Assembly (NCBI GenBank): GCA_017454945.1
Contig: JAFTCA010000121.1
Location: 118 to 64,117, forward strand
Reading direction: 5' to 3'
Length of the DNA: 64,000 nt
DNA from: Bacteroidales bacterium
GTDB taxonomy: Bacteria > Bacteroidota > Bacteroidia > Bacteroidales > WCHB1-69
Shown: positions 1-64,000 of the stretch, piece by piece
Layout of the letters: the number at the start of each line of letters is the position of its first letter
Position numbering within the stretch: the stretch's first letter is position 1
Notes under the pieces: generated by a model
Told to the model about the DNA's origin: nothing
Seen by the model: the letters and a program-made list of their open reading frames with translations, nothing else
The model's database searches: none
Translations under genes and position numbers: made by a program

Positions 1-359
1 GAGTAAAAATAGAAGTCCCCTATATCTTTCATATAAAAGCGAAGAAAATGCAAAAACTCTTTTGCCTCCTTAATATTGAACTCGTTAATTTCCTCGTAGG
101 AATTTCGTATTAGCAATTGATTTGGCATTCTCACTCGCCTATCCCAAACAGCTGTTATTTCGTGTCCATAGGTTTCATGTCCACTATGCGTGTTCTTTAT
201 ATGAAAATCAGGACCATTATCATCACACCACCACTCAAATTCATAATCTGTAAGCAAAAACTCTGTATTTAAACGAAACACCGGAATATTCCAAGTTTCA
301 AAGTATTGCATCACATGAGAGGGATGTACATCATCTTTTATGGAATAGACAAAAATCAT
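1..359 (-). CDS. ATP-grasp RiPP maturase (MvdC/MvdD-like graspetide synthetase), N-terminal part; runs off the left edge
   Basis: Hand translation from ATG at 359 is open to the window edge: MIFVYSIKDDVHPSHVMQYFETWNIPVFRLNTEFLLTDYEFEWWCDDNGPDFHIKNTHSGHETYGHEITAVWDRRVRMP...KEAKEFLHFLRFYMKD. The D-x-H..V, FRLNTE and I-x-AVWxRR motifs match the N-terminal region of graspetide ATP-grasp ligases. The ATP-grasp core itself lies outside the window. Confidence 0.75.
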   Translation of the reverse strand, partial: MIFVYSIKDDVHPSHVMQYFETWNIPVFRLNTEFLLTDYEFEWWCDDNGPDFHIKNTHSGHETYGHEITAVWDRRVRMPNQLLIRNSYEEINEFNIKEAKEFLHFLRFYMKDIGDFYFY

Positions 360-362
360 CAG

Positions 363-659
363 CTATTTTTTTTCTTTCTGATCGTCGATTTCATTATTGG
401 GTTTATCAATTTTAGCTTGACCATTCTTTTTAACTCCAGATTGTACCGCAATACCACAAAAACTTCCTCCTCTTAAACTTCTTGTTCCCACTTTATCACT
501 AAAAAGACCATCTAATAGCCCCATAGTAGAATATGCAATCTGTTTTTCGTCATCGTACTTGAAAAAATCATTAGTGGTTTCATCTAAAATAGGGGTGGGT
601 TGGGTAAATGCCATCATTAACGGCATAATGTTGTTTTGATTGTTTAATTGTAGGTTCAT
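363..659 (-). CDS. putative graspetide (omega-ester/amide RiPP) precursor peptide
   Basis: 98-aa ORF (the start may be Met12) whose stop lies 3 nt before the ATP-grasp-like ORF. Leader-like PTPILDE..FKYDDEKQI, then VGTRSLR...KIDKPNNEIDDQKEKK, with Thr/Ser/Lys donors ahead of an Asp/Glu-rich end. Confidence 0.7.
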   Translation of the reverse strand: MNLQLNNQNNIMPLMMAFTQPTPILDETTNDFFKYDDEKQIAYSTMGLLDGLFSDKVGTRSLRGGSFCGIAVQSGVKKNGQAKIDKPNNEIDDQKEKK

Positions 660-717
660 AATGTTTAAATTTAAAGTGAATAATTTATTTAATTGTATTT
701 TTTACTTTTGCCATATT

Positions 718-1455
718 CTATAACACAACAAGTAATAATATGTAAAATATTACCAGAGCTACAATTGCTATGATGATGCTTTTTTTGTGTTTTGAAAATA
801 GCGATTTTAAATCTTGAGAACCATTCTCTCCATTGGAGAAAGCTGATTGTATACTACCTGTAACCATTGATTTCAAATCCAGAGAACCATAAGAACCTTT
901 TCTAGATAATGATCCTTTCTGATATCCATGCGCATATTTACTTAAGCTACCCATACGGCCTTCCTTCATAAATAGACGTTTACAATCATCAATTTTGTTT
1001 TCTTCCACAATGTCAATTAGTGCTAAACGCATTGCTTCATCAGTAGCCACATACTCCTTTTGTGCTTTCGTTAAAAAAAGCATGGCACGATCAAATATAA
1101 GATCTTCATCAGCATATGAAACACACCAATAAGCATCATCAACACCACCGCTTGTATAATTTATTACCAAATAAGCCCCTGTTTCTCTAATCTCTAACAT
1201 CGAGAATAGAAATTTCAATGAGGCAATTACTTCTTCTCGAGAATCTGGATATTCCAAACTTCTGAAGAATTGATTTCGAAGTGAATTCATTCTCTTTGCT
1301 TCCGTTTTCTGTGCGTTAGAGAATGCTGCCATTCCTGCAGCTTGTTTTCCATAATCTGTTACGCTTATTTGTTTTTCTTGTGCATCTATTGCTGCTAATT
1401 GTTCTTTTAACGCACTAAGGTGCTGTTTAATTTTTTCCTTGTCAAGATTTTCCAT
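718..1455 (-). CDS. hypothetical protein with N-terminal coiled-coil-like segment and C-terminal transmembrane anchor
   Basis: 245-aa ORF in the AT-rich block. It ends KKSIIIAIVALVIFYILLLVVL. No family recognised. Confidence 0.7.
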   Translation of the reverse strand: MENLDKEKIKQHLSALKEQLAAIDAQEKQISVTDYGKQAAGMAAFSNAQKTEAKRMNSLRNQFFRSLEYPDSREEVIASLKFLFSMLEIRETGAYLVINYTSGGVDDAYWCVSYADEDLIFDRAMLFLTKAQKEYVATDEAMRLALIDIVEENKIDDCKRLFMKEGRMGSLSKYAHGYQKGSLSRKGSYGSLDLKSMVTGSIQSAFSNGENGSQDLKSLFSKHKKSIIIAIVALVIFYILLLVVL

Positions 1456-1617
1456 AATTATTTGTTTTTCAGGTTGATAATTGATTATAATTTTATTATT
1501 AGCTTGTTCTTTTTAGAATTCTTAGTCTACTCCTTTCTATGATAAATTAATTCGGGCAAGCAAGTATTATATTTTTTTTCATTTTTGACAGTTTATTGTA
1601 TTTTATAGCAGAAGCAA

Positions 1618-2529
1618 TTACCAACAAGCGCAAATTTGTTCCACCCAATAATAAAAGCGCGAAACCGGCTTAATACCCACTTTCGATAGGACTCCATTCT
1701 TTATATCAAATTTATCATTTATAATGCTTTTTCTCTTGGACAAATCTATTTGTTTATTTTTTTTATCAAATTTTGCATATACAGCAAAATCCCCATTTGA
1801 AACAATAACACATGAAAAATCTTTTTTAATTCTATTCAAATCAGCCAATTGTTCCTCTGAAATATTTATAATATTATCAACTACTTGATAATTTTCCTTA
1901 TCCCCATCTTTTGGCCTTGCCTCTGTACGCATGTAATTCATATAATACTTGATAACATAACAAATGGTTATGACCAAACACAAAAAATAGACAACAAAAG
2001 CCATTATGTATAGACACTTACAATAACCATGATCACAATACCTCCAACAACAACAATCGCACTTACATACAAATTGCGAGATTTTATACAACGAAGCAAC
2101 AATGACCAAGATTTGCGAAAATAACAAAGCTGTGAAGAACAATCTGTAATATCCTGTAAGATAATATGCCAAACAACGATTATTCGGTGTTGAATAAACT
2201 GTTGTCAAACCATATTTATCTCTGATGCGAAACAATTGGAGTTGATCTCGACGCTCTGCATAGCCAAGAAAAACGCTCAAACACGTAAGAAAGCATAAAA
2301 TACCCATAACCACAACAGAGAGCCATAGGAAATTTTCAATATTAAACCACAACGAACCTTCTGTATCTAGCGGACTAGTTTTGGCAAATACAATTCCGAA
2401 TGTGCCAAACAAAACAAACAATGTGGCTGTGAAAGTAAGGAATATCTGCAGATGGGCGTTACTATTGGATGAATATTGTTCGTGCAAATGCTTTTCAAGT
2501 TCAAACTGTTTGTCTGAAATATCGTACAT
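1618..2529 (-). CDS. hypothetical multi-pass membrane protein with a Cys-rich loop
   Basis: 303-aa ORF with about four hydrophobic segments. CKCDCCCWRYCDHGYCKC lies between the last two. Confidence 0.7.
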   Translation of the reverse strand: MYDISDKQFELEKHLHEQYSSNSNAHLQIFLTFTATLFVLFGTFGIVFAKTSPLDTEGSLWFNIENFLWLSVVVMGILCFLTCLSVFLGYAERRDQLQLFRIRDKYGLTTVYSTPNNRCLAYYLTGYYRLFFTALLFSQILVIVASLYKISQFVCKCDCCCWRYCDHGYCKCLYIMAFVVYFLCLVITICYVIKYYMNYMRTEARPKDGDKENYQVVDNIINISEEQLADLNRIKKDFSCVIVSNGDFAVYAKFDKKNKQIDLSKRKSIINDKFDIKNGVLSKVGIKPVSRFYYWVEQICACW

Positions 2530-2623
2530 AGCGTTCTTTATCTGAATAATGTTGTGTTTGAAAAAATGAAATTAGGAATTATATATTAATAATGCCCTTC
2601 CCCTTTGACAAAAATCTCTAATT

Positions 2624-2701
2624 CTATCGCCTCTTCATTGTTTTAAAAGAAGGAACAGCAAGATACTCTATATCGTTAATGTTTGTAGTACTATTTTTCA
2701 T
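2624..2701 (-). CDS. possible small ORF (25 aa, MKNSTTNINDIEYLAVPSFKTMKRR)
   Basis: ATG at 2701, TAG at 2624-2626. The A-rich upstream context (cttaaaatcaaaaaaatATG) fits Bacteroidota initiation. It is below the ORF-track cutoff and has no homology support. Confidence 0.3.
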   Translation of the reverse strand: MKNSTTNINDIEYLAVPSFKTMKRR

Positions 2702-2835
2702 ATTTTTTTGATTTTAAGTTGAATATATTTTTTAGTTATTAGTTGTTAGTTGAGAGAGAATGTGAGGTGTAAAGAGTAAGTTTCAAGTTTTCTTTCTCGC
2801 CAGATACAATAAAAAAACGTGAATCATTTTTCGTT

Positions 2836-3012
2836 CGTCAAAGAGGCTCTAGCAAAACCTATGCAGAAAACAAAAAACAATCCACGCCTTAAGCAGACGT
2901 AAATCAACTTTCTCGTTTTTCTGCATGCGTAAAATTAAATTTGCTAGATTTCCTTTGACGTACAAGAAAAGCGTTTACTAAATAAAGAACGTATTCATCC
3001 GTGAATGACGTT
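2836..3012 (-). ncRNA. putative structured 5' leader (long interrupted hairpin plus small promoter-proximal hairpin)
   Basis: Nested complementary arms: cgtcaaag 2836-2843 / ctttgacg 2953-2960; tctagcaaa 2848-2856 / tttgctaga 2940-2948; atgcagaaaa 2861-2870 / ttttctgcat 2917-2926. A second hairpin, aacgtattca-tccg-tgaatgacgtt, lies just downstream of a minus-strand promoter box. Confidence 0.45.
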
Positions 3013-3013
3013 G

Positions 3014-3021
3014 CAAATATA
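3014..3021 (-). promoter_or_regulatory. Bacteroidota -7 promoter box (TATATTTG) driving the leftward operon
   Basis: Matches the TAnnTTTG consensus on the minus strand, upstream of the structured leader. Confidence 0.55.
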
Positions 3022-3151
3022 GTAAATTGTTTTACATCTGCAACATGGATTGTTTTTCAGCTGCAAAAATATAATGAAAACAGGCAGGCGGGCAAGTCCT
3101 AATTGGTCCGAATGAGGGAACGGAGAGATGAGAGTGGAGAGGTAAAAATCC

Positions 3152-3763
3152 TTATCCTTTATCTTTCGTCAATTCTTCTATCTTTTTTTCCAACGCAGCA
3201 ATTCGATCGTCGTTTTCTCGTTTTACAGAATGTTTTAATTTCAAAATGGCAAGATTTAGCTCAAACGACGTTTCACTGCTTCTTTTGGGTAAAGTATCAT
3301 CTAAAATCTCATTAACAAGTTGGCTACCGCGCTGCAACAACGATTGCCGCTGGGATTCACCATGTTCCTCGTTGGGCAGTTCAACGATAACCCGTGACAA
3401 TTCTTTCAACTTTGCAAATGTCTCCACTATAGCTATAGTGGTTTCTACCGCCTTAGGACTTTTCAGGATTGTTGCAAGCATATAGAGGCCTTTTTCTGTC
3501 AAGGCCTTAGGAAGATATTTTTTGTGCTGACCTCTTCCATTGCTCTTTAAGGTCAAAAATTTTGACCTTAAAGAATGAAATTCTTGATTATCAATCTGAA
3601 AGATATATCCATCGGGAAATTTCTTAGGATTGTTTCTTACTGCTTGATTGATTTCTTTGGTCTCCACTCCGTAGAGTTCCGCCACATCATAATCTAAAAT
3701 CACCTGCTGTTCGCGCAAGGTGATGATTTTGGATTCCACATCCATTGGTGTTAAATCTTTCAT
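3152..3763 (-). CDS. ORF6N domain-containing protein
   Basis: IITLREQQVILDYDVAELYGVETKEINQAVRNNPKKFP..YIFQ and ALTEKGLYMLATILKSPKA are characteristic ORF6N motifs. Confidence 0.9.
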   Translation of the reverse strand: MKDLTPMDVESKIITLREQQVILDYDVAELYGVETKEINQAVRNNPKKFPDGYIFQIDNQEFHSLRSKFLTLKSNGRGQHKKYLPKALTEKGLYMLATILKSPKAVETTIAIVETFAKLKELSRVIVELPNEEHGESQRQSLLQRGSQLVNEILDDTLPKRSSETSFELNLAILKLKHSVKRENDDRIAALEKKIEELTKDKG

Positions 3764-3867
3764 CGTTTTTTTTTATGAATTTTTTGAAACAAATCTATGA
3801 CAATACTAAGAGATTAGCAATACCCCAAACAACGATATATCACTATTTTTCAACAAGATAAACCGCA

Positions 3868-3959
3868 TTTTACAAAGGATAAAATGCCCTTTTGTAAGGG
3901 CAAAGTGTATTTACCCTTGCAAACGTGCGATATAGGGGTGCAATTTTTGTAAGGTGCAA
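3868..3959. promoter_or_regulatory. array of direct/inverted repeats upstream of the kinase promoter (operator-like)
   Basis: tttgtaagggcaaa 3891-3904 and tttgtaaggtgcaa 3946-3959 are direct repeats. cccttgcaaa 3914-3923 is an imperfect inverted copy. A TATTTTTG -7 box follows at 3983-3990. Confidence 0.4.
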
Positions 3960-4008
3960 CCCAAAAAAATGGGAGTTTTTTGTATTTTTGCTGCGGATTT
4001 TCAAGAAT

Positions 4009-5247
4009 ATGAACGACTCTTCCACTTCGGGTGCCATCACTTCGTCCTTTGAGAACATCTCGGACGTCTTTACTGCGCATAGCGAAATCGCTGCAGGCGG
4101 ATTCAACTGCTTATACAAGGCGCAGCGCTACGGAAAATGGTATGTATTGAAAGGCTTGAAGCCCGAATTTCGCAATAGCACCGTTCATCAGGAACTACTG
4201 GCCAAGGAGTTCGAGTTGGGCATCAAGATGAACCACCCTCACATTGCTCAAACAGTGGGCTTAGATACCGACCCTCTTGCCGGACCCTGCATTGTGATGG
4301 AATATGTTGATGGCGTGACCCTGAAGGAGTTCCTGCAAACCAACCCTTCAGCCAAAACACGACTGAAAATCGCGCACGAGCTGCTGTCGGCAATAGCCTA
4401 CTTCCACGGTCTGCAGATTGTTCACCGCGACCTGAAGCCCGACAACATCCTCATCACCCGCAACGGCCACAATGTGAAGCTCATCGACTTCGGCTTGGCC
4501 GACAGCGATTATCACGGTGTGTTGAAACAACCCGCCGGCAGCGACCGTTACGCCGCACCCGAGCAGAAAGAGGGCAAGGTGGCCATCGACTGCCGCGCCG
4601 ACATATACGCCTTCGGCCACATTCTGCGTCAACTCTTCCCGCACTGCTACGGCGCCATCTACCGCAAATGCGTGCAACCCGACCGAAACAAGCGTTACAA
4701 CAATGCCGAGGAGATTCTGAAACGGCTGCAGCGCGTGCAATGGAGCACACTTGCTCTCTTCCTCTCAATGCTGTTGCTGTGCGCCGGTACAACCATTTGG
4801 CTCTTGCAAAAGCATTACCTGCAGAGGCATAGTCCCCATGCAGAGCCCATCATCCTGACAAACACCGACACACTGATTGTTAGAGACACCGTGTTGATTG
4901 TAACAGAACCCGCAGCTCCGCCACGAATCCCGCAAGAAGCCATCCGCATGCTCAACCGTTCCTTGGACACACTTTTCCAACCTATTTGGGACAAGTACCA
5001 TGCCGCCACAACCCCTGCAAACCTCACGCAATGTACACAAGATATCCAAAAAATCCTGCAGAAGTACGATGCCATACAGCACTCCATCCTCTCCCCTATA
5101 AAAAAGGCATACCCTACTTGTGTGCCGCTGTCGGAACAATTAGACAAAGCATATCATCAGAATTACAACCAGCGGTACAAAGCCATCTGCGACTCCATCA
5201 CCAGGAGATTCCATCTTCAGAACGGCCTACCGGATCCGTTTGAATAG
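4009..5247 (+). CDS. membrane-anchored Hanks-type Ser/Thr protein kinase
   Basis: VLKGLK, HRDLKPDNILI, DFG and RYAAPE motifs, then a single TM segment (WSTLALFLSMLLLCAGTTIWLL) and a C-terminal domain. Start moved from 3925 to ATG 4009, which follows the promoter box. Confidence 0.92.
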   Translation: MNDSSTSGAITSSFENISDVFTAHSEIAAGGFNCLYKAQRYGKWYVLKGLKPEFRNSTVHQELLAKEFELGIKMNHPHIAQTVGLDTDPLAGPCIVMEYVDGVTLKEFLQTNPSAKTRLKIAHELLSAIAYFHGLQIVHRDLKPDNILITRNGHNVKLIDFGLADSDYHGVLKQPAGSDRYAAPEQKEGKVAIDCRADIYAFGHILRQLFPHCYGAIYRKCVQPDRNKRYNNAEEILKRLQRVQWSTLALFLSMLLLCAGTTIWLLQKHYLQRHSPHAEPIILTNTDTLIVRDTVLIVTEPAAPPRIPQEAIRMLNRSLDTLFQPIWDKYHAATTPANLTQCTQDIQKILQKYDAIQHSILSPIKKAYPTCVPLSEQLDKAYHQNYNQRYKAICDSITRRFHLQNGLPDPFE

Positions 5248-5248
5248 A

Positions 5249-5815
5249 CTACCCCCTCTCCGCCATTGTCAGACCCCCCTTATTGCCCACCACGAACAGC
5301 GTGGGGGCATTGTCGTCGCGGACAAAGCTATCGAGATAGAGCGGCTGGCCTAAGATAAAGCAGGAACAGTGGAACGTGTCGCCTACTTTCAACTTGGAAT
5401 TTTCGGCCGCCAGCACTCTGAAAGAGCCGTCACCCAAATGTTCCAACAGCACACGTCGGTCGGGAGCCCACGCAATTCGCAACTGTCCACCCACTTCTAT
5501 ATCAGCGGCATACAACGTGCGGCCGAACACCATTTGTGAGGTTTCGCCGTCCTTGTCATGATGCGCCACAAAGTCGTCCCAATCGTGAAAGCCGACACAA
5601 CGCGCCAGCACCGAAAGTGTGGAATAGCGCACCGTGTCGTAGCCGTCAATGTAGCCCCAGATGCGCTTCAAGGTGGTCACACCCAAGGTTTCCTTGCAGC
5701 GCTCCTGAATGACACCTGTCAAAAATTGGAAATCTGCGGGCGTCTTCATCGGTCGCGAAACCGACTCCTCGACCAACTTCCGCAATACGAGAATATCACT
5801 GTCATTAGGGGACAT
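5249..5815 (-). CDS. conserved hypothetical protein convergent with the kinase (helical N-terminal domain, beta-rich C-terminal domain)
   Basis: 188 aa. TPADFQFL..IQER..ETLGVTTLKRIWGY resembles a Bacteroidales family I recall next to such kinases (not verified by search). The two stop codons abut with a 1-nt gap. Confidence 0.8.
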   Translation of the reverse strand: MSPNDSDILVLRKLVEESVSRPMKTPADFQFLTGVIQERCKETLGVTTLKRIWGYIDGYDTVRYSTLSVLARCVGFHDWDDFVAHHDKDGETSQMVFGRTLYAADIEVGGQLRIAWAPDRRVLLEHLGDGSFRVLAAENSKLKVGDTFHCSCFILGQPLYLDSFVRDDNAPTLFVVGNKGGLTMAERG

Positions 5816-5971
5816 ATCCTATCGTTTTTAGGCTCACAAAAATACAGAAAAATAGCACCCGCATTCATCCTATTTGGTCCGAATATAGTTGTTAGACGTT
5901 AGTTTTTAGTTGTTAGCGCAGGGATGCACCGCATGTATCCATTTGTTATGCAAATCAACGGACATAAAAAA

Positions 5972-6001
5972 TGTATAGACGGGGCGCGCCCCGTCTATAC
6001 A
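5972..6001. repeat. REP-like perfect palindrome (30 nt)
   Basis: tgtatagacggggcgcgccccgtctataca is fully self-complementary and has GTAT/GTAG-type ends. Confidence 0.75.
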
Positions 6002-6028
6002 ACAATTTGAATTCTGAATTTTGAATTT

Positions 6029-7225
6029 CTATTTCACAGCTTCAATAGCCTGTTTGATCAGCTGGAAGGTGCGTTCGGGATCGTTGTCCAGACCTACGGA
6101 GAAGCGGATCAGACCTTCGCTCATACCCATTTCCTTTTGGATATCTTCGGGAACCTCTGAAGATGTTGATTTGCCCGAGTTGCTGAACAAAGTCTTGAAA
6201 TAGCCCAAGCTTACAGCCAGATAACCTACGCCCAGGCGTTGCATCTCTTCCATGATGGCCGAAGCCTTCTCTGCCGTGCCCATGTCGATGGAAATCATGC
6301 CGCCGAAGCCGTACTCTTCGTTCATCATCGACTTGAACAGTTCGTGGTCCACATGTTCGGGCAGACCAGGATAGTTGTACTTGATGCCGGTTTCTTTGAA
6401 GCGCTTAGCCAGATACATGGCGTTCTCGCTGTGCTTCTTCATGCGGATATGCAGCGTGTGCAGGTTCTTCTGGATGCTGGATGAACGGTACGGGTCGAGC
6501 ACGGGACCGAGCAACATGGCGGTACCGTCGTTCACATTAATCAGTGAGTTGATATAGTCGGCCGAGCCGCAGATAGCGCCAGCCACGCAATCGTTCATGC
6601 CGTTCACATACTTGGTCATACTGTAAATCACCACGTCGGCACCCAAACGGTAGGGCGAGAAAATCATCGGGGTGAAGGTGTTGTCAACCAGCAGGCGTGC
6701 GCCGGCAGCATGAGCAATCTTCGACAGCTCAGGAATGTTGGCAATACGGAGCAACGGGTTGTTCATCGTCTCCGTGTAGAGAACCTTGGTATTGGGACGG
6801 ATGGCCTTCTTCACGGCATCCAAATCCTGCATGTTAACGAAGGTAACTTCAACGCCGAACTTCTTGATGTAATTGTTCAGGAAAGCGAAAGTGCCGCCGT
6901 AGGTGGTCATGCTCGACAGGATGTGGTCGCCGGCTTTCACTTCGTGCAGCAGAGCCACCGTGATGGCAGCCATACCTGAGCCCGTAGCCCAAGCCGATTC
7001 GGTGCCTTCCATGGCAGCCAGAGCCTTGGCCAAGGCCAGCGTGCTGGGATTCCAGTGACGTGAATAGAGGAAATAGCCTTCCGTCTCACCATGGAAAGTG
7101 TCGGTCATGGTGTGGGCTTCTTCGAACATGAACGTGGCGCTGTCGCAAATGGCGGGGTTCACACCACGATAGGCATCTTTCTGATCGATAGCCTGAATAT
7201 TAGTTGCAGGGTCAAATTTTTGCAT
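6029..7225 (-). CDS. PLP-dependent Cys/Met metabolism enzyme, probably methionine gamma-lyase
   Basis: YLYSRHWNP-like FLYSRHWNP, SGMAAI, YTETMNNP, DNTF and PLP lysine in SMTKY. Start set at ATG 7225 because the longer track ORF overlaps tRNA-Leu and the promoter. Confidence 0.85.
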   Translation of the reverse strand: MQKFDPATNIQAIDQKDAYRGVNPAICDSATFMFEEAHTMTDTFHGETEGYFLYSRHWNPSTLALAKALAAMEGTESAWATGSGMAAITVALLHEVKAGDHILSSMTTYGGTFAFLNNYIKKFGVEVTFVNMQDLDAVKKAIRPNTKVLYTETMNNPLLRIANIPELSKIAHAAGARLLVDNTFTPMIFSPYRLGADVVIYSMTKYVNGMNDCVAGAICGSADYINSLINVNDGTAMLLGPVLDPYRSSSIQKNLHTLHIRMKKHSENAMYLAKRFKETGIKYNYPGLPEHVDHELFKSMMNEEYGFGGMISIDMGTAEKASAIMEEMQRLGVGYLAVSLGYFKTLFSNSGKSTSSEVPEDIQKEMGMSEGLIRFSVGLDNDPERTFQLIKQAIEAVK

Positions 7226-7341
7226 AATATTATAGTTTTTAGTTGATACTTTAATTGAGGTAGCAAAGTTATAAAAAAAGAAAATGAAAGACAACAAAAA
7301 AAACCGCAGACAAATCTGCGGCTTATGTTTTGTGTCCTTTT

Positions 7342-7426
7342 TGGTGCGGATAGGGAGACTCGAACTCCCACTCCGTGAGGAACTAGATCCTAAGTCTAGC
7401 GCGGCTACCAATTACGCCATATCCGC
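7342..7426 (-). tRNA. tRNA-Leu (anticodon TAG)
   Basis: Reverse complement gcggatatggcgtaattggtagccgcg-ctaga-cttagga-tctag-...gttcgagtctccctatccgcacca. Long variable arm and encoded CCA. Confidence 0.95.
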
Positions 7427-7440
7427 TAGTGATTGGTTTT

Positions 7441-7517
7441 TGGGGCGACCTGTGGGATTCGAACCCACGACTTACGGAACCACAATCCGGCACTCTACCA
7501 ACTGAGCTAAGATCGCC
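7441..7517 (-). tRNA. tRNA-His (anticodon GTG)
   Basis: Reverse complement ggcgatcttagctcagttggtagagtgccgga-ttgtggt-tccg...gttcgaatcccacaggtcgcccca. G-1:C73 pair and encoded CCA. Confidence 0.95.
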
Positions 7518-7614
7518 ATATTTGAGGCGGCAAAAATACAACTTTTTTTGTTTGCCTCAACAAATTTCGAAAAATTTATCGTCCCTGCCTGTTAGGGCGA
7601 ATAATTACGCTCCC

Positions 7615-10428
7615 TTACCGACGGGCAGCGTCTATCAGTTTGTTGCCTTCGGCGCGAGCGTTGTCCACCAGTTTGTTGGCTTTCTTCTGCGTTTCGGCGT
7701 TCAACTGGGCTGCTTTCTTTTCGGCCTCGGCAATCGCCAGGTTGGCGGCCGTCTGCTTGGCAGCCTTCTCCAGCGGGTTCTTGGCGGCATCTATCGACTT
7801 CTGCGCCTCGGTGCGGGCGGCCTCAATCAGCTTCTCGCCTGCTTTGCGCTGTGCCTCCACCAACTCATCGGCCTTCTGCTGGGCAGCGGCAATCAACTCG
7901 TCGGCCTTCTTCTGAGCCTCCTCAATGGCCTTGGCCTTCGCCTCGTCCACCTTCTCCTTCACCTGCGTCTTGGCATCATCCACCACACCAGCCACGGCCT
8001 CCTTCATCGTCGAGCGGGCCTGGTCGAGTCCTACCGAAACCGTGGGCTTGTTGAGCGTGCCACCAATCTTAACAGCAAACTTGACCTCATCCAACGAAGA
8101 GGCGTCAAAACCTTTAAGTTTGGCCTTCTGTGCCAGCGATTTGGCCAAGTTGACCGTCTCGGTGCCCATCACCGACGAGGGCATCGTCACTACAGCCGTG
8201 TAATTCAGCGACTTGTCCAAGCCGATACTACCAGTCTCCACATCCACTTTTCCTTGCGACATCTTGAACGAGAAAGGTTGTGTAATCATCTTACCGTCCT
8301 TCACCTTGTATTTCACCTGCGCACCTTTGATGGGAACAGCTTTCACATTAGCCAGCTTCAACGCCTCGTTAATCATTTTGAGCGTGCCGCTGTTCATGAA
8401 TTGTATGTCAAGCAGGCCCAGCGTGCCTTCGGCACTCATGGTTTGGTAATCTATCGCCATAGTCTCATCCAAGAAACTGTTGGCCTTCATGGTCATCGAG
8501 ATGTTACCTGCGGCCGTCTTGAACACGGGCAGGAACTTATCGAACAGATGGAAACTCTCGCACAACTGACGTGCCGAAATATTCGACACACTTAAACTGG
8601 TCACATCTGCAAGTCCTTGGTTATAATCCGGATTGGAATAGGCGCCGTCGGCCTTGATGCTACCCGAGAAGAGGTCGGCCGACAACTGCTGAACGTGCAA
8701 CTTCGCATCGCGGATAGAACACAATAACACAGCATTTTGCATCTTCACATCATCATACTGCAAATTCTTCACATTCATCTTGGCTGTCATATCCAGATTG
8801 GCGGGCACCTTGAACAGCGATTGCGACGTAGTGTCGGAAGTCGTATTGTCAGCTTCTTCATCACTGGCAAACAACTCATTAATATTCAACCTGTTGGAAT
8901 TAGCCGTCAACGACCCTTTCAGAGTGCCGTTGCTGAAGATATAGGGTATATAGTTTTCCACTTTTCCCTTAATTGAGAAGTCGTTCTTACCCACCTTGGC
9001 ATTCAGGTTCTGCAAATCGGCGTAAGCTGACGTGAATTGCAACTTAGCCGTCGATACAGCCACATCCTGGTCAAACAAGTCCACATTCTGCATCAGCAAA
9101 TCCTTGACAGACATCACACCCGACGCTTTGAACTTGTTGTATTGCTTCTTTTCCAGATAGGAAAGGCGACCGGCCAATGAGACATCCATATTGAAGATAC
9201 CGCTCATCTTCTGTGTTGCCTCCAACGGATAAACCTTCTTGATTTGGCTCAAGTCGAGGATACCCTTCAGCGTGGCGGCCACATCGGGGTCGGAAATGGG
9301 CGTGGCAACATGGGCAGTTAAATCAAACGGATTGTTGATGATGACAAAGTGGAACTGGCGAATGTCGGCCACCATCTTGTCGAGACTGCCGCCAGGACTC
9401 TTCACCTCAGCGTCGATGTTAATCTTATCGACCGAAGCGGGCAGCGACGGGTAGCGGAACATAGCGTCACTGATTTTCAAATTGGCATCGAACGACGGAT
9501 AGGTATCGCCCACCATCTTACCTTTGGCAAAGGCCGTCAGGGCCACCTTGCCCGAGGTCTTGATATCCTCGAAATTCTTGGCGTAGATAGCAGGAATAAG
9601 GGAGATGATATTCTTGAAATCGTTCTTGGGCAAATTCAACTTAAGATCCATATCCATACCATTCTTAAGCATGGTTACCCATCCTTGCAGACTGAATACC
9701 AGCGCATTGATAGAAATCTCATTGTCCTTTACTGTATATTTTTTCTTGTTGAAATCGGCATCGATGGCGGCTTTCAGTTTCAGTTTGGCCGACGACAAAT
9801 ACTTGATTCCGTTGTATTTAAAGTCAACCGACGGCGTTGTGAAAGCAGTTTGCAACGTGGTAAAGTCGCTGGAGAGGTTGCCGCTGAGCGAGAAGTCGAG
9901 GTCCTTCACTTTGGCAGACATATTGCCAGGCACATCCTTGTAGGAAATGTTGGCGTTGTTCAGCACAATCTTGTCAAACTTAAGGTTGAAATGACTCTCG
10001 CCATCATCCTTCTTTTCATCGTCGTTTTTCATAATATCCCAGTTGGAGCCTTTGGCCGTGGTGATAAGGTTCACTTTGGGATTATTGATAATCACTTTTT
10101 TGATTTTATAGGTATCTGAGAAGATACTAAAAAGGTTGACACTGGCCATGAAATCATCCACTTTGAGCAATGTAACGCCCTTAAACTGACCCACATTCTC
10201 CACAGTTACACCCTTCAGCACCAGCGTAGGATTGGGGAAAGTGCGGAACAGCGACAAGTGAAAGTTTTCCATCGTCACCTTGGCGTTCAGAAAGCGATCC
10301 GACTCTTTCAGCACGCGCTGTGCGATTTTATTTTGGAAACAGAGAGGCAACACCAGCAGCAATACCAAAATGCCAAGCAGCGAAAAACCTCCTATCATCA
10401 AACCTTTTTTCAGTTTTTTATTTTTCAT
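7615..10428 (-). CDS. AsmA family protein
   Basis: 937 aa. N-terminal TM anchor, Bacteroidota AsmA-type N-terminus (LSLFRTFPNPTL..., NWDIMK), beta-rich body and Ala/Lys/Glu-rich helical C-terminus. Confidence 0.85.
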   Translation of the reverse strand: MKNKKLKKGLMIGGFSLLGILVLLLVLPLCFQNKIAQRVLKESDRFLNAKVTMENFHLSLFRTFPNPTLVLKGVTVENVGQFKGVTLLKVDDFMASVNLFSIFSDTYKIKKVIINNPKVNLITTAKGSNWDIMKNDDEKKDDGESHFNLKFDKIVLNNANISYKDVPGNMSAKVKDLDFSLSGNLSSDFTTLQTAFTTPSVDFKYNGIKYLSSAKLKLKAAIDADFNKKKYTVKDNEISINALVFSLQGWVTMLKNGMDMDLKLNLPKNDFKNIISLIPAIYAKNFEDIKTSGKVALTAFAKGKMVGDTYPSFDANLKISDAMFRYPSLPASVDKINIDAEVKSPGGSLDKMVADIRQFHFVIINNPFDLTAHVATPISDPDVAATLKGILDLSQIKKVYPLEATQKMSGIFNMDVSLAGRLSYLEKKQYNKFKASGVMSVKDLLMQNVDLFDQDVAVSTAKLQFTSAYADLQNLNAKVGKNDFSIKGKVENYIPYIFSNGTLKGSLTANSNRLNINELFASDEEADNTTSDTTSQSLFKVPANLDMTAKMNVKNLQYDDVKMQNAVLLCSIRDAKLHVQQLSADLFSGSIKADGAYSNPDYNQGLADVTSLSVSNISARQLCESFHLFDKFLPVFKTAAGNISMTMKANSFLDETMAIDYQTMSAEGTLGLLDIQFMNSGTLKMINEALKLANVKAVPIKGAQVKYKVKDGKMITQPFSFKMSQGKVDVETGSIGLDKSLNYTAVVTMPSSVMGTETVNLAKSLAQKAKLKGFDASSLDEVKFAVKIGGTLNKPTVSVGLDQARSTMKEAVAGVVDDAKTQVKEKVDEAKAKAIEEAQKKADELIAAAQQKADELVEAQRKAGEKLIEAARTEAQKSIDAAKNPLEKAAKQTAANLAIAEAEKKAAQLNAETQKKANKLVDNARAEGNKLIDAARR

Positions 10429-10579
10429 AATATTATGATTTTAAATCAATTACATCCAAAACATCCTTTATAACGGAAGCGCTTTAACAAAACGCAAAAT
10501 TACATTTTTAAAAGTTATGTTTTAAAAAAATCCAACTTAAAAAAACACCTGTAGAATAAGAAGCCAAAGACCCTACCCT

Positions 10580-10607
10580 TTTGAATTCTGAAATTTGAAT
10601 TTTAAAC
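10580..10607. repeat. 7-nt-period degenerate tandem repeat (TTTGAAT family)
   Basis: tttgaat-tctgaaa-tttgaat-tttaaac, in the divergent asmA/ftsQ intergenic region. Confidence 0.55.
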
Positions 10608-10756
10608 TCTTATTTCCTTCAATAACCTATTAAACATAAAAATAATAGGTCTAATAATTAACATTAGGTTGTGGAGTTTTATATAACAATGAAGTTCAGC
10701 CTCGCCCGAAATAGTTATTACTTTTGTATTCTTGATAGATTTGCGAAAAAGAAGAG

Positions 10757-11527
10757 ATGCTTAAGAAGATTTTACGTAAGATTATTCCCGTCCTTCTAGT
10801 CATTGGCGTGCTGGTACTTATTGTGCTGTCATTCATACACATGCGCAATAGGGAATGTGGCGATATCAAAGTCACTGTCCAATATGCGGGCTTGAGCAAT
10901 CCTGTGTCACAAGAGGATATCATAGCGATGATAGAACGTGGAGGCATCGCCACTGTCGGCATTCCCCTAAAGGAAATCAACACCGACTCGATACGGCTGC
11001 TGCTGTCCACCCACCCTTACATCCGCGAGGTGGACAAGATCAGGTTCATTGGGAAAACGTTGAGTATCAATCTGATTGCCAAAGACTTCCTTTTGCATGT
11101 CTATCCCTCTGTGGGTGAACAGTTTTTCATCAGCAACGAAGGTGAGATATTGCCTTACAGCGACAAGGTGCAAGAGCGGCTGATCATCGTCAACGGCTTC
11201 ATTAACAAGAAATACAAAGTGGGCAGCAACATCACATGGCTCAAAAAATCACCCATGCTATCGGCCTACAACATTGCCCATGCCATCCAGCAAAACGAAT
11301 TTGCAAAAGTCCAATTTCGGCAAATCTATATAAATGAAAATCAAGAAATTGAGCTAATCCCGTCCGTAGGCAGGTTAACCGTCCTTTTCGGGGATGACAC
11401 CGATGCGGCCGAGAAGCTGGTGCACCTTCGGGAAGTGTATCGCAACGGGCTGATTTACACCAACATCAACCAATATACGCAACTGGACGTGCGTTTTAAG
11501 AACAGAGTCATCGCAAAAAAAAGATAA
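10757..11527 (+). CDS. ftsQ: cell division protein FtsQ (Bacteroidota type)
   Basis: N-terminal TM segment, POTRA-like region, C-terminal IELIPSVG..VLFG...YTQLDVRFKNRVIAKK. Directly upstream of ftsA. Confidence 0.8.
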   Translation: MLKKILRKIIPVLLVIGVLVLIVLSFIHMRNRECGDIKVTVQYAGLSNPVSQEDIIAMIERGGIATVGIPLKEINTDSIRLLLSTHPYIREVDKIRFIGKTLSINLIAKDFLLHVYPSVGEQFFISNEGEILPYSDKVQERLIIVNGFINKKYKVGSNITWLKKSPMLSAYNIAHAIQQNEFAKVQFRQIYINENQEIELIPSVGRLTVLFGDDTDAAEKLVHLREVYRNGLIYTNINQYTQLDVRFKNRVIAKKR

Positions 11528-11548
11528 ACTAATTAAAATCAAAACAAT

Positions 11549-12916
11549 ATGGAAGAACGCATACCTTCTGAACCTAAAATTGTCGTTGGCTTAGACATCG
11601 GCACCACCAAGATTGCCACCATCATCGGCTACAAAAATGAAAGTGGAAAAATAGATGTGCTTGGCTACGGCAAGGGCGAATCCACGGGCGTACAGCACGG
11701 CCTCATTCTCAACATCACCAAGACCATCAACGGCATCAACACCTCGAAAGATTTGGCATTGAAACGTGCCGGCAAAGAGACGGAAGACATCAATGGCAAG
11801 GTGTTCGTCGGCGTAGCTGGTCGTCATATCAAGAGTTTCGAGTACAAGCACAGCATCATCCGCAACAAAAAGGCGGGCGACGTGATTGAGGAAGAGGAAA
11901 TCAACAACATGATTCACGAGATTGAGCGCATCCAAGTGGCTCCTGGTGAAGAGATTATCACCGTCATTCCTCAGCGTTTCATCATCGACGACAAAGACGA
12001 AACCAACGAACCCGTCGGCATGCTGGGACGCACCATTTGCGGCTACTTCCAAATCATCACGGGCAACAAGAGCGAGATAGACAAGATTCTGCAATGCGTC
12101 AACGCCACAGGACTGCATATCGAAGATATCACCTTAGAGCCTATCGCCTCTTCCATGTCGTGCCTTACCGAGGAGGAAAAAGAGCACGGCGTAGTACTGA
12201 TTGACATCGGCGGCGGCACCACCGACATTGCCATCTACCACAAAGGCAATCCCGTCTTCACCAAAGTCATCCCCATCGGCGGCAACGTCATCACTTCCGA
12301 CATCGCCCAGATTTGCAAAATCACCGATGAGATGGCCGAGAAACTGAAAATCCGCTTCGGCACCTGCTTTGTGGATAAGAGCGACTCGAACAACCACATC
12401 GACATACCTCAATTCGGTCATCCTGAACCTGTTGAGATTACGGAGACCTACCTCGCCCAAATCATTTACGCCCGCGTAAATGAGATTTTGGAAAAGGTAA
12501 AATCGGAAATCGCCAATTCGGGCTACGCCCACAAGATTCAGACCAACATTGTGCTGACCGGTGGCGGCGCTATGCTGAAAGACTTGCGCGACCTGTGCCA
12601 GTTCACGCTGTCGATGCCCACCCGCATCGGCATTCCCGACAAGGGCTTTGTAAGCACTATCGCCAAAGAGTTGAAACACCCCATCTACTCCACATCCATG
12701 GGTTTATTGAAATATGGCATCCAATATTTCGAGAAAAAGAAAGCGCACAACGAAGAGCCCACATGGTCGGAGGAAGAACCTCAAAAACCTAATAAAAACA
12801 AAGACAAAGGGAAAGGCGATAACAATCGGAAGCCTTCTGGCGTAAAACCCAGAGACATGTGGGAAAAGATACAGGAATTCTTCAAAAAACTTTTGATTGA
12901 GGACGAAACAGCCTAA
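11549..12916 (+). CDS. ftsA: cell division protein FtsA
   Basis: VGLDIGTTKI, LIDIGGGTTD, IGGNVITSDI and VLTGGGA motifs, with a C-terminal amphipathic tail. Confidence 0.97.
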   Translation: MEERIPSEPKIVVGLDIGTTKIATIIGYKNESGKIDVLGYGKGESTGVQHGLILNITKTINGINTSKDLALKRAGKETEDINGKVFVGVAGRHIKSFEYKHSIIRNKKAGDVIEEEEINNMIHEIERIQVAPGEEIITVIPQRFIIDDKDETNEPVGMLGRTICGYFQIITGNKSEIDKILQCVNATGLHIEDITLEPIASSMSCLTEEEKEHGVVLIDIGGGTTDIAIYHKGNPVFTKVIPIGGNVITSDIAQICKITDEMAEKLKIRFGTCFVDKSDSNNHIDIPQFGHPEPVEITETYLAQIIYARVNEILEKVKSEIANSGYAHKIQTNIVLTGGGAMLKDLRDLCQFTLSMPTRIGIPDKGFVSTIAKELKHPIYSTSMGLLKYGIQYFEKKKAHNEEPTWSEEEPQKPNKNKDKGKGDNNRKPSGVKPRDMWEKIQEFFKKLLIEDETA

Positions 12917-12943
12917 TCACAAAGACTCATCCTACCCCAAAAA

Positions 12944-12977
12944 AATGTAGCGACGCGCCAAGGCACGTCGCTACATT
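12944..12977. repeat. REP-like palindrome between convergent genes
   Basis: aatgtagcgacg-cgccaaggca-cgtcgctacatt, with 12-bp arms and a GTAG-type end. Confidence 0.7.
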
Positions 12978-12999
12978 ATATTATATAGAAGGCCCAATC

Positions 13000-13743
13000 C
13001 TATTCGTAAACGAATTTCAGATTATCGATATAGAGGGTTGAACCAACCTGTCCTTGACACTCTTGCAGTTTGCTGAAGTCGTAGCATGCACTGGCAATGA
13101 ACAACAGCTTGAGGTGCGTGGCATTGGCTGAAGGATCGGTGTAATTCAGCGTCAGCGTGAAGGGAGTCCACTCTGAAACGGTATTCTTCTCTTTCAACAA
13201 TGCCGAAGCGATTTCCTTATTGCCGCTGTAAATGGCCATATCAATCACGGCCGAGTCACCGTTCACAGGTTCATATTTATAATAGCCTGTCAAAGCCACC
13301 GGCTTATAGGTAAAATCTTTCTTGATGGAAATACCACCCGTATTGAGGAATTCGCCTACGCAATCGCGACTGATAGTACCGAAAGCGCCGGGCACGAGAA
13401 TCATACCACTCAAGTCGGCGGTGACTAACTTAATGGCATATTGGCCATCTTGTGCATCGTTGGTACGGAAAGCGGTCAGCTTGCCAGGCAGTGGATCATC
13501 GGGCAGCTCGTACAAAATGTTCAATGTGGTGAAGGCAGCCGTTTTGAAATCCAAATATTTGCCTTTTTCGGCGGTGAATTCCACCCAACTGTTTTCAAAG
13601 CTGCCATCGGGAAGCTGGTCGATGAAGGGTTCTTCCTGAGTAGTAGTAGAGTCTACTGGTTCAGGTTTGGGTTCTGGTTCAGGTTTGTGACACCCTACAA
13701 TAGCGAAGGCCATCACTACTAATAACAAGAAACTTTTTTTCAT
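13000..13743 (-). CDS. PCMD-domain (putative carbohydrate metabolism domain) lipoprotein
   Basis: Lipobox IVGC, Pro/Glu linker, GSFENSW, PVALTGYYKY, EWTPF and GSTLYIDNL motifs. Confidence 0.8.
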   Translation of the reverse strand: MKKSFLLLVVMAFAIVGCHKPEPEPKPEPVDSTTTQEEPFIDQLPDGSFENSWVEFTAEKGKYLDFKTAAFTTLNILYELPDDPLPGKLTAFRTNDAQDGQYAIKLVTADLSGMILVPGAFGTISRDCVGEFLNTGGISIKKDFTYKPVALTGYYKYEPVNGDSAVIDMAIYSGNKEIASALLKEKNTVSEWTPFTLTLNYTDPSANATHLKLLFIASACYDFSKLQECQGQVGSTLYIDNLKFVYE

Positions 13744-13773
13744 ATCAATAAGGTTTTATTGGTTTTCAATTAC

Positions 13774-16230
13774 TTAGTTAAGATTATACTTGAATTGCAG
13801 CGTAAAGGTGCGCGGCGGCTCAAGGTACATGGGACGAAGCGTATAATCGTTGTTGAAAATGTTCTTCACGATGAACGCCAGGCTGACGGTTTCGGAGAAG
13901 GAGTAGCTGATACGTGCATCGAACGTGAGCGAACCGTTCTTATGTGCCTCACAGTAGTTGTAGAAACCGCGGAATGGCAAGTCACCCAGTTGTGCCAGCA
14001 TCTGACGACGCATAGGCGACAGATTGGGATTATCCATATCATAATCGAAGAAGAACTTGTCCACATTCTTCATGGCGCTGTAATAGGAAGCCGACGCACC
14101 GATCTTGAATTTCTTCCAGAAGGTGAATTCCACATCTATCTTGGCCATGTGCTCAATTCTGTATTTCAGCACACTGCGTGAAGTGTCGGAAGATGAGTTA
14201 GCAAAGGTGTAGTCGCGACCGCGGTGGGTGTAATAGACACGGTTGCGCTCTTTGGCCACAGGATTGCTGTAGGTGTAGCTCAACATGAGCGACATGGCCA
14301 CTTTATCGGAGATGTCGCCACCGCCCATCAGCGAGAAATCGACGCCGCTGATGCGGGCAGGACCCGTATTCAGGAAGATGAAGCCCATGTTGTCGAGCAC
14401 ATTGTCGGAATTGCCCCACGGACCCATGGCGAACTCTATGTAGTTCTTGTAGTTCTGATGATAGAGAGCCACGTCAATAGCACCCAGGAAGGATTCGGCA
14501 ATCTTGAAGGGTTGCATAATGCCGAACTCAACATTCCAGCTGGTTTCCGATATCAACTGAGGATTGGGATAGAAGCCGTAGCGGCCCACATTGATGGCAA
14601 TGAAACGCTCGCCAATACTGGGATAGCGGTAACCTTGGCCAAACGACGCACGGAAGGCCGTTTTCGACCGCCAAATCTGATAGTTGATACCTGCCCTGAA
14701 GACGGGTTTGTGCTCAAACTCATTCTCCAACTTGTAGAACTCCCAGCGGCCACCCAGCAACAGTTTCAAGTTGCGGTTGCGAAGCAGGCTCTCCTCCAAC
14801 TGGGCGTACATCGCAAAGTTGTCGGAATACATCCTCACAGGACTGTCGGAGAAGTTGTCGCCATTGAAGCAACGACCATACGATTGGGCGTAAATATTCA
14901 TGGCGCCGGCTACAATGTTGAGGCCGATACGCGTGATGTTCTTGTTGTACTGGTACTCATCATAAACCAGTATTGAGCTGGCATCCTGCGCACCCGACTC
15001 CTCGGCATTGTTGCTATAAGTGATACGGTTGCGGAACGAGTGCACCGAACCTTTGGGACTTACATATTTGATAACAGGGTCAAGGTAGAAAGTAAAATCG
15101 TGGAAGTGCGACAGCGAGCCCTTGTACGTACGATAGCGGTTGGTGTCGCCATCAAACCAGAAGAACGACTGGGCATTGTCGGAGTACATGAAGTTACCAT
15201 TCAAGCTGATTGACAAGCCCTTCACTTTCTCGAAACGGTAACGGGTGGTGAAGTTGAAACGGCCACGGCGTTCAAACTTGCCCTTCGAGCTGCCGTTCTT
15301 GTCGCGAGTGACGGAAATGCGCTCTTCGGGACCGATATAGCCTTGGTCATCAAAATATTCGCCACCGATAATCAAGTCGAAATTCTTCTTGATGATGCGC
15401 GAATGCATAAAGCTGGCGCCAAACTTGATGGGATTGTGGTGAATCCAGCTGGTGGCATATTTGTCTGACGGGCGCGAGTACATGCCGGCGAACACAGTCA
15501 CTTTGGTGGTGGGCTTTGAACGCGGATAGGCGGTCAGCACGTTGATGGCGCCTGTCAGTGCCGACGAGCCAAACACAACAGAGGCGGCACCTTTGAGCAC
15601 GTCAACCTGCTCGACACACTCCATAGGGATGAAGTTCCACATAGGACGACCGGCATCGGCACGCAGCATGGGAATGTCATCCAACAAGATCATCACACGG
15701 CTGCCCAAACCAGAGCTAAAGCCGCTGCCACCGCGAATCTGAGGTTCATTGTCAACCACGGCCACGCCGCCGCCATTATTCAGCAACTCATCCACCGAAT
15801 TGATGTTCTTATCCTCAAATTTCTTGGCATCCAAAACCACCAGCGAACTGGTTGAGGTCTCGGGGTTGTTCTCATATTTCGATGACACCACATTGACCTG
15901 ATCCAACACTTGCGCCTCCGAATTCAACTTGACATCCAACTTTATCTCACGCTGGCGAGCGGTGAATATTACCACGCGCTTCATTGAGGAATAAGTGGGC
16001 GACATAAACTCTATGGTACAAGTATCTTGGGGAATCGAAATCCTATAGCTGCCGTTGATGTCGGCAAACTGGATCTCGCTTAAACAATCGGCCTTGATTT
16101 GTGCGTACGGCAGAGCCACTCCTTCCGCAGCATCTTTTACCGTACCTTTTAAAATGTTCTGTGCTTGTATATTTAAGCCAATAACTACACTTAATAGTAG
16201 TATGAGTAAGGAGTATATTGGTCTTCTCAT
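13774..16230 (-). CDS. TonB-dependent receptor
   Basis: Signal peptide, carboxypeptidase-regulatory-like N-domain, plug (EPQIRGGSG..SRVMILLD, EQVDVLKGAASVVFGSSALTGAINV), L..ETSWNVEFG, and a C-terminal PRTFTLQFKYNLN strand. Confidence 0.93.
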   Translation of the reverse strand: MRRPIYSLLILLLSVVIGLNIQAQNILKGTVKDAAEGVALPYAQIKADCLSEIQFADINGSYRISIPQDTCTIEFMSPTYSSMKRVVIFTARQREIKLDVKLNSEAQVLDQVNVVSSKYENNPETSTSSLVVLDAKKFEDKNINSVDELLNNGGGVAVVDNEPQIRGGSGFSSGLGSRVMILLDDIPMLRADAGRPMWNFIPMECVEQVDVLKGAASVVFGSSALTGAINVLTAYPRSKPTTKVTVFAGMYSRPSDKYATSWIHHNPIKFGASFMHSRIIKKNFDLIIGGEYFDDQGYIGPEERISVTRDKNGSSKGKFERRGRFNFTTRYRFEKVKGLSISLNGNFMYSDNAQSFFWFDGDTNRYRTYKGSLSHFHDFTFYLDPVIKYVSPKGSVHSFRNRITYSNNAEESGAQDASSILVYDEYQYNKNITRIGLNIVAGAMNIYAQSYGRCFNGDNFSDSPVRMYSDNFAMYAQLEESLLRNRNLKLLLGGRWEFYKLENEFEHKPVFRAGINYQIWRSKTAFRASFGQGYRYPSIGERFIAINVGRYGFYPNPQLISETSWNVEFGIMQPFKIAESFLGAIDVALYHQNYKNYIEFAMGPWGNSDNVLDNMGFIFLNTGPARISGVDFSLMGGGDISDKVAMSLMLSYTYSNPVAKERNRVYYTHRGRDYTFANSSSDTSRSVLKYRIEHMAKIDVEFTFWKKFKIGASASYYSAMKNVDKFFFDYDMDNPNLSPMRRQMLAQLGDLPFRGFYNYCEAHKNGSLTFDARISYSFSETVSLAFIVKNIFNNDYTLRPMYLEPPRTFTLQFKYNLN

Positions 16231-16330
16231 GTATCAGGTTTTAATGGACAAAATTTCTCACGCCTCTACCCTTCTGCACGCTAAAATTTTTTTCGGTGGC
16301 AAAAGTACGAAATTTTCACAATACATATTA

Positions 16331-16372
16331 TAAAAAAAGCTATTTAAGTTTTATAAAAACTCTTAAATAGCT
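16331..16372 (-). terminator. AT-rich intrinsic terminator after amn-holA
   Basis: 11-bp arms agctatttaag 16338-16348 / cttaaatagct 16362-16372, followed by a T run on the minus strand. Confidence 0.6.
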
Positions 16373-16404
16373 ATATTTCAATAAAATAAGAATATTAATA
16401 AATG

Positions 16405-17406
16405 TTAATTGGCAGGATGAAGAATTTTATAGATAAGTTCCTTAAGAAGGTCTTCCTGCGATGCTGAAGTATCCACACCTTTGGCTTTCACGTCGAATTC
16501 GCGAAGTATTGAAATGATGATCTTCAATTCAGCCATAGAATAGTGCTGTGCGGCCTCGGTATAGGTCTTTAAAACATAAGGATGCATATTGCCAAAGATC
16601 TCTTTGATGGACTCTTTGGATCTTACTGTATCAAACTGATATGCAAGCAATTTGGAATAATACGAATACAGTACACTGATTGTCTTTACATTAGGATTCT
16701 CCTTTTGGTTCTGACAGAAATTCAGGGCAATCTTATATGCTTTATTGACATTTCGTTCGCCGAGAGCATTCTGTAGTTCAAAAATATTGTATTCCTTGCT
16801 AATGCCGATATTTCTTTCAATAATCTCGGGAGTAATCTCACTATGTTCAGGCAGAATCACTTTCAGTTTTTGCAGTTCACTATCCACGCGCGACAAATCC
16901 TCACCGATATGTTCCGCCAGAATATTAGCTGCAATTTGAGTAATGGTGAAATTATATTTTTGCGTTTGTTTGATAATCCACGGAGGCATCTGATAATCAC
17001 GCAATTTTTCGGAAGTGAAGACAACACCATTTTTGTTAAACGGCTTCACCAAGTCGGCTTTGGCCTTGCCATATTTGTAACATAGCACCAGAATAGTTGA
17101 AGGAGAGGGATTTTCAGCATACGATGCTAACAAATTCAACTTTCCGATCAACTGTGCCTCTCTGACAATCACCACACGATAAGGCACGCCAAAAGGATAC
17201 TGCTTAGCATTGTCGATAACCATAGCACTATCCACCTCTCCGCCATAGAGCACCACCTGATTGAAATCGCGATCGGCCTCATCCATCACATTGGCTTCAA
17301 TAAAATCAGCCACTTGGTCAATATAATAGGCCTCCTCGCCATGCAACAGGTAAAGCGGCTTGTACTCCTTTTTCTTCAGTTGGGAAATAAGTTCGTCAGC
17401 AGTCAT
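16405..17406 (-). CDS. holA: DNA polymerase III subunit delta
   Basis: KKEYKPLYLLHGEEAYYIDQ, FNQVVLYG, AKQYPFG..YRVVIVREAQ, IGISKEYNIFELQNAL. Confidence 0.95.
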   Translation of the reverse strand: MTADELISQLKKKEYKPLYLLHGEEAYYIDQVADFIEANVMDEADRDFNQVVLYGGEVDSAMVIDNAKQYPFGVPYRVVIVREAQLIGKLNLLASYAENPSPSTILVLCYKYGKAKADLVKPFNKNGVVFTSEKLRDYQMPPWIIKQTQKYNFTITQIAANILAEHIGEDLSRVDSELQKLKVILPEHSEITPEIIERNIGISKEYNIFELQNALGERNVNKAYKIALNFCQNQKENPNVKTISVLYSYYSKLLAYQFDTVRSKESIKEIFGNMHPYVLKTYTEAAQHYSMAELKIIISILREFDVKAKGVDTSASQEDLLKELIYKILHPAN

Positions 17407-17417
17407 AAAACGAAAAA

Positions 17418-18197
17418 TTAGTAATAGTCGAAGCGAAGATGCTTAACGGCAAGTCCTTTATTGATAAGTTGTTTCAGCGAGTCGATACCGATACGGAGAT
17501 GTTCCTCGGCAAATTTGGCGGTCACCTCTTTATCCGAAGCTTCCGTCTTGATACCTTCCTCCAGCATCGGCTGGTCGGAGATGAGGAGCAGTGCGCCGGT
17601 GGGTATTCTGTTGTAAAAACCGACTGAGAAGAGCGTGGCGGTCTCCATATCGACAGCCGTGGCACGGATACCCGACAGATAGTCTTTGAACTGTTGGTCG
17701 TGTTCCCACACGCGGCGGTTGGTCGTATAGACGGTGCCCGTCCAGTAATCGCGGCCATATTCGCGGATGGTGGTCGAAATGGCCTTCTGCAGGTTGAAGG
17801 CGGGAAGCGCCGGCACTTCGGGCGGGAAGTAGTCGTTGGCGGTACCTTCACCACGGATGGCGGCGATGGGCAGCAGCAATTCGCCCTTGCCGATATACGA
17901 CTTCAGGCTGCCTGTCTTTCCCAGAAAGAGCACAGCCTTGGGCTTAATGGCCGTCAGCAGGTCCATGATAGTGGCCGCCATGGGACTGCCCATCGAGAAG
18001 TTGATGATGGTGATATTGTCCTTCGTAGCACTCTGCATCGGATTATCCAGACCGCGGACAGGCACATCCATAATGCGCGAGAAATTCTCGATATAATTCT
18101 TAAAATTGGTCAGAATAATATACTGACCGAACTCTTCCAACTGCAAGCCCGTATAACGAGGCAGCCAGTTCTCAACGATTTCCTGCTTTGTCTTCAT
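17418..18197 (-). CDS. amn: AMP nucleosidase (short Bacteroidota type)
   Basis: MKTKQEIVENWLPRYTG, INFSMGSPMAATIMDLL, AIRGEGT, VDMETATLF, LLISDQPM. Confidence 0.93.
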   Translation of the reverse strand: MKTKQEIVENWLPRYTGLQLEEFGQYIILTNFKNYIENFSRIMDVPVRGLDNPMQSATKDNITIINFSMGSPMAATIMDLLTAIKPKAVLFLGKTGSLKSYIGKGELLLPIAAIRGEGTANDYFPPEVPALPAFNLQKAISTTIREYGRDYWTGTVYTTNRRVWEHDQQFKDYLSGIRATAVDMETATLFSVGFYNRIPTGALLLISDQPMLEEGIKTEASDKEVTAKFAEEHLRIGIDSLKQLINKGLAVKHLRFDYY

Positions 18198-18315
18198 TAT
18201 CTTAAAATTACATTCCTAATGCCCAAAGGCACACTGGCAACAATGCCAAATAGTGCTGCAAATTTACGCCATTTTTTTATAAAAAACACTATCTTTGCAC
18301 ATTCAATTTTAAGAA

Positions 18316-19356
18316 ATGAACAAACATCTCAAAAATATCATCCAACTGCTCATATTTCTCGGCCTGGGCGTCTTTTTCATCTGGTTATCAGTGAAAGACC
18401 TTTCCAAAGAAGACCTCGACATCATCAAGCAAAGTGCCATGCAAGTCAACAATCCTGTCAGCTGGACTTTCCTTGTGCTCTCCATGCTTTCGTTAGCCAC
18501 TTCTCACTTTTTCAGGTCGTTGCGCAGCGTGCTGCTTATTGAGCCGTTGAACTACAAAATCAGAACGAGCATGTCGTTTTATGCGGTGATGGTCTGCTAC
18601 TTGGCCAACCTGGCTCTGCCACGCCTTGGCGAAGTGCTCCGTTGCACCTTCCTGCAACGATACGAGAAAGTACCCTTCCAAAAGTCGTTGGGCACCATCG
18701 TTACCGAGCGCGTCATCGACCTGACGATCTTCCTGATTATCTTCATTCTCGCTATCTTCCTCAACACGGGTGTACTTTCCAACCTGATTATCAACCAAGA
18801 TACGGGCGTATCGTTAGGCGAATGGATGAACACCAAGATCGTCTCCATGGCCAGCAACCACACCCTCTACCTGCTGGCTGGCGGCGTGGTACTGTTCATC
18901 ATCCTGATATACCTCACCCGCAAGCAACTGATGAAAATACCTTTCATGACCAAGGTGAAGAACGTACTGATCGGCATCTGGCAAGGACTTATCTCCATCA
19001 AAGATGTGAAAAAGCCGTTCTTGTTTGTTTTGTACACGCTGCTCATCTGGGTATTCTACTTCTTCGGCACTTATACTTGCTTCTTTGCCTTCGATTTCCT
19101 GAGCCAGCTGGGCTTCATACCCGCCTTCTCATGTCTGGCATTCGGCGCCATCGGCTTTATGATTGCCCAAGGCGGCCTGGGAGCCTATCCGCTCATCATT
19201 GCAGGCACACTGGTACTCTACGGTGTGGATTATAACGCAGGCCTGGCCGCAGGTTGGATTGGCTGGAGCACCCAAACGCTAATGGTCATCATTTTCGGCT
19301 TTATCTCGCTTATCCTGGCCTCCTTTGCAGGACAGAAATCCTCGGAACAAATATGA
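18316..19356 (+). CDS. lysylphosphatidylglycerol-synthase-TM / flippase-like membrane protein (UPF0104)
   Basis: Multi-pass protein with [28 protein letters not shown] and QGGLGAYP. Confidence 0.88.
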
Positions 19357-19847
19357 CATTTTTAGATACCATACAACAAAAAATCATCAGCCGCGAGCAG
19401 TGGACCCAGTTGAAAATCAGCCCCAAAGCTACGATCGTCTTCACTAACGGCTGCTTCGACGTGCTCCATCTGGGCCATGTCACCTATCTGGCCGAAGCCC
19501 GCACAATGGGCGACTTGCTGGTGGTGGGCCTCAACAGCGACGCCTCGGTGCGCCGCCTCAAAGGGCCTTCGCGGCCTATCAACGACGAGAAGGCCCGCTC
19601 CCTGGTACTGGCCTCATTGCAATGTGTTGACTATGTCATCATTTTTGACGAAGACACCCCGCTGGACCTCATCAAAGCCGTCAAGCCCAATGTGCTGGTC
19701 AAAGGCGGCGACTACACCATCGACACCATTGTTGGCGCCTCTTTCGTACAACAGCGCGGCGGCATCGTCAGGACCATCCCACTGGTGGAAGGCTACTCAA
19801 CCACCGACACCGTGCAAAAGTTGAATGACCAGCCCACGGAACAATAA
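19353..19847 (+). CDS. rfaE2: RfaE domain II-like sugar-phosphate nucleotidyltransferase (heptose-1-P adenylyltransferase family)
   Basis: [37 protein letters not shown] and GYSTT. Start at ATG 19353, an ATGA overlap with the upstream stop. Confidence 0.9.
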
Positions 19848-19862
19848 ACCAGACCTTTAGCC

Positions 19863-21758
19863 ATGAAAAAAAGTTTCCTTTTCCTGCTGCTGGTGTTTGC
19901 CACGATAGGTACACAAGCGGCGTCGCTCACCGATTACCTCACGCCACAGCCGCAACACATCAGTTACATCGAAGGAGAATATATCGTCAACTACCCCTAC
20001 CAGTTCTCCGAGATACAGAACTTCCTCGGCCAGTTGCGGCAGGGCAAATTCGAAGCAGAGGCCACTTTCCACTACTCGGGTGAGAACATCATCACCCTGC
20101 AGTTCATCACCAACGACAAACTACGCGCACAACATTATGTGTTGGCCATCACACCTGGCCAAATCACGCTGACTGGCGGCGATGAGGCAGCCCTCTTCTA
20201 TGCGGCCCAAACGCTGTCGCAAATCTTTGAATATGCTTTGGCAGAGCAAGTTCCCCTACCCTGCCTTATCATTGAGGACTGGCCCGACTTTGAGCGACGC
20301 GGCTACATGCTCGACATCAGTCGCGACAAAGTGCCGACGATGCCCACACTTTTCCGCCTTATCGACCAGCTGGCCAAATGGAAAATCAACGAGTTGCAAC
20401 TCTATACCGAGCACACCTTCGCCTACCACAATCACCGCGACGTATGGAAGGATGCCGACCCACTGACAGCCAAAGAGATACAACTACTCGACCGCTACTG
20501 CCGCGACCGCTTCATCGACCTTGTGCCCAACCAGAACTCCTTTGGTCACATGGAAAACTGGCTCAAGGTGCCGCGCTATCAGAACCTGGCCGAGTGTCCC
20601 GACGACTGTGCCACCAAGTGGGGCAAGCGCAAGCTCACCAGCCTCGACCCCACTAACCCGGGGTCGCTTAAGTTGATGCGCGAACTGTACGAAGAGCTGC
20701 TGCCCATCTTCTCGAGCAACTATGTCAACATTGGCTGCGACGAGACCGTAGAGCTCGGCTTGGGCCGCTCCAAGGCCGCCTGCGACACGCTCGGCACCGG
20801 ACGCGTCTATCTCAACTACCTCAAGCAGTTGAACCACGAAGTGAACCGGCTGGGCAAGCAGGCCCAATTCTGGGGCGACATTATCACCAACCACAACGAA
20901 CTCATCAGCGAGTTGCCGCAAAACATGACAGCCATGGCCTGGGGCTACGACATCGGATTTCCCTTCGACACCATATTGCCCAAGTTCAAAGCCGCCGGCT
21001 TGGACTTCTACGTATGCCCTGGTGCGGCCACCTGGCGCTCGCTTATCGGGCGCAACCACACCGCCTTCACCAACATCAAGGAGGCGGCTATCGCTGGCAA
21101 GGCCAACGGCGCCAAGGGACTGATGCTCACCGACTGGGGCGACTACGGCCATTGGCAACCGATTCCCGTTTCATGGCCAGCCATCGTCATTGGCTCGTCG
21201 TATGCCTGGAAACTGGACACCACCGCCACCGAGCGGGTGGCCTTCCAGCTGAACCGCTACATTTTCAAGGACACCACCCAACTGACAGCCAATGCGTTGC
21301 TGGCCTTGGGCGACGCTTACCTCAAGACCGAGATTCCCGAAGGCGTGGCCAATGCCTTCCATCTGATGCTACACCGCTACAAGTGGACACTCAGCGGCAA
21401 CTACCAGACTCGCGAGCTGACGGTGCCCAAGCTGCAGGCCGCCGAGAATGCCATCGACAGCGCACTGAACCTGCTGCAAGCCGCCCAACCACAATGCCTC
21501 GACGCACAACTTGTCAAAGCCGAACTGACGCTGGCTGCCTCGCTCGCCAAACACGCCGTACACCTCGGCATCGCCCGACTCAACGTGAAGGGCAACGGCA
21601 CCAAGAGCATCCCATGGGCCAAACGGCAGGAGCTGGCCAAGGAGCTGAAGCCACTCATCGACCAACACAAGAAACTGTGGGTGTTCCGCAACCGCAAAGG
21701 CGGACTGGACGACTCGGCCAGCAAATTGGAAGAGGTGTATCAGTATTACATCAAGTAA
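19863..21758 (+). CDS. glycoside hydrolase family 20 (beta-N-acetylhexosaminidase-like)
   Basis: Signal peptide, IEDWPDFERRGYMLDISR, VPNQNSFGH, catalytic NIGCDE, and LMLTDWGDYG. Confidence 0.9.
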   Translation: MKKSFLFLLLVFATIGTQAASLTDYLTPQPQHISYIEGEYIVNYPYQFSEIQNFLGQLRQGKFEAEATFHYSGENIITLQFITNDKLRAQHYVLAITPGQITLTGGDEAALFYAAQTLSQIFEYALAEQVPLPCLIIEDWPDFERRGYMLDISRDKVPTMPTLFRLIDQLAKWKINELQLYTEHTFAYHNHRDVWKDADPLTAKEIQLLDRYCRDRFIDLVPNQNSFGHMENWLKVPRYQNLAECPDDCATKWGKRKLTSLDPTNPGSLKLMRELYEELLPIFSSNYVNIGCDETVELGLGRSKAACDTLGTGRVYLNYLKQLNHEVNRLGKQAQFWGDIITNHNELISELPQNMTAMAWGYDIGFPFDTILPKFKAAGLDFYVCPGAATWRSLIGRNHTAFTNIKEAAIAGKANGAKGLMLTDWGDYGHWQPIPVSWPAIVIGSSYAWKLDTTATERVAFQLNRYIFKDTTQLTANALLALGDAYLKTEIPEGVANAFHLMLHRYKWTLSGNYQTRELTVPKLQAAENAIDSALNLLQAAQPQCLDAQLVKAELTLAASLAKHAVHLGIARLNVKGNGTKSIPWAKRQELAKELKPLIDQHKKLWVFRNRKGGLDDSASKLEEVYQYYIK

Positions 21759-21788
21759 AACTGAAAACTGAAATTTGAAAACTGAAAA
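21757..21788. repeat. 7-nt-period tandem repeat starting at the GH20 stop codon
   Basis: aaaactg-aaaactg-aaatttg-aaaactg-aaaa. Confidence 0.7.
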
Positions 21789-21890
21789 AGGCACATAGCC
21801 GCCATTGCAAAAATTTTTATTTTTGCGCAGCAAAAATATGCCTGATTTTTTCAACAAAACATCAACATTTTATCTAATTATCAACCCTTT

Positions 21891-22850
21891 ATGAAAAAGA
21901 CCTTCGGATTATTTGTCCTCATACTTTTTGTTTTTTCTTTCGGTTACGGCCAAACTGTTTCCTTCATGCCGGCGTGGCAAGTGGGCGAAACGCACACTTA
22001 CTCTTTTACGCAAGTAAAGACAAAATACAAATTGGCTGATGGCGAGCAAACCATAACTTCGAACGACACTTCCAGCTATAACGCCCATTTTGAGGTTATA
22101 GAAGAGGGCATCGATTATTACAAAATCAAGATGACTGAAGAGGTAGGAGACATCTTGAATATCACTGACTCGCTAAAGGATATTCTATATCTGCCCGAAG
22201 GTTTTAAAGATGTGGATGTCATCTACACCACCAACCGAAACGGCGAACTGCAAGAAATTGACAACTGGGAAGAGATTGCTGAAAACATGCGCCTCCTGTG
22301 CGACTCGCTGCTGTCGCCCATGTATGAGGAATACCCATTCATGGAAACCATAATGAAACAAATGAAAATACTCTACTCTTCGCAAGAGAGCATCCAGAAT
22401 ATAATGTTTAAAGACCTGTTCCTTCTCCATTTTCTTTTCGGCGCTGAGATGGAAGTGGGCTATACATATCCTTACGAAGAGACCCTTCCCAACGCTTTTG
22501 CCGCCGATCAACCATTGCGAGCTACGAGCCTCCTCGGCATCGACACACTGATGACCGACCAAAGCATCTGCCGCGTGAAACGCTATTCCTACGTCAATGA
22601 AAAAGACTGCAAAAAACTGGTGCAGAATATTATAAAAACTATGGCCAAAACAATGGCAGGGTTCGGTGGCAAAAAGATTGCCAAAGAGGCCAAAGGCATG
22701 AAGATGGTCATCACCGACGACTACACTTTCGACTACAGCACATTAGAGCACATGCCCGTCCACATCAACGCACAACGTTCCACTCGGACCATCCTCAAAC
22801 AACAAGATGCCATGCAAGTGGAAGAACGAATTATCAAGTTGTTAGAATAG
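21891..22850 (+). CDS. hypothetical exported protein
   Basis: 319 aa with an N-terminal signal peptide. No family recognised. Confidence 0.75.
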   Translation: MKKTFGLFVLILFVFSFGYGQTVSFMPAWQVGETHTYSFTQVKTKYKLADGEQTITSNDTSSYNAHFEVIEEGIDYYKIKMTEEVGDILNITDSLKDILYLPEGFKDVDVIYTTNRNGELQEIDNWEEIAENMRLLCDSLLSPMYEEYPFMETIMKQMKILYSSQESIQNIMFKDLFLLHFLFGAEMEVGYTYPYEETLPNAFAADQPLRATSLLGIDTLMTDQSICRVKRYSYVNEKDCKKLVQNIIKTMAKTMAGFGGKKIAKEAKGMKMVITDDYTFDYSTLEHMPVHINAQRSTRTILKQQDAMQVEERIIKLLE

Positions 22851-23444
22851 CAGATAGTAGGCAGCTAGACCCATCTCCACCACAAATCCCATTAGAAAAC
22901 CGATATAGACATCGCGCGGTTTACGCTCGGTGACCTGCAACTGCGCCGTGCCCGTCAGGCCGGCAGCCAGAATGATGGCAACCAGAATCGCCACCGAATA
23001 GTGCAGCACAAAAAAGGTCATCGTGATATAATAGCCGAACATGGCCCCGAACGTGTAAGTATAAATATCCAAATTATAAAAGAGGCTTACCAAATAGATA
23101 ATCAGCATACTGACCATCAGCATCAGGAAGAAGAACATAAAAAAGCGGTCCACCGCCCGATGTACCCATAGCAACGTATTCAAAACATAGAACACATTCA
23201 TTATCAATAGCATCGCATTCTTATCCTGCTTATCAGGGAAAAGAACGCTTTTCACCACACCCAATTTCGAAAAGAGAAACGTCACAATCATAGGCAGCAC
23301 CACCAGCGACAAGGCAAAGAACAGCATCAGCGCACCCATCGATGTCTTGACGGCAGCACTAATCTGCGTGGAAAAGATGAGCAGATAATAGATGGGAAAG
23401 ATAATCGGATGGAACAGTATCAGAACAAAACGGAAAAACTTCAT
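22842..23444 (-). CDS. hypothetical integral membrane protein (distantly PAP2-like C-terminus)
   Basis: 200 aa with about six TM segments; FHPIIFP at the N-terminus and VYIGFLMG at the C-terminus. Confidence 0.7.
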   Translation of the reverse strand: MKFFRFVLILFHPIIFPIYYLLIFSTQISAAVKTSMGALMLFFALSLVVLPMIVTFLFSKLGVVKSVLFPDKQDKNAMLLIMNVFYVLNTLLWVHRAVDRFFMFFFLMLMVSMLIIYLVSLFYNLDIYTYTFGAMFGYYITMTFFVLHYSVAILVAIILAAGLTGTAQLQVTERKPRDVYIGFLMGFVVEMGLAAYYLLF

Positions 23445-23452
23445 AACCGGCT

Positions 23453-25459
23453 CTATTTTATCAACGTGACAGTACCTGACTTTTCATAATACTGACCCTC
23501 GTACAAATACTTGATTTTATAGATGTACACCCCAATGGGCATCTCCTGACCTTTGCAGGTGCCGTCCCATCCTTCGTTGGGGTCGGCGGTGTTGAAGACC
23601 ATCTGCCCGTTGCGACCAAAAATCAACATATAGTAATCTTCGGTGGGCATGAAAGTGGAAACAGGCTTGAAGATATTGTTGATGCCTGCCGGGTTGAAAG
23701 CATTGGGCACATAGATGGTGGGCGATTGCACCAGTTGGATGCTGTTGGAACGACTCTGGTCGGCAAAGCCATACTCATTATTATTCTCTTGTGCCACAAT
23801 ACAATAGGTAAATATAGAACCCTCATTGGTAAGTTCTGACACATCGTCGGTGCAGCTGCGCAAGGGCGTAACCATCACATCCGACTCAAACATGGCGGTT
23901 TCCGTGCGCCGTTTGACCGTGTAAGACGAGACGCCGCCGTTCCAGCCGTCGTATGTCATCCAGTTCATACTGTTTTGGTGTGAGGGGTTGGTGCTGCCGC
24001 GCAGGATAATGTTGTGCGACACATTCGACTCGGCCGTCTCCATATCGCATTCGTTCTCGATGGTGGCCTTGTAGTAATAGAGCCGCTGGTTGCAATCCAC
24101 ATCAACATCGGTAAACGTGTAAGTATCTGTGCCGTTATACGATAATGTTTGATACTTGGAAAAATGCGCATCATCATCCACACTGCGGTAGAGATGCACC
24201 TTGGTGAAAGTGACCGTCGGGCCGGTGTAAGCTGTCACCACGATGGCATCAGAAGTCTCGTTCACCGACACGGAACGCACATAGACAAAGTCCATATTGT
24301 CGGCCGACGAGAAGACAAAGTCGGCTTTGACCGAAGATGCGGTGATTTGGCCGTCGCTATTGACCGCCCTAACCAGAAAGACATAGGCGCTGTTGGCAAT
24401 CAAGCCCGCGTAGGTGTAGCTTTGCGAGGTGGACTCACCCACCATCTGCATCGGGCCGCCATCGCGACTGCAATAAATCTGATACTTAGCCAAATCGCGG
24501 GGCATATTCTCGTAGTCGGTCCACGAGAGGTAGGCCTCGCGGCGACACAGGTCGTAGGTGGCGGTCAGCTGCATGGTTTTCTGGAGCACCGTCATCGGGC
24601 TGGAGTTGAGGCAGCTGTCGAGCGTGGCGATACGGTAGCTGAACACTGCACTTTGCGGGTCGTGCTCTGTGTCGGTCCACTGCGTGGTCGTGCGGCCATA
24701 GACGGTATCTATCGGAATCCAGACGCCATTTTCCTGCAGGTAGATGATGTAGGCGAACACGTCGGGCGACGGGGAGACCTCCCATCCGAGTTTGATCTGC
24801 TGCGATGACTCATCCACAGTAACGCTGTCCAGGTCGGGGATGGCGGGGGCGGTCATGTCGGTGAAGCGCTCGCTCTGTGGCCGCGACACGTTGCGGCAGC
24901 CCGAAGCGTCGGCTAGTTCCACGCGGTAGGCGATGACAGCGTCGCACACATCGATAGTGTCACGATACACCAAGCCCTGCACCTCAGCCAGCGACGACCA
25001 CGTGCCGGCGGGATAATCCTTCCAGATGTCGAAGTGGTCGCTGTGCGAGGGCACGGGCTCCACTGTCGGCGCCGACCAGTTGAGCACGGCCAAGCCTGTA
25101 CCCGAATTGCTCAGATAAAACTCTATGGTTGAGATGATTTGCGAATCGAAATGACCGTTACTGCTCACCGCACTGACATAATAGTAGCAATGTGGCTCGA
25201 CCACGGCATTGGCGCCAGCATGAAGATACTGCACTGTAGAAGAGGAAGTAATCGTAGTCACTTTTGTGAACGGTCCCGTTTCTTCTTTAGCGTAGAAAAT
25301 CTCGTAATGAACGAAGCCCGACAGGTCGGTCGGCGCCACCCACGACACCAGCACATCGCCATTGTCCTTCACCTCCAAGCAGCGGATTTCCGGACGGCTC
25401 AGCGCCTGAGCTGCCAGCAGGAGGTTTAAGAAACAGACAATTACAATCAGCTTTTTCAT
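23453..25459 (-). CDS. secreted FN3/Ig-like repeat protein with gliding-motility-associated (T9SS type B) C-terminal domain
   Basis: Signal peptide, beta-sandwich repeats, and C-terminal IYVPNAFNP...IFGRNGQMVF...GWDG...GVYIY...GTVTLIK. Confidence 0.88.
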   Translation of the reverse strand: MKKLIVIVCFLNLLLAAQALSRPEIRCLEVKDNGDVLVSWVAPTDLSGFVHYEIFYAKEETGPFTKVTTITSSSTVQYLHAGANAVVEPHCYYYVSAVSSNGHFDSQIISTIEFYLSNSGTGLAVLNWSAPTVEPVPSHSDHFDIWKDYPAGTWSSLAEVQGLVYRDTIDVCDAVIAYRVELADASGCRNVSRPQSERFTDMTAPAIPDLDSVTVDESSQQIKLGWEVSPSPDVFAYIIYLQENGVWIPIDTVYGRTTTQWTDTEHDPQSAVFSYRIATLDSCLNSSPMTVLQKTMQLTATYDLCRREAYLSWTDYENMPRDLAKYQIYCSRDGGPMQMVGESTSQSYTYAGLIANSAYVFLVRAVNSDGQITASSVKADFVFSSADNMDFVYVRSVSVNETSDAIVVTAYTGPTVTFTKVHLYRSVDDDAHFSKYQTLSYNGTDTYTFTDVDVDCNQRLYYYKATIENECDMETAESNVSHNIILRGSTNPSHQNSMNWMTYDGWNGGVSSYTVKRRTETAMFESDVMVTPLRSCTDDVSELTNEGSIFTYCIVAQENNNEYGFADQSRSNSIQLVQSPTIYVPNAFNPAGINNIFKPVSTFMPTEDYYMLIFGRNGQMVFNTADPNEGWDGTCKGQEMPIGVYIYKIKYLYEGQYYEKSGTVTLIK

Positions 25460-25825
25460 TCTCGAACTAAACGCTAAAACCCGACAAATAGTATATCCCT
25501 ATTACGACAGATTACGGCAAAAATAAGCAATTTGTCCCGCTCACATCCGTTTCAAAACAAAAAGAATTCACAAGCGAATGCGGAAAACCCATCACCCAAA
25601 ATCATCAACTATTATCTGCTCCAATCAGCGCATTTTGCAGACACAATCGACTTAACACATTTTCACACAAAAGATTACACTTTACAAAAAGTGACTTAAA
25701 GATTTTTAACACAAAAAAATCAAAAAAGTATTTGCATATCGAAAAAAATTGTATTTTTGCAGCCCAAAATTAAAGGCAGAATTTATCTGTTTAAAAGTGA
25801 ATAAATAACTTAAAAAGACACCATA

Positions 25826-26086
25826 ATGAAAAAAGGCATCCACCCCAAAGAGTACAGAACAGTGGTTTTTAAAGATATGTCGAACGATTACGCTTTCCTG
25901 ACCAAATCAACCGTCAGCACGAAAGACACCATCGTTTGGGAAGACGGCAAAGAATATCCTTTGGTTAAGCTGGAAATCTCCAACACCTCTCACCCCTTCT
26001 TCACCGGTAAGATGAAGCTGGTTGACACCGCAGGTCGTGTTGATAAATTCCGCAACAAATACGCAAGACATCTCGAAAAGAAATAA
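25826..26086 (+). CDS. rpmE2: 50S ribosomal protein L31 type B
   Basis: [17 protein letters not shown]...[20 protein letters not shown]...AGRVDKF. No Zn-binding cysteines. Confidence 0.97.
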
Positions 26087-26151
26087 TAAAGCGCTTTATT
26101 GTTTCTTTCATCTATATAGATCGCACATTTTTTGTGCGCAAACCTTAACAG

Positions 26152-26181
26152 AAACCGGGTATCAAAAGTATCCGGTTTTTT
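26152..26181 (+). terminator. intrinsic terminator after rpmE2
   Basis: aaaccgggtat-caaaa-gtatccggttt stem running into a T tract. Confidence 0.6.
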
Positions 26182-26250
26182 GTTGTTTCCTATGCAAAAG
26201 TTCATTATCTTTGCTTGTTGATTCTTTAGAACATTAAAGCTCATTAAATC

Positions 26251-27078
26251 ATGCATTTACACAAACACCGCCTCCTTGTGTTCCTCCTCGGCCTCATCAT
26301 CGGCTGTGGGCCCTTGCTTGCCCAGCCGACATACACGATGCACTACAGTGTGGTGACACTCGACTCGACCTACGCGCATCACCCCGACGCCGACATGCAG
26401 GCCTACATCAACCAGCACAAAGCCAAACTCGACAGCGCCATGGGTCAGCAAATTGGCTTCTGCCTAAACCCTCTGAGCAGCTACGCCCCGCAAAGTCCGC
26501 TGTCGAACCTGCTCACCGACATGCTCTACGACATCGGCAGCCACATCTGTATGGAACAAACAGGGCGGCCCGCTGACATGTCGCTACTCAACTTTGGCGG
26601 CATCCGCACCAGCATGCCTGCTGGCAAAATCACCGTCGGCACCATCTTCAATATCCTTCCCTTCGACAATAGCATCGTCATTATTGTACTCAAGGGCAGC
26701 GAGTTACGAAAAATGTTCGAGAGCAAAACCCTCACCAGCTGCCAGCCCTACTCGCACGCGCAAGTCTATTACGAGGACAACCAACCTCGGATGATCAAAG
26801 TCAACCATCGTAAACTCAAAGACAACAAGACATACCGACTGGTCACTATCGACTTTATCCAAACAGGCGGCGACAAGATTCTGGAAGGAGTTCAATACGA
26901 AGAAGTTATCCCCACCAACTACCTGCTGCGAGACGCCGTGATGGACTATATTCGCGATAATGGACGAGGAGCAATGTGTATCTACCAAGCCGGCATTGAC
27001 TGCAAAACCGACAAGCGTGTAATGGTCAAAGCCAAGGAGGGATATGTGCCTGAACCTCTTATGATTACCATACACTAA
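26251..27078 (+). CDS. 5'-nucleotidase C-terminal domain protein
   Basis: SPLSNLLTD, NFGGIRTS, FNILPFDN, YRLVTIDF and LLRDAV. Confidence 0.9.
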   Translation: MHLHKHRLLVFLLGLIIGCGPLLAQPTYTMHYSVVTLDSTYAHHPDADMQAYINQHKAKLDSAMGQQIGFCLNPLSSYAPQSPLSNLLTDMLYDIGSHICMEQTGRPADMSLLNFGGIRTSMPAGKITVGTIFNILPFDNSIVIIVLKGSELRKMFESKTLTSCQPYSHAQVYYEDNQPRMIKVNHRKLKDNKTYRLVTIDFIQTGGDKILEGVQYEEVIPTNYLLRDAVMDYIRDNGRGAMCIYQAGIDCKTDKRVMVKAKEGYVPEPLMITIH

Positions 27079-27090
27079 AACGACTGCTTT

Positions 27091-27915
27091 ATGAAAAGGA
27101 TTTTACTATATATACTGCTGATAATTAGCGTTTTGCCATTTTACGGACAGAGCACGCTGACCATCCTGCACACCAACGACACCCACAGTCGCATTGAGCC
27201 TTTTGACGACCACGGCACCCTGATTGGCGGTTCACTGCGACGGCTGGAGTACATCCGACAAGTGCGCGCCGAGCAACCGAACGTACTATTGTTCGACGCC
27301 GGCGACTACTGGCAGGGAACGCCCTACTTCAACCTCTTTGGCGGCAGGGTGGAGATTGAGATGATGAACCGCATGGGCTACGACGCCGCCACATTGGGCA
27401 ACCACGAGTTCGACAATGGTCTTAACGCACTAGCCGAACGCTTGGCTGAAGCGAAGTTTCCCATCGTCTGCTGCAATTACGAATTTCACCATCCAGGCCT
27501 CGACACGCTGGTCAAGCCGTACCTCATCTTTGAAAAAGCAGGACAAAAAATCGGCCTTTTCGGACTGGTGACCAACTTGGAAGGGCTCCTCTCCGACCCG
27601 ACCATCTTGGACACTATCCACTATCGTGACGCTGTTGAATGCGCACGCCAAGCGGTTGACTACCTGCGCAATACGGAGCACTGCAATTTGGTCATCTGTC
27701 TCTCACACCTCGGCTACAGTCCCGAAAAACACAGCGACCCCATGTGCGACAAGATCGTGGCCGAAAAGGTGAACGGCATCGACCTCATCATTGGCGGCCA
27801 CTCGCACACGATGCTTAAAGAACCTATCGTCATCAACAACACACAAATTGTGCAAGTTGGCTACAAAGGCGGAAGAATTGGGAGGATAGACGTGGAGATG
27901 AGAGATGAGAGATGA
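27091..27915 (+). CDS. 5'-nucleotidase N-terminal metallophosphoesterase domain protein
   Basis: ILHTNDTHS, DAGD, LGNHEFD, CLSHLG and IIGGHSH. Confidence 0.93.
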   Translation: MKRILLYILLIISVLPFYGQSTLTILHTNDTHSRIEPFDDHGTLIGGSLRRLEYIRQVRAEQPNVLLFDAGDYWQGTPYFNLFGGRVEIEMMNRMGYDAATLGNHEFDNGLNALAERLAEAKFPIVCCNYEFHHPGLDTLVKPYLIFEKAGQKIGLFGLVTNLEGLLSDPTILDTIHYRDAVECARQAVDYLRNTEHCNLVICLSHLGYSPEKHSDPMCDKIVAEKVNGIDLIIGGHSHTMLKEPIVINNTQIVQVGYKGGRIGRIDVEMRDER

Positions 27916-27964
27916 GAGATGAGAGATGAGAGATGAGAGATGAGAGGGGAGAACGGAGAGCGGA
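27895..27964 (+). repeat. heptamer tandem repeat (GAGATGA)x7 plus three degenerate units
   Basis: Seven perfect copies at 27895-27943, then gagggga-gaacgga-gagcgga. The repeat supplies the last codons and the TGA stop of the upstream gene. Confidence 0.9.
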
Positions 27965-27977
27965 ACCTATTTGTTCT

Positions 27978-28008
27978 TTTGAATTTTGAATTCTGGATTC
28001 TGAATTTC
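27978..28008. repeat. heptamer repeat (TTTGAAT family)
   Basis: tttgaat-tttgaat-tctggat-tctgaat-ttc. Confidence 0.7.
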
Positions 28009-28068
28009 ACAATTATTTGACGTATCTTTGCATACTTAAAAACCAACCTTTTTGCCGACCATTTTTGC

Positions 28069-29289
28069 ATGAAAAATCTTCTGACTTTCCTATTGTTGCT
28101 TACTTTGACCTGTACGGCCTTCGGCCAGAAGAAGCTCACAACCATCACTTTATCTTCCGATAAACCGCTGGCCGAGTGTAATGCAGAAGAGTTGGACAAT
28201 TTGTTCAACGAAGCCAACAAAACCTTCAAAGAGGAAGAGTTACAGCAGCATATTACCCAACTATGCAAAAGACTTAACGGCAGTGTTCTCGTGGCTCAGG
28301 GTGACCACATCATCACCAAGCAGGCAGCGGGCTATCTGCGCATGTACGGCAACAGCAAAGGCTACGAAGGGTGGACCAAAGCCCAGATGGAAGCGGCCAA
28401 GAAGAAACCCGCCAACAAAATCACCACGGGCACCTTCTTCGAACTGGCTTCCGTGTCGAAGCAATTTACAGCCGCCGCCGTGCTCAAGTTGGTGGAACAA
28501 GGGAAGTTGCACCTCACCGATACCCTGCGCAAGTTCTTCCCTAAACTGCCCTACCAGAAAATCACCATCCATCAGATGCTGTCGCACACGTCGGGATTGC
28601 CCGAATACTTCAACTTCCCCTTCGACTATTTTGACACCACCGTTACGTTGACCAATACCGACATGATTGACGTGCTGATTAAGCAGAAGCCTGCCACCAT
28701 CTTCAGGCCAGGCGCCAATTGGAAATATACCAACACCAACTACGCCTTGCTGGCCTCCATCGTGGCCAAAGTGTCGGGCATGAAATTCGAAAAGTTTGTT
28801 GAAGAGAACATCCTGCGCCCTGCAGGCATGACGAACAGCTTCTATTACACTCAATTAGAGAACAACAAAGAGAAGAGCATTGCCAAAGGCCATTTGCGCA
28901 ATATGGAGGAGTTGCCCTACTTCTTTATGGACGGCACCTTGGGCGACAAAGGTCTCTATTCTACTGTGGAAGAATTATTTGCATGGAAAAAAGCCTACTT
29001 CATCGACAAGAAAATTATCGGCGAACAATGGCTCAATAAGGCCAAAAGCCAACAGAACAAACTGCCTGGCAAAGCCAAACCTGAGGAGTTGTACGGCTAT
29101 GGCCTGCGGCTGGAGGACAATCCGCATTTTGGCCGGCTCATCTACCACGGCGGACTATGGCGCGGCTTTCTGCATATCATCGTTTATCGTGAAGAAGGCG
29201 ACATCTTCTTCGTGATTCTTAGCAACTGCCGCAATGGGGCACACAAAGGCGAAAGCAACAAAATTCTTCATATCTTCGACGGCGCATAA
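28069..29289 (+). CDS. serine hydrolase, beta-lactamase/class C PBP-like family
   Basis: Signal peptide, SxxK (ASVSKQF), LSHTSGL, YxN (KYTNTNY) and HGGLW. Confidence 0.88.
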   Translation: MKNLLTFLLLLTLTCTAFGQKKLTTITLSSDKPLAECNAEELDNLFNEANKTFKEEELQQHITQLCKRLNGSVLVAQGDHIITKQAAGYLRMYGNSKGYEGWTKAQMEAAKKKPANKITTGTFFELASVSKQFTAAAVLKLVEQGKLHLTDTLRKFFPKLPYQKITIHQMLSHTSGLPEYFNFPFDYFDTTVTLTNTDMIDVLIKQKPATIFRPGANWKYTNTNYALLASIVAKVSGMKFEKFVEENILRPAGMTNSFYYTQLENNKEKSIAKGHLRNMEELPYFFMDGTLGDKGLYSTVEELFAWKKAYFIDKKIIGEQWLNKAKSQQNKLPGKAKPEELYGYGLRLEDNPHFGRLIYHGGLWRGFLHIIVYREEGDIFFVILSNCRNGAHKGESNKILHIFDGA

Positions 29290-29300
29290 AATTTAATAAA

Positions 29301-30266
29301 ATGACTATAAATAACTTAGAAGACTATTTCAACCAAGAGACGGGACAGCAGTCGCCCGCCAACTTGTACGAGCCCATACAGTATATTCTCACACAAGGCG
29401 GGAAGCGCATCCGCCCGCGGCTGGTCATGATTGGCACCGAGCTGTTCGGTGGCAACACGGAGCAAGCTTTCCATGCTGCCGCCGCCTTCGAGATGTTGCA
29501 CAACTTCACCCTCATCCATGACGACATCATGGACGACGCACCCATTCGTCGCGGCAAGCCCACCGTCTATCGCAAGTGGAACAGCAACATCGCCATTCTG
29601 TCGGGCGATGCCCTGTCGGCCATGGCGCTGCGCGAAATACTGAAAACGCCCTGCGATCCTGAGACTGCTGTGCGCCTATCGCAGTTGATGGCCGAGACTG
29701 GCGTAGGCATCTGCGAAGGGCAGCAACTGGACCTCGACTTTGAGAGTCGCAACGAAGTGTCTATCAGCGAATACATTGAGATGATACGGCTCAAAACCGC
29801 CGTATTGCTCACCGCCTGCCTCAAAGCCGGCGCCATCATTGCCGGTGCTAACGAGCACAACCTGGCAGCCGTCGACGAGTTCGGCACTAACCTCGGACTC
29901 GCCTTCCAACTGAAAGACGACCTGCTGGATGTCTATGCCGATGACACTGTTTTCGGCAAAGTTAATGGCGGCGACATCAAGGTTAACAAGAAAACCTACC
30001 TCTACCTGAAAGCTTTAGAAGACGCCAACCCCGAACAGAAAAAGATTCTCGACCACTATTTCTCGTCCACCGATTTTGACTTTGACGAAAAGTACAACGC
30101 TATCAAGAAAGTGTATGAAGAGTTGGCTATACGCCAAAAGACCGAGCAGGCCATCGAAGCCTATGTGCAGAAAGGCCTCAACGCACTGCAAACAATGGAT
30201 GTTGACGCACAACGCAAAGCCGAGCTTTCGACCTTAATCACCGACATGAGCAATCGCAATAAATAA
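29301..30266 (+). CDS. polyprenyl (farnesyl/geranylgeranyl) diphosphate synthase
   Basis: GGKRIRP, first Asp-rich motif HDDIMD..RRGK, GQQLDL, second motif FQLKDDLLD. Confidence 0.93.
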   Translation: MTINNLEDYFNQETGQQSPANLYEPIQYILTQGGKRIRPRLVMIGTELFGGNTEQAFHAAAAFEMLHNFTLIHDDIMDDAPIRRGKPTVYRKWNSNIAILSGDALSAMALREILKTPCDPETAVRLSQLMAETGVGICEGQQLDLDFESRNEVSISEYIEMIRLKTAVLLTACLKAGAIIAGANEHNLAAVDEFGTNLGLAFQLKDDLLDVYADDTVFGKVNGGDIKVNKKTYLYLKALEDANPEQKKILDHYFSSTDFDFDEKYNAIKKVYEELAIRQKTEQAIEAYVQKGLNALQTMDVDAQRKAELSTLITDMSNRNK

Positions 30267-30269
30267 GTC

Positions 30270-32078
30270 ATGTACAACAACTTGCAGAATCGGAAATACA
30301 TAGTCGTTGGCGCGATGGCCATCATCATGTTCATCCTGCTATGCCGACTGTTTTATCTGCAGTTGATTGAAAGTTCTTATAAGGATGCTGCCGACAACAA
30401 CGCATTGCGCTACATTACTGAGCATCCCGACCGCGGCCTCATTTTCGATCGCAAAGATTCGCTAATGGTCTATAATGAAGCCGCTTACGACCTGATGGTT
30501 GTGCCTAACGAGTTGCGCGAATTTGACACCATAGACCTCTGCAAAACCCTTGAGATAGACAAGGAGACGCTCATCAAGAGGTTAGAAAAAGCCAAGAACT
30601 ACTCCCCGATGATACCCTCCATCTTCGAGCAACAGATGTCGAAGGAGGCTTGCGGTTCCTTGCAGGAGAAACTGTTCAAATTTCCAGGCTTCTTCGTACA
30701 AAACCGAACCCTACGCTCCTATCCCGCACCCATTGCCGCCCACATTTTAGGCTACATTGGCGAGGTGAACAGTAACACGATTGAAGAAGAACCCTACTAC
30801 CAAATGGGCGATTACATCGGCATTAGCGGTATCGAGAAAGCCTACGAGGAAGAATTGCGTGGTGTAAAAGGACGCCGTATCGTGCTGGTAGATGTGCACA
30901 ACCGCGAAAAAGGAAGCTACAAGAACGGCAAAGAGGATGTCAAGGCACAACCTGGCAAAGACCTGTGGTGCACCCTCGACATGGACTTGCAGAAATATGG
31001 CGAGAAACTAATGGAAGGCAAAAGAGGCAGTATCGTTGCCATCGAGCCCTCCACAGGCGAAATCCTATGCATTGTCTCCAGTCCTAGCTACGACCCCAAT
31101 CTGCTGGTAGGTAAAGACCGCAGCAAGAACTATGTCAAGTTGTTGCGCGATTCAGTCAAGGTACCGCTATTCAACCGAGCCCTAATGGCCTCCTACCCAC
31201 CCGGCTCCACTTTCAAACTGGCTAACGGCTTAATTGCCTTACAAGAAGGTATCATCAACACCTCGACATCTTACTACTGCGGCGGTGGCTACAACATCGG
31301 CAACCACACCATCGGCTGCCACCATGGCGGTGCCACCAACATCGTGGCCGCCGTGCAACATTCGTGCAACACTTTCTTCTGCAAAGCCTTCTATAACATT
31401 GTCTCTAACAAAAAGAAATACAAAACGATACAGGAAGGCTACACTGCCTGGCGCAACTACATCAACGGCCTGGGCTTCGGACAGAAGTTCAACACCGACT
31501 TGCCCTACGAGCTGGCGGGATCCATTCCCACCGCCGACTACTTCGACCGCAAATACAGCGGCCACTGGAACGGCAACTCCATCGTCTCCATGGGTATCGG
31601 TCAGGGAGAAGCGGGCACCACACCTTTGCAGATGGCCAACCTACTGTGTATCATCGCCAACCACGGCTACTACATCAAACCGCACATTGTCAAGGCCATC
31701 GGCAGCAAAGACAATCCCAACGACCAGTTCTCTGAACGCATCAACAGCGGCATCGACGCTAAGCACTTTATCCCCATCATCAAGGGTATGGAATTGGTTA
31801 TGACACAGGGCACGGCGCGTTTGTCGAATGTGCCGGGACTGAAAATTGCCGGCAAGACCGGTACCGCACAGAACCCTCACGGCCGCGACCACTCGGTATT
31901 TGCGTGCTTCGCTCCCAGCGATAAGCCACAAATTGCTGTGTTTGTGTTAGTTGAAAATGGAGGCTGGGGAGGCGTTGTGGCAGCTCCCATCGCTACGCTG
32001 ATGCTGGAGCATTACCTCAAAGGTGAGACCTCGCGTCCCGATGTGGAAAAGAACATTTTAACCATGAAATTCTACTAA
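30270..32078 (+). CDS. mrdA: penicillin-binding protein 2
   Basis: N-terminal TM segment, RGLIFDR, YPPGSTFK (SxxK), SCN (SxN) and KTGTAQ. Confidence 0.95.
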   Translation: MYNNLQNRKYIVVGAMAIIMFILLCRLFYLQLIESSYKDAADNNALRYITEHPDRGLIFDRKDSLMVYNEAAYDLMVVPNELREFDTIDLCKTLEIDKETLIKRLEKAKNYSPMIPSIFEQQMSKEACGSLQEKLFKFPGFFVQNRTLRSYPAPIAAHILGYIGEVNSNTIEEEPYYQMGDYIGISGIEKAYEEELRGVKGRRIVLVDVHNREKGSYKNGKEDVKAQPGKDLWCTLDMDLQKYGEKLMEGKRGSIVAIEPSTGEILCIVSSPSYDPNLLVGKDRSKNYVKLLRDSVKVPLFNRALMASYPPGSTFKLANGLIALQEGIINTSTSYYCGGGYNIGNHTIGCHHGGATNIVAAVQHSCNTFFCKAFYNIVSNKKKYKTIQEGYTAWRNYINGLGFGQKFNTDLPYELAGSIPTADYFDRKYSGHWNGNSIVSMGIGQGEAGTTPLQMANLLCIIANHGYYIKPHIVKAIGSKDNPNDQFSERINSGIDAKHFIPIIKGMELVMTQGTARLSNVPGLKIAGKTGTAQNPHGRDHSVFACFAPSDKPQIAVFVLVENGGWGGVVAAPIATLMLEHYLKGETSRPDVEKNILTMKFY

Positions 32079-32079
32079 C

Positions 32080-33333
32080 ATGTACACGGACCCACGACAG
32101 CGAATTTCGAGAGGATTTGACGTGCGCCTCATTGCCGTCTACCTGGCACTGATTATCATCGGTTGGCTGGCGGTATTCTCATCGTCGTACGATCCCCACG
32201 CTGCCACCGGCTTTTTCGACTTCAGTAAGCCCTACTGCAAACAGCTCATCTGGATGGGCGCCTCCATCTTGCTGGCCGTCGTACTATTACTCATCGAAAG
32301 TCGTATATATCAATACTTTGCCTATCATATATATGTCGTCTGCATACTGATTATGGTGGCGGTACTCTTTGTCGGCACCGAGATTTCCGGTGCCAAAGCG
32401 TGGATTAAAATCGGCAGTTTCAGCATACAGCCCACCGAGTTTGCCAAATGTGCCACAGCCCTGGCACTGGCCAAGTTCCTGAACGAAGGCAAGACGGTTT
32501 CGGAGCGTAAGAACATCTGGTTCCTCGCCTCCATCTTCCTGATAGTGCCCATTGCCATCACCATCTTACAGCACGATGCCGGCTCGGCGTTGGTTTTCTT
32601 ATCCTTCATCATCCTTTTCTACCGCGAAGGACTGAACCAAGACTTTATCATTGTCGCGTTGTTTGCCGCCCTGCTAGCCGTTGTCACACTTATGTTTAAC
32701 GAAGTGTACAGTTTGGCGCTGTTGCTCACCACCTATCTTGCCCTTTGGTTTTTCAACCGACGCAACAAAAAACGAATTATCCGCTACTCCATTCTGTTAG
32801 GTGTGGGCATTGCGCTAATTTTCGCTGTCAACCTGGCATACGAACACATACTGGAACCTCATCAGAAACAGCGTATTGAGAGTCTTTTCGGCCGTACTTC
32901 CGACCCGTCAGGTATCGACTTCAACATCACCCAGTCGAAGATTGCTATCGGCTCGGGACGACTTTTCGGCAAAGGCATCGGCAACGGCACCCAGACCAAG
33001 TACAACTTCGTGCCTGAGCAGAGCACCGACTTTGTATTCTGCGGCATTGGCGAGGAGATGGGCTTTATGGGCAGCCTGATCATCTTCGGCCTCTTCGGCT
33101 ACCTCATCTTCCGCATCATCACGCTATCGGAAAAACAGCGCAATCCCTTCGTGAAGTACTACGGCTACGGCATCGCCTCGGTCATCTTCTTCCACTTTGT
33201 CGTCAACATCGGCATGACCATCGGCTTGGTGCCCGTCATCGGCATCCCGCTGCCGTTCATCAGCTACGGTGGCTCCTCGCTGCTCAGCTTTACCACCATG
33301 CTCTTTATTTTCATCAAGCTAAACGAAAGTTAA
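32080..33333 (+). CDS. rodA: rod shape-determining protein RodA (SEDS)
   Basis: GAKAWI, QPTEFAK, QSKIAIGSG, VPEQSTDF and GIPLPFISYGGSS. Directly after mrdA. Confidence 0.95.
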   Translation: MYTDPRQRISRGFDVRLIAVYLALIIIGWLAVFSSSYDPHAATGFFDFSKPYCKQLIWMGASILLAVVLLLIESRIYQYFAYHIYVVCILIMVAVLFVGTEISGAKAWIKIGSFSIQPTEFAKCATALALAKFLNEGKTVSERKNIWFLASIFLIVPIAITILQHDAGSALVFLSFIILFYREGLNQDFIIVALFAALLAVVTLMFNEVYSLALLLTTYLALWFFNRRNKKRIIRYSILLGVGIALIFAVNLAYEHILEPHQKQRIESLFGRTSDPSGIDFNITQSKIAIGSGRLFGKGIGNGTQTKYNFVPEQSTDFVFCGIGEEMGFMGSLIIFGLFGYLIFRIITLSEKQRNPFVKYYGYGIASVIFFHFVVNIGMTIGLVPVIGIPLPFISYGGSSLLSFTTMLFIFIKLNES

Positions 33334-33373
33334 TGGCGAAAACATCTGAAGCTCAGAGCTTTAAACAAAGACT

Positions 33374-34111
33374 ATGACGACAATGTTTCTCTCCATTCTC
33401 TTTTCTATCTTAGGCTTGGTCCTCCTTGCCAAAATTCTTCCTTCTAAAGGTAAAGCTGGGGAAAGGCGTGTGGCAAAGATTCTATCAAAGTTACCCGAAG
33501 AAGAATACAAAGTAATCAACAACCTACTTTTTAGCCAAAACGGACGAACTACGCAAATTGACCATGTAGTTGTTTCCAAATACGGCATTTTTGTTATTGA
33601 AACGAAATTCTATAACGGTTGGATTTATGGTGGGGATAATAGCGAATATTGGACACAAAATATCTATGGGAAAAAATATCAATTATGGAATCCCATTCAT
33701 CAGAACCAAGGACATATTCGAGCTCTTAAAAAACTTCTAAACAAAAATTCTTCCAACCTGTTCATTTCAATTGTCGCCTTCTCACAGCAAGCCACTCTTA
33801 AGATTAAAGGGAATGGACTTGTTATATATTGGAACCAATTAAATAATGTCATCTATTCATTTCACCAAGAAATACTTTCTTCTGAACAAGTACAAAAAGT
33901 TTATCTTGCCTTAATTGACGCTAATATAGACTCTAAAGAGAACCAAAAACAACATGTTCGCAATGTAAAGGCACATATTTATAGAAATCAAAATGCTGTT
34001 GCCAACAGACGTTGCCCACATTGTGGAGGACATCTTGTCCTGCGAAACGGGAAATACGGCAATTTTTATAGATGCAGCAATTACCCTCGTTGTAAATACA
34101 CCTACAAATAA
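33374..34111 (+). CDS. NERD nuclease-domain protein with C-terminal topoisomerase-type C4 zinc ribbon
   Basis: GKAGERRV, QIDHVVVSKYGIFVIETK, NPIHQN..H and C-terminal CPHCGGHLVLRNGKYGNFYRCSNYPRC. AT-rich compared with its neighbours. Confidence 0.9.
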   Translation: MTTMFLSILFSILGLVLLAKILPSKGKAGERRVAKILSKLPEEEYKVINNLLFSQNGRTTQIDHVVVSKYGIFVIETKFYNGWIYGGDNSEYWTQNIYGKKYQLWNPIHQNQGHIRALKKLLNKNSSNLFISIVAFSQQATLKIKGNGLVIYWNQLNNVIYSFHQEILSSEQVQKVYLALIDANIDSKENQKQHVRNVKAHIYRNQNAVANRRCPHCGGHLVLRNGKYGNFYRCSNYPRCKYTYK

Positions 34112-34219
34112 AACCGAGCATACTTATACTCCTTGTTAACACAAAAATATCACATCGCTTCATTTATCCAATTGTGGCATCTGCGGCGCATATCAAACTT
34201 GTTTCATTGAAGCATTCTG

Positions 34220-34319
34220 GCGGCGCCGCATGGAATTCGATTGGGCTTCCCGTTCAGGGGTTTCGGTCGCTTCGCTTCCTCAACCCCTGGCTACCATTCT
34301 GAAACCCCTAACGGGGTTT
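34220..34319. repeat. cluster of REP-like hairpins
   Basis: gcggcgccgc 34220-34229; caggggtt 34255-34262 ...cgcttcgct... aacccctg 34282-34289; aaacccc-taac-ggggttt 34302-34319. Confidence 0.55.
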
Positions 34320-34453
34320 GGAACCAAGGAAAACAATGACTTATCAAAACAAATATTCATCGCTCGATGATGAAATTTCCTTGTGTCAAATAAATTGTTT
34401 AATTTTGTACACTAATTTTTCTGGATACGACTCATCTTTACAAGAAGGTACTT

Positions 34454-35131
34454 ATGGGCGAAATTAAAATCATAGAAATCAAAAAAAGCGTCTTTGCTGA
34501 TAACGAACAAGACGCCAATAACCTCCGTAAAGAGCTTAAAGCCAAAGGAATATACCTTCTTAATTTGATGTCGGCACCAGGCAGTGGCAAGACCACCACC
34601 CTCATCCAGACCATCAATCGCATCAAAGATAAGTTGAACGTGGCCGTGATGGAAGCGGACATCGATAGCGACGTAGATGCCATCAAAATCAAAGAAGCCA
34701 CCGGAATTCCTTCCATACAACTGCACACTGGCGGCATGTGCCACCTTGATGCCGAGATGACCCGCCAAGGTCTGGACAATGTGACAACAGAAAATATTGA
34801 CCTCATTATACTTGAGAATGTAGGCAACCTTGTCTGCCCCGCCGAATTTGACACCGGCAGCTGCGGCAATGCCATGATTCTTTCAGTTCCCGAAGGCGAC
34901 GACAAGCCTCTCAAATATCCCTTGATGTTCTCGGTTTGCGATTTGGTAATCATCAACAAAACAGATGTTTTGCCCTATTTCGACTTTGACATGGAAAAGT
35001 GCAAAAAATACATCCTCCTACGCAACCCTCGCGCCAAGGTAATTCCTATCAGCGCCAAAACTGGCGAAGGCGTTGACGATTTTGCCAACTGGCTCGTCAA
35101 CGAAGTAAAGACTTGGAGATGTGAGAAGTAA
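34454..35131 (+). CDS. hypB: nickel-insertion GTPase HypB
   Basis: NLMSAPGSGKTT, GGMCHLDA, ENVGNLVCPAEFDTG, SVPEGDDKPLKYP and NKTD. A TAATTTTG promoter box lies at 34400-34407. Confidence 0.95.
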   Translation: MGEIKIIEIKKSVFADNEQDANNLRKELKAKGIYLLNLMSAPGSGKTTTLIQTINRIKDKLNVAVMEADIDSDVDAIKIKEATGIPSIQLHTGGMCHLDAEMTRQGLDNVTTENIDLIILENVGNLVCPAEFDTGSCGNAMILSVPEGDDKPLKYPLMFSVCDLVIINKTDVLPYFDFDMEKCKKYILLRNPRAKVIPISAKTGEGVDDFANWLVNEVKTWRCEK

Positions 35132-35196
35132 CTTCTATTTCCCCAAGTCCATCATCCAAACTCAAAATCAACAACTTACAACCTAAATACATCATT

Positions 35197-38016
35197 ATGC
35201 CTGAGATGTCCACTAAATTTGTCCCTAAACATAAAGGCGACAAGAACCCGAATCCCAAACTGTTGAAATTTGTCCAAAAGGTGACTGACCGTATTCCTGG
35301 CAAATTAAAAATGACCAGCGATGCTCCCGAATATTGGGGTTTAGCGTGCATCTTCGAAGATGAGATGGATGCCGTAACCCGCGAAGCCTCCTTAGATCTG
35401 CTGCTGGACATGCTGCCCAAAAGAGGCTTGAAAGTCCGCGAACACAGAACCTACCAACTGCTTCACCAGTGGAATGCCGAAAAGCACTACACACCTGACG
35501 ACCAGTCGTTTGACGAATTGCTGGACAAACTTTCCTACTTTGGCATGTTGGAATACGACTATGGCGATAAATACACCAAAGAGGGACCTGTACCAGGCAC
35601 TACTTACAACCGCGAGGACAGGATTTACTGGGTGCCCATGTTCGTGCCTGGCTCTGCTGAATACACCAATATGAACACCGACCTGATGGATAAACATCCC
35701 GAATTAGCGATGTTCTTCGAGCGTATGACCTTCCTTCCTCTGGAAAAGATCACCCCCAGCATTCCTATGGGCGGTGCAGGCATCGGCATGCATGTCATCC
35801 CGGTGGAAAAAGCCATCTCTATGGAAAATCAAAGTGTTGACATTGAACATATTTCATACTGGCACAAACGCTACGAGGGACATCTTGGCGTTGGCATTTG
35901 CTCGTGCCGTTATGGCCGCAAAAAACTCGATGAAGGCTGCGCCGACGACTACCGCGATTGGTGCATCGGCGTGGGCGACATGGCCGACTATCTTGCAGAA
36001 ACTGGCCGAGGCCACTATATCACTTACGACGAAGCCATGTCTATCCTCAAGAAAGCGGAAGACCACGGCTTTGTACACCAAGTGACCAACATTGACGGTG
36101 AAGGCAAGATCTTTGCCATCTGCAATTGTAACGTAAAGATTTGCAATGCCTTGCGAACCTCACAATTATTTAACACACCCAACTTGTCGCGCAGCGCCTA
36201 CGTGGCCAAGGTGGATCCGAAGAATTGTGTGGCATGCGGCCGTTGCGTAGAATACTGCCCTGCCGGCGCTGTCAGACTGGGACAGAAACTCTGCACAAAA
36301 CAAGGTGAGCAGACATATCCCAAGCAAGAGCTGCCCGATGCCAAGAAGTGGGGTCCGCACAAATGGGATGAGGACTACCGTGACAAGAACCGCATTAACT
36401 GCTACCCCTCTGGCACAGCACCTTGCAAGACAGCTTGTCCCGCACATATTGCCGTTCAGGGCTACTTGAAAAAGGCCGCAGAGGGCAAATACACTGAAGC
36501 GCTGGAACTTATCAAGCGAGAAAATCCGTTTCCCGCCGTCTGTGGCCGCGTATGCAACCGCCGCTGTGAAGACGCCTGCACGCGAGGCACTATCGACCAG
36601 CCCATCGCCATTGATGCCGTTAAGAAATTCATTGCCGAACAAGATCTCCATGCCGAAACACGCTTCATTCCCGAGGTGAACATTGCCTCAAATGTGCAAG
36701 ACCATTGGGAGGAGAAGATTGCCATCATCGGCGGCGGCCCCGCTGGCTTGAGCTGCGCCTACTATCTGGCCACAATGGGCTACAAACCCACTGTTTTTGA
36801 GAAAAATGAGATTTCTGGCGGCATGTTGCAATATGGCATCCCTTCATACAAATTGGACAAGAAAGTTATCAAAGCCGAGATTGACATCATGCGCGAAATC
36901 GGCGTAGAAATCAAGACTGGCGTTGAAGTAGGAAAAGACATTACCATACAGCAACTTAGAGAGCAAGGCTACAAAGGGTTCTACGTGGCCATCGGCTGTC
37001 AGGGCGGCAAACTTCCCGGCATTGCTGGCGAAAAACTGCCTGGCACCACCACAGCCATCGACTTCTTGCACAACTCAAATTGCGGCACGCAAGTCAGCGG
37101 TAAGGTTGTTGTCGTGGGTGGCGGCAATGTGGCCATCGATGCAGCCCGCGTGGCCATGCGCAGCGGCGCCGAGTCGGTTACCATGCTATCACTCGAAACC
37201 GAGGACATCATGCCCGCCTCTTTGGAAGAACGCCACGAAGCCCGCGAGGACGGCGTAATCATCAATCCGGGCTGGGGCCCGAAAGAAGTACTTGGAACAG
37301 ATAAGGTTAGCGGCATCGTTTTCAAGAAATGCACCTCCGTTTACGACGCCAACCACCGCTTTGCACCGCAATACGACGAACACGACCTCATCACTCTGGA
37401 TGCCGACATGGTTATCTTCGCCATCGGCCAGACGGTCATCTTGAAAGATCTGTTGAAAGACACCAAGGTGGAATTCTTCCGCGGCGTATATCCCGTAGCT
37501 GACAAGCTCACCTACCAGACTGCCGAAGAAGACATCTTTGTTGGCGGCGACTGCTACACAGGACCCAAGTTTGCCATCGACGCCATCGCCGCTGGCAAAG
37601 AGGCTGCAGAATCACTGCACCGCTACGTTCAGCATGGCCACATGACCATCGGACGCAACCGCCGCGACTTTATCGAACTTGACAAAGAGAACATTGTTGT
37701 AGAATCGTACGACAACTCCTCCAGACAAGTGGAAGGTATTGAAAGTAAAGAAGATAAATTCAGCGAGTACACCTTAACCCTGACCGAAGAGCAGGTACGA
37801 AAAGAGACCGCCCGCTGTCTGAGCTGCGGAGCTTCGGTAGTGGATGAGAACCGGTGTATTGGCTGCGGCATCTGCACAACCAAGTGCGCCTTTGATGCTA
37901 TCCACCTCTTCCGCGAACATCCCGAGGCGTCGCACATGGTGACCTCCGAAGACAAGTTCAGCGCCATCCTGCCGTATATGCTCAAGCGGACGGCCAGAAT
38001 TATCTTTAAGAAGTAA
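35197..38016 (+). CDS. multi-domain Fe-S flavoprotein oxidoreductase (GltD/NfnB-like core plus extra N-terminal domain and ferredoxin motifs)
   Basis: CVACGRCVEYCP; PCKTACP...CGRVCNRRCEDAC; FAD motif IIGGGPAG; NAD(P) motif VVGGGNVA; ARCLSC; CIGCGICTTKC. Confidence 0.9.
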   Translation: MPEMSTKFVPKHKGDKNPNPKLLKFVQKVTDRIPGKLKMTSDAPEYWGLACIFEDEMDAVTREASLDLLLDMLPKRGLKVREHRTYQLLHQWNAEKHYTPDDQSFDELLDKLSYFGMLEYDYGDKYTKEGPVPGTTYNREDRIYWVPMFVPGSAEYTNMNTDLMDKHPELAMFFERMTFLPLEKITPSIPMGGAGIGMHVIPVEKAISMENQSVDIEHISYWHKRYEGHLGVGICSCRYGRKKLDEGCADDYRDWCIGVGDMADYLAETGRGHYITYDEAMSILKKAEDHGFVHQVTNIDGEGKIFAICNCNVKICNALRTSQLFNTPNLSRSAYVAKVDPKNCVACGRCVEYCPAGAVRLGQKLCTKQGEQTYPKQELPDAKKWGPHKWDEDYRDKNRINCYPSGTAPCKTACPAHIAVQGYLKKAAEGKYTEALELIKRENPFPAVCGRVCNRRCEDACTRGTIDQPIAIDAVKKFIAEQDLHAETRFIPEVNIASNVQDHWEEKIAIIGGGPAGLSCAYYLATMGYKPTVFEKNEISGGMLQYGIPSYKLDKKVIKAEIDIMREIGVEIKTGVEVGKDITIQQLREQGYKGFYVAIGCQGGKLPGIAGEKLPGTTTAIDFLHNSNCGTQVSGKVVVVGGGNVAIDAARVAMRSGAESVTMLSLETEDIMPASLEERHEAREDGVIINPGWGPKEVLGTDKVSGIVFKKCTSVYDANHRFAPQYDEHDLITLDADMVIFAIGQTVILKDLLKDTKVEFFRGVYPVADKLTYQTAEEDIFVGGDCYTGPKFAIDAIAAGKEAAESLHRYVQHGHMTIGRNRRDFIELDKENIVVESYDNSSRQVEGIESKEDKFSEYTLTLTEEQVRKETARCLSCGASVVDENRCIGCGICTTKCAFDAIHLFREHPEASHMVTSEDKFSAILPYMLKRTARIIFKK

Positions 38017-38026
38017 ATGTTGAGAG

Positions 38027-38374
38027 ATGCACGAACTAGGAATTGTCTTCTATATTATCAAAAACGTGAAACAGGTAGCTGAGGAAAACCATGTGGACCA
38101 TGTTTCTAATGTAGTGATGGATATTGGCGAGGTTTCGACCATTATCCCCTCCTACCTCACCGATTGTTGGCGCTGGGCTGCCGACAAGGAGACTCTTCTG
38201 AAAGGGTGCAAACTCACCATCAACACCATTCCCGCGGTCACTTTGTGCGACGACTGCCATCAAGAATTCGAGACTGTGAAACATGGCAAGACCTGTCCTC
38301 ACTGTCACAGCGAAAACACATGGCTTCTACGCGGCAACGAAGTAGAAATTAAAGAGTTACAAATCGAAAGTTAA
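38027..38374 (+). CDS. hypA: nickel metallochaperone HypA/HybF
   Basis: N-terminal MHE Ni-binding motif and two CxxC motifs (CDDC, CPHC). Confidence 0.93.
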   Translation: MHELGIVFYIIKNVKQVAEENHVDHVSNVVMDIGEVSTIIPSYLTDCWRWAADKETLLKGCKLTINTIPAVTLCDDCHQEFETVKHGKTCPHCHSENTWLLRGNEVEIKELQIES

Positions 38375-38403
38375 AAGTTAATCATTTAAAACATTATAGA
38401 ATT

Positions 38404-38751
38404 ATGTCCTGCTTTTTAGTTCCTTTAACACAAGCACTGGTAACCAGTGCCTACCGAAAAAACAACGCAACGGCTATCCATTCCGACAAAGCTTCGGCGC
38501 TCAAGCGGAATGTTCCTGCCTTGGAGAAAATGCTTTGGGGCGGTTCGGTCATGCTCATTGTTGACCACATCATCAATGGCGAATTGAGTTGGAGATTCCC
38601 CTTCTTCACCGCACTGAATGACGGCTGGGGAATATTCCTCCACGAGATTCTTGCCGTGGGCGTACCGATGTCGCTGGCACTGACAGCCGTTTGGGCTATT
38701 TATGCCGTTTTGAAAGAAAAACACAAGAAAACAACCTCAATATCTATTTAA
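38404..38751 (+). CDS. small hypothetical membrane protein
   Basis: 115 aa; MSCFLVP..., LEKMLWGGSVMLIVDHIINGE and a C-terminal TM segment. Inside the hyp operon. Confidence 0.75.
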   Translation: MSCFLVPLTQALVTSAYRKNNATAIHSDKASALKRNVPALEKMLWGGSVMLIVDHIINGELSWRFPFFTALNDGWGIFLHEILAVGVPMSLALTAVWAIYAVLKEKHKKTTSISI

Positions 38752-38770
38752 TAACTTAAATTTATTTATT

Positions 38771-39874
38771 ATGTTTTTTCAAGTTTATGGGGCTAACGCC
38801 CTCGCCCAATGGGGAATGCTACTCGTCGTTCTCGTTGGCTTGATTCTTTTCAACGAGTTTGCCCGTCGTACGAAAATTGGCGGCGCCATCACGTTCTTTG
38901 TTATTCCGTTGGCACTTACGGTTTACTTCGTTGCCATTGCTGTCGGAGCTCGTATGGGTGCCGAATGGGCCGTGACCAACCAAACCCACGTGTACATGAA
39001 CGGCTGGTTCCACTACGCCAAATTGTACGCTGCACTTACAGGCTGTATCGGCTTTATGATGATTAAATACAAATGGGGCATCGGTGCCAAACACTGGTTC
39101 AAACCCTTCCCCTTTATCATCGTGGCTATTAACATCCTCATTGCCGTAGTTTCCGACTTCGAATCAGCAGTTATGGGCTGGCACAAATGGTGGCTCTCAA
39201 GCGAAGGCGTATGGCTTTATGGTGGCTGGCACAACGTGTTCAACGGCATCGCCGGTATCCTCAACATCTTCTGTATGACCGCATGGTGGAATGTATTCCC
39301 CTCAAAAGACAAGAAGGATATGATCTGGGCCGACATGACCTGGGTATTCATCGTTGTTTATGACATCTGGAACTTCGCCTACACTTACAACTGCTTGCCC
39401 ACCCACTCATGGTATTGTGGTATCGCCCTGTTGCTCGCTCCTACCGTTGCAGCTCTGCTGTGGAACCGCGGTGGTTGGATCCAGAATCGTGCCAACACAC
39501 TGGCTATCTGGTGCATGTTTGCTCAGGTGTTCCCGCTCTTCCAAGAGACTTTCTTCAACGGCAAACAATTCTTCTCATGGGCAGTTCTGCCTACGCAGTA
39601 CGTCAACGGCATCGAGACCGTTAACGCCATCTATGCTGCATCGGGTCTGGGTGATGAAGTCATTGCTCACACCACCGTTGCTGCCGAAGGTGTAACTGCC
39701 GCTAACCCCAACGCTATGCTGTTCATCAGCGCCCTGGCTTTGATTACCAACGCCATCGCTCTGTGCTACATCCTCGTTCAAGCTAAGAAACGCCACATCA
39801 ACCCGTACAAGGAAGATGTATTCATCAACCAGAAGTACTACAAAGACGCTGTGGCTCGCGCCGATATGGAATAG
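38771..39874 (+). CDS. multi-pass membrane protein, DUF5692-like
   Basis: 367 aa; WFHYAKLY, INILIAVVSDF, DMIWADMTW, YDIWNFAYTYNC and WIQNRANTLAIW. Family name recalled, not searched. Confidence 0.75.
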   Translation: MFFQVYGANALAQWGMLLVVLVGLILFNEFARRTKIGGAITFFVIPLALTVYFVAIAVGARMGAEWAVTNQTHVYMNGWFHYAKLYAALTGCIGFMMIKYKWGIGAKHWFKPFPFIIVAINILIAVVSDFESAVMGWHKWWLSSEGVWLYGGWHNVFNGIAGILNIFCMTAWWNVFPSKDKKDMIWADMTWVFIVVYDIWNFAYTYNCLPTHSWYCGIALLLAPTVAALLWNRGGWIQNRANTLAIWCMFAQVFPLFQETFFNGKQFFSWAVLPTQYVNGIETVNAIYAASGLGDEVIAHTTVAAEGVTAANPNAMLFISALALITNAIALCYILVQAKKRHINPYKEDVFINQKYYKDAVARADME

Positions 39875-39892
39875 TATCGTCCAACAGTTTAT

Positions 39893-39928
39893 AAAAAAAA
39901 CGCCATCGGAAACCGATGGCGTTTTTTT
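39893..39928. terminator. bidirectional intrinsic terminator
   Basis: A8-cgccatcgg-aaa-ccgatggcg-T7, between convergent genes. Confidence 0.85.
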
Positions 39929-39949
39929 ACTCTAACACCATAACTACTA

Positions 39950-40594
39950 TCACTTATTTTCATCTTCTTCTTTAGGACGAAGATAACCTATTGAATGAGA
40001 ATGCTGAACAACTGGGGTTTGTAACTCAGCCAAAGCCACACTGATTGCATCCAACTGAGCTTGAGTGCTTTCGTTAATATCGTTCTGATCCCGAAGAATG
40101 TCTTCAATATCAAGTTTTAAATCATCAAAATCCTTGCGCAATTTTCCTATCTCAGCAGCAATGCCAGGCAAAGATAAAGTGACTGACAGACGATGAATTT
40201 CAGTAAAGACTCGCATAATACCAATATTTACTTGAATGGCCAAGGGAGATCGCAATACACTGCTTAACATAGCAACACCATTTTCGGTAAAAGCATACGG
40301 AAGTTTACGCAACCCCTTGCTTGCAAAATTGGATGTCGCAAATTGCGATATCCAATTTTGCTGTTCGGACATATTCGCCATGTTTGAACAAATAAGTTGA
40401 GATCTTATAAATTCAAGCTCTTCTTTTGTTAATTGAAACATAAAATCTTCAGGAAATCTTTCATGATTGCGCTTGACCTGTTCGTTAAGTCTTCTTGTTT
40501 CTACTTGATATAATCTTGCGAGATCAAAATCAAGCATAACACGCTTTCCCCGAATAATATAAATTAGATTATGAATGTGTTCTATTGACTCCAT
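39950..40594 (-). CDS. ORF6N domain-containing protein (second in the window)
   Basis: [46 protein letters not shown] and [20 protein letters not shown]-rich. Confidence 0.92.
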
Positions 40595-40664
40595 GTTTAA
40601 TTAATATTTCCTATTTTACAAAATGCAAAATTAAGAAATATTTATTAAATATAAAGCACCAATT

Positions 40665-42977
40665 TTATTCTTTCACTACTTTGACCGTATGTACTTTTTG
40701 TGGCGACGAGAGCCTTAACAGATAGGCGCCAGCACTGTACTGCGCCATCGACATTTCGTTATTCCCTGTTTGCAAATTCTTTTTAGACAATAATTTACCA
40801 GAAAAATCCATCAACTCGGCTTGCATCGCTTCTGGCAACACAATTTCCAAGCGGTCCTCTACAGGATTGGGAAACACATTAATTTGGCCCGTTTCCCTGT
40901 CGAAGACCGAAAGCGCAGCATTGCCCACACCCAAAGTATATTCGCCAGGCATAAGCCACTTCGTGGACAGATAACCGACATAGCTCGAGCTGGAACGAGT
41001 AAACGGAATGATACGCCAATCGTCAGAAGGGTCTCGACGATAAAGCAATACCAGCTGGTTTTTATTAAATCCTTGCATCAACTCGTATTCTGGCTGACTG
41101 GGCAAAATGAAAGCAAAATGGAACTTGAGTTGTCCCTTGAAGCCAGTGCCAGGCACATATTCCACACGCCAATAATGTTGATTTGAAATGCGATAGATAT
41201 CATTATCCACCCTTTTAATGGTATCGGGTGCCACTAAATGATTCTCAACACGCAACCGTAAAGTATCGTCGGCGGCGGCTTCCGTAATTTGAACTTGAAA
41301 GTCGGCAAGCGAATAACTGTAATTACCTGTAGCCGTAATCGTGAAGTTATTATCAATCACAGCGTCGGCCATCTTATTATGATAATCCACCACACCGTAA
41401 ACAGGATTAAACGGCAGCGACAAATGCAATACCGTACGCGAGCCCGACACCACACAACCCTCTACAGTGTAGGGTGCTTTTCCATTTGCGAAAAAGGTGA
41501 TATCAACCTTCTGTTGCTGCGCCAACTGCTCGGCATGGCACAACTGCTGACGCACATACACCCGGTAATTGCGTGCCATCTTGTCGTAGCGAATTGAGTC
41601 TATAGAAAAATGCAGAAAACCGGGCTGGTTAATCCATCCTTCGTAGAAATCCTGCAAGGAAACATCCGCAACCACACCCGTAACTTCCTCTAAATGAGAT
41701 ATTAATTGTTTAGAAGTAACATTACTAAAAGCATAGCGGTCGAACAGCGAACGCAAGCCCGCAAAGAAGAGAGAATCGCCCAAGAGGTTGCGCAGCGTAT
41801 AGACCACAATGGCTCCCTTATCGTAGCTGGTCTTGCCATACGTACACGTCTGAGGCACTTGATTCAGTGCAAAATAGTCGCCGTCGCTCTTCTCGAGATT
41901 CAGTAACACATCATGATGCAAAGCCTGAAAAGCCGACTCGTAAGCCTCTTTGCCCTTCAGACATTCTACCGTCAACAGATCGCCGCAGAAAGCGGCAAAC
42001 CCTTCGTTTATCCACATTTCTTCGGCTTTCTGGCAAGTAATCAGATTGCCAAACCAAGCATGCGACAACTCATGCGACCAGAGCGACCGTGCCGCATCCG
42101 TTCCGTCCACAGTCCGCACAGGATAGGCAATACTAGTGGCGTGCTCCATGGCGCCGTAGTCAAAATCCACCGTCACATAACCCACTCTCTGCCAGCGATA
42201 GGGACCGAATAATCGCTCGTAGGCGTGAATCATCTTTTTGAGATTGGCAAACGAGCCATCCCTTTTCGCAGTGACCGAAGGGTGCGTATAGATTTCGATA
42301 GGGATAATGCGCTCCAGCCCCTGGATGGTATCGCGCCACACATCGTAGGGACCCACAGCCACCGAAGCAAGATACGTAGGAATCGGGTCGGTAAGCTGCC
42401 ACGTCCAGACCACCGACTGGTCGGCCAGTTCCGTCGAATCGGTGAGCATACCGCCACACACCGCCCGCTTGCCGTGGGGCGCACGCACATGAAAAGTATA
42501 GGTCGACTTATCGGTAAACACATCCAGACAGGGGAACCACACGCGACCGAAGTTGTGGGGAATGTCTTTCATGCCCACGCCCATATTGTAGGCATACTCG
42601 CCTGCAAAGTAGAAGCCGCCCCATTGGCTGTCTTGCGCCGGCTGACCATGATAGGCGACACGCACCAACAGGGTATCGCCCGCATGGCAGTCGCTACGGA
42701 GCACTACCCGAAGTCGCTCGCCCTGACGGACAAACGCCGCCGGCTGTCCGTCAACCCACACCGAATCGACAGCCAAGGCCCGCAAATCCAAATCCACGTA
42801 CGGCAAAGCCGATTTTTTAGCCACCACCTGCAATTCAGCCAATCCTTCAATAGTTTGATTGGCAAAGTCCATAATAGATAGTTGCAGGTCGTAATGAGCC
42901 ACATGTATCGAGTCGGTGCGCTGCGCCCACGAGAAAGAAACACAAAGCAACAGCAAACAAGTCAGTATCTTTTTCAT
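40665..42977 (-). CDS. M1 family aminopeptidase with T9SS type A C-terminal domain
   Basis: GAMEH exopeptidase motif, HELSH + E (WINEGFA), and YDKG. C-terminal VFPNPV...GAYLLRL..KVVKE. Start set at ATG 42977 (signal peptide MKKILTCLLL). Confidence 0.92.
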   Translation of the reverse strand: MKKILTCLLLLCVSFSWAQRTDSIHVAHYDLQLSIMDFANQTIEGLAELQVVAKKSALPYVDLDLRALAVDSVWVDGQPAAFVRQGERLRVVLRSDCHAGDTLLVRVAYHGQPAQDSQWGGFYFAGEYAYNMGVGMKDIPHNFGRVWFPCLDVFTDKSTYTFHVRAPHGKRAVCGGMLTDSTELADQSVVWTWQLTDPIPTYLASVAVGPYDVWRDTIQGLERIIPIEIYTHPSVTAKRDGSFANLKKMIHAYERLFGPYRWQRVGYVTVDFDYGAMEHATSIAYPVRTVDGTDAARSLWSHELSHAWFGNLITCQKAEEMWINEGFAAFCGDLLTVECLKGKEAYESAFQALHHDVLLNLEKSDGDYFALNQVPQTCTYGKTSYDKGAIVVYTLRNLLGDSLFFAGLRSLFDRYAFSNVTSKQLISHLEEVTGVVADVSLQDFYEGWINQPGFLHFSIDSIRYDKMARNYRVYVRQQLCHAEQLAQQQKVDITFFANGKAPYTVEGCVVSGSRTVLHLSLPFNPVYGVVDYHNKMADAVIDNNFTITATGNYSYSLADFQVQITEAAADDTLRLRVENHLVAPDTIKRVDNDIYRISNQHYWRVEYVPGTGFKGQLKFHFAFILPSQPEYELMQGFNKNQLVLLYRRDPSDDWRIIPFTRSSSSYVGYLSTKWLMPGEYTLGVGNAALSVFDRETGQINVFPNPVEDRLEIVLPEAMQAELMDFSGKLLSKKNLQTGNNEMSMAQYSAGAYLLRLSSPQKVHTVKVVKE

Positions 42978-43062
42978 AAGTGTCATCGTAACAATTCCAG
43001 CCAACAAAATTACACTATTTTACGCACCTTTTCTGAAAAAATCGCTACCTTTGCATATCAAA

Positions 43063-43578
43063 ATGGTCATTATGCGTCGCACCTTCCACATACCGCTTTC
43101 CATTGTCGAACTGGAACCCGACAACTACCACCTCATCTGTCGCGGTCGCATAAACGGCCATCCGCTCCGACTCATCATCGACACGGGCGCCTCGCACAGC
43201 TGCTTCGACACGCACTTCATCACCTCCATCCAACAAGATGCCGAGATGACCGAAAATGACGGCCTCAGTGTCAGCATCGGCAGCGACGACTTCGCCAGCC
43301 ATATCACCATTCTCAAGCAATTCAAACTTGGTCAATTCGAACTTACAGACTATCAAGTGGTTCTACTCGACTTGATTCATATCAACCAAGCCTACCTTAC
43401 GCTAAAACTGCCCACTATCCAAGGCATTATCGGCAGCGACTTCCTACGACGCTACGGGGCTGTTATTGACTACCAGACGCTTACGATGACCATACGGATA
43501 CCAAGGGAATTCAAAATTCAAAAAACAAAGAACAAAGTAGAGATGCAGCGTGCCGCGTCTGAATGGAATCCGCTGTGA
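43063..43578 (+). CDS. retropepsin-like (clan AA) aspartic protease
   Basis: IIDTGASHS and GIIGSDFL motifs. Start set at ATG 43063, after the TACCTTTG box; the track ORF from 42916 overlaps the divergent gene. Confidence 0.85.
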   Translation: MVIMRRTFHIPLSIVELEPDNYHLICRGRINGHPLRLIIDTGASHSCFDTHFITSIQQDAEMTENDGLSVSIGSDDFASHITILKQFKLGQFELTDYQVVLLDLIHINQAYLTLKLPTIQGIIGSDFLRRYGAVIDYQTLTMTIRIPREFKIQKTKNKVEMQRAASEWNPL

Positions 43579-43638
43579 ACCGCGGAATGGAAGACTAAGA
43601 ACAAATAGACGCAGTACGTTGATGAGTAACAACTAATT

Positions 43639-44193
43639 ATGGAAGAGAATATCATTTTGGGCATTGACCCGGGCACCAACATTATGGGATACGCACTGCT
43701 GAAGAGTGCGGGCAACCGCTCCGAAGTGCTCAAGATGGGCGTTATCAAGATGACGCGCCTGAAAGATCAAAGCGAGAAGCTGACTGCCATCTTCAATGCG
43801 GTAAGCCAGCTCATAACTGACTACAAACCCACCGTGCTGGCTATCGAAGCGCCGTTTTTGGGCAAGAACCCCCAGTCGATGCTCAAATTGGGCCGTGCAC
43901 AAGGTGTGGCCATCGGGGCCTGTCTGCACCACAACCTGCAAGTTTTTGAGTATCCACCGCGAAAAATCAAGCAGGCCATCACAGGCAACGGCAACGCCTC
44001 GAAAGAGCAGGTGGCCGCCATGCTGAACCACATGATGACGGTGCCCAACGACAGCGACTATCTGGACGCCACCGACGCGCTTGCAGCCGCCGTCTGCCAC
44101 CAGTCACAAAACAGAGTGCAACTCGGAGGACGCAAATTCTCGGGTTGGGAGAATTTCCTCGCCCAGAATAAAGACCGCATCATTACCAAATAA
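43639..44193 (+). CDS. ruvC: Holliday junction resolvase RuvC
   Basis: ILGIDPG, AIEAPF..KN.QSMLKLGRAQG, ITGNGNASKEQV and DATDALAAAVCH. Confidence 0.97.
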   Translation: MEENIILGIDPGTNIMGYALLKSAGNRSEVLKMGVIKMTRLKDQSEKLTAIFNAVSQLITDYKPTVLAIEAPFLGKNPQSMLKLGRAQGVAIGACLHHNLQVFEYPPRKIKQAITGNGNASKEQVAAMLNHMMTVPNDSDYLDATDALAAAVCHQSQNRVQLGGRKFSGWENFLAQNKDRIITK

Positions 44194-44195
44194 AA

Positions 44196-45491
44196 CTATC
44201 GATTACTTTTCCCCACAACTATCGTTGTGAACTGTTCTGGCTGCAGATAAGTCTGCGCCAATCGCTGTATGGTGTCGGCATCAGTCGTGCGGATGGACTC
44301 TATTGTTTGATAAAACTCCTGTTCATCCAGTCCAAAGTTCTGCCAGTATATGTATCTCTTCATCAACTTAATAGAACCGTCAACCTCGCGCAACACACTG
44401 CCTAACATATAATTGCGCACCAATGCCAATTCCTCGTCGCCAGGCTTCTCCTCTTGCAGACGGCGCATTTCGTCGTAGCAAGCCTTCACCGCCAAATCTG
44501 TCTTATCGATATTCACCTCACTGTCAATATAATGTATCGACTGGTCTTGGAAAAACATCGTACCATTAAACACACCGTAAGTATAGCCGTTCGTCTCGCG
44601 CAGGTTCTGCATCAGACGCGAGCCCATGTAGCCCCCAAATAACACCGACAGAACCGGCCACGCACGATTGTCGGGATGATTGTAGCCGACAAAACGGCGA
44701 CACAAAGTCATCGACGACTGCATGCTATCAGCGTCTTCCTCATAAACCCACGGCGATACGTTCCCCTCAAGCATCCTGGCAGCCACCAACGATACTGCGC
44801 CTTCTGGAATCTGCGAGAAGGTCGTCTCGATAAGATGCTGCAGCGACTCATCTACTTGACCCGAAACATACAAACTGACATTTTGGGATGTCAACACACG
44901 ATGATAATATTCTTCCAATTGACTGGTTGTCAGCGCTTCAATATGTTGACGGGTCAACTGCGTGCCGCGACAGGTGTTTTCACCAAAGAGTGTCTTGAAC
45001 ATCAACTGCGTGGCCCTATAGCCACCCTTGCCCAGATTATATTCCAGTCGCTTGATACTCAATTGTTTCTGTCTCTCCAATGCATCTTCTTCAAATAGAG
45101 GATATAACAGCAGATGTATGATAAACGGTAACACGCTTTCGCAGTTGCGGAGCGGCACCGAAATATTGATTTCCGTAGTGGTCATCCCCTGTTCCACCTC
45201 CAAAGAGACACCGTAATAGTCCAGAAAGTCATTCACCTCCTCAGCAGTTTTGCCCTGCACCGCACCTTTCATCAACGCAAAGCACATCGACGACAGGTGT
45301 TTTTGAGTCTCGTGAAGAATCCCCGTATGCAGAACCACCACAAAATGAATCAGTTCCAACTGTGCATTGTAAAACAAGGTCTCCTCAATGCCGTTGCGAA
45401 GCATGAATTTTCGCGGCGGCGTCAGCTCGAACAATTGAAAATCTTTGATTTCAGGCGCTTTAGTCCTGTCTACTGGCATCTTCTCTCTCAT
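44196..45491 (-). CDS. M16 (insulinase-like) peptidase family protein, likely non-catalytic
   Basis: LFGGYMGSRLMQNLRETNGYTYG and C-terminal VVG. No HxxEH zinc motif seen. Confidence 0.8.
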   Translation of the reverse strand: MREKMPVDRTKAPEIKDFQLFELTPPRKFMLRNGIEETLFYNAQLELIHFVVVLHTGILHETQKHLSSMCFALMKGAVQGKTAEEVNDFLDYYGVSLEVEQGMTTTEINISVPLRNCESVLPFIIHLLLYPLFEEDALERQKQLSIKRLEYNLGKGGYRATQLMFKTLFGENTCRGTQLTRQHIEALTTSQLEEYYHRVLTSQNVSLYVSGQVDESLQHLIETTFSQIPEGAVSLVAARMLEGNVSPWVYEEDADSMQSSMTLCRRFVGYNHPDNRAWPVLSVLFGGYMGSRLMQNLRETNGYTYGVFNGTMFFQDQSIHYIDSEVNIDKTDLAVKACYDEMRRLQEEKPGDEELALVRNYMLGSVLREVDGSIKLMKRYIYWQNFGLDEQEFYQTIESIRTTDADTIQRLAQTYLQPEQFTTIVVGKSNR

Positions 45492-45492
45492 C

Positions 45493-46476
45493 TTAATCCA
45501 TATAGACTTCCATCAGTTGCGTTTTGCCCATAGGAATGATATTGATGTCGGGCATCGAAGCCGGCAGCAGCAGTACTTCACCCTTCCCAATCTCCTCGTG
45601 GATACCGTCGCGGATGAAATGCGCCTGCCCTTCCAGACAGATGTACAGCACAAACGAATCAATCTTCATATAAACCTTCTGCAGCGGCTTGTCTAAGTTA
45701 ATCATATTCAGATTGAAAAACTCGGAGCGCACCACAGGCACCGAAGCGTTAAACTTGGGCTGGTAGTCCACCTTGAACGGATTCGGCTGTTTGAAGTCGA
45801 GCACCTGCAACGCCTCTTCGGTATGCAGTTCGCGGGGTTTACCCTGCGCATCCACGCGGTTCCAGTCGAAAATGCGGAAAGTGATATCCGACGATTCCTG
45901 TATTTCGGCCAACAAAACCCCTGCACCGATAGCGTGCACGGTGCCAGCAGGAATGAAGAAGGTGTCGCCTTTTTGCACGGGATAGAACTGCAACAGCTGG
46001 TCCACCGTGCCCTCGGCCACTGATTTCAGGTACTGGTCGCGGGTAACGCCTTTTTTGAAACCCACATACAAGCCAGCACCCGGCTCAGCATCAATCACAT
46101 GCCACATCTCCGTCTTGCCGTTCGAGTCGTAATGCTCTTTGGCCCACTTGTCATCGGGGTGCACCTGTACCGAAAGATTGGCGGCGGCATCAATGAACTT
46201 GATAAGCAACGGAAATCCCAACTGGCTCTTCTCGAACACCTTGTCGCCCACAAGATCACCCATATAGATTTCCACCATCTCATCCAGGCCATTTTCCGAA
46301 AGGAAACCGTTGGTCACTTCCGACACATCCCCTTCAATGTCCGACAACAGCCAGCACTCACCACAATTGGGCAAAGTGCCTGTGTCAAGACCCAGCACGC
46401 GGTTAATCTTCTGTCCACCCCAAATCTTCTCTTTGAAGATGGGTTTGAACTTGAGCGGATATAGCATACTTTCCAT
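45493..46476 (-). CDS. manA: type I mannose-6-phosphate isomerase
   Basis: KEKIWGG, FPLLIKFIDA, LSVQVHP, GKTEMW, AGTVHAIG, EIQESSDITFR and RELH. Confidence 0.93.
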   Translation of the reverse strand: MESMLYPLKFKPIFKEKIWGGQKINRVLGLDTGTLPNCGECWLLSDIEGDVSEVTNGFLSENGLDEMVEIYMGDLVGDKVFEKSQLGFPLLIKFIDAAANLSVQVHPDDKWAKEHYDSNGKTEMWHVIDAEPGAGLYVGFKKGVTRDQYLKSVAEGTVDQLLQFYPVQKGDTFFIPAGTVHAIGAGVLLAEIQESSDITFRIFDWNRVDAQGKPRELHTEEALQVLDFKQPNPFKVDYQPKFNASVPVVRSEFFNLNMINLDKPLQKVYMKIDSFVLYICLEGQAHFIRDGIHEEIGKGEVLLLPASMPDINIIPMGKTQLMEVYMD

Positions 46477-46485
46477 AACTATCTG

Positions 46486-47439
46486 TTATTGAGGAGGTTT
46501 ATAAAATTCTCTCTGTTTAATTTCGTGTTCTGGGCGCTTCACATCAGGATTATAGCCTTTCACTTTAGGCAGATAGAGCCACTTGCCATTGTCGGCCACA
46601 AAACCCTGATTCAGACTCGATTCGGGCACCAGATAGGCAGGAATGCCATCCAATCCGTCTTCCAACGGCGCCAGCACATCGAAAATAATCAGATTATCCC
46701 AAACGGTTTCATAAATGGGCTTTCTCGTTTTGGGATCTTTCTTGCCCGTATTCAACTCATACGCCTGACGCTCGTACTTGAGCGACAGTACCGAATTTTT
46801 GGCATATTCCAATATCACACGGCTCACCTTGGAACTGTATTTCTTGAAAATCATGGCACCGAACATGGGAGTCTGGTCGGCCTTAAAATGCAGCACTTCG
46901 ATAATTTTCTGATTGGTAAACAAGTTGTTGCCATTCCAACCGAAGAGCGTGTAATAGGTCTTGTTCTTGGCTTCCAGCGGGACCACTTTGTAATAGATGG
47001 CGCCGTACCAATGGTTCTGGTCGCCAATCTGGGTGTTGGGATAATCTATCGTCCCGCGCTTGTCGTACAGCGGATAGATGACATACTTCTTACGGCGGTC
47101 GTTATAGACCTGCAGGAAACCGAAATTCTCGTAGGTAAAATCATCCTTCGGCACAAACCACGTGAAGATTTTGAAAAGCTTGTCGGGCGAAGTGACCACT
47201 GAGAAGTTCTTCACCGAATCCCAGCCGAACTTGAAAGAGTTGGGCTCCCAGAGAATCGACTCCAGCAGATTCATAAAGTCCTCATTCAACTGATAGCGTT
47301 CAATTTCCGAGGATGCCGAAACGACAGAATTGCGCAAATGTATCAGCGAATCTTCCCAAAAGCGGAAGTCGAACGAGCGCTGCGCAATGGCTCCCGACAA
47401 AGAGAACAACAGGACCGATACAAGAATGATACGCTTCAT
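46486..47439 (-). CDS. conserved hypothetical exported protein
   Basis: Signal peptide MKRIILVSVLLFSLSGAIA at ATG 47439; W(Y)GAIYY and YYTLFGWNG motifs. The longer track ORF overlaps the ABC-F gene. Confidence 0.75.
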   Translation of the reverse strand: MKRIILVSVLLFSLSGAIAQRSFDFRFWEDSLIHLRNSVVSASSEIERYQLNEDFMNLLESILWEPNSFKFGWDSVKNFSVVTSPDKLFKIFTWFVPKDDFTYENFGFLQVYNDRRKKYVIYPLYDKRGTIDYPNTQIGDQNHWYGAIYYKVVPLEAKNKTYYTLFGWNGNNLFTNQKIIEVLHFKADQTPMFGAMIFKKYSSKVSRVILEYAKNSVLSLKYERQAYELNTGKKDPKTRKPIYETVWDNLIIFDVLAPLEDGLDGIPAYLVPESSLNQGFVADNGKWLYLPKVKGYNPDVKRPEHEIKQREFYKPPQ

Positions 47440-47553
47440 TTTTATCAAAATGCAAAGATAATACTTTTCATAAAGCGAAGGGCGAACTTTCACATTTTCG
47501 GGGCGGAAGCCGAACCGGAAATTATCGTATTTTTGCACCCTCAAACTGGTGAT

Positions 47554-49470
47554 ATGATTTCTATCAACAAACTTTCGGTCAATTTTACCGGCGATTTCCT
47601 TTTCCGCGATGTCTCTTTCGTCATTGGCGACAAAGACCGCATAGGCCTTGTCGGCAAGAACGGCGCCGGAAAGTCCACCCTGTTGAAAATCATACACAAG
47701 GAGATGGAACCCGAGTCAGGCAACATCATCATCACTTCCGGCTTCCGCACAGGCTACCTGCCACAAGAGATCTTTGGCAAGTACGATACCACCATCTGGG
47801 ATGAAACCATGTCGGCCTTCACGGAGCAGAAAAAACTGGAGAAACGCATGGAGCAGTTGGGCGCACAACTGGCCGACCGCACCGACTACGAGTCGGACGA
47901 GTACGCCAACTTGGCCCAACAACTCTCCGACGCCACCGACCGCTTCCATCAACTGGGCGGCAACACCATGGAAGGCGATGCCGAACGCGTGCTGACGGGC
48001 CTCGGCTTCAAAGCCAGCGACTTTGCACGACCGATGAAGGAGTTCAGCAACGGCTGGCAGATGCGCGTGTCGCTGGCCAAGATCCTGCTGCAAAATCCTG
48101 AAATCATCCTCCTCGACGAGCCCACCAACCATCTCGACATCGAGTCCATCCAGTGGCTCGAAGATTACCTAATGAACTACGACGGCTGCCTCATTCTGGT
48201 TTCCCACGACCGCGCCTTCCTCGACCGTGTTACCAATAGAACGGTGGAAATCACCTTGGGCAACATTCAAGACTACAAATGCTCCTACTCCGAATACGTT
48301 AACCAACGATTGGAGCGCATCGAGTCGCAGCAGTCGGCCTACGAAAACCAACAGAAGGAGATTGCCCAAATTGAGCGTTTCATCGAGCGTTTCCGCTATA
48401 AGGCCACCAAGGCCAAGCAGGTGCAGAGCCGCATCAAACTGCTCAACAAGATGGAGAAGGTGGAAGTGGACACCATCGACAACTCCGCCATCTCGTTCCG
48501 CTTCCCCCCTGCCCCACACTCGGGCCGCGTGACCGTTGAGTGCGAAGCCCTCGACTTAGGCTACGGCGACAATCATGTGCTCAACCATGTGGACTTCCAC
48601 CTCGAACGCGGACAAAAAGTGGCTTTTGTCGGCAAAAACGGAGAAGGCAAATCCACCATGGTCAAGGCCATCGTCGGCGAACTGGCCCCACAAGGCGGCA
48701 CCGTCAAACTCGGCCATCAGGTCACCATCGGCTACTACGCCCAAAACCAAGCCGCCCTGCTCAATCCCGACAAAACCGTTTTCGAGACCATCGATGAAAT
48801 CGCAGTAGGCGAAATAAGGCCAAAAATACGCACCATACTGGGTAGTTTTCTTTTTTCAACAGAAGATACCGAGAAAAAGGTCAAAGTGCTCTCAGGAGGC
48901 GAAAAATCGCGTTTGGCACTGGCCAAGCTTCTACTCTCCCCTTTCAACCTACTCATCCTTGACGAGCCGACCAACCATCTCGATATGGCCTCGAAGGACA
49001 TCTTGAAAAACGCCCTGTTGCAATATGAGGGCAGCATGATTCTGGTATCGCACGACCGCGACTTCCTGCAAGGACTCAGCGAGAAGGTAATAGAATTTAA
49101 AGACCACCAGATAAAGACCTATTTAGGCGATGTATATGATTTCTTAGAGAAGAAGAAAATCGACTCTCTGCACGAACTTCAACAAGGCGGCGAAAAAGGC
49201 CCTGCCGAGAAGAAGATTTCGACCAACAAGGAGAATTGGGAACGGAAAAAGGAGATGGAGGCGGAAGAGCGCAAGCGCAACAACCGAATCAAACGTATTG
49301 AGGAAGAGATCTACCGACTGGAAGAAGAGCGCCAAGCGATAGAAGAGAAACTGGCCAAGCCCGAAGAGTACGCCGCCGAGATTGCCTCCGGCGAGCTGTA
49401 CAAAGCTTACGAAGCCGTCAAGAACAAAATCGCCGAACAAGAAGAGCTCTGGAGCGAGCTTATCGGCTAA
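47554..49470 (+). CDS. ABC-F family ATP-binding protein
   Basis: Two ABC domains (GKNGAGKST / FSNGWQMR; GKNGEGKST / LSGGEKSR), LLDEPTNHLD twice, no TM segments, coiled-coil tail. Start at ATG 47554, after a TATTTTTG box. Confidence 0.95.
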   Translation: MISINKLSVNFTGDFLFRDVSFVIGDKDRIGLVGKNGAGKSTLLKIIHKEMEPESGNIIITSGFRTGYLPQEIFGKYDTTIWDETMSAFTEQKKLEKRMEQLGAQLADRTDYESDEYANLAQQLSDATDRFHQLGGNTMEGDAERVLTGLGFKASDFARPMKEFSNGWQMRVSLAKILLQNPEIILLDEPTNHLDIESIQWLEDYLMNYDGCLILVSHDRAFLDRVTNRTVEITLGNIQDYKCSYSEYVNQRLERIESQQSAYENQQKEIAQIERFIERFRYKATKAKQVQSRIKLLNKMEKVEVDTIDNSAISFRFPPAPHSGRVTVECEALDLGYGDNHVLNHVDFHLERGQKVAFVGKNGEGKSTMVKAIVGELAPQGGTVKLGHQVTIGYYAQNQAALLNPDKTVFETIDEIAVGEIRPKIRTILGSFLFSTEDTEKKVKVLSGGEKSRLALAKLLLSPFNLLILDEPTNHLDMASKDILKNALLQYEGSMILVSHDRDFLQGLSEKVIEFKDHQIKTYLGDVYDFLEKKKIDSLHELQQGGEKGPAEKKISTNKENWERKKEMEAEERKRNNRIKRIEEEIYRLEEERQAIEEKLAKPEEYAAEIASGELYKAYEAVKNKIAEQEELWSELIG

Positions 49471-49511
49471 GAATCCTTATTTTTTCAGTTAGCGATAACA
49501 CCTTCAGACAT

Positions 49512-49541
49512 TGTGGGGGCGTAGCGCGCTACGTCTCCACA
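49512..49541. repeat. REP-like palindrome (30 nt)
   Basis: tgtgggggcgtagcg-cgctacgtctccaca is self-complementary with G-T wobbles, between convergent genes. Confidence 0.7.
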
Positions 49542-49565
49542 GACAAACAATGCATCAAAGAGAAT

Positions 49566-49596
49566 AAAAAAAGCGTGTGCTTTCGCACACGCTTTT
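49566..49596 (-). terminator. intrinsic terminator after the OmpA-like gene
   Basis: Minus strand aaaagcgtgtgc-GAAA-gcacacgctttt, continuing into a T run. Confidence 0.85.
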
Positions 49597-49616
49597 CAGT
49601 TTAAGAGCCTTCAGAA

Positions 49617-51155
49617 TTATTTCTTCATGATTCTGAAGATAGCAGCACGGTGTTCTTCACGGCTGGGCTCAGTAATGTTGTTCTTGTTTTCCTTATCCTT
49701 AACGGTGTAAGCAGCCGTTCTGATTTGGTTTTCAGGAACGCCCTTTTCGATGAAGATACGTTTGATGCTTTCTGATCTGCGTTGTGCCAGGTCTCTGTTG
49801 TGTTCTTCAGTACCCAGGTCGCAGGTGTAACCTTCGATGATTACATACAGACTCTTATCTTTCTTCAATACCTCAACGGCATTGTCGATGTGATCGTTTT
49901 GTTCGGTGATCTTAGGAATATCTTTATCCAGGTCGAACAGGATCTTAATCTTAGACAAGCTTTCGGCCAGTTCTTTGATATTCTTCTTTTCTTGCGGGCT
50001 CATCTTCTTGCCATTGCCATTGCCATTGTCATCGCCTTCATCATCATCGTCATATCCTTCAGGACATTGAGGAATAATGTAAACGACTTCGGTGGTCTTT
50101 TCAACACAAGGAGTAGCGGCTTTCTTCATCATCTCTTCGTAGAAACGTTTCTTCAGAGATTTTTCAGACTTCAGGTCAGCATTGATGTGGATACCAACCT
50201 TAACACCTACTTGGAGCAGATGCCATTTGGTTCTTACGCTGATACCGTTGTCGATATTCTCTTGACGTTTGTTGAATTGATCATGATAATCGGAACCCAG
50301 CAAGCCATTGTATTTAATACCCTTGGTCAAGTCGGTATTATTTTCAATGAAAGTGTGTTTGTTTTCATCTTTGGGAAGAATATCGAGGAAACCGATGCTG
50401 CAGAACAAACCGGTGTAGAAATCAACCTTGTTGTTCAATGCAAAGATGGCACCAAAATCAGATTGGAAATCAAGTGAGCATCTCAGTTTGGTTCTGCCAT
50501 TGCCGCCTTCGAAATCGTAGGTAGTGAAACCGTGTTGTTCCATATCTTGATACAGAACATCGAGGTATTCGTCATAACCCTTGGTGATCAACTCGCCATT
50601 AGACATCATTGAGTGGTTGTAAACAGGGAAATAACCCTTCAAACCCATAGCTGCCCAGAGGCCGATCTTATTGTTGAATCTCCATTCGAATTGAGCTGTC
50701 AAAGGCACTTCGATAGCCGTAACATATTGTTTCTCGAACAAATCATTGGTAGTGTAAAGCAAATCGTAGTTGCTGGGAGTGTAACCTTCGGGAACATATT
50801 CGTCACCGCCGGCATTCTCTTGTACGCCCATCAAATTCAAGTTTGCTTTAGCGTGGATATTAGAAACGCCAACACCTATACCAATTCCCCAATGTTGATT
50901 GAAGAAGTATGAATAACCTATTTCAAAAATAGCACCTAATGAATAGGATTGTCTGATTTCGGGAGCAGGTATTCTTTTGTAGATGTTGTTAGTAAAAGCG
51001 CCTCCAAAGTGGATATTAACTCGGTTGTGGGAGAAATTAGAAGCTACAGTCGTATCTTGCGGAGCAGCAGCCGACTTAGTTTCATCCTGCACATCCTGAG
51101 CAAACGAGGTAAACATTGCTAAAATAAGACTGATTAAAACTAATTGATTTTTCAT
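49617..51155 (-). CDS. outer-membrane beta-barrel fused to an OmpA-like peptidoglycan-binding domain
   Basis: Signal peptide; amphipathic strands (GAIFEIGYSYFFNQHWGIGIGVGVS, AIEVPLTAQF, VGVKVGIHI); acidic/Gly linker; ILFDLDK, IEGYTCDLG...NRDLAQRRSESIK and HRAA. Confidence 0.9.
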   Translation of the reverse strand: MKNQLVLISLILAMFTSFAQDVQDETKSAAAPQDTTVASNFSHNRVNIHFGGAFTNNIYKRIPAPEIRQSYSLGAIFEIGYSYFFNQHWGIGIGVGVSNIHAKANLNLMGVQENAGGDEYVPEGYTPSNYDLLYTTNDLFEKQYVTAIEVPLTAQFEWRFNNKIGLWAAMGLKGYFPVYNHSMMSNGELITKGYDEYLDVLYQDMEQHGFTTYDFEGGNGRTKLRCSLDFQSDFGAIFALNNKVDFYTGLFCSIGFLDILPKDENKHTFIENNTDLTKGIKYNGLLGSDYHDQFNKRQENIDNGISVRTKWHLLQVGVKVGIHINADLKSEKSLKKRFYEEMMKKAATPCVEKTTEVVYIIPQCPEGYDDDDEGDDNGNGNGKKMSPQEKKNIKELAESLSKIKILFDLDKDIPKITEQNDHIDNAVEVLKKDKSLYVIIEGYTCDLGTEEHNRDLAQRRSESIKRIFIEKGVPENQIRTAAYTVKDKENKNNITEPSREEHRAAIFRIMKK

Positions 51156-51200
51156 AATATTGATATTTTTTATTTTCGTTATTACTTATTTATCTTACTT

Positions 51201-51247
51201 ATTCCGGTTGGCCGACGGCTTCATGCGAAGCCGTCAACCTCGGGAAT
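51201..51247 (-). other. intercistronic stem-loop without a U tract, between the giant gene and the OmpA-like gene
   Basis: gacggcttc 51214-51222 / gaagccgtc 51227-51235, with outer attccg/cgggaat pairing. Confidence 0.55.
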
Positions 51248-51251
51248 ATGT

Positions 51252-54200
51252 TTAATGTACAATAATGAATTTAACAGTCTTGATTTCGTTAGTACCAGTC
51301 GTTACTCGGCCGAAGTAGGTGCCAGCAGCGTGGAAGCCACGTACCTTGGTAACTTGTTCGATTACCGAGATGTGCTGTACGAGAGCACCCTTGTCATCGT
51401 AGATGTCAAGTACGCCACCTTCGAGTTCTTCCTCGGTTAACGGGAGTTCGATGGTTACTTCTTGATCAACGTGAGCAGGTGTCGGGTAAACCTTGATACG
51501 AGCCGCAGTAGCAATTGCAATTTCGCAGGATTCGAATACTCTACCATCTTCGGTCATTGCCCATAATGAGTAGTATCCGTTCAGACCACCAACCTCATTG
51601 TAGTATTGGCCAGTAGCACCGGGGATAGGCTCACCATTCTTGTACCATTGGTAAGCTACGAATCTGTAACCACCGTTGGTCTCAGGATTGTTATTGGCAA
51701 CGACAACGTCATCCCATCTTTGTTCAACAACCTTACCAGCACCACCAGCGCCCATGAGAACTCTAACGGTTACAGGATAGATACATTCGTCGATCAGGAT
51801 GGTGAATTCGTAATCGCCAGGTTCAGCACCAGTAAAGTCGATGTTGATGTTGCTACCGTCGAACGGTTCGTCAGTGTAATCATTCATACCGTAATCTGAG
51901 AGACCGGTGGTCGAGAATGCGGTAGGATTACCAGAGATAGCCGTTACGTGGAATGTAGCAGTAGCGTTTTCATCAGGACAAACCTTTACAAAATTGGTGT
52001 CGAAATCCATATCGGATACAACTACGGTTACGTATGAGTCAGCAGCGTTCGGAGCAGCCTCGCAGAAGGCATCGCCTAAGCTGTAGATGTGGTAAGTAGT
52101 TGTCTTGGACGGAGTAACGAAGATGCTATACGGATTTTCATAGGTTGTGTATGAAGTCGTAGCATTGGTGTTCATATCTTGTACGAAGAAGGTGAACGGA
52201 GCAGTACCAGTGAAGGATACGATGATTTCTGCAGTTTCGTAAGTACAGATGATGTCGCTGCCTTCTGCTGTTTCAGCAATTGCGGTAGGAGTAGCGTGAA
52301 CTTCAACCTTGGTTCCTTCGGGTGCCTCGAGTACGCAGTTGCTACCCATAGGTCCGTTGTAGGTCGGATAGTAGAAGTAAGTGCCTTCCTTAGCGATATC
52401 GTAGCTGAAGCCACCGAGTTCGCCGTCAACGCCGCTTTCAGCGCCGTCAGAGAATTTCTTCCAGATGATGAAGCCACCATTGTTACCATTGTTATCCTGA
52501 ACACCACCCTTAACGGTAGCAGCAAGTTCGATAATTTCGCCTTCGCACATTTCAGGATATCTTACAACTGTAGAAGTCCAGTAAGGTTGAGTAACAACGT
52601 GAGTGGTTACTTGGTCTGAAGTCTGTTTACATGACTCAACAGTAGGAACGGCGGTTACAGTGTAGATGTATTCACCGTAGGTCAGGCTGTTGTCTGTAGT
52701 CAGAGTTTCACCATTGTCGGGGAGGATTCTGTTGTTACGTCTCCATTGATATTCGTATTCACCAACACCACCTTCGATTTGAGCAGTCAATTCGATAGAA
52801 CCGCCTTCGCAGACATCTAACAGACCGTCCCATACGATGGTTACATCAGGTTGATTAGCTACTTCAACAGTGATAGGTTCTGATTCAGCAGCGCAACCAG
52901 TCAGGATGGTGGATTCAGTTTGTTCAACAGTAACAACATATTCGTATGTACCTGCAACGGTCAGCATATCGGTGAAGGTAGCACCCGTTACGTTCGAGAT
53001 AACCTCGCCGTTTCTGGTCCATCTGTAGGTTACATTTTCAGTATTTTCCATACCACCGGTTACGGTAGCGGTAAGAACGGTCTTACCACCAACGCACATC
53101 TCAGTGATAGAAGCTTCAGCAGTTACAACAGGATCTGCAACAACTTCTACATCTGCAGTAGCGGTGTATGTGCAATTTGAATTCGACTTGCCAGCGGCAA
53201 CCTCAACAGAGTATTGTTGTGTGCCTTCGGTAAGCGTGTTAGGTGTGGTGTAGGTAGCGTTGGTAGCACCAGCGATTTCTTCACCATTCAAGAACCACTT
53301 GTAGTAGTAAGTACCAGGAGTTGCAACGTTAGCAACCAAGGTTACGCTACCACCTTCGCAGATGGTTCCGTTACCAGTGATAACTGCAACAGGTCCTTCA
53401 ATTACGTCAGCAATTACAGACTCTGAAATTGCGTTACATCCGTGGTTGGTAGCACCGTCAACAACCGGGGTGATTTCTACAGTGTAGTAGTAGTGATCAG
53501 CGGTGTTGGTAGCTTCCAGTGAAGTCGGAGTGGTGTAGGTCGACTGGTTAGCACCAGCAATCTGTTCGCCATTGAGGTACCATGCATATTCGTACTCAGC
53601 ACCTTCGATACCGCCGATTACTTCAGCAGTCAGGACTACAGAACCACCTTCGCATACGTCTTGAGCACCCTTGATAACAACCTTCGGGTCAGCAACTACG
53701 TTAGCGTCAACAGCAGCTGATTGAGCAACGCAACCAGAAACGAGGTTCTTGATGGTTACGGTGTAGGTGTAATCACCTGCGCTGAGAGCGTTAGAAGTTA
53801 CGTATGAAGGAGTATTAGCACCGTAGATAGCAGTACCGTTTCTGTACCATTGATATTCGGTGTAGCTTTCGTCAGCAGGAGTTACTTCTGCAGTCAGAGT
53901 AACAGTACCACCAACACATACATTGTCTGCACCTTCGATGGTTACATCAGGAACTTCAAGTACGTTAGCTTCGAGTTCATTTGACCAAGCGGCACATTCA
54001 ACACCCGTTTGAGTTACATACAAGGTGTATTCGTAAGTACCAGCGGCCAATTCAGGATCGGTTACCAAAGTAGGATTGGTTTCACCAGCCAGGATGATAC
54101 CGTTTCTGTACCATTGATAGCTGTTTTCGCCAATACCACCAGTTACTTCAGATACGAGGAAGGTCTTACCGCCTTCGCAAACATCTGCGTCGTAGGTTTC

Positions 54201-57200
54201 AGCAACCTTGATGGTTACTTCAGGATCAGCAACTACTTGAACATTGGCTACGTTGGAGGTTGCGCCGCAGTTGTAAGCTGAATCAGCAGGTTCAACGGTC
54301 AACTGATAAGCATAGTCACCAGCAGTCAAATCATCAGGTAATGTGTAAGTATCCTGACCTTCAGCAACGGTTTCACCGTTTTGCTTCCAGATGTAGTTGT
54401 AAGTACCTAAGCCGTTAACTCCGGCAACACCGCCTTCGATAGTAGCAGTCAAAGTAGCTGTACCACCTTCGCAGATTGCGTCGTAGTTGCTTGCAATAGT
54501 TACAACAGGAGCTTTAACAACGGTTACCTCTACAACATTAGACTTATTGTTGCAGCCGGTCTTACCTTGCTTGATTTCTACAAAGAAGTTGTAAGAAGTT
54601 TCTCTTGCAGTCAGGTCGGCAATGGTCAGCGTATTGTTGGTCTCGCCTTCCATAGCTACATTGTCTTTGTACCATTGATACTCGGTGTCAGCGGTACCAC
54701 CAACTACGTTAGCAGTTAAGGTAACTTGACCACCTTCGCATACAACAGGACTACCTGCAACTTCAACTTCTACAGTAGGATTAGCATAAACGGTAACGGT
54801 TTGTTCTGCAGTGTAAACTTCAGATTCGCAACCGCTAATAGGTTGAGTAACCTTAACAGCGTAAGTGTAAACGGTAGAGTCACCGTCGGTTGTCAAGGCG
54901 TATTCAACGAATTTCTTACCGTTGATACCTTCAAGTACTTGACCGTTTCTGTACCAAGTGTAAACTGCTTCGCCTTCGAATGCTAATGAATCAATAGCTT
55001 CGATTTCTACAGCACCACCTTCGCAGATTTCGGTTTGTGAGAAGGTAATAGAATCAATCTTAGGATCTGCCACAACGGTCAGTTTAATAGTATCACCAGC
55101 AACGCAGTCTGATGTCTTCTGGCCTACGGATACGATGAACTCGTATTCACCGGCGGTCAGGTTCTTAGCATTGTAGGTGGCTTGGGTTGCACCAGCGATT
55201 TCGGTGGTGTCACCGTCAACTACCTTAGTCCATTGATACATCAGGTTGTCGGCATTGTAATCAGCCAGGTTAGCAGTGAAGGTTGCTTCGCCGCCTTCGC
55301 AGATTGCAGTGTCGGTTGCGGTTACAGTTACGATAGGAGCAGCGTTAACCAATACTTGGAACGGAGCGCTTACTGCTTCGCAGCCGTTGTTTCTATTAAC
55401 AACTACCGTGAAGATGTAAGGATCAACACTGTCGTTCAGCAGAGTATCAAGTTCTTTACCTTCGGCAATCTTAACATTGTCAAGTCTCCATTCGTAAGTC
55501 ATATCAACAGCGTCAGTCAGGGTGTCATTTACATTGGCAGTCAAGTGAACATTGGTACCGTTGCAGATGATAGGATCACCACTGATAACTACAGAAGGAT
55601 TAGCATTAACAACTACCGTCTTCGAGTAAACCATCTTGGCGTCGCAGCCCGTACCAGCCAGCGTTACAACTGCGCTGTAAACGAATTCTGCTTGGTCGCC
55701 ATCGGTTACGGTCAGATAGTCAGTAAAGGTTGAATCTACAACGCCTTCCATCAGAGCACCGTTCTTGTACCAAGTGTAGGTGGCAGCACCATTAATGCTG
55801 TCGTTCTTGGTTACGAATGCAGTTACTACGATAGGAGCACCTTCGCAGATCATAGTGTCGCTAACAGAGATAGAGTCGATAACAGGATCAGCAACTACAG
55901 TCAGTTTAGCTGAGCCAGTAGCTTCGCAGTCTGATGTCTTCTGACCTACGGTTACGATGTACTCGTAATTACCTGCGGTCAGGTTCTTAGCGGTGTAGGT
56001 TGCTTGGGTTGCACCAGCGATTTCGGTGGTGTCACCGTCAACTACTGCCCATTGATACATCAGGTTGTCGGCATTGTAATCAGCCAGGTTAGCGGTGAAG
56101 GTTACATCACCACCTTCGCAGATTGCAGTGTCGGTTGCGGTTACAGTTACGATAGGAGCAGCGTTAACCAATACTTGGAACGGAGCGCTTACTGCTTCGC
56201 AGCCGTTGTTTCTATTAACAACTACCGTGAAGGTGTAAGGATCGATGCTGTCGTTCATCAGAGTATCGAGTTCTTTGCCCTCAGCAATCTTAACATTGTC
56301 AAGTCTCCATTCGTAGGTGATTTCAGCAGCGTCGGTCAGGGTGTCATTTACATTGGCAGTCAAGTGAACATTGGTACCGTTGCAGATGATAGGATCACCG
56401 CTGATAACTACAGTAGGATTAGCATTCACAACAACTGTCTTCGAGTAAACCATCTTGGCGTCGCAGCCCGTACCAGCCAGTGTTACAACTGCGCTGTAAA
56501 CGAATTCTGCTTGGTCGCCGTCGGTTACGGTCGGATAGTCAGTGAAGGTTGAATCTACGATGCCTTCCATCAGAGCACCGTTCTTGTACCAAGTGTAGGT
56601 GGCAGCACCGTTAATGCTGTCGCTCTTGGTTACGAATGCGGTTACTACGATAGGAGCACCTTCGCAGATCATAGTGTCGCTAACTGAGATAGAATCGATA
56701 ACAGGATCAGCAATTACATTCAATTTGAAGGTATCGCCAACAACACAGTCTGAAGTCTTCTGGCTTACGGCTACGATAAATTCGTATTCACCGGCGGTCA
56801 GGTTCTTAGCTGTGTAAGCATCCTTGGTTGCACCAGCGAGTTCGGTGGTGTCACCATCGGCTACCATAGTCCATTGATACATCAGTTCGTCAGCATTGTA
56901 ATCGTTGAGGTTTGCAGTGAAGGTTGCTTCGCCGCCTTCGCAGATTACAGTGTCAGTTGCAGTGATGTTAACTACAGGAGCTGCGTTAACCAATACTTGG
57001 AACGGAGCGCTTTCGGTACGACAACCAGCATTTCTTGTTACAACAACAGTGAAGTTGTAAGGATCAACACTAGCTTCGAAGAGAGAATCAAGTTCTTTAC
57101 CCTCAGCAATGGTAACATTGTCGAGTCTCCATTCATATTGAACTGCTAAGGTGTCACCAGTGATGGTATCATTAGCATTGGCAGTCAAGTGGATGTTGTT

Positions 57201-60200
57201 ACCTGCGCAGATGACAGGATCACCGCTGATAACTACAGTAGGATTAGCTACCACTTGTACATTGAATGTATCGGTTGCGATAGCGCAAGTGTAGTTAGAA
57301 TAGGTTACTTCAACTGCGTAGAGATAGTTGGTAACATCGTAATCGGCGGTCAGCGGTGATGATGAATAGTAGTTCTTGTCAGCACCTCCGATCTTCTTGC
57401 CGTTTACATACCATTGATAGTAAGGAGTACCAAAGTAAATTGAATCTTCAGCATTGGTCAAGTTCGAATCAATGATTGAGAAGTTAACCTGACCACCGTC
57501 GCACATAACGTAGAGGTCATTAGCTTCTTTGATTTCAATTTCTTTAAGTTCTCTAGCGGGAACGATTTCGAATGTATCGGAAACTGCGCTACAAATTGAG
57601 GTTGCGAATACAGATTCTACAAAGTACTTACCAGCTTCGTCGAAGTTGTAGTAGTTTTCGTAGGTAACAGCAACAGTGTCGCTATCTGAAGTGAACCAAA
57701 TCCATTTGTAGGGTTGTTCAATCATGCTTGAGAATGTCTCAGCTACGAAAGTTGTAGTAGCACCGGGGCAGAGGTTGGTGTCACCCTTAGCCAGTACAAC
57801 AGGAGTTTCGATAACATTGAAGTAGAATACAGGTGAAAGAACGCTTTCGCATCCGTCGCGGGTGATTTCTACGTAGAACTCGTGGTTACCAGCACCGAGA
57901 GAGTCGGTATTGATTACGTATTGAGGTTCGGTAGCACCTACGATATAGTCACCGAAGTATTTCCATTGATATTTATGGCCGATTTGGTCACCTTCAACGA
58001 TGGCGGTCAGGGTTACGATTGAACCTTCGCAAGCAGATTCAATACCTTCGATACGAACGAGGATATCGTTAGCAACGATGGCTTGAACGATGCCAGATTT
58101 TGCGGAGCAACCGGAAGCTGAATCGGTAACTTCTACAAAGTAGTAGTATTGACCAGCAGCCATGTTAGAAGGAGTATTGTAAACTTCTGCGTTGGCACCG
58201 GCGATAGGTTGTTCAGTACCATTTTCGCCTGACATATACCATTGATAAGTATAAGAACCGCTACCACCAGCAACCTGAGCAGTATAAGTTACAGAGGTTG
58301 ACTGACCGTTGAGAGCAACGTTTTGCGGTGAAGCAGGAGTGATAGCAACTTGCAGTGTGCCGTAGTCGGGAAGTTCAACTTCAGCCGTAGCAGCAACAAC
58401 ACCACCAGCCATGATAGCTTCGATGGTATATTTACCAGGAGCAGCGTTGTTCAATACGTTAGTAGCTTCAGAAAGTTCTTCGCCGTCGAGAACCCAGTGA
58501 TAACGATTAATTGAAGAAGCGTCGCCAACCGGAGTAACGGTGATGGAAGCAGTCTTCTGTGAGCAATCGTAACCATTAACATCAACGTCGAGGATGATAG
58601 TATCCATTACATGGAGTACAAATTCAGAAGTGATGGCCTCGCAACCACAACCTGATTGCTTAATAGCAGCATAGTAGTGGTGATCGCCGTAAGCCAAGTC
58701 AGCAGGTAATCTCAAGGTATCGCCAGTAGCACCTTCGATAAGTACATTTTCTTTGTACCATTGAACTTCGGTAACTTCGCCATAACCGCGAGATACGTTG
58801 CAAACGAGCATTGAATCGGTATAACCGAAGGGCAATACGGTAGGACCAGTGATTGATGCCATAGGATCGGACAGCACGGTGATGCGAACGCCAGGAACCA
58901 TTGAGTAGCAAGAGTTGGTATCGCAAGCGTGGCAGAGGAATGAGAAGCCAGATACTCTGATTTGATATACATAAGCAGTGGCGTTATTCTCATTTTCGTG
59001 CAAGCTCGGGTTGGTGATGAATGAGATAACAGTATCACCAGGCAGCGTGCTCATTTCTTCAGAAATAGGCATACCATTTTCAAATACTCTATAGTAGAAT
59101 ACATGTTTGTCTGAAGGAGCGTGTTTGAAGTAAGCCTTCGAATTGGTAATTGTAGCTGAAACTACAACACTACCACCTGAGCAGATAGTATCGTGATCTG
59201 CGGTGAGTTCAACCTGGATATTGGGGTGAACCTTGATCAGAGGAGTAGTAGCGTGGATAGGACAGTTGTAACCTTCGGTGTTGGCCAGCAAGTGGTAGCA
59301 GAATACACCACCTTCGTCCATTGCATCTTCGAAAGTATCCAGCGTGTCTAATGCATCTGAATAGTGAGGACACAAGTTGTCGAGATCAAATTCAGGACAA
59401 GTAAAGATACCTGAACCGGGATCAACCTCTTCAGCTTCGCACTTGAACCATTCGTAGGTTTGGATATCAGGTTTCTCTTCGGGTTTAATGATACCGTCGA
59501 GGAATACAGGAGTACCGGCACAAACTTCAAGTGCAGAAGGAACTGCGAGCAGCTCTTCGATCGGGTTCTTAGCTGTGTGAATAATGATAGAGTCTTCACT
59601 GTAGCAGCCAGTTACTTCGTTGAGAGCCTTAATGTAATAAATTCTCACTTCGTCTTCGTCGAACGGAGTCGTCGTCAAAGTGGGGAATGAGTTGAGGTCA
59701 AGTTGATCTGTAAAAATATATTCGCCAGTGAGAGAATCTTTCATTGACCAATAATATACAAACTCAGGATTCCAAGTATCTTGTTTCAATGTCAGGATTG
59801 TGTTATAGCCAGGACACGGTTTCAGATAGTTGGTATCGATAGTAACTGAAGGATTAGGATAAACAACCAACGTGTCGGTGAAACTCATTTCGCAGTCGGT
59901 GGTATCCTGATGTACGTTCAAAGTGATGTAGTGGGTACCTTCCTTCAGAGAATCGAAGAAGTGTTTAATTTCTTCAACATCGCTGGTGATAGTGGCTTGG
60001 CTCAGAGTAAGGGTTTGCTGACCAGGAGCAACTGGCAGGTCTTTCTCTTCCTTCAAAACCACAACATCCGAACCAGAACCGTAGGTCCATTGGTAATCGT
60101 AAGTGTACTTAACAATGTCGAAGGTAACATTAGCTACAAATTCAGCTTCGTCACCGTAACGCTGACAGATAGTGTCATTGTTAGAGGTGATGTGAATCTT

Positions 60201-63200
60201 TTCTTCAGTAACATATACTGTAAAAGTATCTGTCTTTTCACAGCCACTGAAGTCGCTGAAAGTAGTCAGTACAAATTGGTGTGCACCTATTGTTTCAAGA
60301 CCTGAGAAGATAACCGTGTCAATACCATAGATATTGGTTGCCACAGGTTTCGTATAGTCAATGTCCAAGGTGTCGGTAACAGCCTTCTTCACATTAGGAG
60401 TAGAAGTGAAGGTTACCGTATCGTTTGCGTTGAGAGCTTTCCAGAAGTATCTGAAAGGATTCTTTTCGGTGAGATATTCATCTTCGAATGCGGCACCAGC
60501 AAATACCACCTCAGCACCAGGACATACCTCTATTGAAGTGTATTCTAATTCAGTATTGGGTTTTGCATCAACAAGGATTTTAACACTGTCAGAAACTGCA
60601 TCGCAATCGCAGCCAGAGCAGCTGCCGTTATTGGAGACGGTCAATACCAAGCGGTAAGGGTTAACGCTGGGTTGAAGTTCGCTAACAGTCTCTTTGCTTA
60701 TGGTAACTTCTACCTTGTTAGTGTCTTTGTTAAGAGCACCGCTACCATCAGTAATAGACCATTGGTCGGGAGTATTGGCATCAACCAAAGCAAAGTTATA
60801 ATTCAACTCTTGCAAATTAGGATTCTGTGAAACATACTCCATAGCGTGGTTGATAACCGTGAATTCGAGTTTTACAGAACCGTCTTCGCAAAGCAGAGTA
60901 TCGTTGGGAACGATGATTTCGGGATCCTTAACCACTACAACAGTGAAAGTATCACGAACGTCGCAACCAAGTTCTTCGGCATCCTCAACAACCAATTCGA
61001 AGTTGTACGTACCGGGAACAATTGTATCATAGCTTGTAAACACATCATCCACATTCAAAGGATTAGCATAGGTTTGCGTACCCTTAGCAATCGTATCGGG
61101 AAGAGTAGCTCTAAAATTAGCGGGAGCCTCTACCAATATATATTTATAATTTACATCGCGGGTGTAAGGCATGCTCGTAGTCACTCTCGGATAAACTTGG
61201 AGTGAAGGATTGCCTTCGCATACGAAAGTGGAATCGGGAACATTTTCAATAACCGGATCTGGATAGAGATAAATCATGGTTGAGTCTTTTACAGAGCAAC
61301 CAGGCATATCGCTTACCAGGTTGAAGTAGAACTTAGCCGTATTGTTCTGCAAAGTATCGAAGTCCTTGTTAACAACGGTCAGATCCAATTTATCTTTAAC
61401 AGAATACATACGATCAGCATCCACTTCGCTGCAATTCAAATCAATAGTGTCTTTCTTGGTCCAAGTGGTGTGTGAAGCACCTTCGCCTTCTGACCAGAAA
61501 TATTTGAAGTTCATATCAGCGCAACTGTCAACCGTAAGAGCAGGGCCCTCAACGAAAGCAGTACCACCGTAGCAGATAGAATCAGCATCGGTCAACTCGA
61601 TTTGAGCTGGTTCGATAACCGAAACATACACGGTGTCATAAGCCAAGCAAGATTCATGAACCTTCTCTTGGTTATAAACTGTCACGGTAATTTGGTAAAC
61701 ACCTGGTTCGGTATTCGCAGTTGTAACGAATGTCAGGACAGAATCTGTACTGCTGGCATCGCGACCGTTGATTTGCCATGCATAATACAGTTTTGAAATA
61801 GGTTCAGCATTATTGGTAGCACGAACCAACAAAGTAGAGTCACCGCCCTTACACATAGTGAAATCTTCGGGGAAGAAGGTGATTTCGGGATCGGGATAAA
61901 CTTTCACGAGGATAGTGCTATCCACAACGCAGCCCTTCATCGGGATTTGTCCGTTAAAGAAGAACTGAGCGGTTACGCGGAAGAAGCTATCAGCTTCAAG
62001 CACACCCGTTGTAGCGTTTTTGTTATCTACCGAGAAATATCTTACAGGAGGAAGCGTATCGGTAACGGTCTCTTTATCGTTAGCCAACGACTCCCACATA
62101 TATTCCATGTAACCATTCTTGAATTCGATGGTAGCTTCGGCTGACAAGTTAGCTTCACCACCATAGCACAAGGTGTCGGTATTAACATAGGTGAATACGG
62201 GAGGAGCGATTACGACAACCTTCATCATAGTAGGCTCGGTTTCACAACCAGGAATGTCGGTACTATCGTATTTAGCTTCTACCATATAATAATATACACC
62301 AGGATCACCTTCCAGAGCAACCTTGAATTCAGAATCGCCCTTGGTGGAACCTGTTTGAACTTGTTGCGGATTAGTTCCTTGAGCATCGTCGCATGAATAC
62401 CAAGTGTAGTTCATATTGATACCAGTCAGACGATGGTCAACGGTTTTGACAGAAGCTACAGCACGCAGCGTATCGGAAACGCAGATGGTATCAGGTCTAG
62501 CCTCAACGCTGATGGTAGGATTGTCGTAAACCACCACATCGATTGTGTCGGTAGCGTAGCAACCTTGGCTCTTCAAGAAATCGCTCTGATAAACTTCCAC
62601 GCGAGCACGAATCGTGTCGTAATTAGGAGTGTTATCAGTCTTATACAACTGTTTCTCTGCATTACCAATAACTTGTTCAGGGCGTGATGAAGCTTGAACC
62701 GTAGTCCAATTCGAACCAGATTCATCAACACCAACAATGTCCCAACCAAAATAGTTAACAACATTATCCAAACCCGTGTTTTCTACAATCTTGGCAGCAA
62801 TTTCCAATGTATCTCCCACACATACTGTCTGCTTGTTAGAAGCTACATAAGTATCAACTTCGGGAGCAGTGTGGAAAGTAACCGTAACAGGTTGTGAGTA
62901 AATCACAGGAGTGAAGGTACTGATAGAATTGGGTCCCTTCACAGTAGTGATGGTACCATAGAAAGAGATTGCTTTACTTGTTACATGTTCAGCCTTCATT
63001 GCATCCACATACGGGGTTGCATCTACGATGAAGCCAGAACCACGGTTATCGGATGAGCTAACATCCAGAGGATCTCTCTTCTTGGTGTCCAACAATTTTC
63101 CGTCTTGGTCATAGAAACGGAAATACAATGTATCGGTGGCACGACCATCGTCGTTCTGAGTGGTCAACTGCAAACCGAACACACCTGTACCGCAGACATC

Positions 63201-63800
63201 CTGAGCCACAATAGCTGTAAAGGGAGCTGTGGGATTGTTGGGATTGATGGCGACTGTCTTTGCCATTACTGAAAAGCCCGGATAGTGTTGAGCATCCAAA
63301 TAGGTAATTTTCAACTCAGCCGACTTCGACAAGGACGGATTGGTTTTGTTATAAGCCGTCACACGATAGAACAGCGTGCCATTACTATTTGCCGCATCGG
63401 TCACAACGGAGTCCTTACCGGTAAAGTCTGGCAACTCGGTCCATTCGGTTTCATCGCCTTTCTTCATCTCCCATTTGGTCTTCGTGAGATCAAACAGGTC
63501 ATCATCACCCAAATAGAGCCACAACTGAACACTTGTGTTCTCCATTAATTCGGCTTCGGTTTGTGGATTATCAAGGTCCACAATACCAATACCTACTTCT
63601 ACGTCATCCCATGTGTCATCGGTGACAGGCAGGGGCGCCGCAAATGGATGTGAAGTCAGACATTGCGAAATCGTCGGGGAGTAAGCGTAAGTCAACGCTT
63701 TCGCGTTCGCTAAATTCCCTGTGACAACTTCACTTCGAGCTTGGCAAGTCCCTATTACTAGGAACGCCATCAGGAAATAAATCATAAACTTTTTCATCAC
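51252..63800 (-). CDS. giant (4182 aa) T9SS-secreted surface protein made of Ig-like repeats
   Basis: Signal peptide, then dozens of ~90-aa domains (ICEGG..TLTA...Y.YQW..NG..I.GAT..TY....L.AG.Y.Y.V.V......C). A QRWDDVV..NN..YQWYKNG domain precedes the type-A-like CTD (IKVYPTPA...DIYDDKGALV...GTYFGRV...KFIIVH). Start is GTG 63800 or ATG 63797. Confidence 0.92.
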   Translation of the reverse strand: MMKKFMIYFLMAFLVIGTCQARSEVVTGNLANAKALTYAYSPTISQCLTSHPFAAPLPVTDDTWDDVEVGIGIVDLDNPQTEAELMENTSVQLWLYLGDDDLFDLTKTKWEMKKGDETEWTELPDFTGKDSVVTDAANSNGTLFYRVTAYNKTNPSLSKSAELKITYLDAQHYPGFSVMAKTVAINPNNPTAPFTAIVAQDVCGTGVFGLQLTTQNDDGRATDTLYFRFYDQDGKLLDTKKRDPLDVSSSDNRGSGFIVDATPYVDAMKAEHVTSKAISFYGTITTVKGPNSISTFTPVIYSQPVTVTFHTAPEVDTYVASNKQTVCVGDTLEIAAKIVENTGLDNVVNYFGWDIVGVDESGSNWTTVQASSRPEQVIGNAEKQLYKTDNTPNYDTIRARVEVYQSDFLKSQGCYATDTIDVVVYDNPTISVEARPDTICVSDTLRAVASVKTVDHRLTGINMNYTWYSCDDAQGTNPQQVQTGSTKGDSEFKVALEGDPGVYYYMVEAKYDSTDIPGCETEPTMMKVVVIAPPVFTYVNTDTLCYGGEANLSAEATIEFKNGYMEYMWESLANDKETVTDTLPPVRYFSVDNKNATTGVLEADSFFRVTAQFFFNGQIPMKGCVVDSTILVKVYPDPEITFFPEDFTMCKGGDSTLLVRATNNAEPISKLYYAWQINGRDASSTDSVLTFVTTANTEPGVYQITVTVYNQEKVHESCLAYDTVYVSVIEPAQIELTDADSICYGGTAFVEGPALTVDSCADMNFKYFWSEGEGASHTTWTKKDTIDLNCSEVDADRMYSVKDKLDLTVVNKDFDTLQNNTAKFYFNLVSDMPGCSVKDSTMIYLYPDPVIENVPDSTFVCEGNPSLQVYPRVTTSMPYTRDVNYKYILVEAPANFRATLPDTIAKGTQTYANPLNVDDVFTSYDTIVPGTYNFELVVEDAEELGCDVRDTFTVVVVKDPEIIVPNDTLLCEDGSVKLEFTVINHAMEYVSQNPNLQELNYNFALVDANTPDQWSITDGSGALNKDTNKVEVTISKETVSELQPSVNPYRLVLTVSNNGSCSGCDCDAVSDSVKILVDAKPNTELEYTSIEVCPGAEVVFAGAAFEDEYLTEKNPFRYFWKALNANDTVTFTSTPNVKKAVTDTLDIDYTKPVATNIYGIDTVIFSGLETIGAHQFVLTTFSDFSGCEKTDTFTVYVTEEKIHITSNNDTICQRYGDEAEFVANVTFDIVKYTYDYQWTYGSGSDVVVLKEEKDLPVAPGQQTLTLSQATITSDVEEIKHFFDSLKEGTHYITLNVHQDTTDCEMSFTDTLVVYPNPSVTIDTNYLKPCPGYNTILTLKQDTWNPEFVYYWSMKDSLTGEYIFTDQLDLNSFPTLTTTPFDEDEVRIYYIKALNEVTGCYSEDSIIIHTAKNPIEELLAVPSALEVCAGTPVFLDGIIKPEEKPDIQTYEWFKCEAEEVDPGSGIFTCPEFDLDNLCPHYSDALDTLDTFEDAMDEGGVFCYHLLANTEGYNCPIHATTPLIKVHPNIQVELTADHDTICSGGSVVVSATITNSKAYFKHAPSDKHVFYYRVFENGMPISEEMSTLPGDTVISFITNPSLHENENNATAYVYQIRVSGFSFLCHACDTNSCYSMVPGVRITVLSDPMASITGPTVLPFGYTDSMLVCNVSRGYGEVTEVQWYKENVLIEGATGDTLRLPADLAYGDHHYYAAIKQSGCGCEAITSEFVLHVMDTIILDVDVNGYDCSQKTASITVTPVGDASSINRYHWVLDGEELSEATNVLNNAAPGKYTIEAIMAGGVVAATAEVELPDYGTLQVAITPASPQNVALNGQSTSVTYTAQVAGGSGSYTYQWYMSGENGTEQPIAGANAEVYNTPSNMAAGQYYYFVEVTDSASGCSAKSGIVQAIVANDILVRIEGIESACEGSIVTLTAIVEGDQIGHKYQWKYFGDYIVGATEPQYVINTDSLGAGNHEFYVEITRDGCESVLSPVFYFNVIETPVVLAKGDTNLCPGATTTFVAETFSSMIEQPYKWIWFTSDSDTVAVTYENYYNFDEAGKYFVESVFATSICSAVSDTFEIVPARELKEIEIKEANDLYVMCDGGQVNFSIIDSNLTNAEDSIYFGTPYYQWYVNGKKIGGADKNYYSSSPLTADYDVTNYLYAVEVTYSNYTCAIATDTFNVQVVANPTVVISGDPVICAGNNIHLTANANDTITGDTLAVQYEWRLDNVTIAEGKELDSLFEASVDPYNFTVVVTRNAGCRTESAPFQVLVNAAPVVNITATDTVICEGGEATFTANLNDYNADELMYQWTMVADGDTTELAGATKDAYTAKNLTAGEYEFIVAVSQKTSDCVVGDTFKLNVIADPVIDSISVSDTMICEGAPIVVTAFVTKSDSINGAATYTWYKNGALMEGIVDSTFTDYPTVTDGDQAEFVYSAVVTLAGTGCDAKMVYSKTVVVNANPTVVISGDPIICNGTNVHLTANVNDTLTDAAEITYEWRLDNVKIAEGKELDTLMNDSIDPYTFTVVVNRNNGCEAVSAPFQVLVNAAPIVTVTATDTAICEGGDVTFTANLADYNADNLMYQWAVVDGDTTEIAGATQATYTAKNLTAGNYEYIVTVGQKTSDCEATGSAKLTVVADPVIDSISVSDTMICEGAPIVVTAFVTKNDSINGAATYTWYKNGALMEGVVDSTFTDYLTVTDGDQAEFVYSAVVTLAGTGCDAKMVYSKTVVVNANPSVVISGDPIICNGTNVHLTANVNDTLTDAVDMTYEWRLDNVKIAEGKELDTLLNDSVDPYIFTVVVNRNNGCEAVSAPFQVLVNAAPIVTVTATDTAICEGGEATFTANLADYNADNLMYQWTKVVDGDTTEIAGATQATYNAKNLTAGEYEFIVSVGQKTSDCVAGDTIKLTVVADPKIDSITFSQTEICEGGAVEIEAIDSLAFEGEAVYTWYRNGQVLEGINGKKFVEYALTTDGDSTVYTYAVKVTQPISGCESEVYTAEQTVTVYANPTVEVEVAGSPVVCEGGQVTLTANVVGGTADTEYQWYKDNVAMEGETNNTLTIADLTARETSYNFFVEIKQGKTGCNNKSNVVEVTVVKAPVVTIASNYDAICEGGTATLTATIEGGVAGVNGLGTYNYIWKQNGETVAEGQDTYTLPDDLTAGDYAYQLTVEPADSAYNCGATSNVANVQVVADPEVTIKVAETYDADVCEGGKTFLVSEVTGGIGENSYQWYRNGIILAGETNPTLVTDPELAAGTYEYTLYVTQTGVECAAWSNELEANVLEVPDVTIEGADNVCVGGTVTLTAEVTPADESYTEYQWYRNGTAIYGANTPSYVTSNALSAGDYTYTVTIKNLVSGCVAQSAAVDANVVADPKVVIKGAQDVCEGGSVVLTAEVIGGIEGAEYEYAWYLNGEQIAGANQSTYTTPTSLEATNTADHYYYTVEITPVVDGATNHGCNAISESVIADVIEGPVAVITGNGTICEGGSVTLVANVATPGTYYYKWFLNGEEIAGATNATYTTPNTLTEGTQQYSVEVAAGKSNSNCTYTATADVEVVADPVVTAEASITEMCVGGKTVLTATVTGGMENTENVTYRWTRNGEVISNVTGATFTDMLTVAGTYEYVVTVEQTESTILTGCAAESEPITVEVANQPDVTIVWDGLLDVCEGGSIELTAQIEGGVGEYEYQWRRNNRILPDNGETLTTDNSLTYGEYIYTVTAVPTVESCKQTSDQVTTHVVTQPYWTSTVVRYPEMCEGEIIELAATVKGGVQDNNGNNGGFIIWKKFSDGAESGVDGELGGFSYDIAKEGTYFYYPTYNGPMGSNCVLEAPEGTKVEVHATPTAIAETAEGSDIICTYETAEIIVSFTGTAPFTFFVQDMNTNATTSYTTYENPYSIFVTPSKTTTYHIYSLGDAFCEAAPNAADSYVTVVVSDMDFDTNFVKVCPDENATATFHVTAISGNPTAFSTTGLSDYGMNDYTDEPFDGSNINIDFTGAEPGDYEFTILIDECIYPVTVRVLMGAGGAGKVVEQRWDDVVVANNNPETNGGYRFVAYQWYKNGEPIPGATGQYYNEVGGLNGYYSLWAMTEDGRVFESCEIAIATAARIKVYPTPAHVDQEVTIELPLTEEELEGGVLDIYDDKGALVQHISVIEQVTKVRGFHAAGTYFGRVTTGTNEIKTVKFIIVH
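54778..57248 (-). repeat. intragenic tandem triplication (~820-nt unit, about three Ig-like domains)
   Basis: The anchor ggattagc recurs at 54778, 55597, 56416 and 57241 (spacings 819, 819, 825). The anchor ccattgatacatcag recurs at 55230, 56049 and 56871. Confidence 0.85.
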
Positions 63801-63978
63801 TTTGAATTTAATTATTAATAGTTTGATTTTGAATTATTTATTTGCTTTTGAAATTGTTTCGTTTCTCATAATGCGCGGGAAATCATTAATATAACTCCCG
63901 CAATAGTACGCCCTTTCGGCGGATTTGTTACAGTTTTTCGAGCTTTTCTTCATTTTTGTCCTTTTTATATTCAACTTG

Positions 63979-63986
63979 CAAAATTA
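63979..63986 (-). promoter_or_regulatory. Bacteroidota -7 promoter box (TAATTTTG) for the giant gene
   Basis: Matches TAnnTTTG about 180 nt upstream of the start codon. Confidence 0.55.
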
Positions 63987-64000
63987 CAAAAATTCCAACA

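Follow-up and report, generated by a model that had tools for sequence, protein, structure and literature searches.

The closest described systems to the locus reported here are those of microviridins and chryseoviridins, whose ligases (MdnC, 5IG9; MdnB, 5IG8; CdnC, 7MGV; AMdnB, 7M4S) combine an MvdD pre-ATP-grasp domain with a RimK-like ATP-grasp domain and whose precursor gene is located beside the ligase gene. Microviridins are characterized by a PFFARFL leader motif and a TxKxPSDx(D/E)(D/E) core motif, and the leaders of graspetide precursors by the signature Phhx(1,2)h (PMC8939145). In the available part of the survey by Carter et al. (2026), group 31 is described as new, uncharacterised and predicted by RODEO; a gene coding for a TerB-domain protein (PF05099) is found in 31% of its 49 BGCs, and genes coding for a protein kinase, a dynamin and a PD-(D/E)XK nuclease also co-occur with it (PMC13097080). 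A term search of the co-occurrence table of that survey, within the part available, returned group 31 as the only TerB-associated group. The same source, to the extent that it is available, reports the first partner-dependent graspetides, rosaritide MirB/MirC, in which a non-enzymatic partner gene strictly co-occurs beside precursor and ligase (PMC13097080).

We analyzed a stretch of 64,000 nt (C93:118-64117, hereafter the window) from a ruminant-gut Bacteroidales MAG of 124 contigs and 2.62 Mb, a host that the original prediction, made from the letters of the window without database searches, had correctly assigned to the Bacteroidales. Our results make it very probable that the left edge of the window carries, on the minus strand and within a low-GC accessory island, a three-gene graspetide-type cassette in which a 245-aa membrane-anchored partner is followed by a 98-aa precursor and an MvdD-like ATP-grasp ligase, and that the ligase gene is interrupted between its codons 113 and 114 by an insertion sequence (IS) of the DDE_Tnp_1 (IS4/IS5) type, of which the genome has about 6-7 copies (Table 1). 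The GC content of the first 3 kb of contig C93 is 33% versus 47% genome-wide. Neither the ligase stump nor the 98-aa ORF had a match among the 60 related genomes searched, which indicates that the locus is accessory. The locus was detected in none of the public RNA runs (metatranscriptomes).

Table 1. Features at the left edge of the window (positions are those of the window).
Feature	Position	Strand	Remarks
IS right terminal inverted repeat (DDE_Tnp_1 type)	1..20	.	Runs on 117 nt leftwards to the contig end
TATA target-site duplication of the IS	21..24	.	Flank comparison C104/C93; single TATA in empty-site contigs
Ligase codons 1-113 (predicted pre-ATP-grasp, leader-binding domain)	21..359	-	PF21068; with 26 IS-derived codons forms a 139-aa ORF
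98-aa precursor-like ORF	363..659	-	Homologues directly upstream of ligases
245-aa protein, coiled-coil-like N-terminus, C-terminal membrane anchor	718..1455	-	Conserved upstream partner of the sub-family's cassette
303-aa Cys-rich multi-pass membrane protein	1618..2529	-	Co-oriented, same low-GC island; cassette link uncertain
ORF6N-domain protein	3152-3763	-	PADLOC candidate defence family PDC-S05, 1.8e-75
Membrane Ser/Thr kinase	3925-5247	+	PD-T4-6/mad6-type defence kinases, ~1e-39

The original prediction had described a frame that starts 3 nt after the stop of the 98-aa ORF and stays open to window position 1, and the coordinates bear this out: the ATG lies at positions 359-357, the frame is open through window base 1 (119 codons), and the TAG stop of the 98-aa ORF (365-363) is separated from the ATG by the triplet CTG (362-360). 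The D-x-H, FRLNTE and ITAVWDRR motifs from which a ligase had been recognized are all present, as D-V-H (D10, H12) and at residues 28-33 and 68-75, and eight of the residues in these regions (D10, H12, R29, N31, T32, W72, R74 and R75) are invariant in 11 family ligases. The window fragment alone matched PF21068, the MvdD pre-ATP-grasp domain, with 29 bits versus a Pfam gathering cut-off of 27. An ATP-grasp RiPP ligase was thus recognizable from 119 residues of raw sequence. The expectation that an intact maturase lay hidden beyond the edge did not hold. Only 117 nt of DNA lie to the left of the window on C93, window positions 1-20 belong to the terminal inverted repeat of the IS, and the frame closes 20 codons past the edge for a total of 139 aa, which illustrates that a frame open to a contig edge needs extension before a gene is called. 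Relatives retrieved using HMMER from 1.8 billion representative proteins are 324-345 aa long, and their similarity to the stump ends at residue ~114.

The missing part of the ligase (residues ~112-334) was localized by tblastn with full-length relatives at C104:12496-11822, 138 nt from the end of that contig. When the unique flanks of C104 and C93 were joined with a single TATA, an open frame of 337 codons was obtained, which reads ...FLRFYMKDIYSIGSITWDR... across the junction and is collinear with its homologues without any indel. Interruption of the ORF had been named beforehand as an outcome that would speak against a ligase; the frame is indeed interrupted, by the IS after codon 113, but the ATP-grasp part exists on C104. 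The joined 337-aa protein matched four NCBIfam models end to end, namely TIGR04184 (MvdD family; 1e-43, 150 bits versus an equivalog cut-off of 475), TIGR04187 (1e-42), TIGR04185 (MvdC; 8e-40, 137 bits versus 425) and TIGR04192 (grasp-with-SPASM; 1e-28, 101 bits versus 230). These matches, together with that of the fragment to PF21068, uphold the identification of the truncated ORF as a ligase of the MvdD/MvdC type, and since all four scores are far under the equivalog cut-offs, they place it in the superfamily and in no named maturase family. The solved structures nearest in sequence are those of CdnC (6e-30) and MdnC (5e-27), then AMdnB and MdnB, with end-to-end alignments (E values of 1e-23 to 6e-30) in which the ELR, DWR and D..E.N blocks are conserved. 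None of the 57 residues invariant across the 11 family ligases is changed in the joined ligase; D287, E300 and N302, within the conserved ATP-grasp motif region, are among them. One tblastn alignment, obtained with P0003, extended 20 residues past the junction as if the ligase ran on into the contig tail; we rejected it as a chance alignment because three other contig ends share the DNA of this tail with 100% identity. Separately, five giant proteins (P0019, P0021, P0029, P0032 and P0037; 1,962-3,927 aa) each gave 4-7 separate matches to residues ~30-74 of the ligase N-terminal domain, a hint that very large proteins contain a repeat unit similar to a segment of the pre-ATP-grasp domain.

The identity of the interrupting element was deduced from its ends and from a related copy, its interior at the ligase being unassembled. 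The first 137 nt of C93 (C93:1-137; about 137-138 nt) are 100% identical to the ends of C106, C112 and C99 and 95% identical to C9:648-783, a segment that closely follows a DDE_Tnp_1 transposase gene (PF01609, 3.6e-25) whose start is present in the C95 copy. The end of C104 is likewise a repeat, common to C76, C55, C19, C16 and C95. Between the inverted repeats GGGGACTTCTATTT and GGTGACTTCTAATT, 17/30 positions agree, and each repeat is flanked by TATA: the unique part of C104 ends with ...GAATATATA before the left end of the IS, and the unique part of C93 starts with TATATC. In the assembly we counted six left and five right IS ends, flanked by TATA, ATAA or TTAT, and the IS-to-unique depth ratio was 44.5/6.69 (~6.7x the flank) in contigs of samples X1 and X2. 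The element resembles IS4/IS5-type (DDE_Tnp_1) sequences in its terminal inverted repeats, in the AT-rich target duplication of 4 bp and in its multiple copies in the genome, and the 95%-identical copy on C9 adjoins a transposase gene of this type; the copy here differs in being known by its ends and has no assigned ISfinder name. Pairing of C104 with C93 by the duplication alone was rejected, given that the end of C76 also reads ...TATA, and the adjacency of the two contigs is instead based on the continuity of the gene and on the empty-site contigs described below. At C93:47-54, 70 nt before the window begins, the right end of the IS carries TAACTTTG, which fits the Bacteroides -7 promoter consensus TAnnTTTG. 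Facing outward, this element could drive antisense transcription over the ligase stump and the precursor.

We examined the occupied and empty forms of the site in other samples. In X1 and X2, which belong to one study, contigs lead from the unique flank into the IS at either junction (C93 and C104), and none of the contigs from these two samples represents the empty site. Two ENA contigs (L007 and L008) share the break point of C93. In X6, a bovine gut sample, a contig of 151 nt crosses from C104:12497 to window position 21 with a single TATA, and an 817-nt contig from a further study (X10) crosses the same empty site, again with a single TATA. Taken together, the crossing contigs and the IS junctions of X1 and X2 establish that C104 and C93 are neighbours and that the IS is a genuine insertion, and the occurrence of IS-free junctions in two independent metagenomes indicates that the insertion is polymorphic and that intact 337-aa alleles exist. 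As contigs drop rare variants, the source sample may also contain the intact allele at low frequency. Given that the ligase is split and that its catalytic two thirds are on C104, this strain is most likely unable to mature the peptide; we thus regard the cassette as real yet most likely inactive in this strain. The locus therefore represents a natural knockout, with an IS-split maturase in one rumen strain and an intact one in sister populations, from which it follows that the cassette is dispensable and that a ready-made pair of alleles is available for comparison.

Used as a single query, the 98-aa ORF matched only its own 98%-identical cluster; such a query is blind to the family, which appeared only with a profile. 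The profile of the upstream ORFs revealed at least 164 clusters of small proteins of 72-98 aa, whose named members are all annotated as 'hypothetical', none having a Pfam domain, and for which we found no Pfam or NCBIfam model. A homologue, an ORF of 75-91 aa, is located directly upstream of an intact ligase in 12/12 loci of three lineages (L009-L018, L023 and L024), originating from seven rumen Bacteroidales MAGs, one Isosphaeraceae MAG and two freshwater Bacteroidota MAGs in addition to L023 and L024, and an adjacent co-oriented small precursor gene is also found in L007 and L008. The anticipated placement of a precursor beside the ligase was thus recovered in every related locus examined. 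Ligase identity to that of the window is 58-61% in the seven rumen Bacteroidales MAGs and 77% in L023, in which the 3-nt spacing between precursor and ligase is the same as in the window.

Alignment of 64 representatives of this family highlighted an unusually clean signature. The predicted leader of the window precursor (residues ~1-45) contains IMPLMMAF, Y35, D36 and Q40, and its predicted core (residues ~55-98) contains G58, T59, R60 and S61 followed towards the C-terminus by N89, E90, I91, D92, D93, Q94 and K95. P13 (then L/I, L/M, M, x, F), Y35, Q40 and a Thr or Ser at position 59 are present in 64/64 representatives, D92 in 63/64, D93 in 62/64, K95 in 60/64, N89 in 58/64 and E90 in 51/64, and the family consensus is MPLLMNFT.P.PI.E...YD...QI.Y.M...VGT(R/K)(S/C)L(R/K)..T...D.KNEIDD.K.VK. 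The invariant P13 and the hydrophobic residues after it (MPLLMNF) fit the Phhx(1,2)h leader signature (PMC8939145), and a ligase that forms omega-esters would require just such a combination of a universal hydroxyl residue and an Asp-Asp pair. The Gly- and Cys-containing middle of the window ORF is an insertion of the sub-family and is not conserved. We considered GG64-65 as a leader cleavage site and found it unlikely, as it follows the conserved T59 and varies across the family. Contigs from samples X8 and X19 agree with the window as far as position ~395 and differ from it beyond that point (GTGGGGTTTATC...), which suggests a variant precursor allele just before the NEIDD motif. The precursor motifs were found neither in the supplements of Makarova 2022 nor in the available part of the Carter 2026 dataset (PMC13097080), and our literature search returned no paper joining TerB, ATP-grasp and RiPP. 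The family is large, unannotated and experimentally untouched.

Compared with microviridin systems, the cassette has one ligase instead of two and no GNAT, neither the PFFARFL nor the TxKxPSDx(D/E)(D/E) motif is found in the 98-aa ORF or in the family consensus, and the scores of the joined ligase fall well short of both equivalog cut-offs, that of MvdC and that of MvdD. Judged by these motifs and scores, the precursor-ligase family is not a microviridin, in agreement with the non-microviridin type proposed in the original prediction. It also differs from grasp-with-SPASM systems, the TIGR04192 score being below its cut-off and the cassette having no rSAM gene; a small radical-SAM gene was found 4.7 kb upstream in L023 only. 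The gene preceding the precursor in most loci (L009-L018 and L024) codes for a TerB-domain protein (PF05099), a domain that the available part of the survey lists as co-occurring with group 31. The window locus differs from that group by having no TerB gene, the 245-aa membrane-anchored protein being encoded in its place. The family probably corresponds to graspetide group 31, an assignment based on likeness in gene content to what the available part of the survey reports for that group.

The 245-aa protein belongs to a family of three clusters only, all beside this ligase family (window, L023 and L024). Its homologue in L023 shares 37% identity (E=1e-45), and L024 contains two 245-aa-type paralogues followed by an AMP-binding enzyme, the TerB gene, the precursor and the ligase. 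The AMP-binding (adenylating) enzyme (L024:5802-7313) lies between a 245-aa-type partner and the TerB-precursor-ligase string and may contribute an additional tailoring step there. The hypothesis that the 245-aa partner is a diverged TerB was rejected (BLASTP E=38; hhalign probability 0.06%), and this protein, like the 303-aa membrane protein, had no match in Pfam, NCBIfam or PADLOC. The 303-aa protein also adjoins the cassette in L007 and L008 and has no homologue in L023. Just upstream of the 245-aa-type partner, L023 (4865-5938) and L024 (3027-4112) code for proteins of 357 and 361 aa without a family match; these two proteins appear related by eye over an N-terminal stretch, and none is found in the window, where the 303-aa protein is present instead. 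A partner gene beside precursor and ligase is also the organization that the available part of the survey describes for rosaritide MirB/MirC (PMC13097080), from which our system differs in that its partner is TerB-like or membrane-anchored and coiled-coil-like instead of a PpiC-type isomerase, and in that partner dependence is here a possibility. These conserved and unexplained partners make the family a reasonable target to ask whether partner dependence is common among graspetides.

Based on homology and on the conservation of residues, we propose that the N-terminal domain of the intact ligase would bind the leader helix of the precursor (MPLLMNF-type, with its invariant Pro), and that the ATP-grasp domain would activate the carboxylates of D92 and D93, perhaps also of E90, as acyl phosphates. 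Thr/Ser59, and perhaps also K95 or K88, would then react with these acyl phosphates to form macrolactone or lactam rings. In the strain studied here, insertion of the IS with duplication of TATA has reduced the ligase in the window to the stump of 139 aa, its catalytic two thirds being found on C104.

The split of the ligase could in principle reflect the assembly and not the genome, as the MAG is distributed over 124 contigs, C93 ends inside a repeat, and IS-free alleles occur in other samples; the truncation would then stem from a broken contig, or from chimeric joining at a repeat, in a genome that really has an intact ligase. We find this highly improbable given that contigs from X1 and X2 and two ENA assemblies cover the IS junction, on both sides in X1 and X2, that the inverted repeats and the 4-bp duplication are exactly as in a real insertion, and that X1 and X2 contain no empty-site contig. 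The role of the 98-aa protein deserves similar scrutiny. Members of its family, at 72-98 aa, are long for RiPP precursors, no leader protease or exporter is encoded nearby, and the ligase also gives weak RimK-family matches, features compatible with an accessory, immunity or regulatory protein accompanying an enzyme that modifies something else, for instance, in the manner of RimK, the C-terminal end of a larger protein. The tight and conserved placement just before the ligase gene (3 nt separate the two in the window and in L023), the graspetide-type leader Pro motif, the universal hydroxyl residue with an Asp-Asp pair near the C-terminus, and the MvdD-type leader-binding N-terminal domain of the ligase argue against such a role, which we consider improbable, and we retain the 98-aa protein as the candidate substrate of the ligase.

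Where the modified peptide would act is a further matter. The conserved partner, TerB in most loci and the membrane-anchored 245-aa protein here, raises the idea of an intracellular conflict or stress system, in which the peptide, rather than being a secreted natural product, would act in the cell or at the membrane together with that partner. Consistent with this idea, the neighbours located 2.5-3.3 kb from the cassette are an ORF6N protein of PDC-S05 type (2e-75, rounded) and a PD-T4-6/mad6-like kinase (1e-39), the locus sits in a low-GC island and has no match in 60 relatives, and group 31, in the available part of the survey, co-occurs with kinase, dynamin and PD-(D/E)XK nuclease genes. 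No cassette protein matches PADLOC, however, and closeness to defence-like genes may be incidental; we regard an intracellular conflict or stress system as unlikely, albeit less so than the two preceding alternatives. Returning to the graspetide cassette itself, we would advance only tentatively, as a conjecture somewhat more plausible than the latter alternative, that precursors of the (T/S)59...K-N-E-I-D-D-x-K type constitute an uncharacterised graspetide family of at least 164 clusters in Bacteroidota and Planctomycetota, maybe with a new ring topology, that would be partner-dependent or partner-delivered and would have an envelope or conflict role rather than that of a secreted protease inhibitor.

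Downstream of the ligase, C104 codes for a 106-aa membrane protein and a 389-aa protein. The suggestion that a methyltransferase, protease or transporter might be found downstream was not borne out: there is no protease, methyltransferase or exporter in the cassette or downstream on C104, where the 106-aa and 389-aa proteins lay outside the family-library comparison. Just downstream of the 106-aa gene lies a perfect 30-nt GC-rich palindrome, TGTAGAGACGGGGCGCGCCCCGTCTCTACA (L025:8-50, corresponding to C104:11307-11349). This palindrome is found in many contexts in metagenome contigs, with a summed depth of 64-1119 versus ~3-7 for its flanks, and we interpret it as a dispersed hairpin repeat or a terminator-like element.

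Follow-up and report, generated by a model that had tools for sequence, protein, structure and literature searches.

A HypA/HypB-associated reductase operon of the IsrA family in a rumen Bacteroidales bacterium, and the case for nickel

A stretch of 64,000 nucleotides of Bacteroidales DNA, hereafter the window, carries five genes in which those of two nickel metallochaperones, HypB and HypA, enclose the gene of a 939-residue iron-sulphur flavoprotein and are followed by two genes for membrane proteins. The flavoprotein is a full-length homologue of the IsrA 'clade 9' reductases, related over its whole length of about 900 residues and beyond the core of about 500 residues shared with GltD and NfnB. 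We favour, at a probability of roughly 0.6, a reading in which this is an IsrA clade 9 operon where HypA and HypB would load nickel into a site reducing carbon-carbon double bonds, where the membrane proteins would handle the substrate, and which would have its origin in Bacillota; in this enzyme we infer both the metal, nickel, and the identity of the substrate. The first-pass annotation had presented the locus as a possibly uncharacterised metal-dependent redox system, a claim to discovery that has to be given up: the proposal of an IsrA-family flavoprotein as a nickel client is that of Kronen et al. (2023, mSystems), who reported IsrA homologues adjoining HypA (73%), HypB (56%) and DUF5692 (40%) (PMC10134865), so that the question itself was posed in 2023 and not opened by the present locus. 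The literature searched to 2026 gave neither metal analyses nor enzyme assays for any IsrA-family protein, only proteomics and transcriptomics. New here are the tight Bacteroidales clade among Bacillota, the gene block of Subdoligranulum variabile, the small protein seemingly peculiar to Bacteroidales, the occurrence of DUF5692 in genomes lacking HypA, and the presence of the operon in rumen metatranscriptomes.

The operon and its transcription

Five open reading frames lie on the + strand at the positions first assigned to them, with a promoter-like box 5′ and a hairpin terminator 3′, both read from the sequence.

34401-34408, + strand: promoter-like box TAATTTTG, 46 nt 5′ of the hypB start codon, matching TAnnTTTG
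34454-35131, + strand: hypB, short-type HypB metallo-GTPase, 225 aa
35197-38016, + strand: IsrA-family ('clade 9') Fe-S flavoprotein reductase, 939 aa
35899-36144, + strand: codons of the candidate catalytic and metal site ('cluster V'), C235, C237 (CSC), R238, C256, H294, C309, N310, C311 (CNC) and C316
38027-38374, + strand: hypA, nickel metallochaperone, 115 aa, PF01155
38404-38751, + strand: small membrane protein without family match, 115 aa
38771-39874, + strand: DUF5692 polytopic membrane protein, 367 aa, PF18948
39901-39928, no strand assigned: intrinsic terminator hairpin, 9-bp stem, 3-nt loop and T7 tail

The genes are separated by 65, 10, 29 and 19 nt. The Bacteroidetes -7 consensus is TAnnTTTG, which TAATTTTG fits as a promoter-like box of that type; a sigma-70 scan gave nothing relevant near it. 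The terminator, read by eye as cgccatcgg-aaa-ccgatggcg followed by T7, looks bidirectional, with a run of A 5′ of the stem, and is not among the hairpins listed by a generic terminator scan. A riboswitch or leader 5′ of hypB was sought in Rfam at E <= 1, with nothing credible found. The structured segment at 34182-34318 (z = -3.3) belongs to a dispersed repeat, of which the genome has five other copies, and is hence not specific to the operon. The operon is transcribed in the bovine rumen: metatranscriptomes from there have contigs for each of the five genes, and three of the gene junctions are bridged.

The reductase and its amino-terminal site

Compared by BLASTP with IsrA of Acetobacterium wieringae, the reductase gives 46% identity and 735 bits over 898 aa (residues 43-908 against 23-878). 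The sequence used (P0334, from GCA_902175055.1) is IsrA itself, since it lies in that assembly within the published order isrA-hypA-hypB-fdx-hypA. The Pfam domains of the window protein are Fer4, Fer4_20 and Pyr_redox_2, with a further Fer4 at the carboxy terminus. Along the chain one can distinguish an N-domain peculiar to the family (aa 1-335), a 2x[4Fe-4S] ferredoxin whose halves are C344-C354 and C887-C897 and, from domain matches at the sequence level, an NfnB/GltD-like module at about aa 400-812 with two [4Fe-4S] clusters, FAD and an NAD(P)H site. The four canonical [4Fe-4S] motifs of IsrA, like its FAD/NAD(P)H module, thus appear to be present in the protein: cysteines 344/347/350/354, 410/414/449/453/457/461 and 874/877/887/890/893/897 are invariant in eight homologues of 37-56% identity. 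The neighbours expected of clade 9, hypA, hypB and DUF5692, are all three in the operon, the last in accord with the published neighbourhood statistics; as with IsrA, hypA and hypB share the operon with the reductase in a genome devoid of [NiFe]-hydrogenase and hypCDEF.

There are differences from IsrA, nonetheless. The window reductase stands outside the IsrA/Pelotomaculum (isoprene reductase) subclade, in a Bacteroidales/Oscillospirales clade at a tree distance of about 2 substitutions per site, and it lacks the 26-aa insert of IsrA (near residue 756-782). Its operon is ordered hypB-reductase-hypA, with a single hypA where the IsrA locus has two, and in place of the 350-aa ferredoxin paralogue of that locus it has DUF5692 and the 115-aa membrane protein of Bacteroidales. 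The host is a rumen Bacteroidales, whereas that of IsrA is an acetogen. Because of the separate subclade, the missing insert and the non-acetogenic host, the substrate is probably not isoprene.

Relatives in the PDB (the StnA-like 8oh5_C, 9bov_A and 9n5u_A, and NfnB) reach only aa 345-880 of the reductase, with E between 1e-48 and 3e-89. Over this region it aligns, through two [4Fe-4S] clusters, FAD and the NAD(P)H site, with the NADPH-dependent Fe-S flavoproteins of the NfnB/GltD type (PDB 5jca, 4ylf, 2vdc); unlike them, it has no NfnA or GltB partner, it adds a 335-aa amino-terminal Cys6 domain and the split ferredoxin, and its operon carries dedicated nickel chaperones. The added domain matches no Pfam family in residues 1-335 in a scan to E = 10. 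Residues C235-x-C237, R238, C256, H294, C309-N310-C311 and C316, which include a Cys6 site with two CxC motifs already described in IsrA (PMC10134865), are invariant both in the alignment of eight sequences (37-56% identity) and in one of 32 sequences, where the Bacillota members are 33-38% identical to the window protein. All these residues fall within one alpha/beta sub-domain (aa 216-324) of an AF2 model of moderate confidence (pLDDT 72.6), and the domain with its invariant Cys6/His site is confined to the IsrA family.

[quoted passage not shown] The resemblance stops there, without similarity of sequence (a PDB-sequence profile search yielded nothing, best E = 0.022) or of fold (Foldseek against the PDB, best E = 0.77, with a faint winged-helix likeness of the MarR/PadR kind in the first sub-domain only). 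In the mechanism that we favour, electrons would enter the reductase at NAD(P)H/FAD and run via four cubane clusters to the amino-terminal site, into which HypA and the GTPase HypB would load Ni(II), forming a nickel or Ni-Fe-S centre. This centre might then reduce a C=C bond, either unactivated or conjugated, in a hydrophobic substrate, much as presumed for IsrA, which would turn isoprene into methylbutenes.

The nickel chaperones and their probable client

The metal motifs initially noticed in the two chaperones, CH and CPAEF in HypB, MHE and two CxxC in HypA, are all found. HypB matches TIGR00073 with 238.8 bits (cut-off 121.2), and scores 231 against NF007775, the model of the long E. coli type, under its cut-off of 385; with an amino terminus devoid of a Cys- or His-rich metal site, it is of the short type, like that of H. 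pylori. It displays a P-loop GSGKT, C96-H97, ENVGNLVCPAEF at residues 121-132 and NKTD at 168, and GSGKT, C96-H97, C128 (of CPAEF) and NKTD are kept in at least 95% of 79 orthologues. HypA has 108.7 bits against PF01155 (cut-off 28.9), and 82.9 bits against the equivalog TIGR00100, slightly under the cut-off of 88.1, which counts against the nickel-client reading. Besides the amino-terminal MHE it has CDDC at residue 74 and CPHC at residue 90, the four cysteines C74, C77, C90 and C93 of this CxxC...CxxC zinc site being invariant in 70 orthologues. The CH...C metal site in the G-domain of HypB, together with the MHE nickel site and the zinc site of HypA, are those of the proteins maturing [NiFe]-hydrogenase and Helicobacter urease; in contrast with these systems, the genome, where hypA and hypB are each single-copy, is without hypCDEF, hydrogenase or urease, and the presumed client is a flavoprotein.

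The first reading of the window had remarked that known nickel enzymes were missing from it, and this holds for the whole genome: a profile search with PF00374, PF00449, PF03063, PF09861 and PF01924 gave 0 matches for each, neither [NiFe]-hydrogenase nor urease, CODH or LarA being found, and HypD and HCP likewise being absent. Even sampling of the order placed the reductase in only 2 of 301 Bacteroidales genomes, too few to be informative, and the co-occurrence survey was therefore moved to the genomes behind related loci. There, the hydrogenase large subunit (PF00374) was found in 0 of 50 other operon-bearing genomes and HypD (PF01924) in 0 of 52, control genomes matching as expected, while urease gave no convincing match in the 50, only two marginal ones of 22-23 bits; CODH and LarA were searched in the window's genome. 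The surveyed carriers are metagenome-assembled, so that these absences are not absolute.

The gene neighbourhood tells a similar story. Of 80 related loci, taken at species level, nearly all keep the gene order although their flanking genes vary, so that the arrangement is not due to chance. More distant Bacillota homologues have hypA next to the reductase at 7 of 7 loci, many of them without a local hypB, a feature that counts against the nickel-client reading. Taken with the genome and the 50 carriers devoid of other clients, the constant adjacency of hypA lends comparative support to the early suggestion that the enclosed oxidoreductase is the client of HypA and HypB. We consider it very improbable that the chaperones serve some unrecognised nickel enzyme encoded elsewhere, and that an ordinary NfnB/GltD-like flavoprotein only shares their location or regulation. 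An assembly of 124 contigs, 96.65% complete, could miss a gene, and the set of enzymes searched was a defined one that did not comprise Ni-glyoxalase, acireductone dioxygenase or Ni-SOD; however, we know of no need for HypAB in these three, the adjacency of hypA and the reductase is kept across phyla at about 90 loci whose flanks are unrelated, no tested carrier has HypD or the hydrogenase large subunit, and the domain with the invariant Cys6/His site is found in no other family.

That the metal should be other than nickel, HypA and HypB inserting Zn, Fe or Co, or acting as a scaffold for an all-iron Cys6 cluster in an enzyme that would be an Fe-S-only reductase, is a reading that we hold unlikely. 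HypB-type G3E GTPases and HypA bind zinc too, and NiCoT (PF03824) and CbiM (PF01891), the two nickel importer families searched for, are absent from all 52 carrier genomes. Six cysteines in two CxC motifs, moreover, resemble double-cubane or P-type ligation, and the site could hold a double-cubane or P-cluster-like all-iron cluster, as pointed out in 2023 (PMC10134865), which counts against nickel. In favour of nickel, the amino-terminal MHE of HypA and the CH...C site of the HypB G-domain, which bind nickel in characterised homologues, are retained, and the scores are those of genuine HypA and HypB rather than of CobW/ZigA-like paralogues. To our knowledge there is also no precedent for HypAB acting with a non-nickel metal in vivo.

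The two membrane proteins

The 115-aa protein has no Pfam or NCBIfam match even at E = 10. Its 1457 homologues, the few named ones being labelled 'hypothetical protein [Bacteroidales]', suggest that it is found only in Bacteroidales; they share a motif LExMLWGG..ML.VDH...GE, with C3, E41, D54, H55 and E60 among the conserved residues, and the gene is missing at about 7 of the 80 related loci. The larger protein scores 428.4 bits against PF18948 (DUF5692), more than the gathering cut-off, in an alignment that takes in positions 3-303 of the 304 in the profile. It is rich in Trp, Tyr and Asn, its AF2 model (pLDDT 70) has nine long predicted helices, and its invariant polar residues include K84, D129, N158, N165, D183, D188, D198, N201, C208, H212, Q238 and R240; it has no relative in the PDB, either of fold (Foldseek) or of sequence (phmmer). 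Metatranscriptome contigs from cattle place both membrane-protein genes on the same RNA as hypA.

The transport role suggested in the first-pass annotation could be read as nickel uptake, with a DUF5692 permease and a 115-aa accessory making the operon a self-contained unit of import, chaperones and enzyme. The absence of NiCoT and CbiM in 52 of 52 carriers would agree with this, as would the invariant D129, D183, D188, D198, C208 and H212 in the DUF5692 helices, the E41, D54-H55 and E60 of the small protein, and co-transcription with hypA. Yet that absence leaves nickel entry unexplained without proving import by these proteins, neither of which matches PF03824 or PF01891, and DUF5692 has neither an HX4DH-type signature of NiCoT nor a fold match to any transporter, its Trp/Tyr-rich make-up being better suited to hydrophobic ligands. 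DUF5692 is present where HypA is absent (genomes G043, G077, G089 and G224), HypA also being missing in four of the five strong DUF5692 carriers that lack the reductase; it stands alone in Latilactobacillus curvatus, adjoins proteins of about 195 aa, Crp-like by eye, in two Bacteroidales, and occurs at 0 of 7 distant reductase-hypA loci. Its presence in Bacteroidales devoid of HypA and in Latilactobacillus argues against a role specific to nickel, and DUF5692 is probably not a nickel device. We therefore regard uptake as rather improbable, and less likely than the role assumed in our favoured reading, where DUF5692 and the small protein would most likely handle a hydrophobic substrate or anchor the enzyme to the membrane.

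A particular version of substrate handling deserves mention. The membrane linoleate isomerase of the BBI/LAI type in Bifidobacterium breve is encoded by a 993-bp gene and has nine transmembrane helices (PMC9636412, PMC12048573). Compared by description, DUF5692 agrees with BBI in size and in its nine predicted helices only. One may imagine from this a two-step, membrane-associated biohydrogenation module, in which DUF5692 would be a BBI-type isomerase turning polyunsaturated fatty acids into a conjugated diene (e.g. conjugated linoleic acid, CLA), and the flavoprotein a nickel-containing, HypAB-matured, IsrA-like CLA reductase, an activity which, we believe, has not yet been assigned to a gene. 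We find this scenario improbable; if true, some of the hydrogenation of fat in the rumen would be the work of Bacteroidales, and a new class of nickel enzymes would be defined.

Origin and significance

The first-pass annotation had suggested a Bacillota origin, and phylogeny fits: the sequences from rumen Bacteroidales form a tight clade inside a tree dominated by Bacillota, sister to Subdoligranulum variabile (SH-aLRT 97), then to Acutalibacteraceae (99). S. variabile TSDC17.2-1.1 (OY725877.1, 193.4-198.3 kb) has, unannotated in the record, the same four genes hypB-reductase-hypA-DUF5692 in the same order as the window, with identities of 72%, 61%, 52% and 55%, respectively. This block differs from that of the window in lacking the 115-aa membrane protein, in having a divergent GntR/FCD regulator upstream and in its Bacillota host. 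Rumen Bacteroidales probably acquired the four genes from a Bacillota donor resembling Oscillospirales. A 'Candidatus Limiplasma' carrier (L050) was discarded as a sign that the Bacteroidales-type operon also resides in Bacillota, since it is a 5-kb contig at 88% identity and most likely a binning error.

We can now see what the locus brings to the nickel hypothesis. A Bacteroidales clade whose genomes are without the known clients of HypAB offers one of its cleaner comparative arguments, and S. variabile, a cultivable relative with the same gene block, is a possible experimental system. If HypA and HypB do load nickel into the flavoprotein, a new class of nickel enzymes would exist in the IsrA family, and with it a biological catalyst for the hydrogenation of C=C bonds that are unactivated or conjugated. 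More than 8000 close relatives were scored, and anaerobes of the rumen and gut harbour the family in great numbers; as the operon also turns up in rumen metatranscriptomes, the substrate of the family could matter to ruminal lipid or terpenoid metabolism.

Operon layout and kinship of the flavoprotein

Five open reading frames, all on the forward strand and separated in gene order by 65, 10, 29 and 19 nt, are bounded by an upstream gap of 342 nt and by a hairpin terminator:

34454-35131, +: hypB, 225 aa
35197-38016, +: Fe-S flavoprotein, 939 aa
38027-38374, +: hypA, 115 aa
38404-38751, +: membrane protein without family, 115 aa
38771-39874, +: DUF5692 membrane protein, 367 aa
39901-39928: terminator cgccatcgg-aaa-ccgatggcg-T7, read from sequence

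The co-oriented genes, promoter box and terminator reported in the first-pass annotation are all present in the window. The promoter-like box, TAATTTTG at 34401-34408, matches the Bacteroidetes -7 consensus. Upstream of it, a structured stretch (34182-34318, fold z = -3.3) is one copy of a dispersed repeat, perhaps of REP or MITE type, with five more copies at 74-80% identity in the same genome (contigs C54, C36, C5, C86 and C115). The gene immediately upstream (33374-34111, +) joins a NERD nuclease-related domain to a C4 zinc ribbon of topoisomerase type at the C-terminus, and is not kept beside the operon in relatives. Downstream, the product of a convergent gene (39950-40594, -) combines an ORF6N (KilA-N-like) domain with a coiled-coil tail, and the gene shares the operon's terminator, which appears bidirectional; such proteins are frequent in mobile or phage-derived DNA.

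The metal motifs previously read in both chaperones are indeed there, and are conserved in sets of 70-79 orthologs: GSGKT, C96-H97, C128 in CPAEF and NKTD in HypB; MHE, C74xxC77 and C90xxC93 in HypA. HypB reaches 238.8 bits on TIGR00073 (cut-off 121.2), and since it misses the threshold of the long E. coli-type model, it is of the short type, devoid of an N-terminal metal site. HypA reaches 108.7 bits on PF01155 and 82.9 bits on TIGR00100, slightly below the cut-off of 88.1.

Residues 345-880, approximately, of the flavoprotein align with NfnB/GltD-type and StnA-like fusion proteins in the PDB (best E = 3e-89), while residues 1-335, its N-domain, found no match in Pfam, PDB sequences or PDB folds. 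Over 898 aa the protein is 46% identical (735 bits) to IsrA, the putative isoprene reductase of Acetobacterium wieringae, which we located (P0334) in GCA_902175055.1 with its gene order as published. Alignments were made of eight full-length homologs (37-56% identity) and of 32 N-domains; in the latter, the Bacillota rows share 33-38% identity with the window protein. C235, C237, R238, C256, H294, C309, N310, C311 and C316 are invariant in both alignments, as are, in the full-length one, the cysteines of all four canonical clusters. An AlphaFold2 model of the N-domain (pLDDT 72.6, pTM 0.78) splits the domain in two: aa 20-188 are helical and resemble a winged helix, and aa 216-324 form an alpha/beta part predicted to hold every invariant cysteine and histidine. 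Homology to IsrA together with this site therefore places the flavoprotein, almost certainly, in the published IsrA family. The two proteins nevertheless fall in separate subclades, and IsrA carries a 26-aa insert that the window protein lacks. The name 'isoprene reductase' should not be applied to it, and our confidence in any specific substrate is low.

Distribution, origin and expression

The N-domain family counts 893 representatives at the 50% identity level, and close relatives are encoded in at least 579 GTDB species-representative genomes. The best 80 of these all belong to ruminant or gut Bacteroidales assemblies (87-95% identity) and, on every contig of sufficient length, maintain the order hypB-reductase-hypA-(115-aa protein)-DUF5692, while the window's flanks (NERD nuclease, RodA, M1 peptidase) are not maintained. 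The 115-aa gene is missing from about seven of these loci (L016, L023, L034, L047, L048, L049, L061), DUF5692 following hypA directly, and precedes hypA in one (L012). As the reductase occurs in only 2 of 301 evenly sampled Bacteroidales genomes, the operon must be considered patchy within the order.

In maximum-likelihood trees the Bacteroidales reductases form a tight clade (SH-aLRT 100, inner branches about 0.1 or less), with Subdoligranulum variabile as sister (97) and then an Acutalibacteraceae sequence (99), the whole nested in a Bacillota-dominated family. S. variabile (OY725877.1) displays the same gene order, with 72% identity for HypB, 61% for the reductase, 52% for HypA and 55% for DUF5692, downstream of a divergent GntR/FCD regulator. 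Trees and block order thus support the Bacillota transfer suggested earlier: the four-gene block would have passed between Oscillospirales-like Bacillota and rumen Bacteroidales. A Bacteroidales-type operon in a Bacillota MAG (L050, DAIOUZ010000218.1, 'Candidatus Limiplasma sp.') was considered as a recent cross-phylum transfer; with a 5-kb contig and an N-domain of 88% identity, a binning error is most likely.

Taken together, three bovine metatranscriptomes yielded contigs for each of the five genes at 90% identity or more, some pieces at 99-100%, and single contigs cross the hypB/reductase, reductase/hypA and hypA/115-aa junctions. This fits co-transcription in the rumen, with the caveat that the contigs stem from mixed relatives and may include DNA carry-over. 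Within DUF5692 (38968-39588) summed contig depth reaches about 260-335, far more than over the remainder of the operon; in the rumen, relatives of DUF5692 may be strongly expressed independently of the reductase.

Partners of the reductase and the membrane proteins

Seven distant homolog contigs were inspected (IsrA, Pseudobutyrivibrio, Lachnospiraceae-like, a second A. wieringae paralog, Acutalibacteraceae and two further representatives). hypA lies downstream of the reductase in all seven, between a few nucleotides and about 1.3 kb away; hypB is found in two, one with two tandem copies, an upstream TetR gene in two, and DUF5692 in none. hypA is the tightest partner of the reductase. On a metagenome contig (L104, reductase P0143), a tandem pair of CobW/HypB paralogs (216 and 221 aa) separates reductase and hypA. 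The 885-aa A. wieringae paralog and its hypA (L085) sit among genes for a B12-radical SAM enzyme, an acyl-AMP ligase, a BcrAD/BadFG-type activase and a MaoC-like dehydratase, a setting that hints at acyl-thioester or lipid-like substrates for other members of the family.

The predicted structure of DUF5692 contains nine long helices (pLDDT 70), and neither sequence nor fold comparison with the PDB gave a relative. It occurs in 9 of the 301 sampled genomes, with strong matches lacking the reductase in five (G043, G077, G089, G189, G224), four of which lack HypA altogether; in Latilactobacillus curvatus a 'DUF5692 family protein' stands alone. DUF5692 therefore has a function independent of nickel chaperones. 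This weakens the view that DUF5692 imports nickel, despite the absence of both NiCoT and CbiM from all 52 carrier genomes, which would favour it. DUF5692 may be the family of BBI, a membrane linoleate isomerase from Bifidobacterium breve; published descriptions of BBI (993-bp gene, nine transmembrane helices; PMC9636412, PMC12048573) would fit such a link.

In G077 and G189 the DUF5692 gene adjoins one for a protein of about 195 aa, Crp-like by eye. In G043 (contig C126, L100), of the same family as the window's genome, a genome with neither reductase nor HypA, it is preceded by a lipoprotein-like gene of 701 aa on a contig of 4.4 kb, and is 81% identical to the window's copy. In G224 (contig C36, about 8143-10099, L099) it appears split, or broken by an in-frame TAG, into adjacent frames of 274 and 375 aa, the second with additional C-terminal sequence.

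The 115-aa protein, the sole component without outside context, conserves C3, E41, D54-H55 and E60. The few named among its 1457 homologs are Bacteroidales, so that it looks like a Bacteroidales addition.

The flavoprotein as a proposed nickel client

Nickel chaperones beside this family were described by Kronen et al. (2023; PMC10134865). There, the isoprene-induced operon of A. wieringae ISORED-2 encodes the 901-aa oxidoreductase IsrA, two HypA, one HypB and a ferredoxin, in a genome without [NiFe]-hydrogenase and hypCDEF; among 988 'clade 9' homologs of IsrA, neighbourhood frequencies were 0.73 for HypA, 0.56 for HypB, 0.40 for DUF5692 and 0.21 for TetR. The authors put IsrA forward as the nickel client, with an N-terminal Cys6 site of two CxC motifs ('cluster V') as possible ligand (PMC10134865). 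Follow-ups found in the literature from 2023 to late 2026 are transcriptomic: in Pelotomaculum under isoprene, hypA rose 373-fold and hypB 585-fold. Metal analysis and enzymology were looked for in that literature and not found, and the nickel dependence of the IsrA family is inferred.

The first-pass annotation had noted the lack of [NiFe]-hydrogenase, urease and Lar genes in the window. Profile searches, which returned the expected matches in control genomes, extend this to its genome (2.62 Mb, 96.65% complete; one copy each of hypA and hypB): [NiFe]-hydrogenase large subunit, urease alpha, CODH/HCP, LarA and HypD gave no match. Neither the hydrogenase large subunit nor HypD was found in 50 other species-level carriers, where urease gave two marginal matches (22-23 bits) in long amidohydrolase-sized frames. 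A known nickel enzyme always encoded elsewhere, the outcome set against the proposal at the outset, is not what the carriers examined contain.

These absences, in the window's own genome for every known client tested and in some 50 others for hydrogenase large subunit and HypD, strengthen the case for the enclosed flavoprotein as metal client. It is the best-supported reading; its novelty does not stand, the hypothesis being already published (PMC10134865). We give a probability of roughly 0.6 to HypA and HypB loading nickel into the flavoprotein's N-terminal site. The locus represents a distinct Bacteroidales subclade of the IsrA family, and it adds the absences in carrier genomes to the nickel-client hypothesis published for that family.

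Follow-up and report, generated by a model that had tools for sequence, protein, structure and literature searches.

Across a family of Bacteroidales, genes for giant Ig-repeat T9SS cargo proteins are paired, far beyond chance, with a downstream gene for an outer-membrane barrel protein which, judging from sequence, structural models and analogy with known systems, probably serves the giant fibre as a dedicated base or anchor. The pair represents a type A-class cargo family whose cognate partner belongs to an unrelated family of barrels and often has a wall-binding module fused to it. We describe it from one window, by which we mean the whole stretch of DNA analysed (64,000 nt), which is nearly the entire 64,138-bp contig. 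The sequence-only reading of this window had reported a 4,182-aa Ig-repeat gene followed, after a gap of 96 nt, by a gene joining a barrel to an OmpA domain; both open reading frames are found where it placed them, and the second has PF13568 and PF00691 matches. The features of the locus are given here in the direction of transcription.

63979–63986, minus strand: candidate Bacteroidota -7 promoter box TAATTTTG, putative, from a pattern scan
51252–63800, minus strand: giant Ig-repeat T9SS cargo gene, 4,182 aa from GTG 63800, one open frame
55048–57170, minus strand: three tandem 819–822-nt units within the giant gene, 76–94% DNA identity
51504–51734, minus strand: specialised terminal Ig-like pre-CTD domain, residues 4023–4099 (HMM, alignment, AF2)
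51255–51491, minus strand: type A T9SS C-terminal sorting domain (CTD), residues 4104–4182 (TIGR04183)
51197–51251, minus strand: intercistronic stem-loop with a core 13-bp GC-rich helix (51210–51239), a GCAU loop and an outer helix
49617–51155, minus strand: partner gene, 512 aa, barrel plus OmpA_C
50181–51026, minus strand: outer-membrane beta-barrel domain, residues ~44–325 (PF13568, OMP_b-brl_2, 33 bits; AF2)
49620–49955, minus strand: OmpA_C-like peptidoglycan-binding domain, residues ~401–512 (PF00691, 50.7 bits)
49568–49597, minus strand: terminator-like 13-bp hairpin with a T-run after the partner gene, common to this gene and a convergent ABC-F gene

The association between the two genes is evident from a search of 151 genomes of the family, for which the partner protein and the 160 C-terminal residues of the giant protein served as queries. 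All 59 strong matches to the giant C-terminus are followed on the same strand, 85–100 nt downstream, by the partner gene (a single apparent outlier among the 59 is a split match), and the pairing spans at least 15 genera with differing flanking genes. Only four strong partner matches lack a cargo, all of them at contig ends. Of the 23 weak C-terminus matches, which represent divergent paralogues, 16 have a divergent barrel gene of their own downstream, and a frame of 14,117 codons is likewise paired with such a barrel; a few cargos that share the C-terminus (L049, L050, from one multi-module genome) have no adjoining partner. Among three other Bacteroidales families, including the cultured Acetobacteroides hydrogenigenes with the partners WP_131837645.1 and WP_131837648.1, every one of the seven barrel matches adjoins a C-terminus match. 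Linkage of the pre-CTD "WDDV" domain to barrel/OmpA genes had been set beforehand as the test of the proposed association, and these counts (59/59 orthologues, 16/23 divergent paralogues, 7/7 in other families), amounting to some 80 or more cognate pairs, bear it out. Full-length orthologues are confined to the window's own family among 400 genomes sampled from the order, and no paralogues of the module were found in the window's own genome.

Within the family both genes are jointly present or jointly absent. The partner is missing from roughly half of the family genomes, and because of this absence it is not a housekeeping OmpA. The conserved unit comprises exactly two genes, since the upstream genes vary and ~430–470 nt of non-coding DNA precede the giant gene in other genomes. 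The same picture emerges downstream at three loci whose partner homologues (57%, 46% and 44% identity) sit 84–94 nt after giant Ig-repeat genes of at least 1,820, 4,714 and 5,404 aa: the genes that follow are unrelated, namely PhoH, a Cys/Met PLP enzyme and SecE-NusG. A search for related loci with the orthologue alignment returned at least seven, in rumen MAGs. Searched with a profile, 1.84 billion representatives yielded 1,360 matches at E <= 1e-30, a count that we take qualitatively only, because it is inflated by the internal Ig repeats. The partner family itself counts more than 300 homologues of ~505 aa, all in uncultured Bacteroidales, and carries in public databases (NCBI) only the labels "OmpA family protein" or "outer membrane beta-barrel protein".

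The two proteins have also diverged in step. Distances among cargo C-termini correlate with those among partners at r = 0.90 for 36 pairs and at r = 0.85 for 15 divergent pairs (Mantel), values reached by none of 2,000 permutations overall and none of 5,000 among the paralogues. Paralogous modules within one genome are equally far apart in both genes, and genomes with several modules retain distinct cognate pairs. Such co-divergence fits cognate pairs, and it is equally expected for any neighbours that are duplicated or inherited as a unit.

The giant gene is annotated from GTG 63800, and its real start is probably the next codon, ATG 63797, since orthologue N-termini begin MKKF (conserved MKKF.IFFLM). 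The N-terminus reads as a Sec signal peptide, MKKFMIYFLMAFLVIGTCQA, and the remainder of the protein as ~40 or more Cys-containing Ig/PKD-like repeats belonging to the families Ig_3, PKD (PKD_4) and Ig_7. Each of the three tandem units encodes ~274 aa with three Ig domains, and the repeats are visible in the translation too; Tandem Repeats Finder reported no repeats in the gene, the period being longer than 500 nt. In the family genome search the orthologues range from 1.8k to 9.4k aa. The candidate -7 box, of the TAnnTTTG type, lies ~180 nt upstream of the gene, which is close to the contig end because the window covers almost all of the contig.

At the other end of the protein, the pre-CTD domain carries the motif RWDDVVVANNNPETNGG...YQWYKNG...GQYY...GGLNGYY...C; its hallmark, in short, is RWDDV...NNNP.TNGG...YQWYKNG. 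The consensus of 33 aligned C-termini reads KWDDV..V.N...(F/Y)..YQWYKNG..I....QYY.E.GGLNG.Y.V....DG.....C and passes directly into VYPNPA and the remaining CTD, and the domain is kept in all orthologues and paralogues aligned. An HMM of the domain scores the terminal copy at 113.5 bits, as compared with at most 24 bits for 22 internal repeats, which match the YQWYKNG half only. By its sequence, then, the pre-CTD unit is a real and distinct version of the Ig repeat, specialised for the terminal position, and the earlier claim of a separate "WDDV" domain holds. Modelled with AF2 (pLDDT 91.3), the 200 C-terminal residues form tandem beta-sandwiches, with pLDDT of ~90 or higher in the pre-CTD domain and a CTD (residues 121–199 of the modelled part) of seven beta-strands and one short helix. 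The best PDB matches to this fold are Ig domains of GhpA, followed by generic Ig/FN3 domains; homology to GhpA was considered and set aside, the match being one of generic tandem Ig domains at 13–16% identity and thus a resemblance only.

The CTD matches TIGR04183 with 31.6 bits in the genome scan (cut-off 23) and 22.9 bits in a whole-protein hmmscan, and the first of these values supports the type-A-like assignment originally made from the sequence. Against PF18962 it scores 21.2 bits, under the cut-off of 27, while the paralogues reach 27.7–38 bits. The protein thus combines the CTD profile of a type A cargo (TIGR04183) with a Sec signal peptide, in a genome that has T9SS machinery. A type B CTD is ruled out: TIGR04131 gave no match to the giant protein, an NCBIfam scan at E <= 0.01 returning only NF038111 and TIGR04183.

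How this C-terminus is conserved sets the giant family apart. Mean pairwise identity among 21 giant orthologues is 28% in the upstream Ig region (the passenger), 51% in the pre-CTD domain and 63% in the CTD. The gradient is opposite in a control type A cargo from the same genomes, the M1 peptidase encoded at 40665–43007 of the window and its orthologues, where the catalytic part shows 51.5% identity and the CTD 25%. The CTD, in the control cargo the more variable part, is the best-conserved part of the giant, and on this comparison, which rests on one control, it appears constrained far beyond a generic export signal (63% vs 25%). This inversion raises doubt as to whether PorU removes the giant CTD and whether the protein is linked to A-LPS, although it is no proof to the contrary.

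The partner protein is laid out as a signal peptide, a barrel, a conserved periplasmic helix, a Cys-containing segment, an acidic disordered linker and the OmpA_C domain. Residue Q20, directly after the signal-peptide cleavage site, is invariant among partner proteins; an N-terminal Gln after cleavage of the signal peptide is a Bacteroidota habit, which Q20 fits. An AF2 model built from 44 sequences has a pLDDT of 75 overall and of 80–95 in the barrel strands. The modelled barrel probably has 8–10 long strands joined by variable long loops, 10 being the number favoured by strand parity, as opposed to a count on coordinates. The strands are conserved, and the long loops predicted to be extracellular are the least conserved parts of the barrel. 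A helix at 334–347 opens a conserved post-barrel periplasmic segment (334–365, from the AF2 model and the alignment) that contains two Cys. The OmpA_C domain, with a mean identity of 61% among orthologues and the invariant residues T444, N453, R460, G472 and R503, has fold matches in the C. gingivalis OmpA C-domain, Pal and the PorE C-terminal domain 6TOP. Having both a barrel and a PF00691 domain with a conserved core, the partner belongs by sequence to the OmpA family, and binding to peptidoglycan is predicted.

Fold matches of the barrel are full-length OmpA, OmpA-TM, Ail, NspA, OpcA and OmpT, and by both sequence and model the barrel is OmpA/OpcA-like and not of the PorP/SprF type. Membership in PorP/SprF (PF11751 / TIGR03519) is ruled out by two results: 44 members of the partner family gave no match to PF11751 at E <= 0.1, a profile on which this genome's genuine PorP genes reach 129–210 bits as a benchmark, and when the barrel profile was compared by hhalign with the genome's three PorP proteins, the probability was ~1%. 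PorE membership (NF052230) was rejected as well, as only the OmpA_C part of the partner matches, with 21.9 bits vs a cut-off of 600. Paralogous partners consist of barrel, CarboxypepD_reg and OmpA_C, of barrel and OmpA_C, or of the barrel only (272–367 aa); as far as sequence goes, the barrel is the constant element of the partners and OmpA_C a frequent, non-obligatory addition. The earlier suggestion of a dedicated partner resembling PorP and PorE therefore survives in part. That the partner is a dedicated one agrees with its linkage to the cargo, with the joint divergence of the two proteins, with how well the CTD is conserved and with the occurrence of CRD and OmpA domains in paralogous partners; the barrel is not PorP-like, however, and OmpA_C is not obligatory.

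The spacer between the two genes, which is in frame, holds a hairpin with a folding energy of -30.5 kcal/mol (z = -6.3), followed by an A-rich tract and not by a U-tract. Comparable hairpins, each of a different sequence, occur in 21 of 21 orthologous spacers; Rfam gave no match to the spacer, and a pattern scan found no TAnnTTTG promoter box in its 96 nt. In some divergent paralogues the gap between cargo and partner is only 4–18 nt. The convergent ABC-F gene lies at 47338–49470 on the plus strand. It had been claimed that a terminator comes only after the second gene, and the site at 49568–49597 is indeed the only canonical terminator-like site of the pair; what was overlooked is the strong, U-less hairpin of the spacer. 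From these features the giant and partner genes are probably co-transcribed, and the conserved structure between them would be a 3'-end stabiliser or a partial attenuator.

The genome was scanned for PorU, PorP/SprF, PorE and type A CTDs. It contains a PorU well over the cut-off (1,255 bits), three PorP/SprF genes, ~73 type A CTDs (TIGR04183 scan) and, elsewhere than at the locus studied, five PorE-like genes that match most of NF052230, the best at 576 bits and thus under the 600-bit cut-off. Type A cargo is thought to be destined for A-LPS, and type B cargo for PorP-like barrels of its own, to which PorE-like wall anchors are added in some cases. Given the presence of PorU, PorE-like, PorP/SprF and type A CTD proteins, both standard routes are available, and by this gene content the giant/partner module exists in addition to them.

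Type B cargo is bound by cognate PorP/SprF-like barrels, and a static wall-anchored complex with PorE-like proteins has been proposed (PMC9143113, PMC12618676); precedent triads are PG1035-PorP-PorE of P. gingivalis and Fjoh_3952/3951/3950 of F. johnsoniae (PMC9143113, PMC12618676). As in these triads, a cargo gene is followed here by a cognate barrel and a peptidoglycan-binding OmpA_C, with several cognate pairs per genome, and the paralogous partners with CRD and OmpA_C recall the C-terminal half of PorE. Unlike in the type B triads, the CTD is of type A and the barrel is outside PorP/SprF, and unlike in PorE, the barrel and OmpA_C are on one polypeptide, without the TPR and beta-propeller of PorE; canonical PorP and PorE genes coexist with the module in the same genome. 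The best reading, by analogy, is that the two-gene module is a functional match to the type B CTD/PorP(SprF)/PorE triads, with another barrel and a type A-class signal.

A further parallel is GhpA, the grappling hook protein of Aureispira, a giant Ig-domain T9SS substrate that forms a long surface appendage (bioRxiv 10.1101/2024.01.29.577165). Downstream of GhpA lie the genes for GhpB and GhpC, an outer-membrane barrel and an OmpA-like protein that are described as PorP and PorE homologues; at the base of the appendage, subtomogram averaging reveals a density (bioRxiv 10.1101/2024.01.29.577165). The module shares with GhpA/B/C a giant Ig-domain T9SS substrate and downstream barrel and OmpA-like parts; it differs in that barrel and OmpA are fused, as opposed to the two proteins GhpB and GhpC, and in phylogenetic class and lifestyle. 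For a type A-class CTD that is retained as an anchor, precedent is found in PorZ-PorQ and PorU-PorV: the CTDs of PorU and PorZ are uncleaved (PMC10947112), and these type A-like CTD proteins are held at an outer-membrane barrel partner (PMC10947112). PorZ and PorU differ from the giant cargo in being T9SS components and not giant adhesins, and their barrels come from other families. The partner itself resembles the OmpA family (E. coli OmpA; C. gingivalis OmpA, PDB 5WTL/5WTP) in its order of a small N-terminal barrel, a linker and OmpA_C, and in its top fold matches; its barrel of ~280 aa with long strands and loops, vs ~170 aa, and its strict tie to one cargo gene are unlike OmpA. Our literature search found no description of a type A cargo paired with a barrel/OmpA protein that is cognate to it and outside PorP.

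If the partner is the base of the fibre, the giant Ig-repeat protein would leave the cell via Sec and then T9SS through its type A-class CTD, and the next gene, co-transcribed, would supply the cognate small OmpA/OpcA-like outer-membrane barrel. The barrel would hold the specialised end of the fibre, comprising the pre-CTD domain and perhaps a CTD that escapes cleavage, at the outer membrane; OmpA_C, via the flexible acidic linker, would connect this point with the cell wall and so enable a fibre several thousand residues long to bear load. We infer co-transcription, binding between the two proteins, an anchoring role for the partner and what becomes of the CTD. In its strongest form, with the type A-class CTD left uncleaved and forming, together with the pre-CTD domain, a permanent docking module for a non-PorP OmpA-like barrel, the proposal would amount to a third T9SS sorting and anchoring route; we regard this as a tentative idea, more doubtful than not. 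The default expectation is cleavage of the CTD and attachment to A-LPS with no need of a barrel, because the CTD is of type A and the genome has PorU and ~73 type A cargos. Moreover, the variability of the barrel loops fits poorly with a conserved loop gripping the conserved CTD.

It is unlikely, though worth weighing, that the partner reinforces the envelope without direct contact, as an OmpA-type tether that stiffens it under an A-LPS-linked fibre whose CTD is cleaved as usual. The OmpA-like architecture and fold of the partner, the high conservation of OmpA_C beside variable barrel loops, the type A CTD and the presence of PorU all agree with such a tether, but a generic one would have no need of a distinct partner for each paralogous cargo, or of a sequence that diverges along with the C-terminus of the cargo; barrel-only partners that lack OmpA_C also speak against it, and the exceptional conservation of the CTD and pre-CTD domain would be left unexplained. 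We give a similarly low probability to a helper in secretion or assembly, in which the barrel would be a PorV/SprF-like cognate shuttle or a periplasmic docking site for the CTD and not a permanent anchor. Cognate pairing with a conserved CTD would be expected of a helper, the conserved periplasmic segment 334–365 with its two Cys could serve as such a site, and a shuttle role that determines where cargo ends up has been described for SprF-like proteins (PMC12618676). The small barrel of 8–10 strands is, however, unlike PorV (FadL-like) and without PorP/SprF homology, and the fused peptidoglycan-binding domain suggests a static role as opposed to shuttling. That giant and partner are merely conserved neighbours without a functional link is very improbable, in view of the 59/59, 16/23 and 7/7 adjacency across families while flanking genes change, of gaps down to 4–18 nt, and of the gain and loss of both genes together.

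The arrangement of cargo, barrel and wall anchor has hitherto been described only for the other class of secretion signal, type B, and the module bears on the question of the final destination of T9SS cargo: the conservation of the giant CTD goes well beyond what one would expect of a signal that is discarded. Uncultured Bacteroidales of the rumen and gut carry the module widely, and their largest genes are part of it; the anchoring hypothesis is directly testable, since the cultured Acetobacteroides hydrogenigenes carries the module. If a third route does exist, rumen and gut Bacteroidales would bear wall-tethered fibres of up to ~9,000–14,000 residues.

The partner protein P0002, encoded 96 nt after the giant Ig-repeat cargo gene, joins an outer-membrane barrel to an OmpA C-terminal domain, and between the barrel and an acidic linker it carries a conserved periplasmic segment that follows the pattern P.C...K.TE..YIVP.CP, with two cysteines and a Pro362 that hardly varies. 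This segment, the tandem repeats of the cargo gene and a control cargo are located as follows:

~50061-50138, conserved periplasmic segment, P0002 residues 340-365
55048-57170, within the giant gene, three tandem units of 819-822 nt
40665-43007, minus strand, M1-family metallopeptidase whose CTD is clearly of type A (PF18962, 32.9 bits)

For the giant gene, an ORF finder takes GTG 63800 as the start codon; the adjoining ATG at 63797 gives the N-terminus MKKFMIYFL, in agreement with the N-termini of orthologues, and the product is probably 4,181 aa long. The tandem units are 76-94% identical at the DNA level and suggest that a block of three Ig domains was recently multiplied within the gene; copies of this kind could be collapsed in short-read assemblies.

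The metallopeptidase served as the control type A cargo for the comparison of conservation; among its orthologues, conservation is only ~25% in the CTD, versus 51.5% in the catalytic part. At one end of the window (1-4000), G+C content is 32-35%, compared with 45-55% elsewhere.

In another family genome, a frame open for 14,117 codons, among the largest seen in this family, ends in the same pre-CTD domain and type A CTD (locus L048, G440:C131:52100-55485), and a gene for a 537-aa barrel and OmpA protein lies 85 nt downstream. Two cargos with this C-terminus in genome G402 (L049 on contig C1 and L050 on contig C62) lack a downstream partner, and the genes that come next are convergent ones; the same genome also carries several complete modules, and these two cargos may share a partner in trans.

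Contig C5 of the window's own genome carries on its minus strand a PorP/SprF-like gene followed by a PorE-like gene (105768-107976), the gene order that is canonical where cargo is of type B. Elsewhere on this contig, PorU (76918-80229) adjoins a further PorP-like gene (75307-76170). The genome thus has both styles of T9SS anchoring alongside the module.
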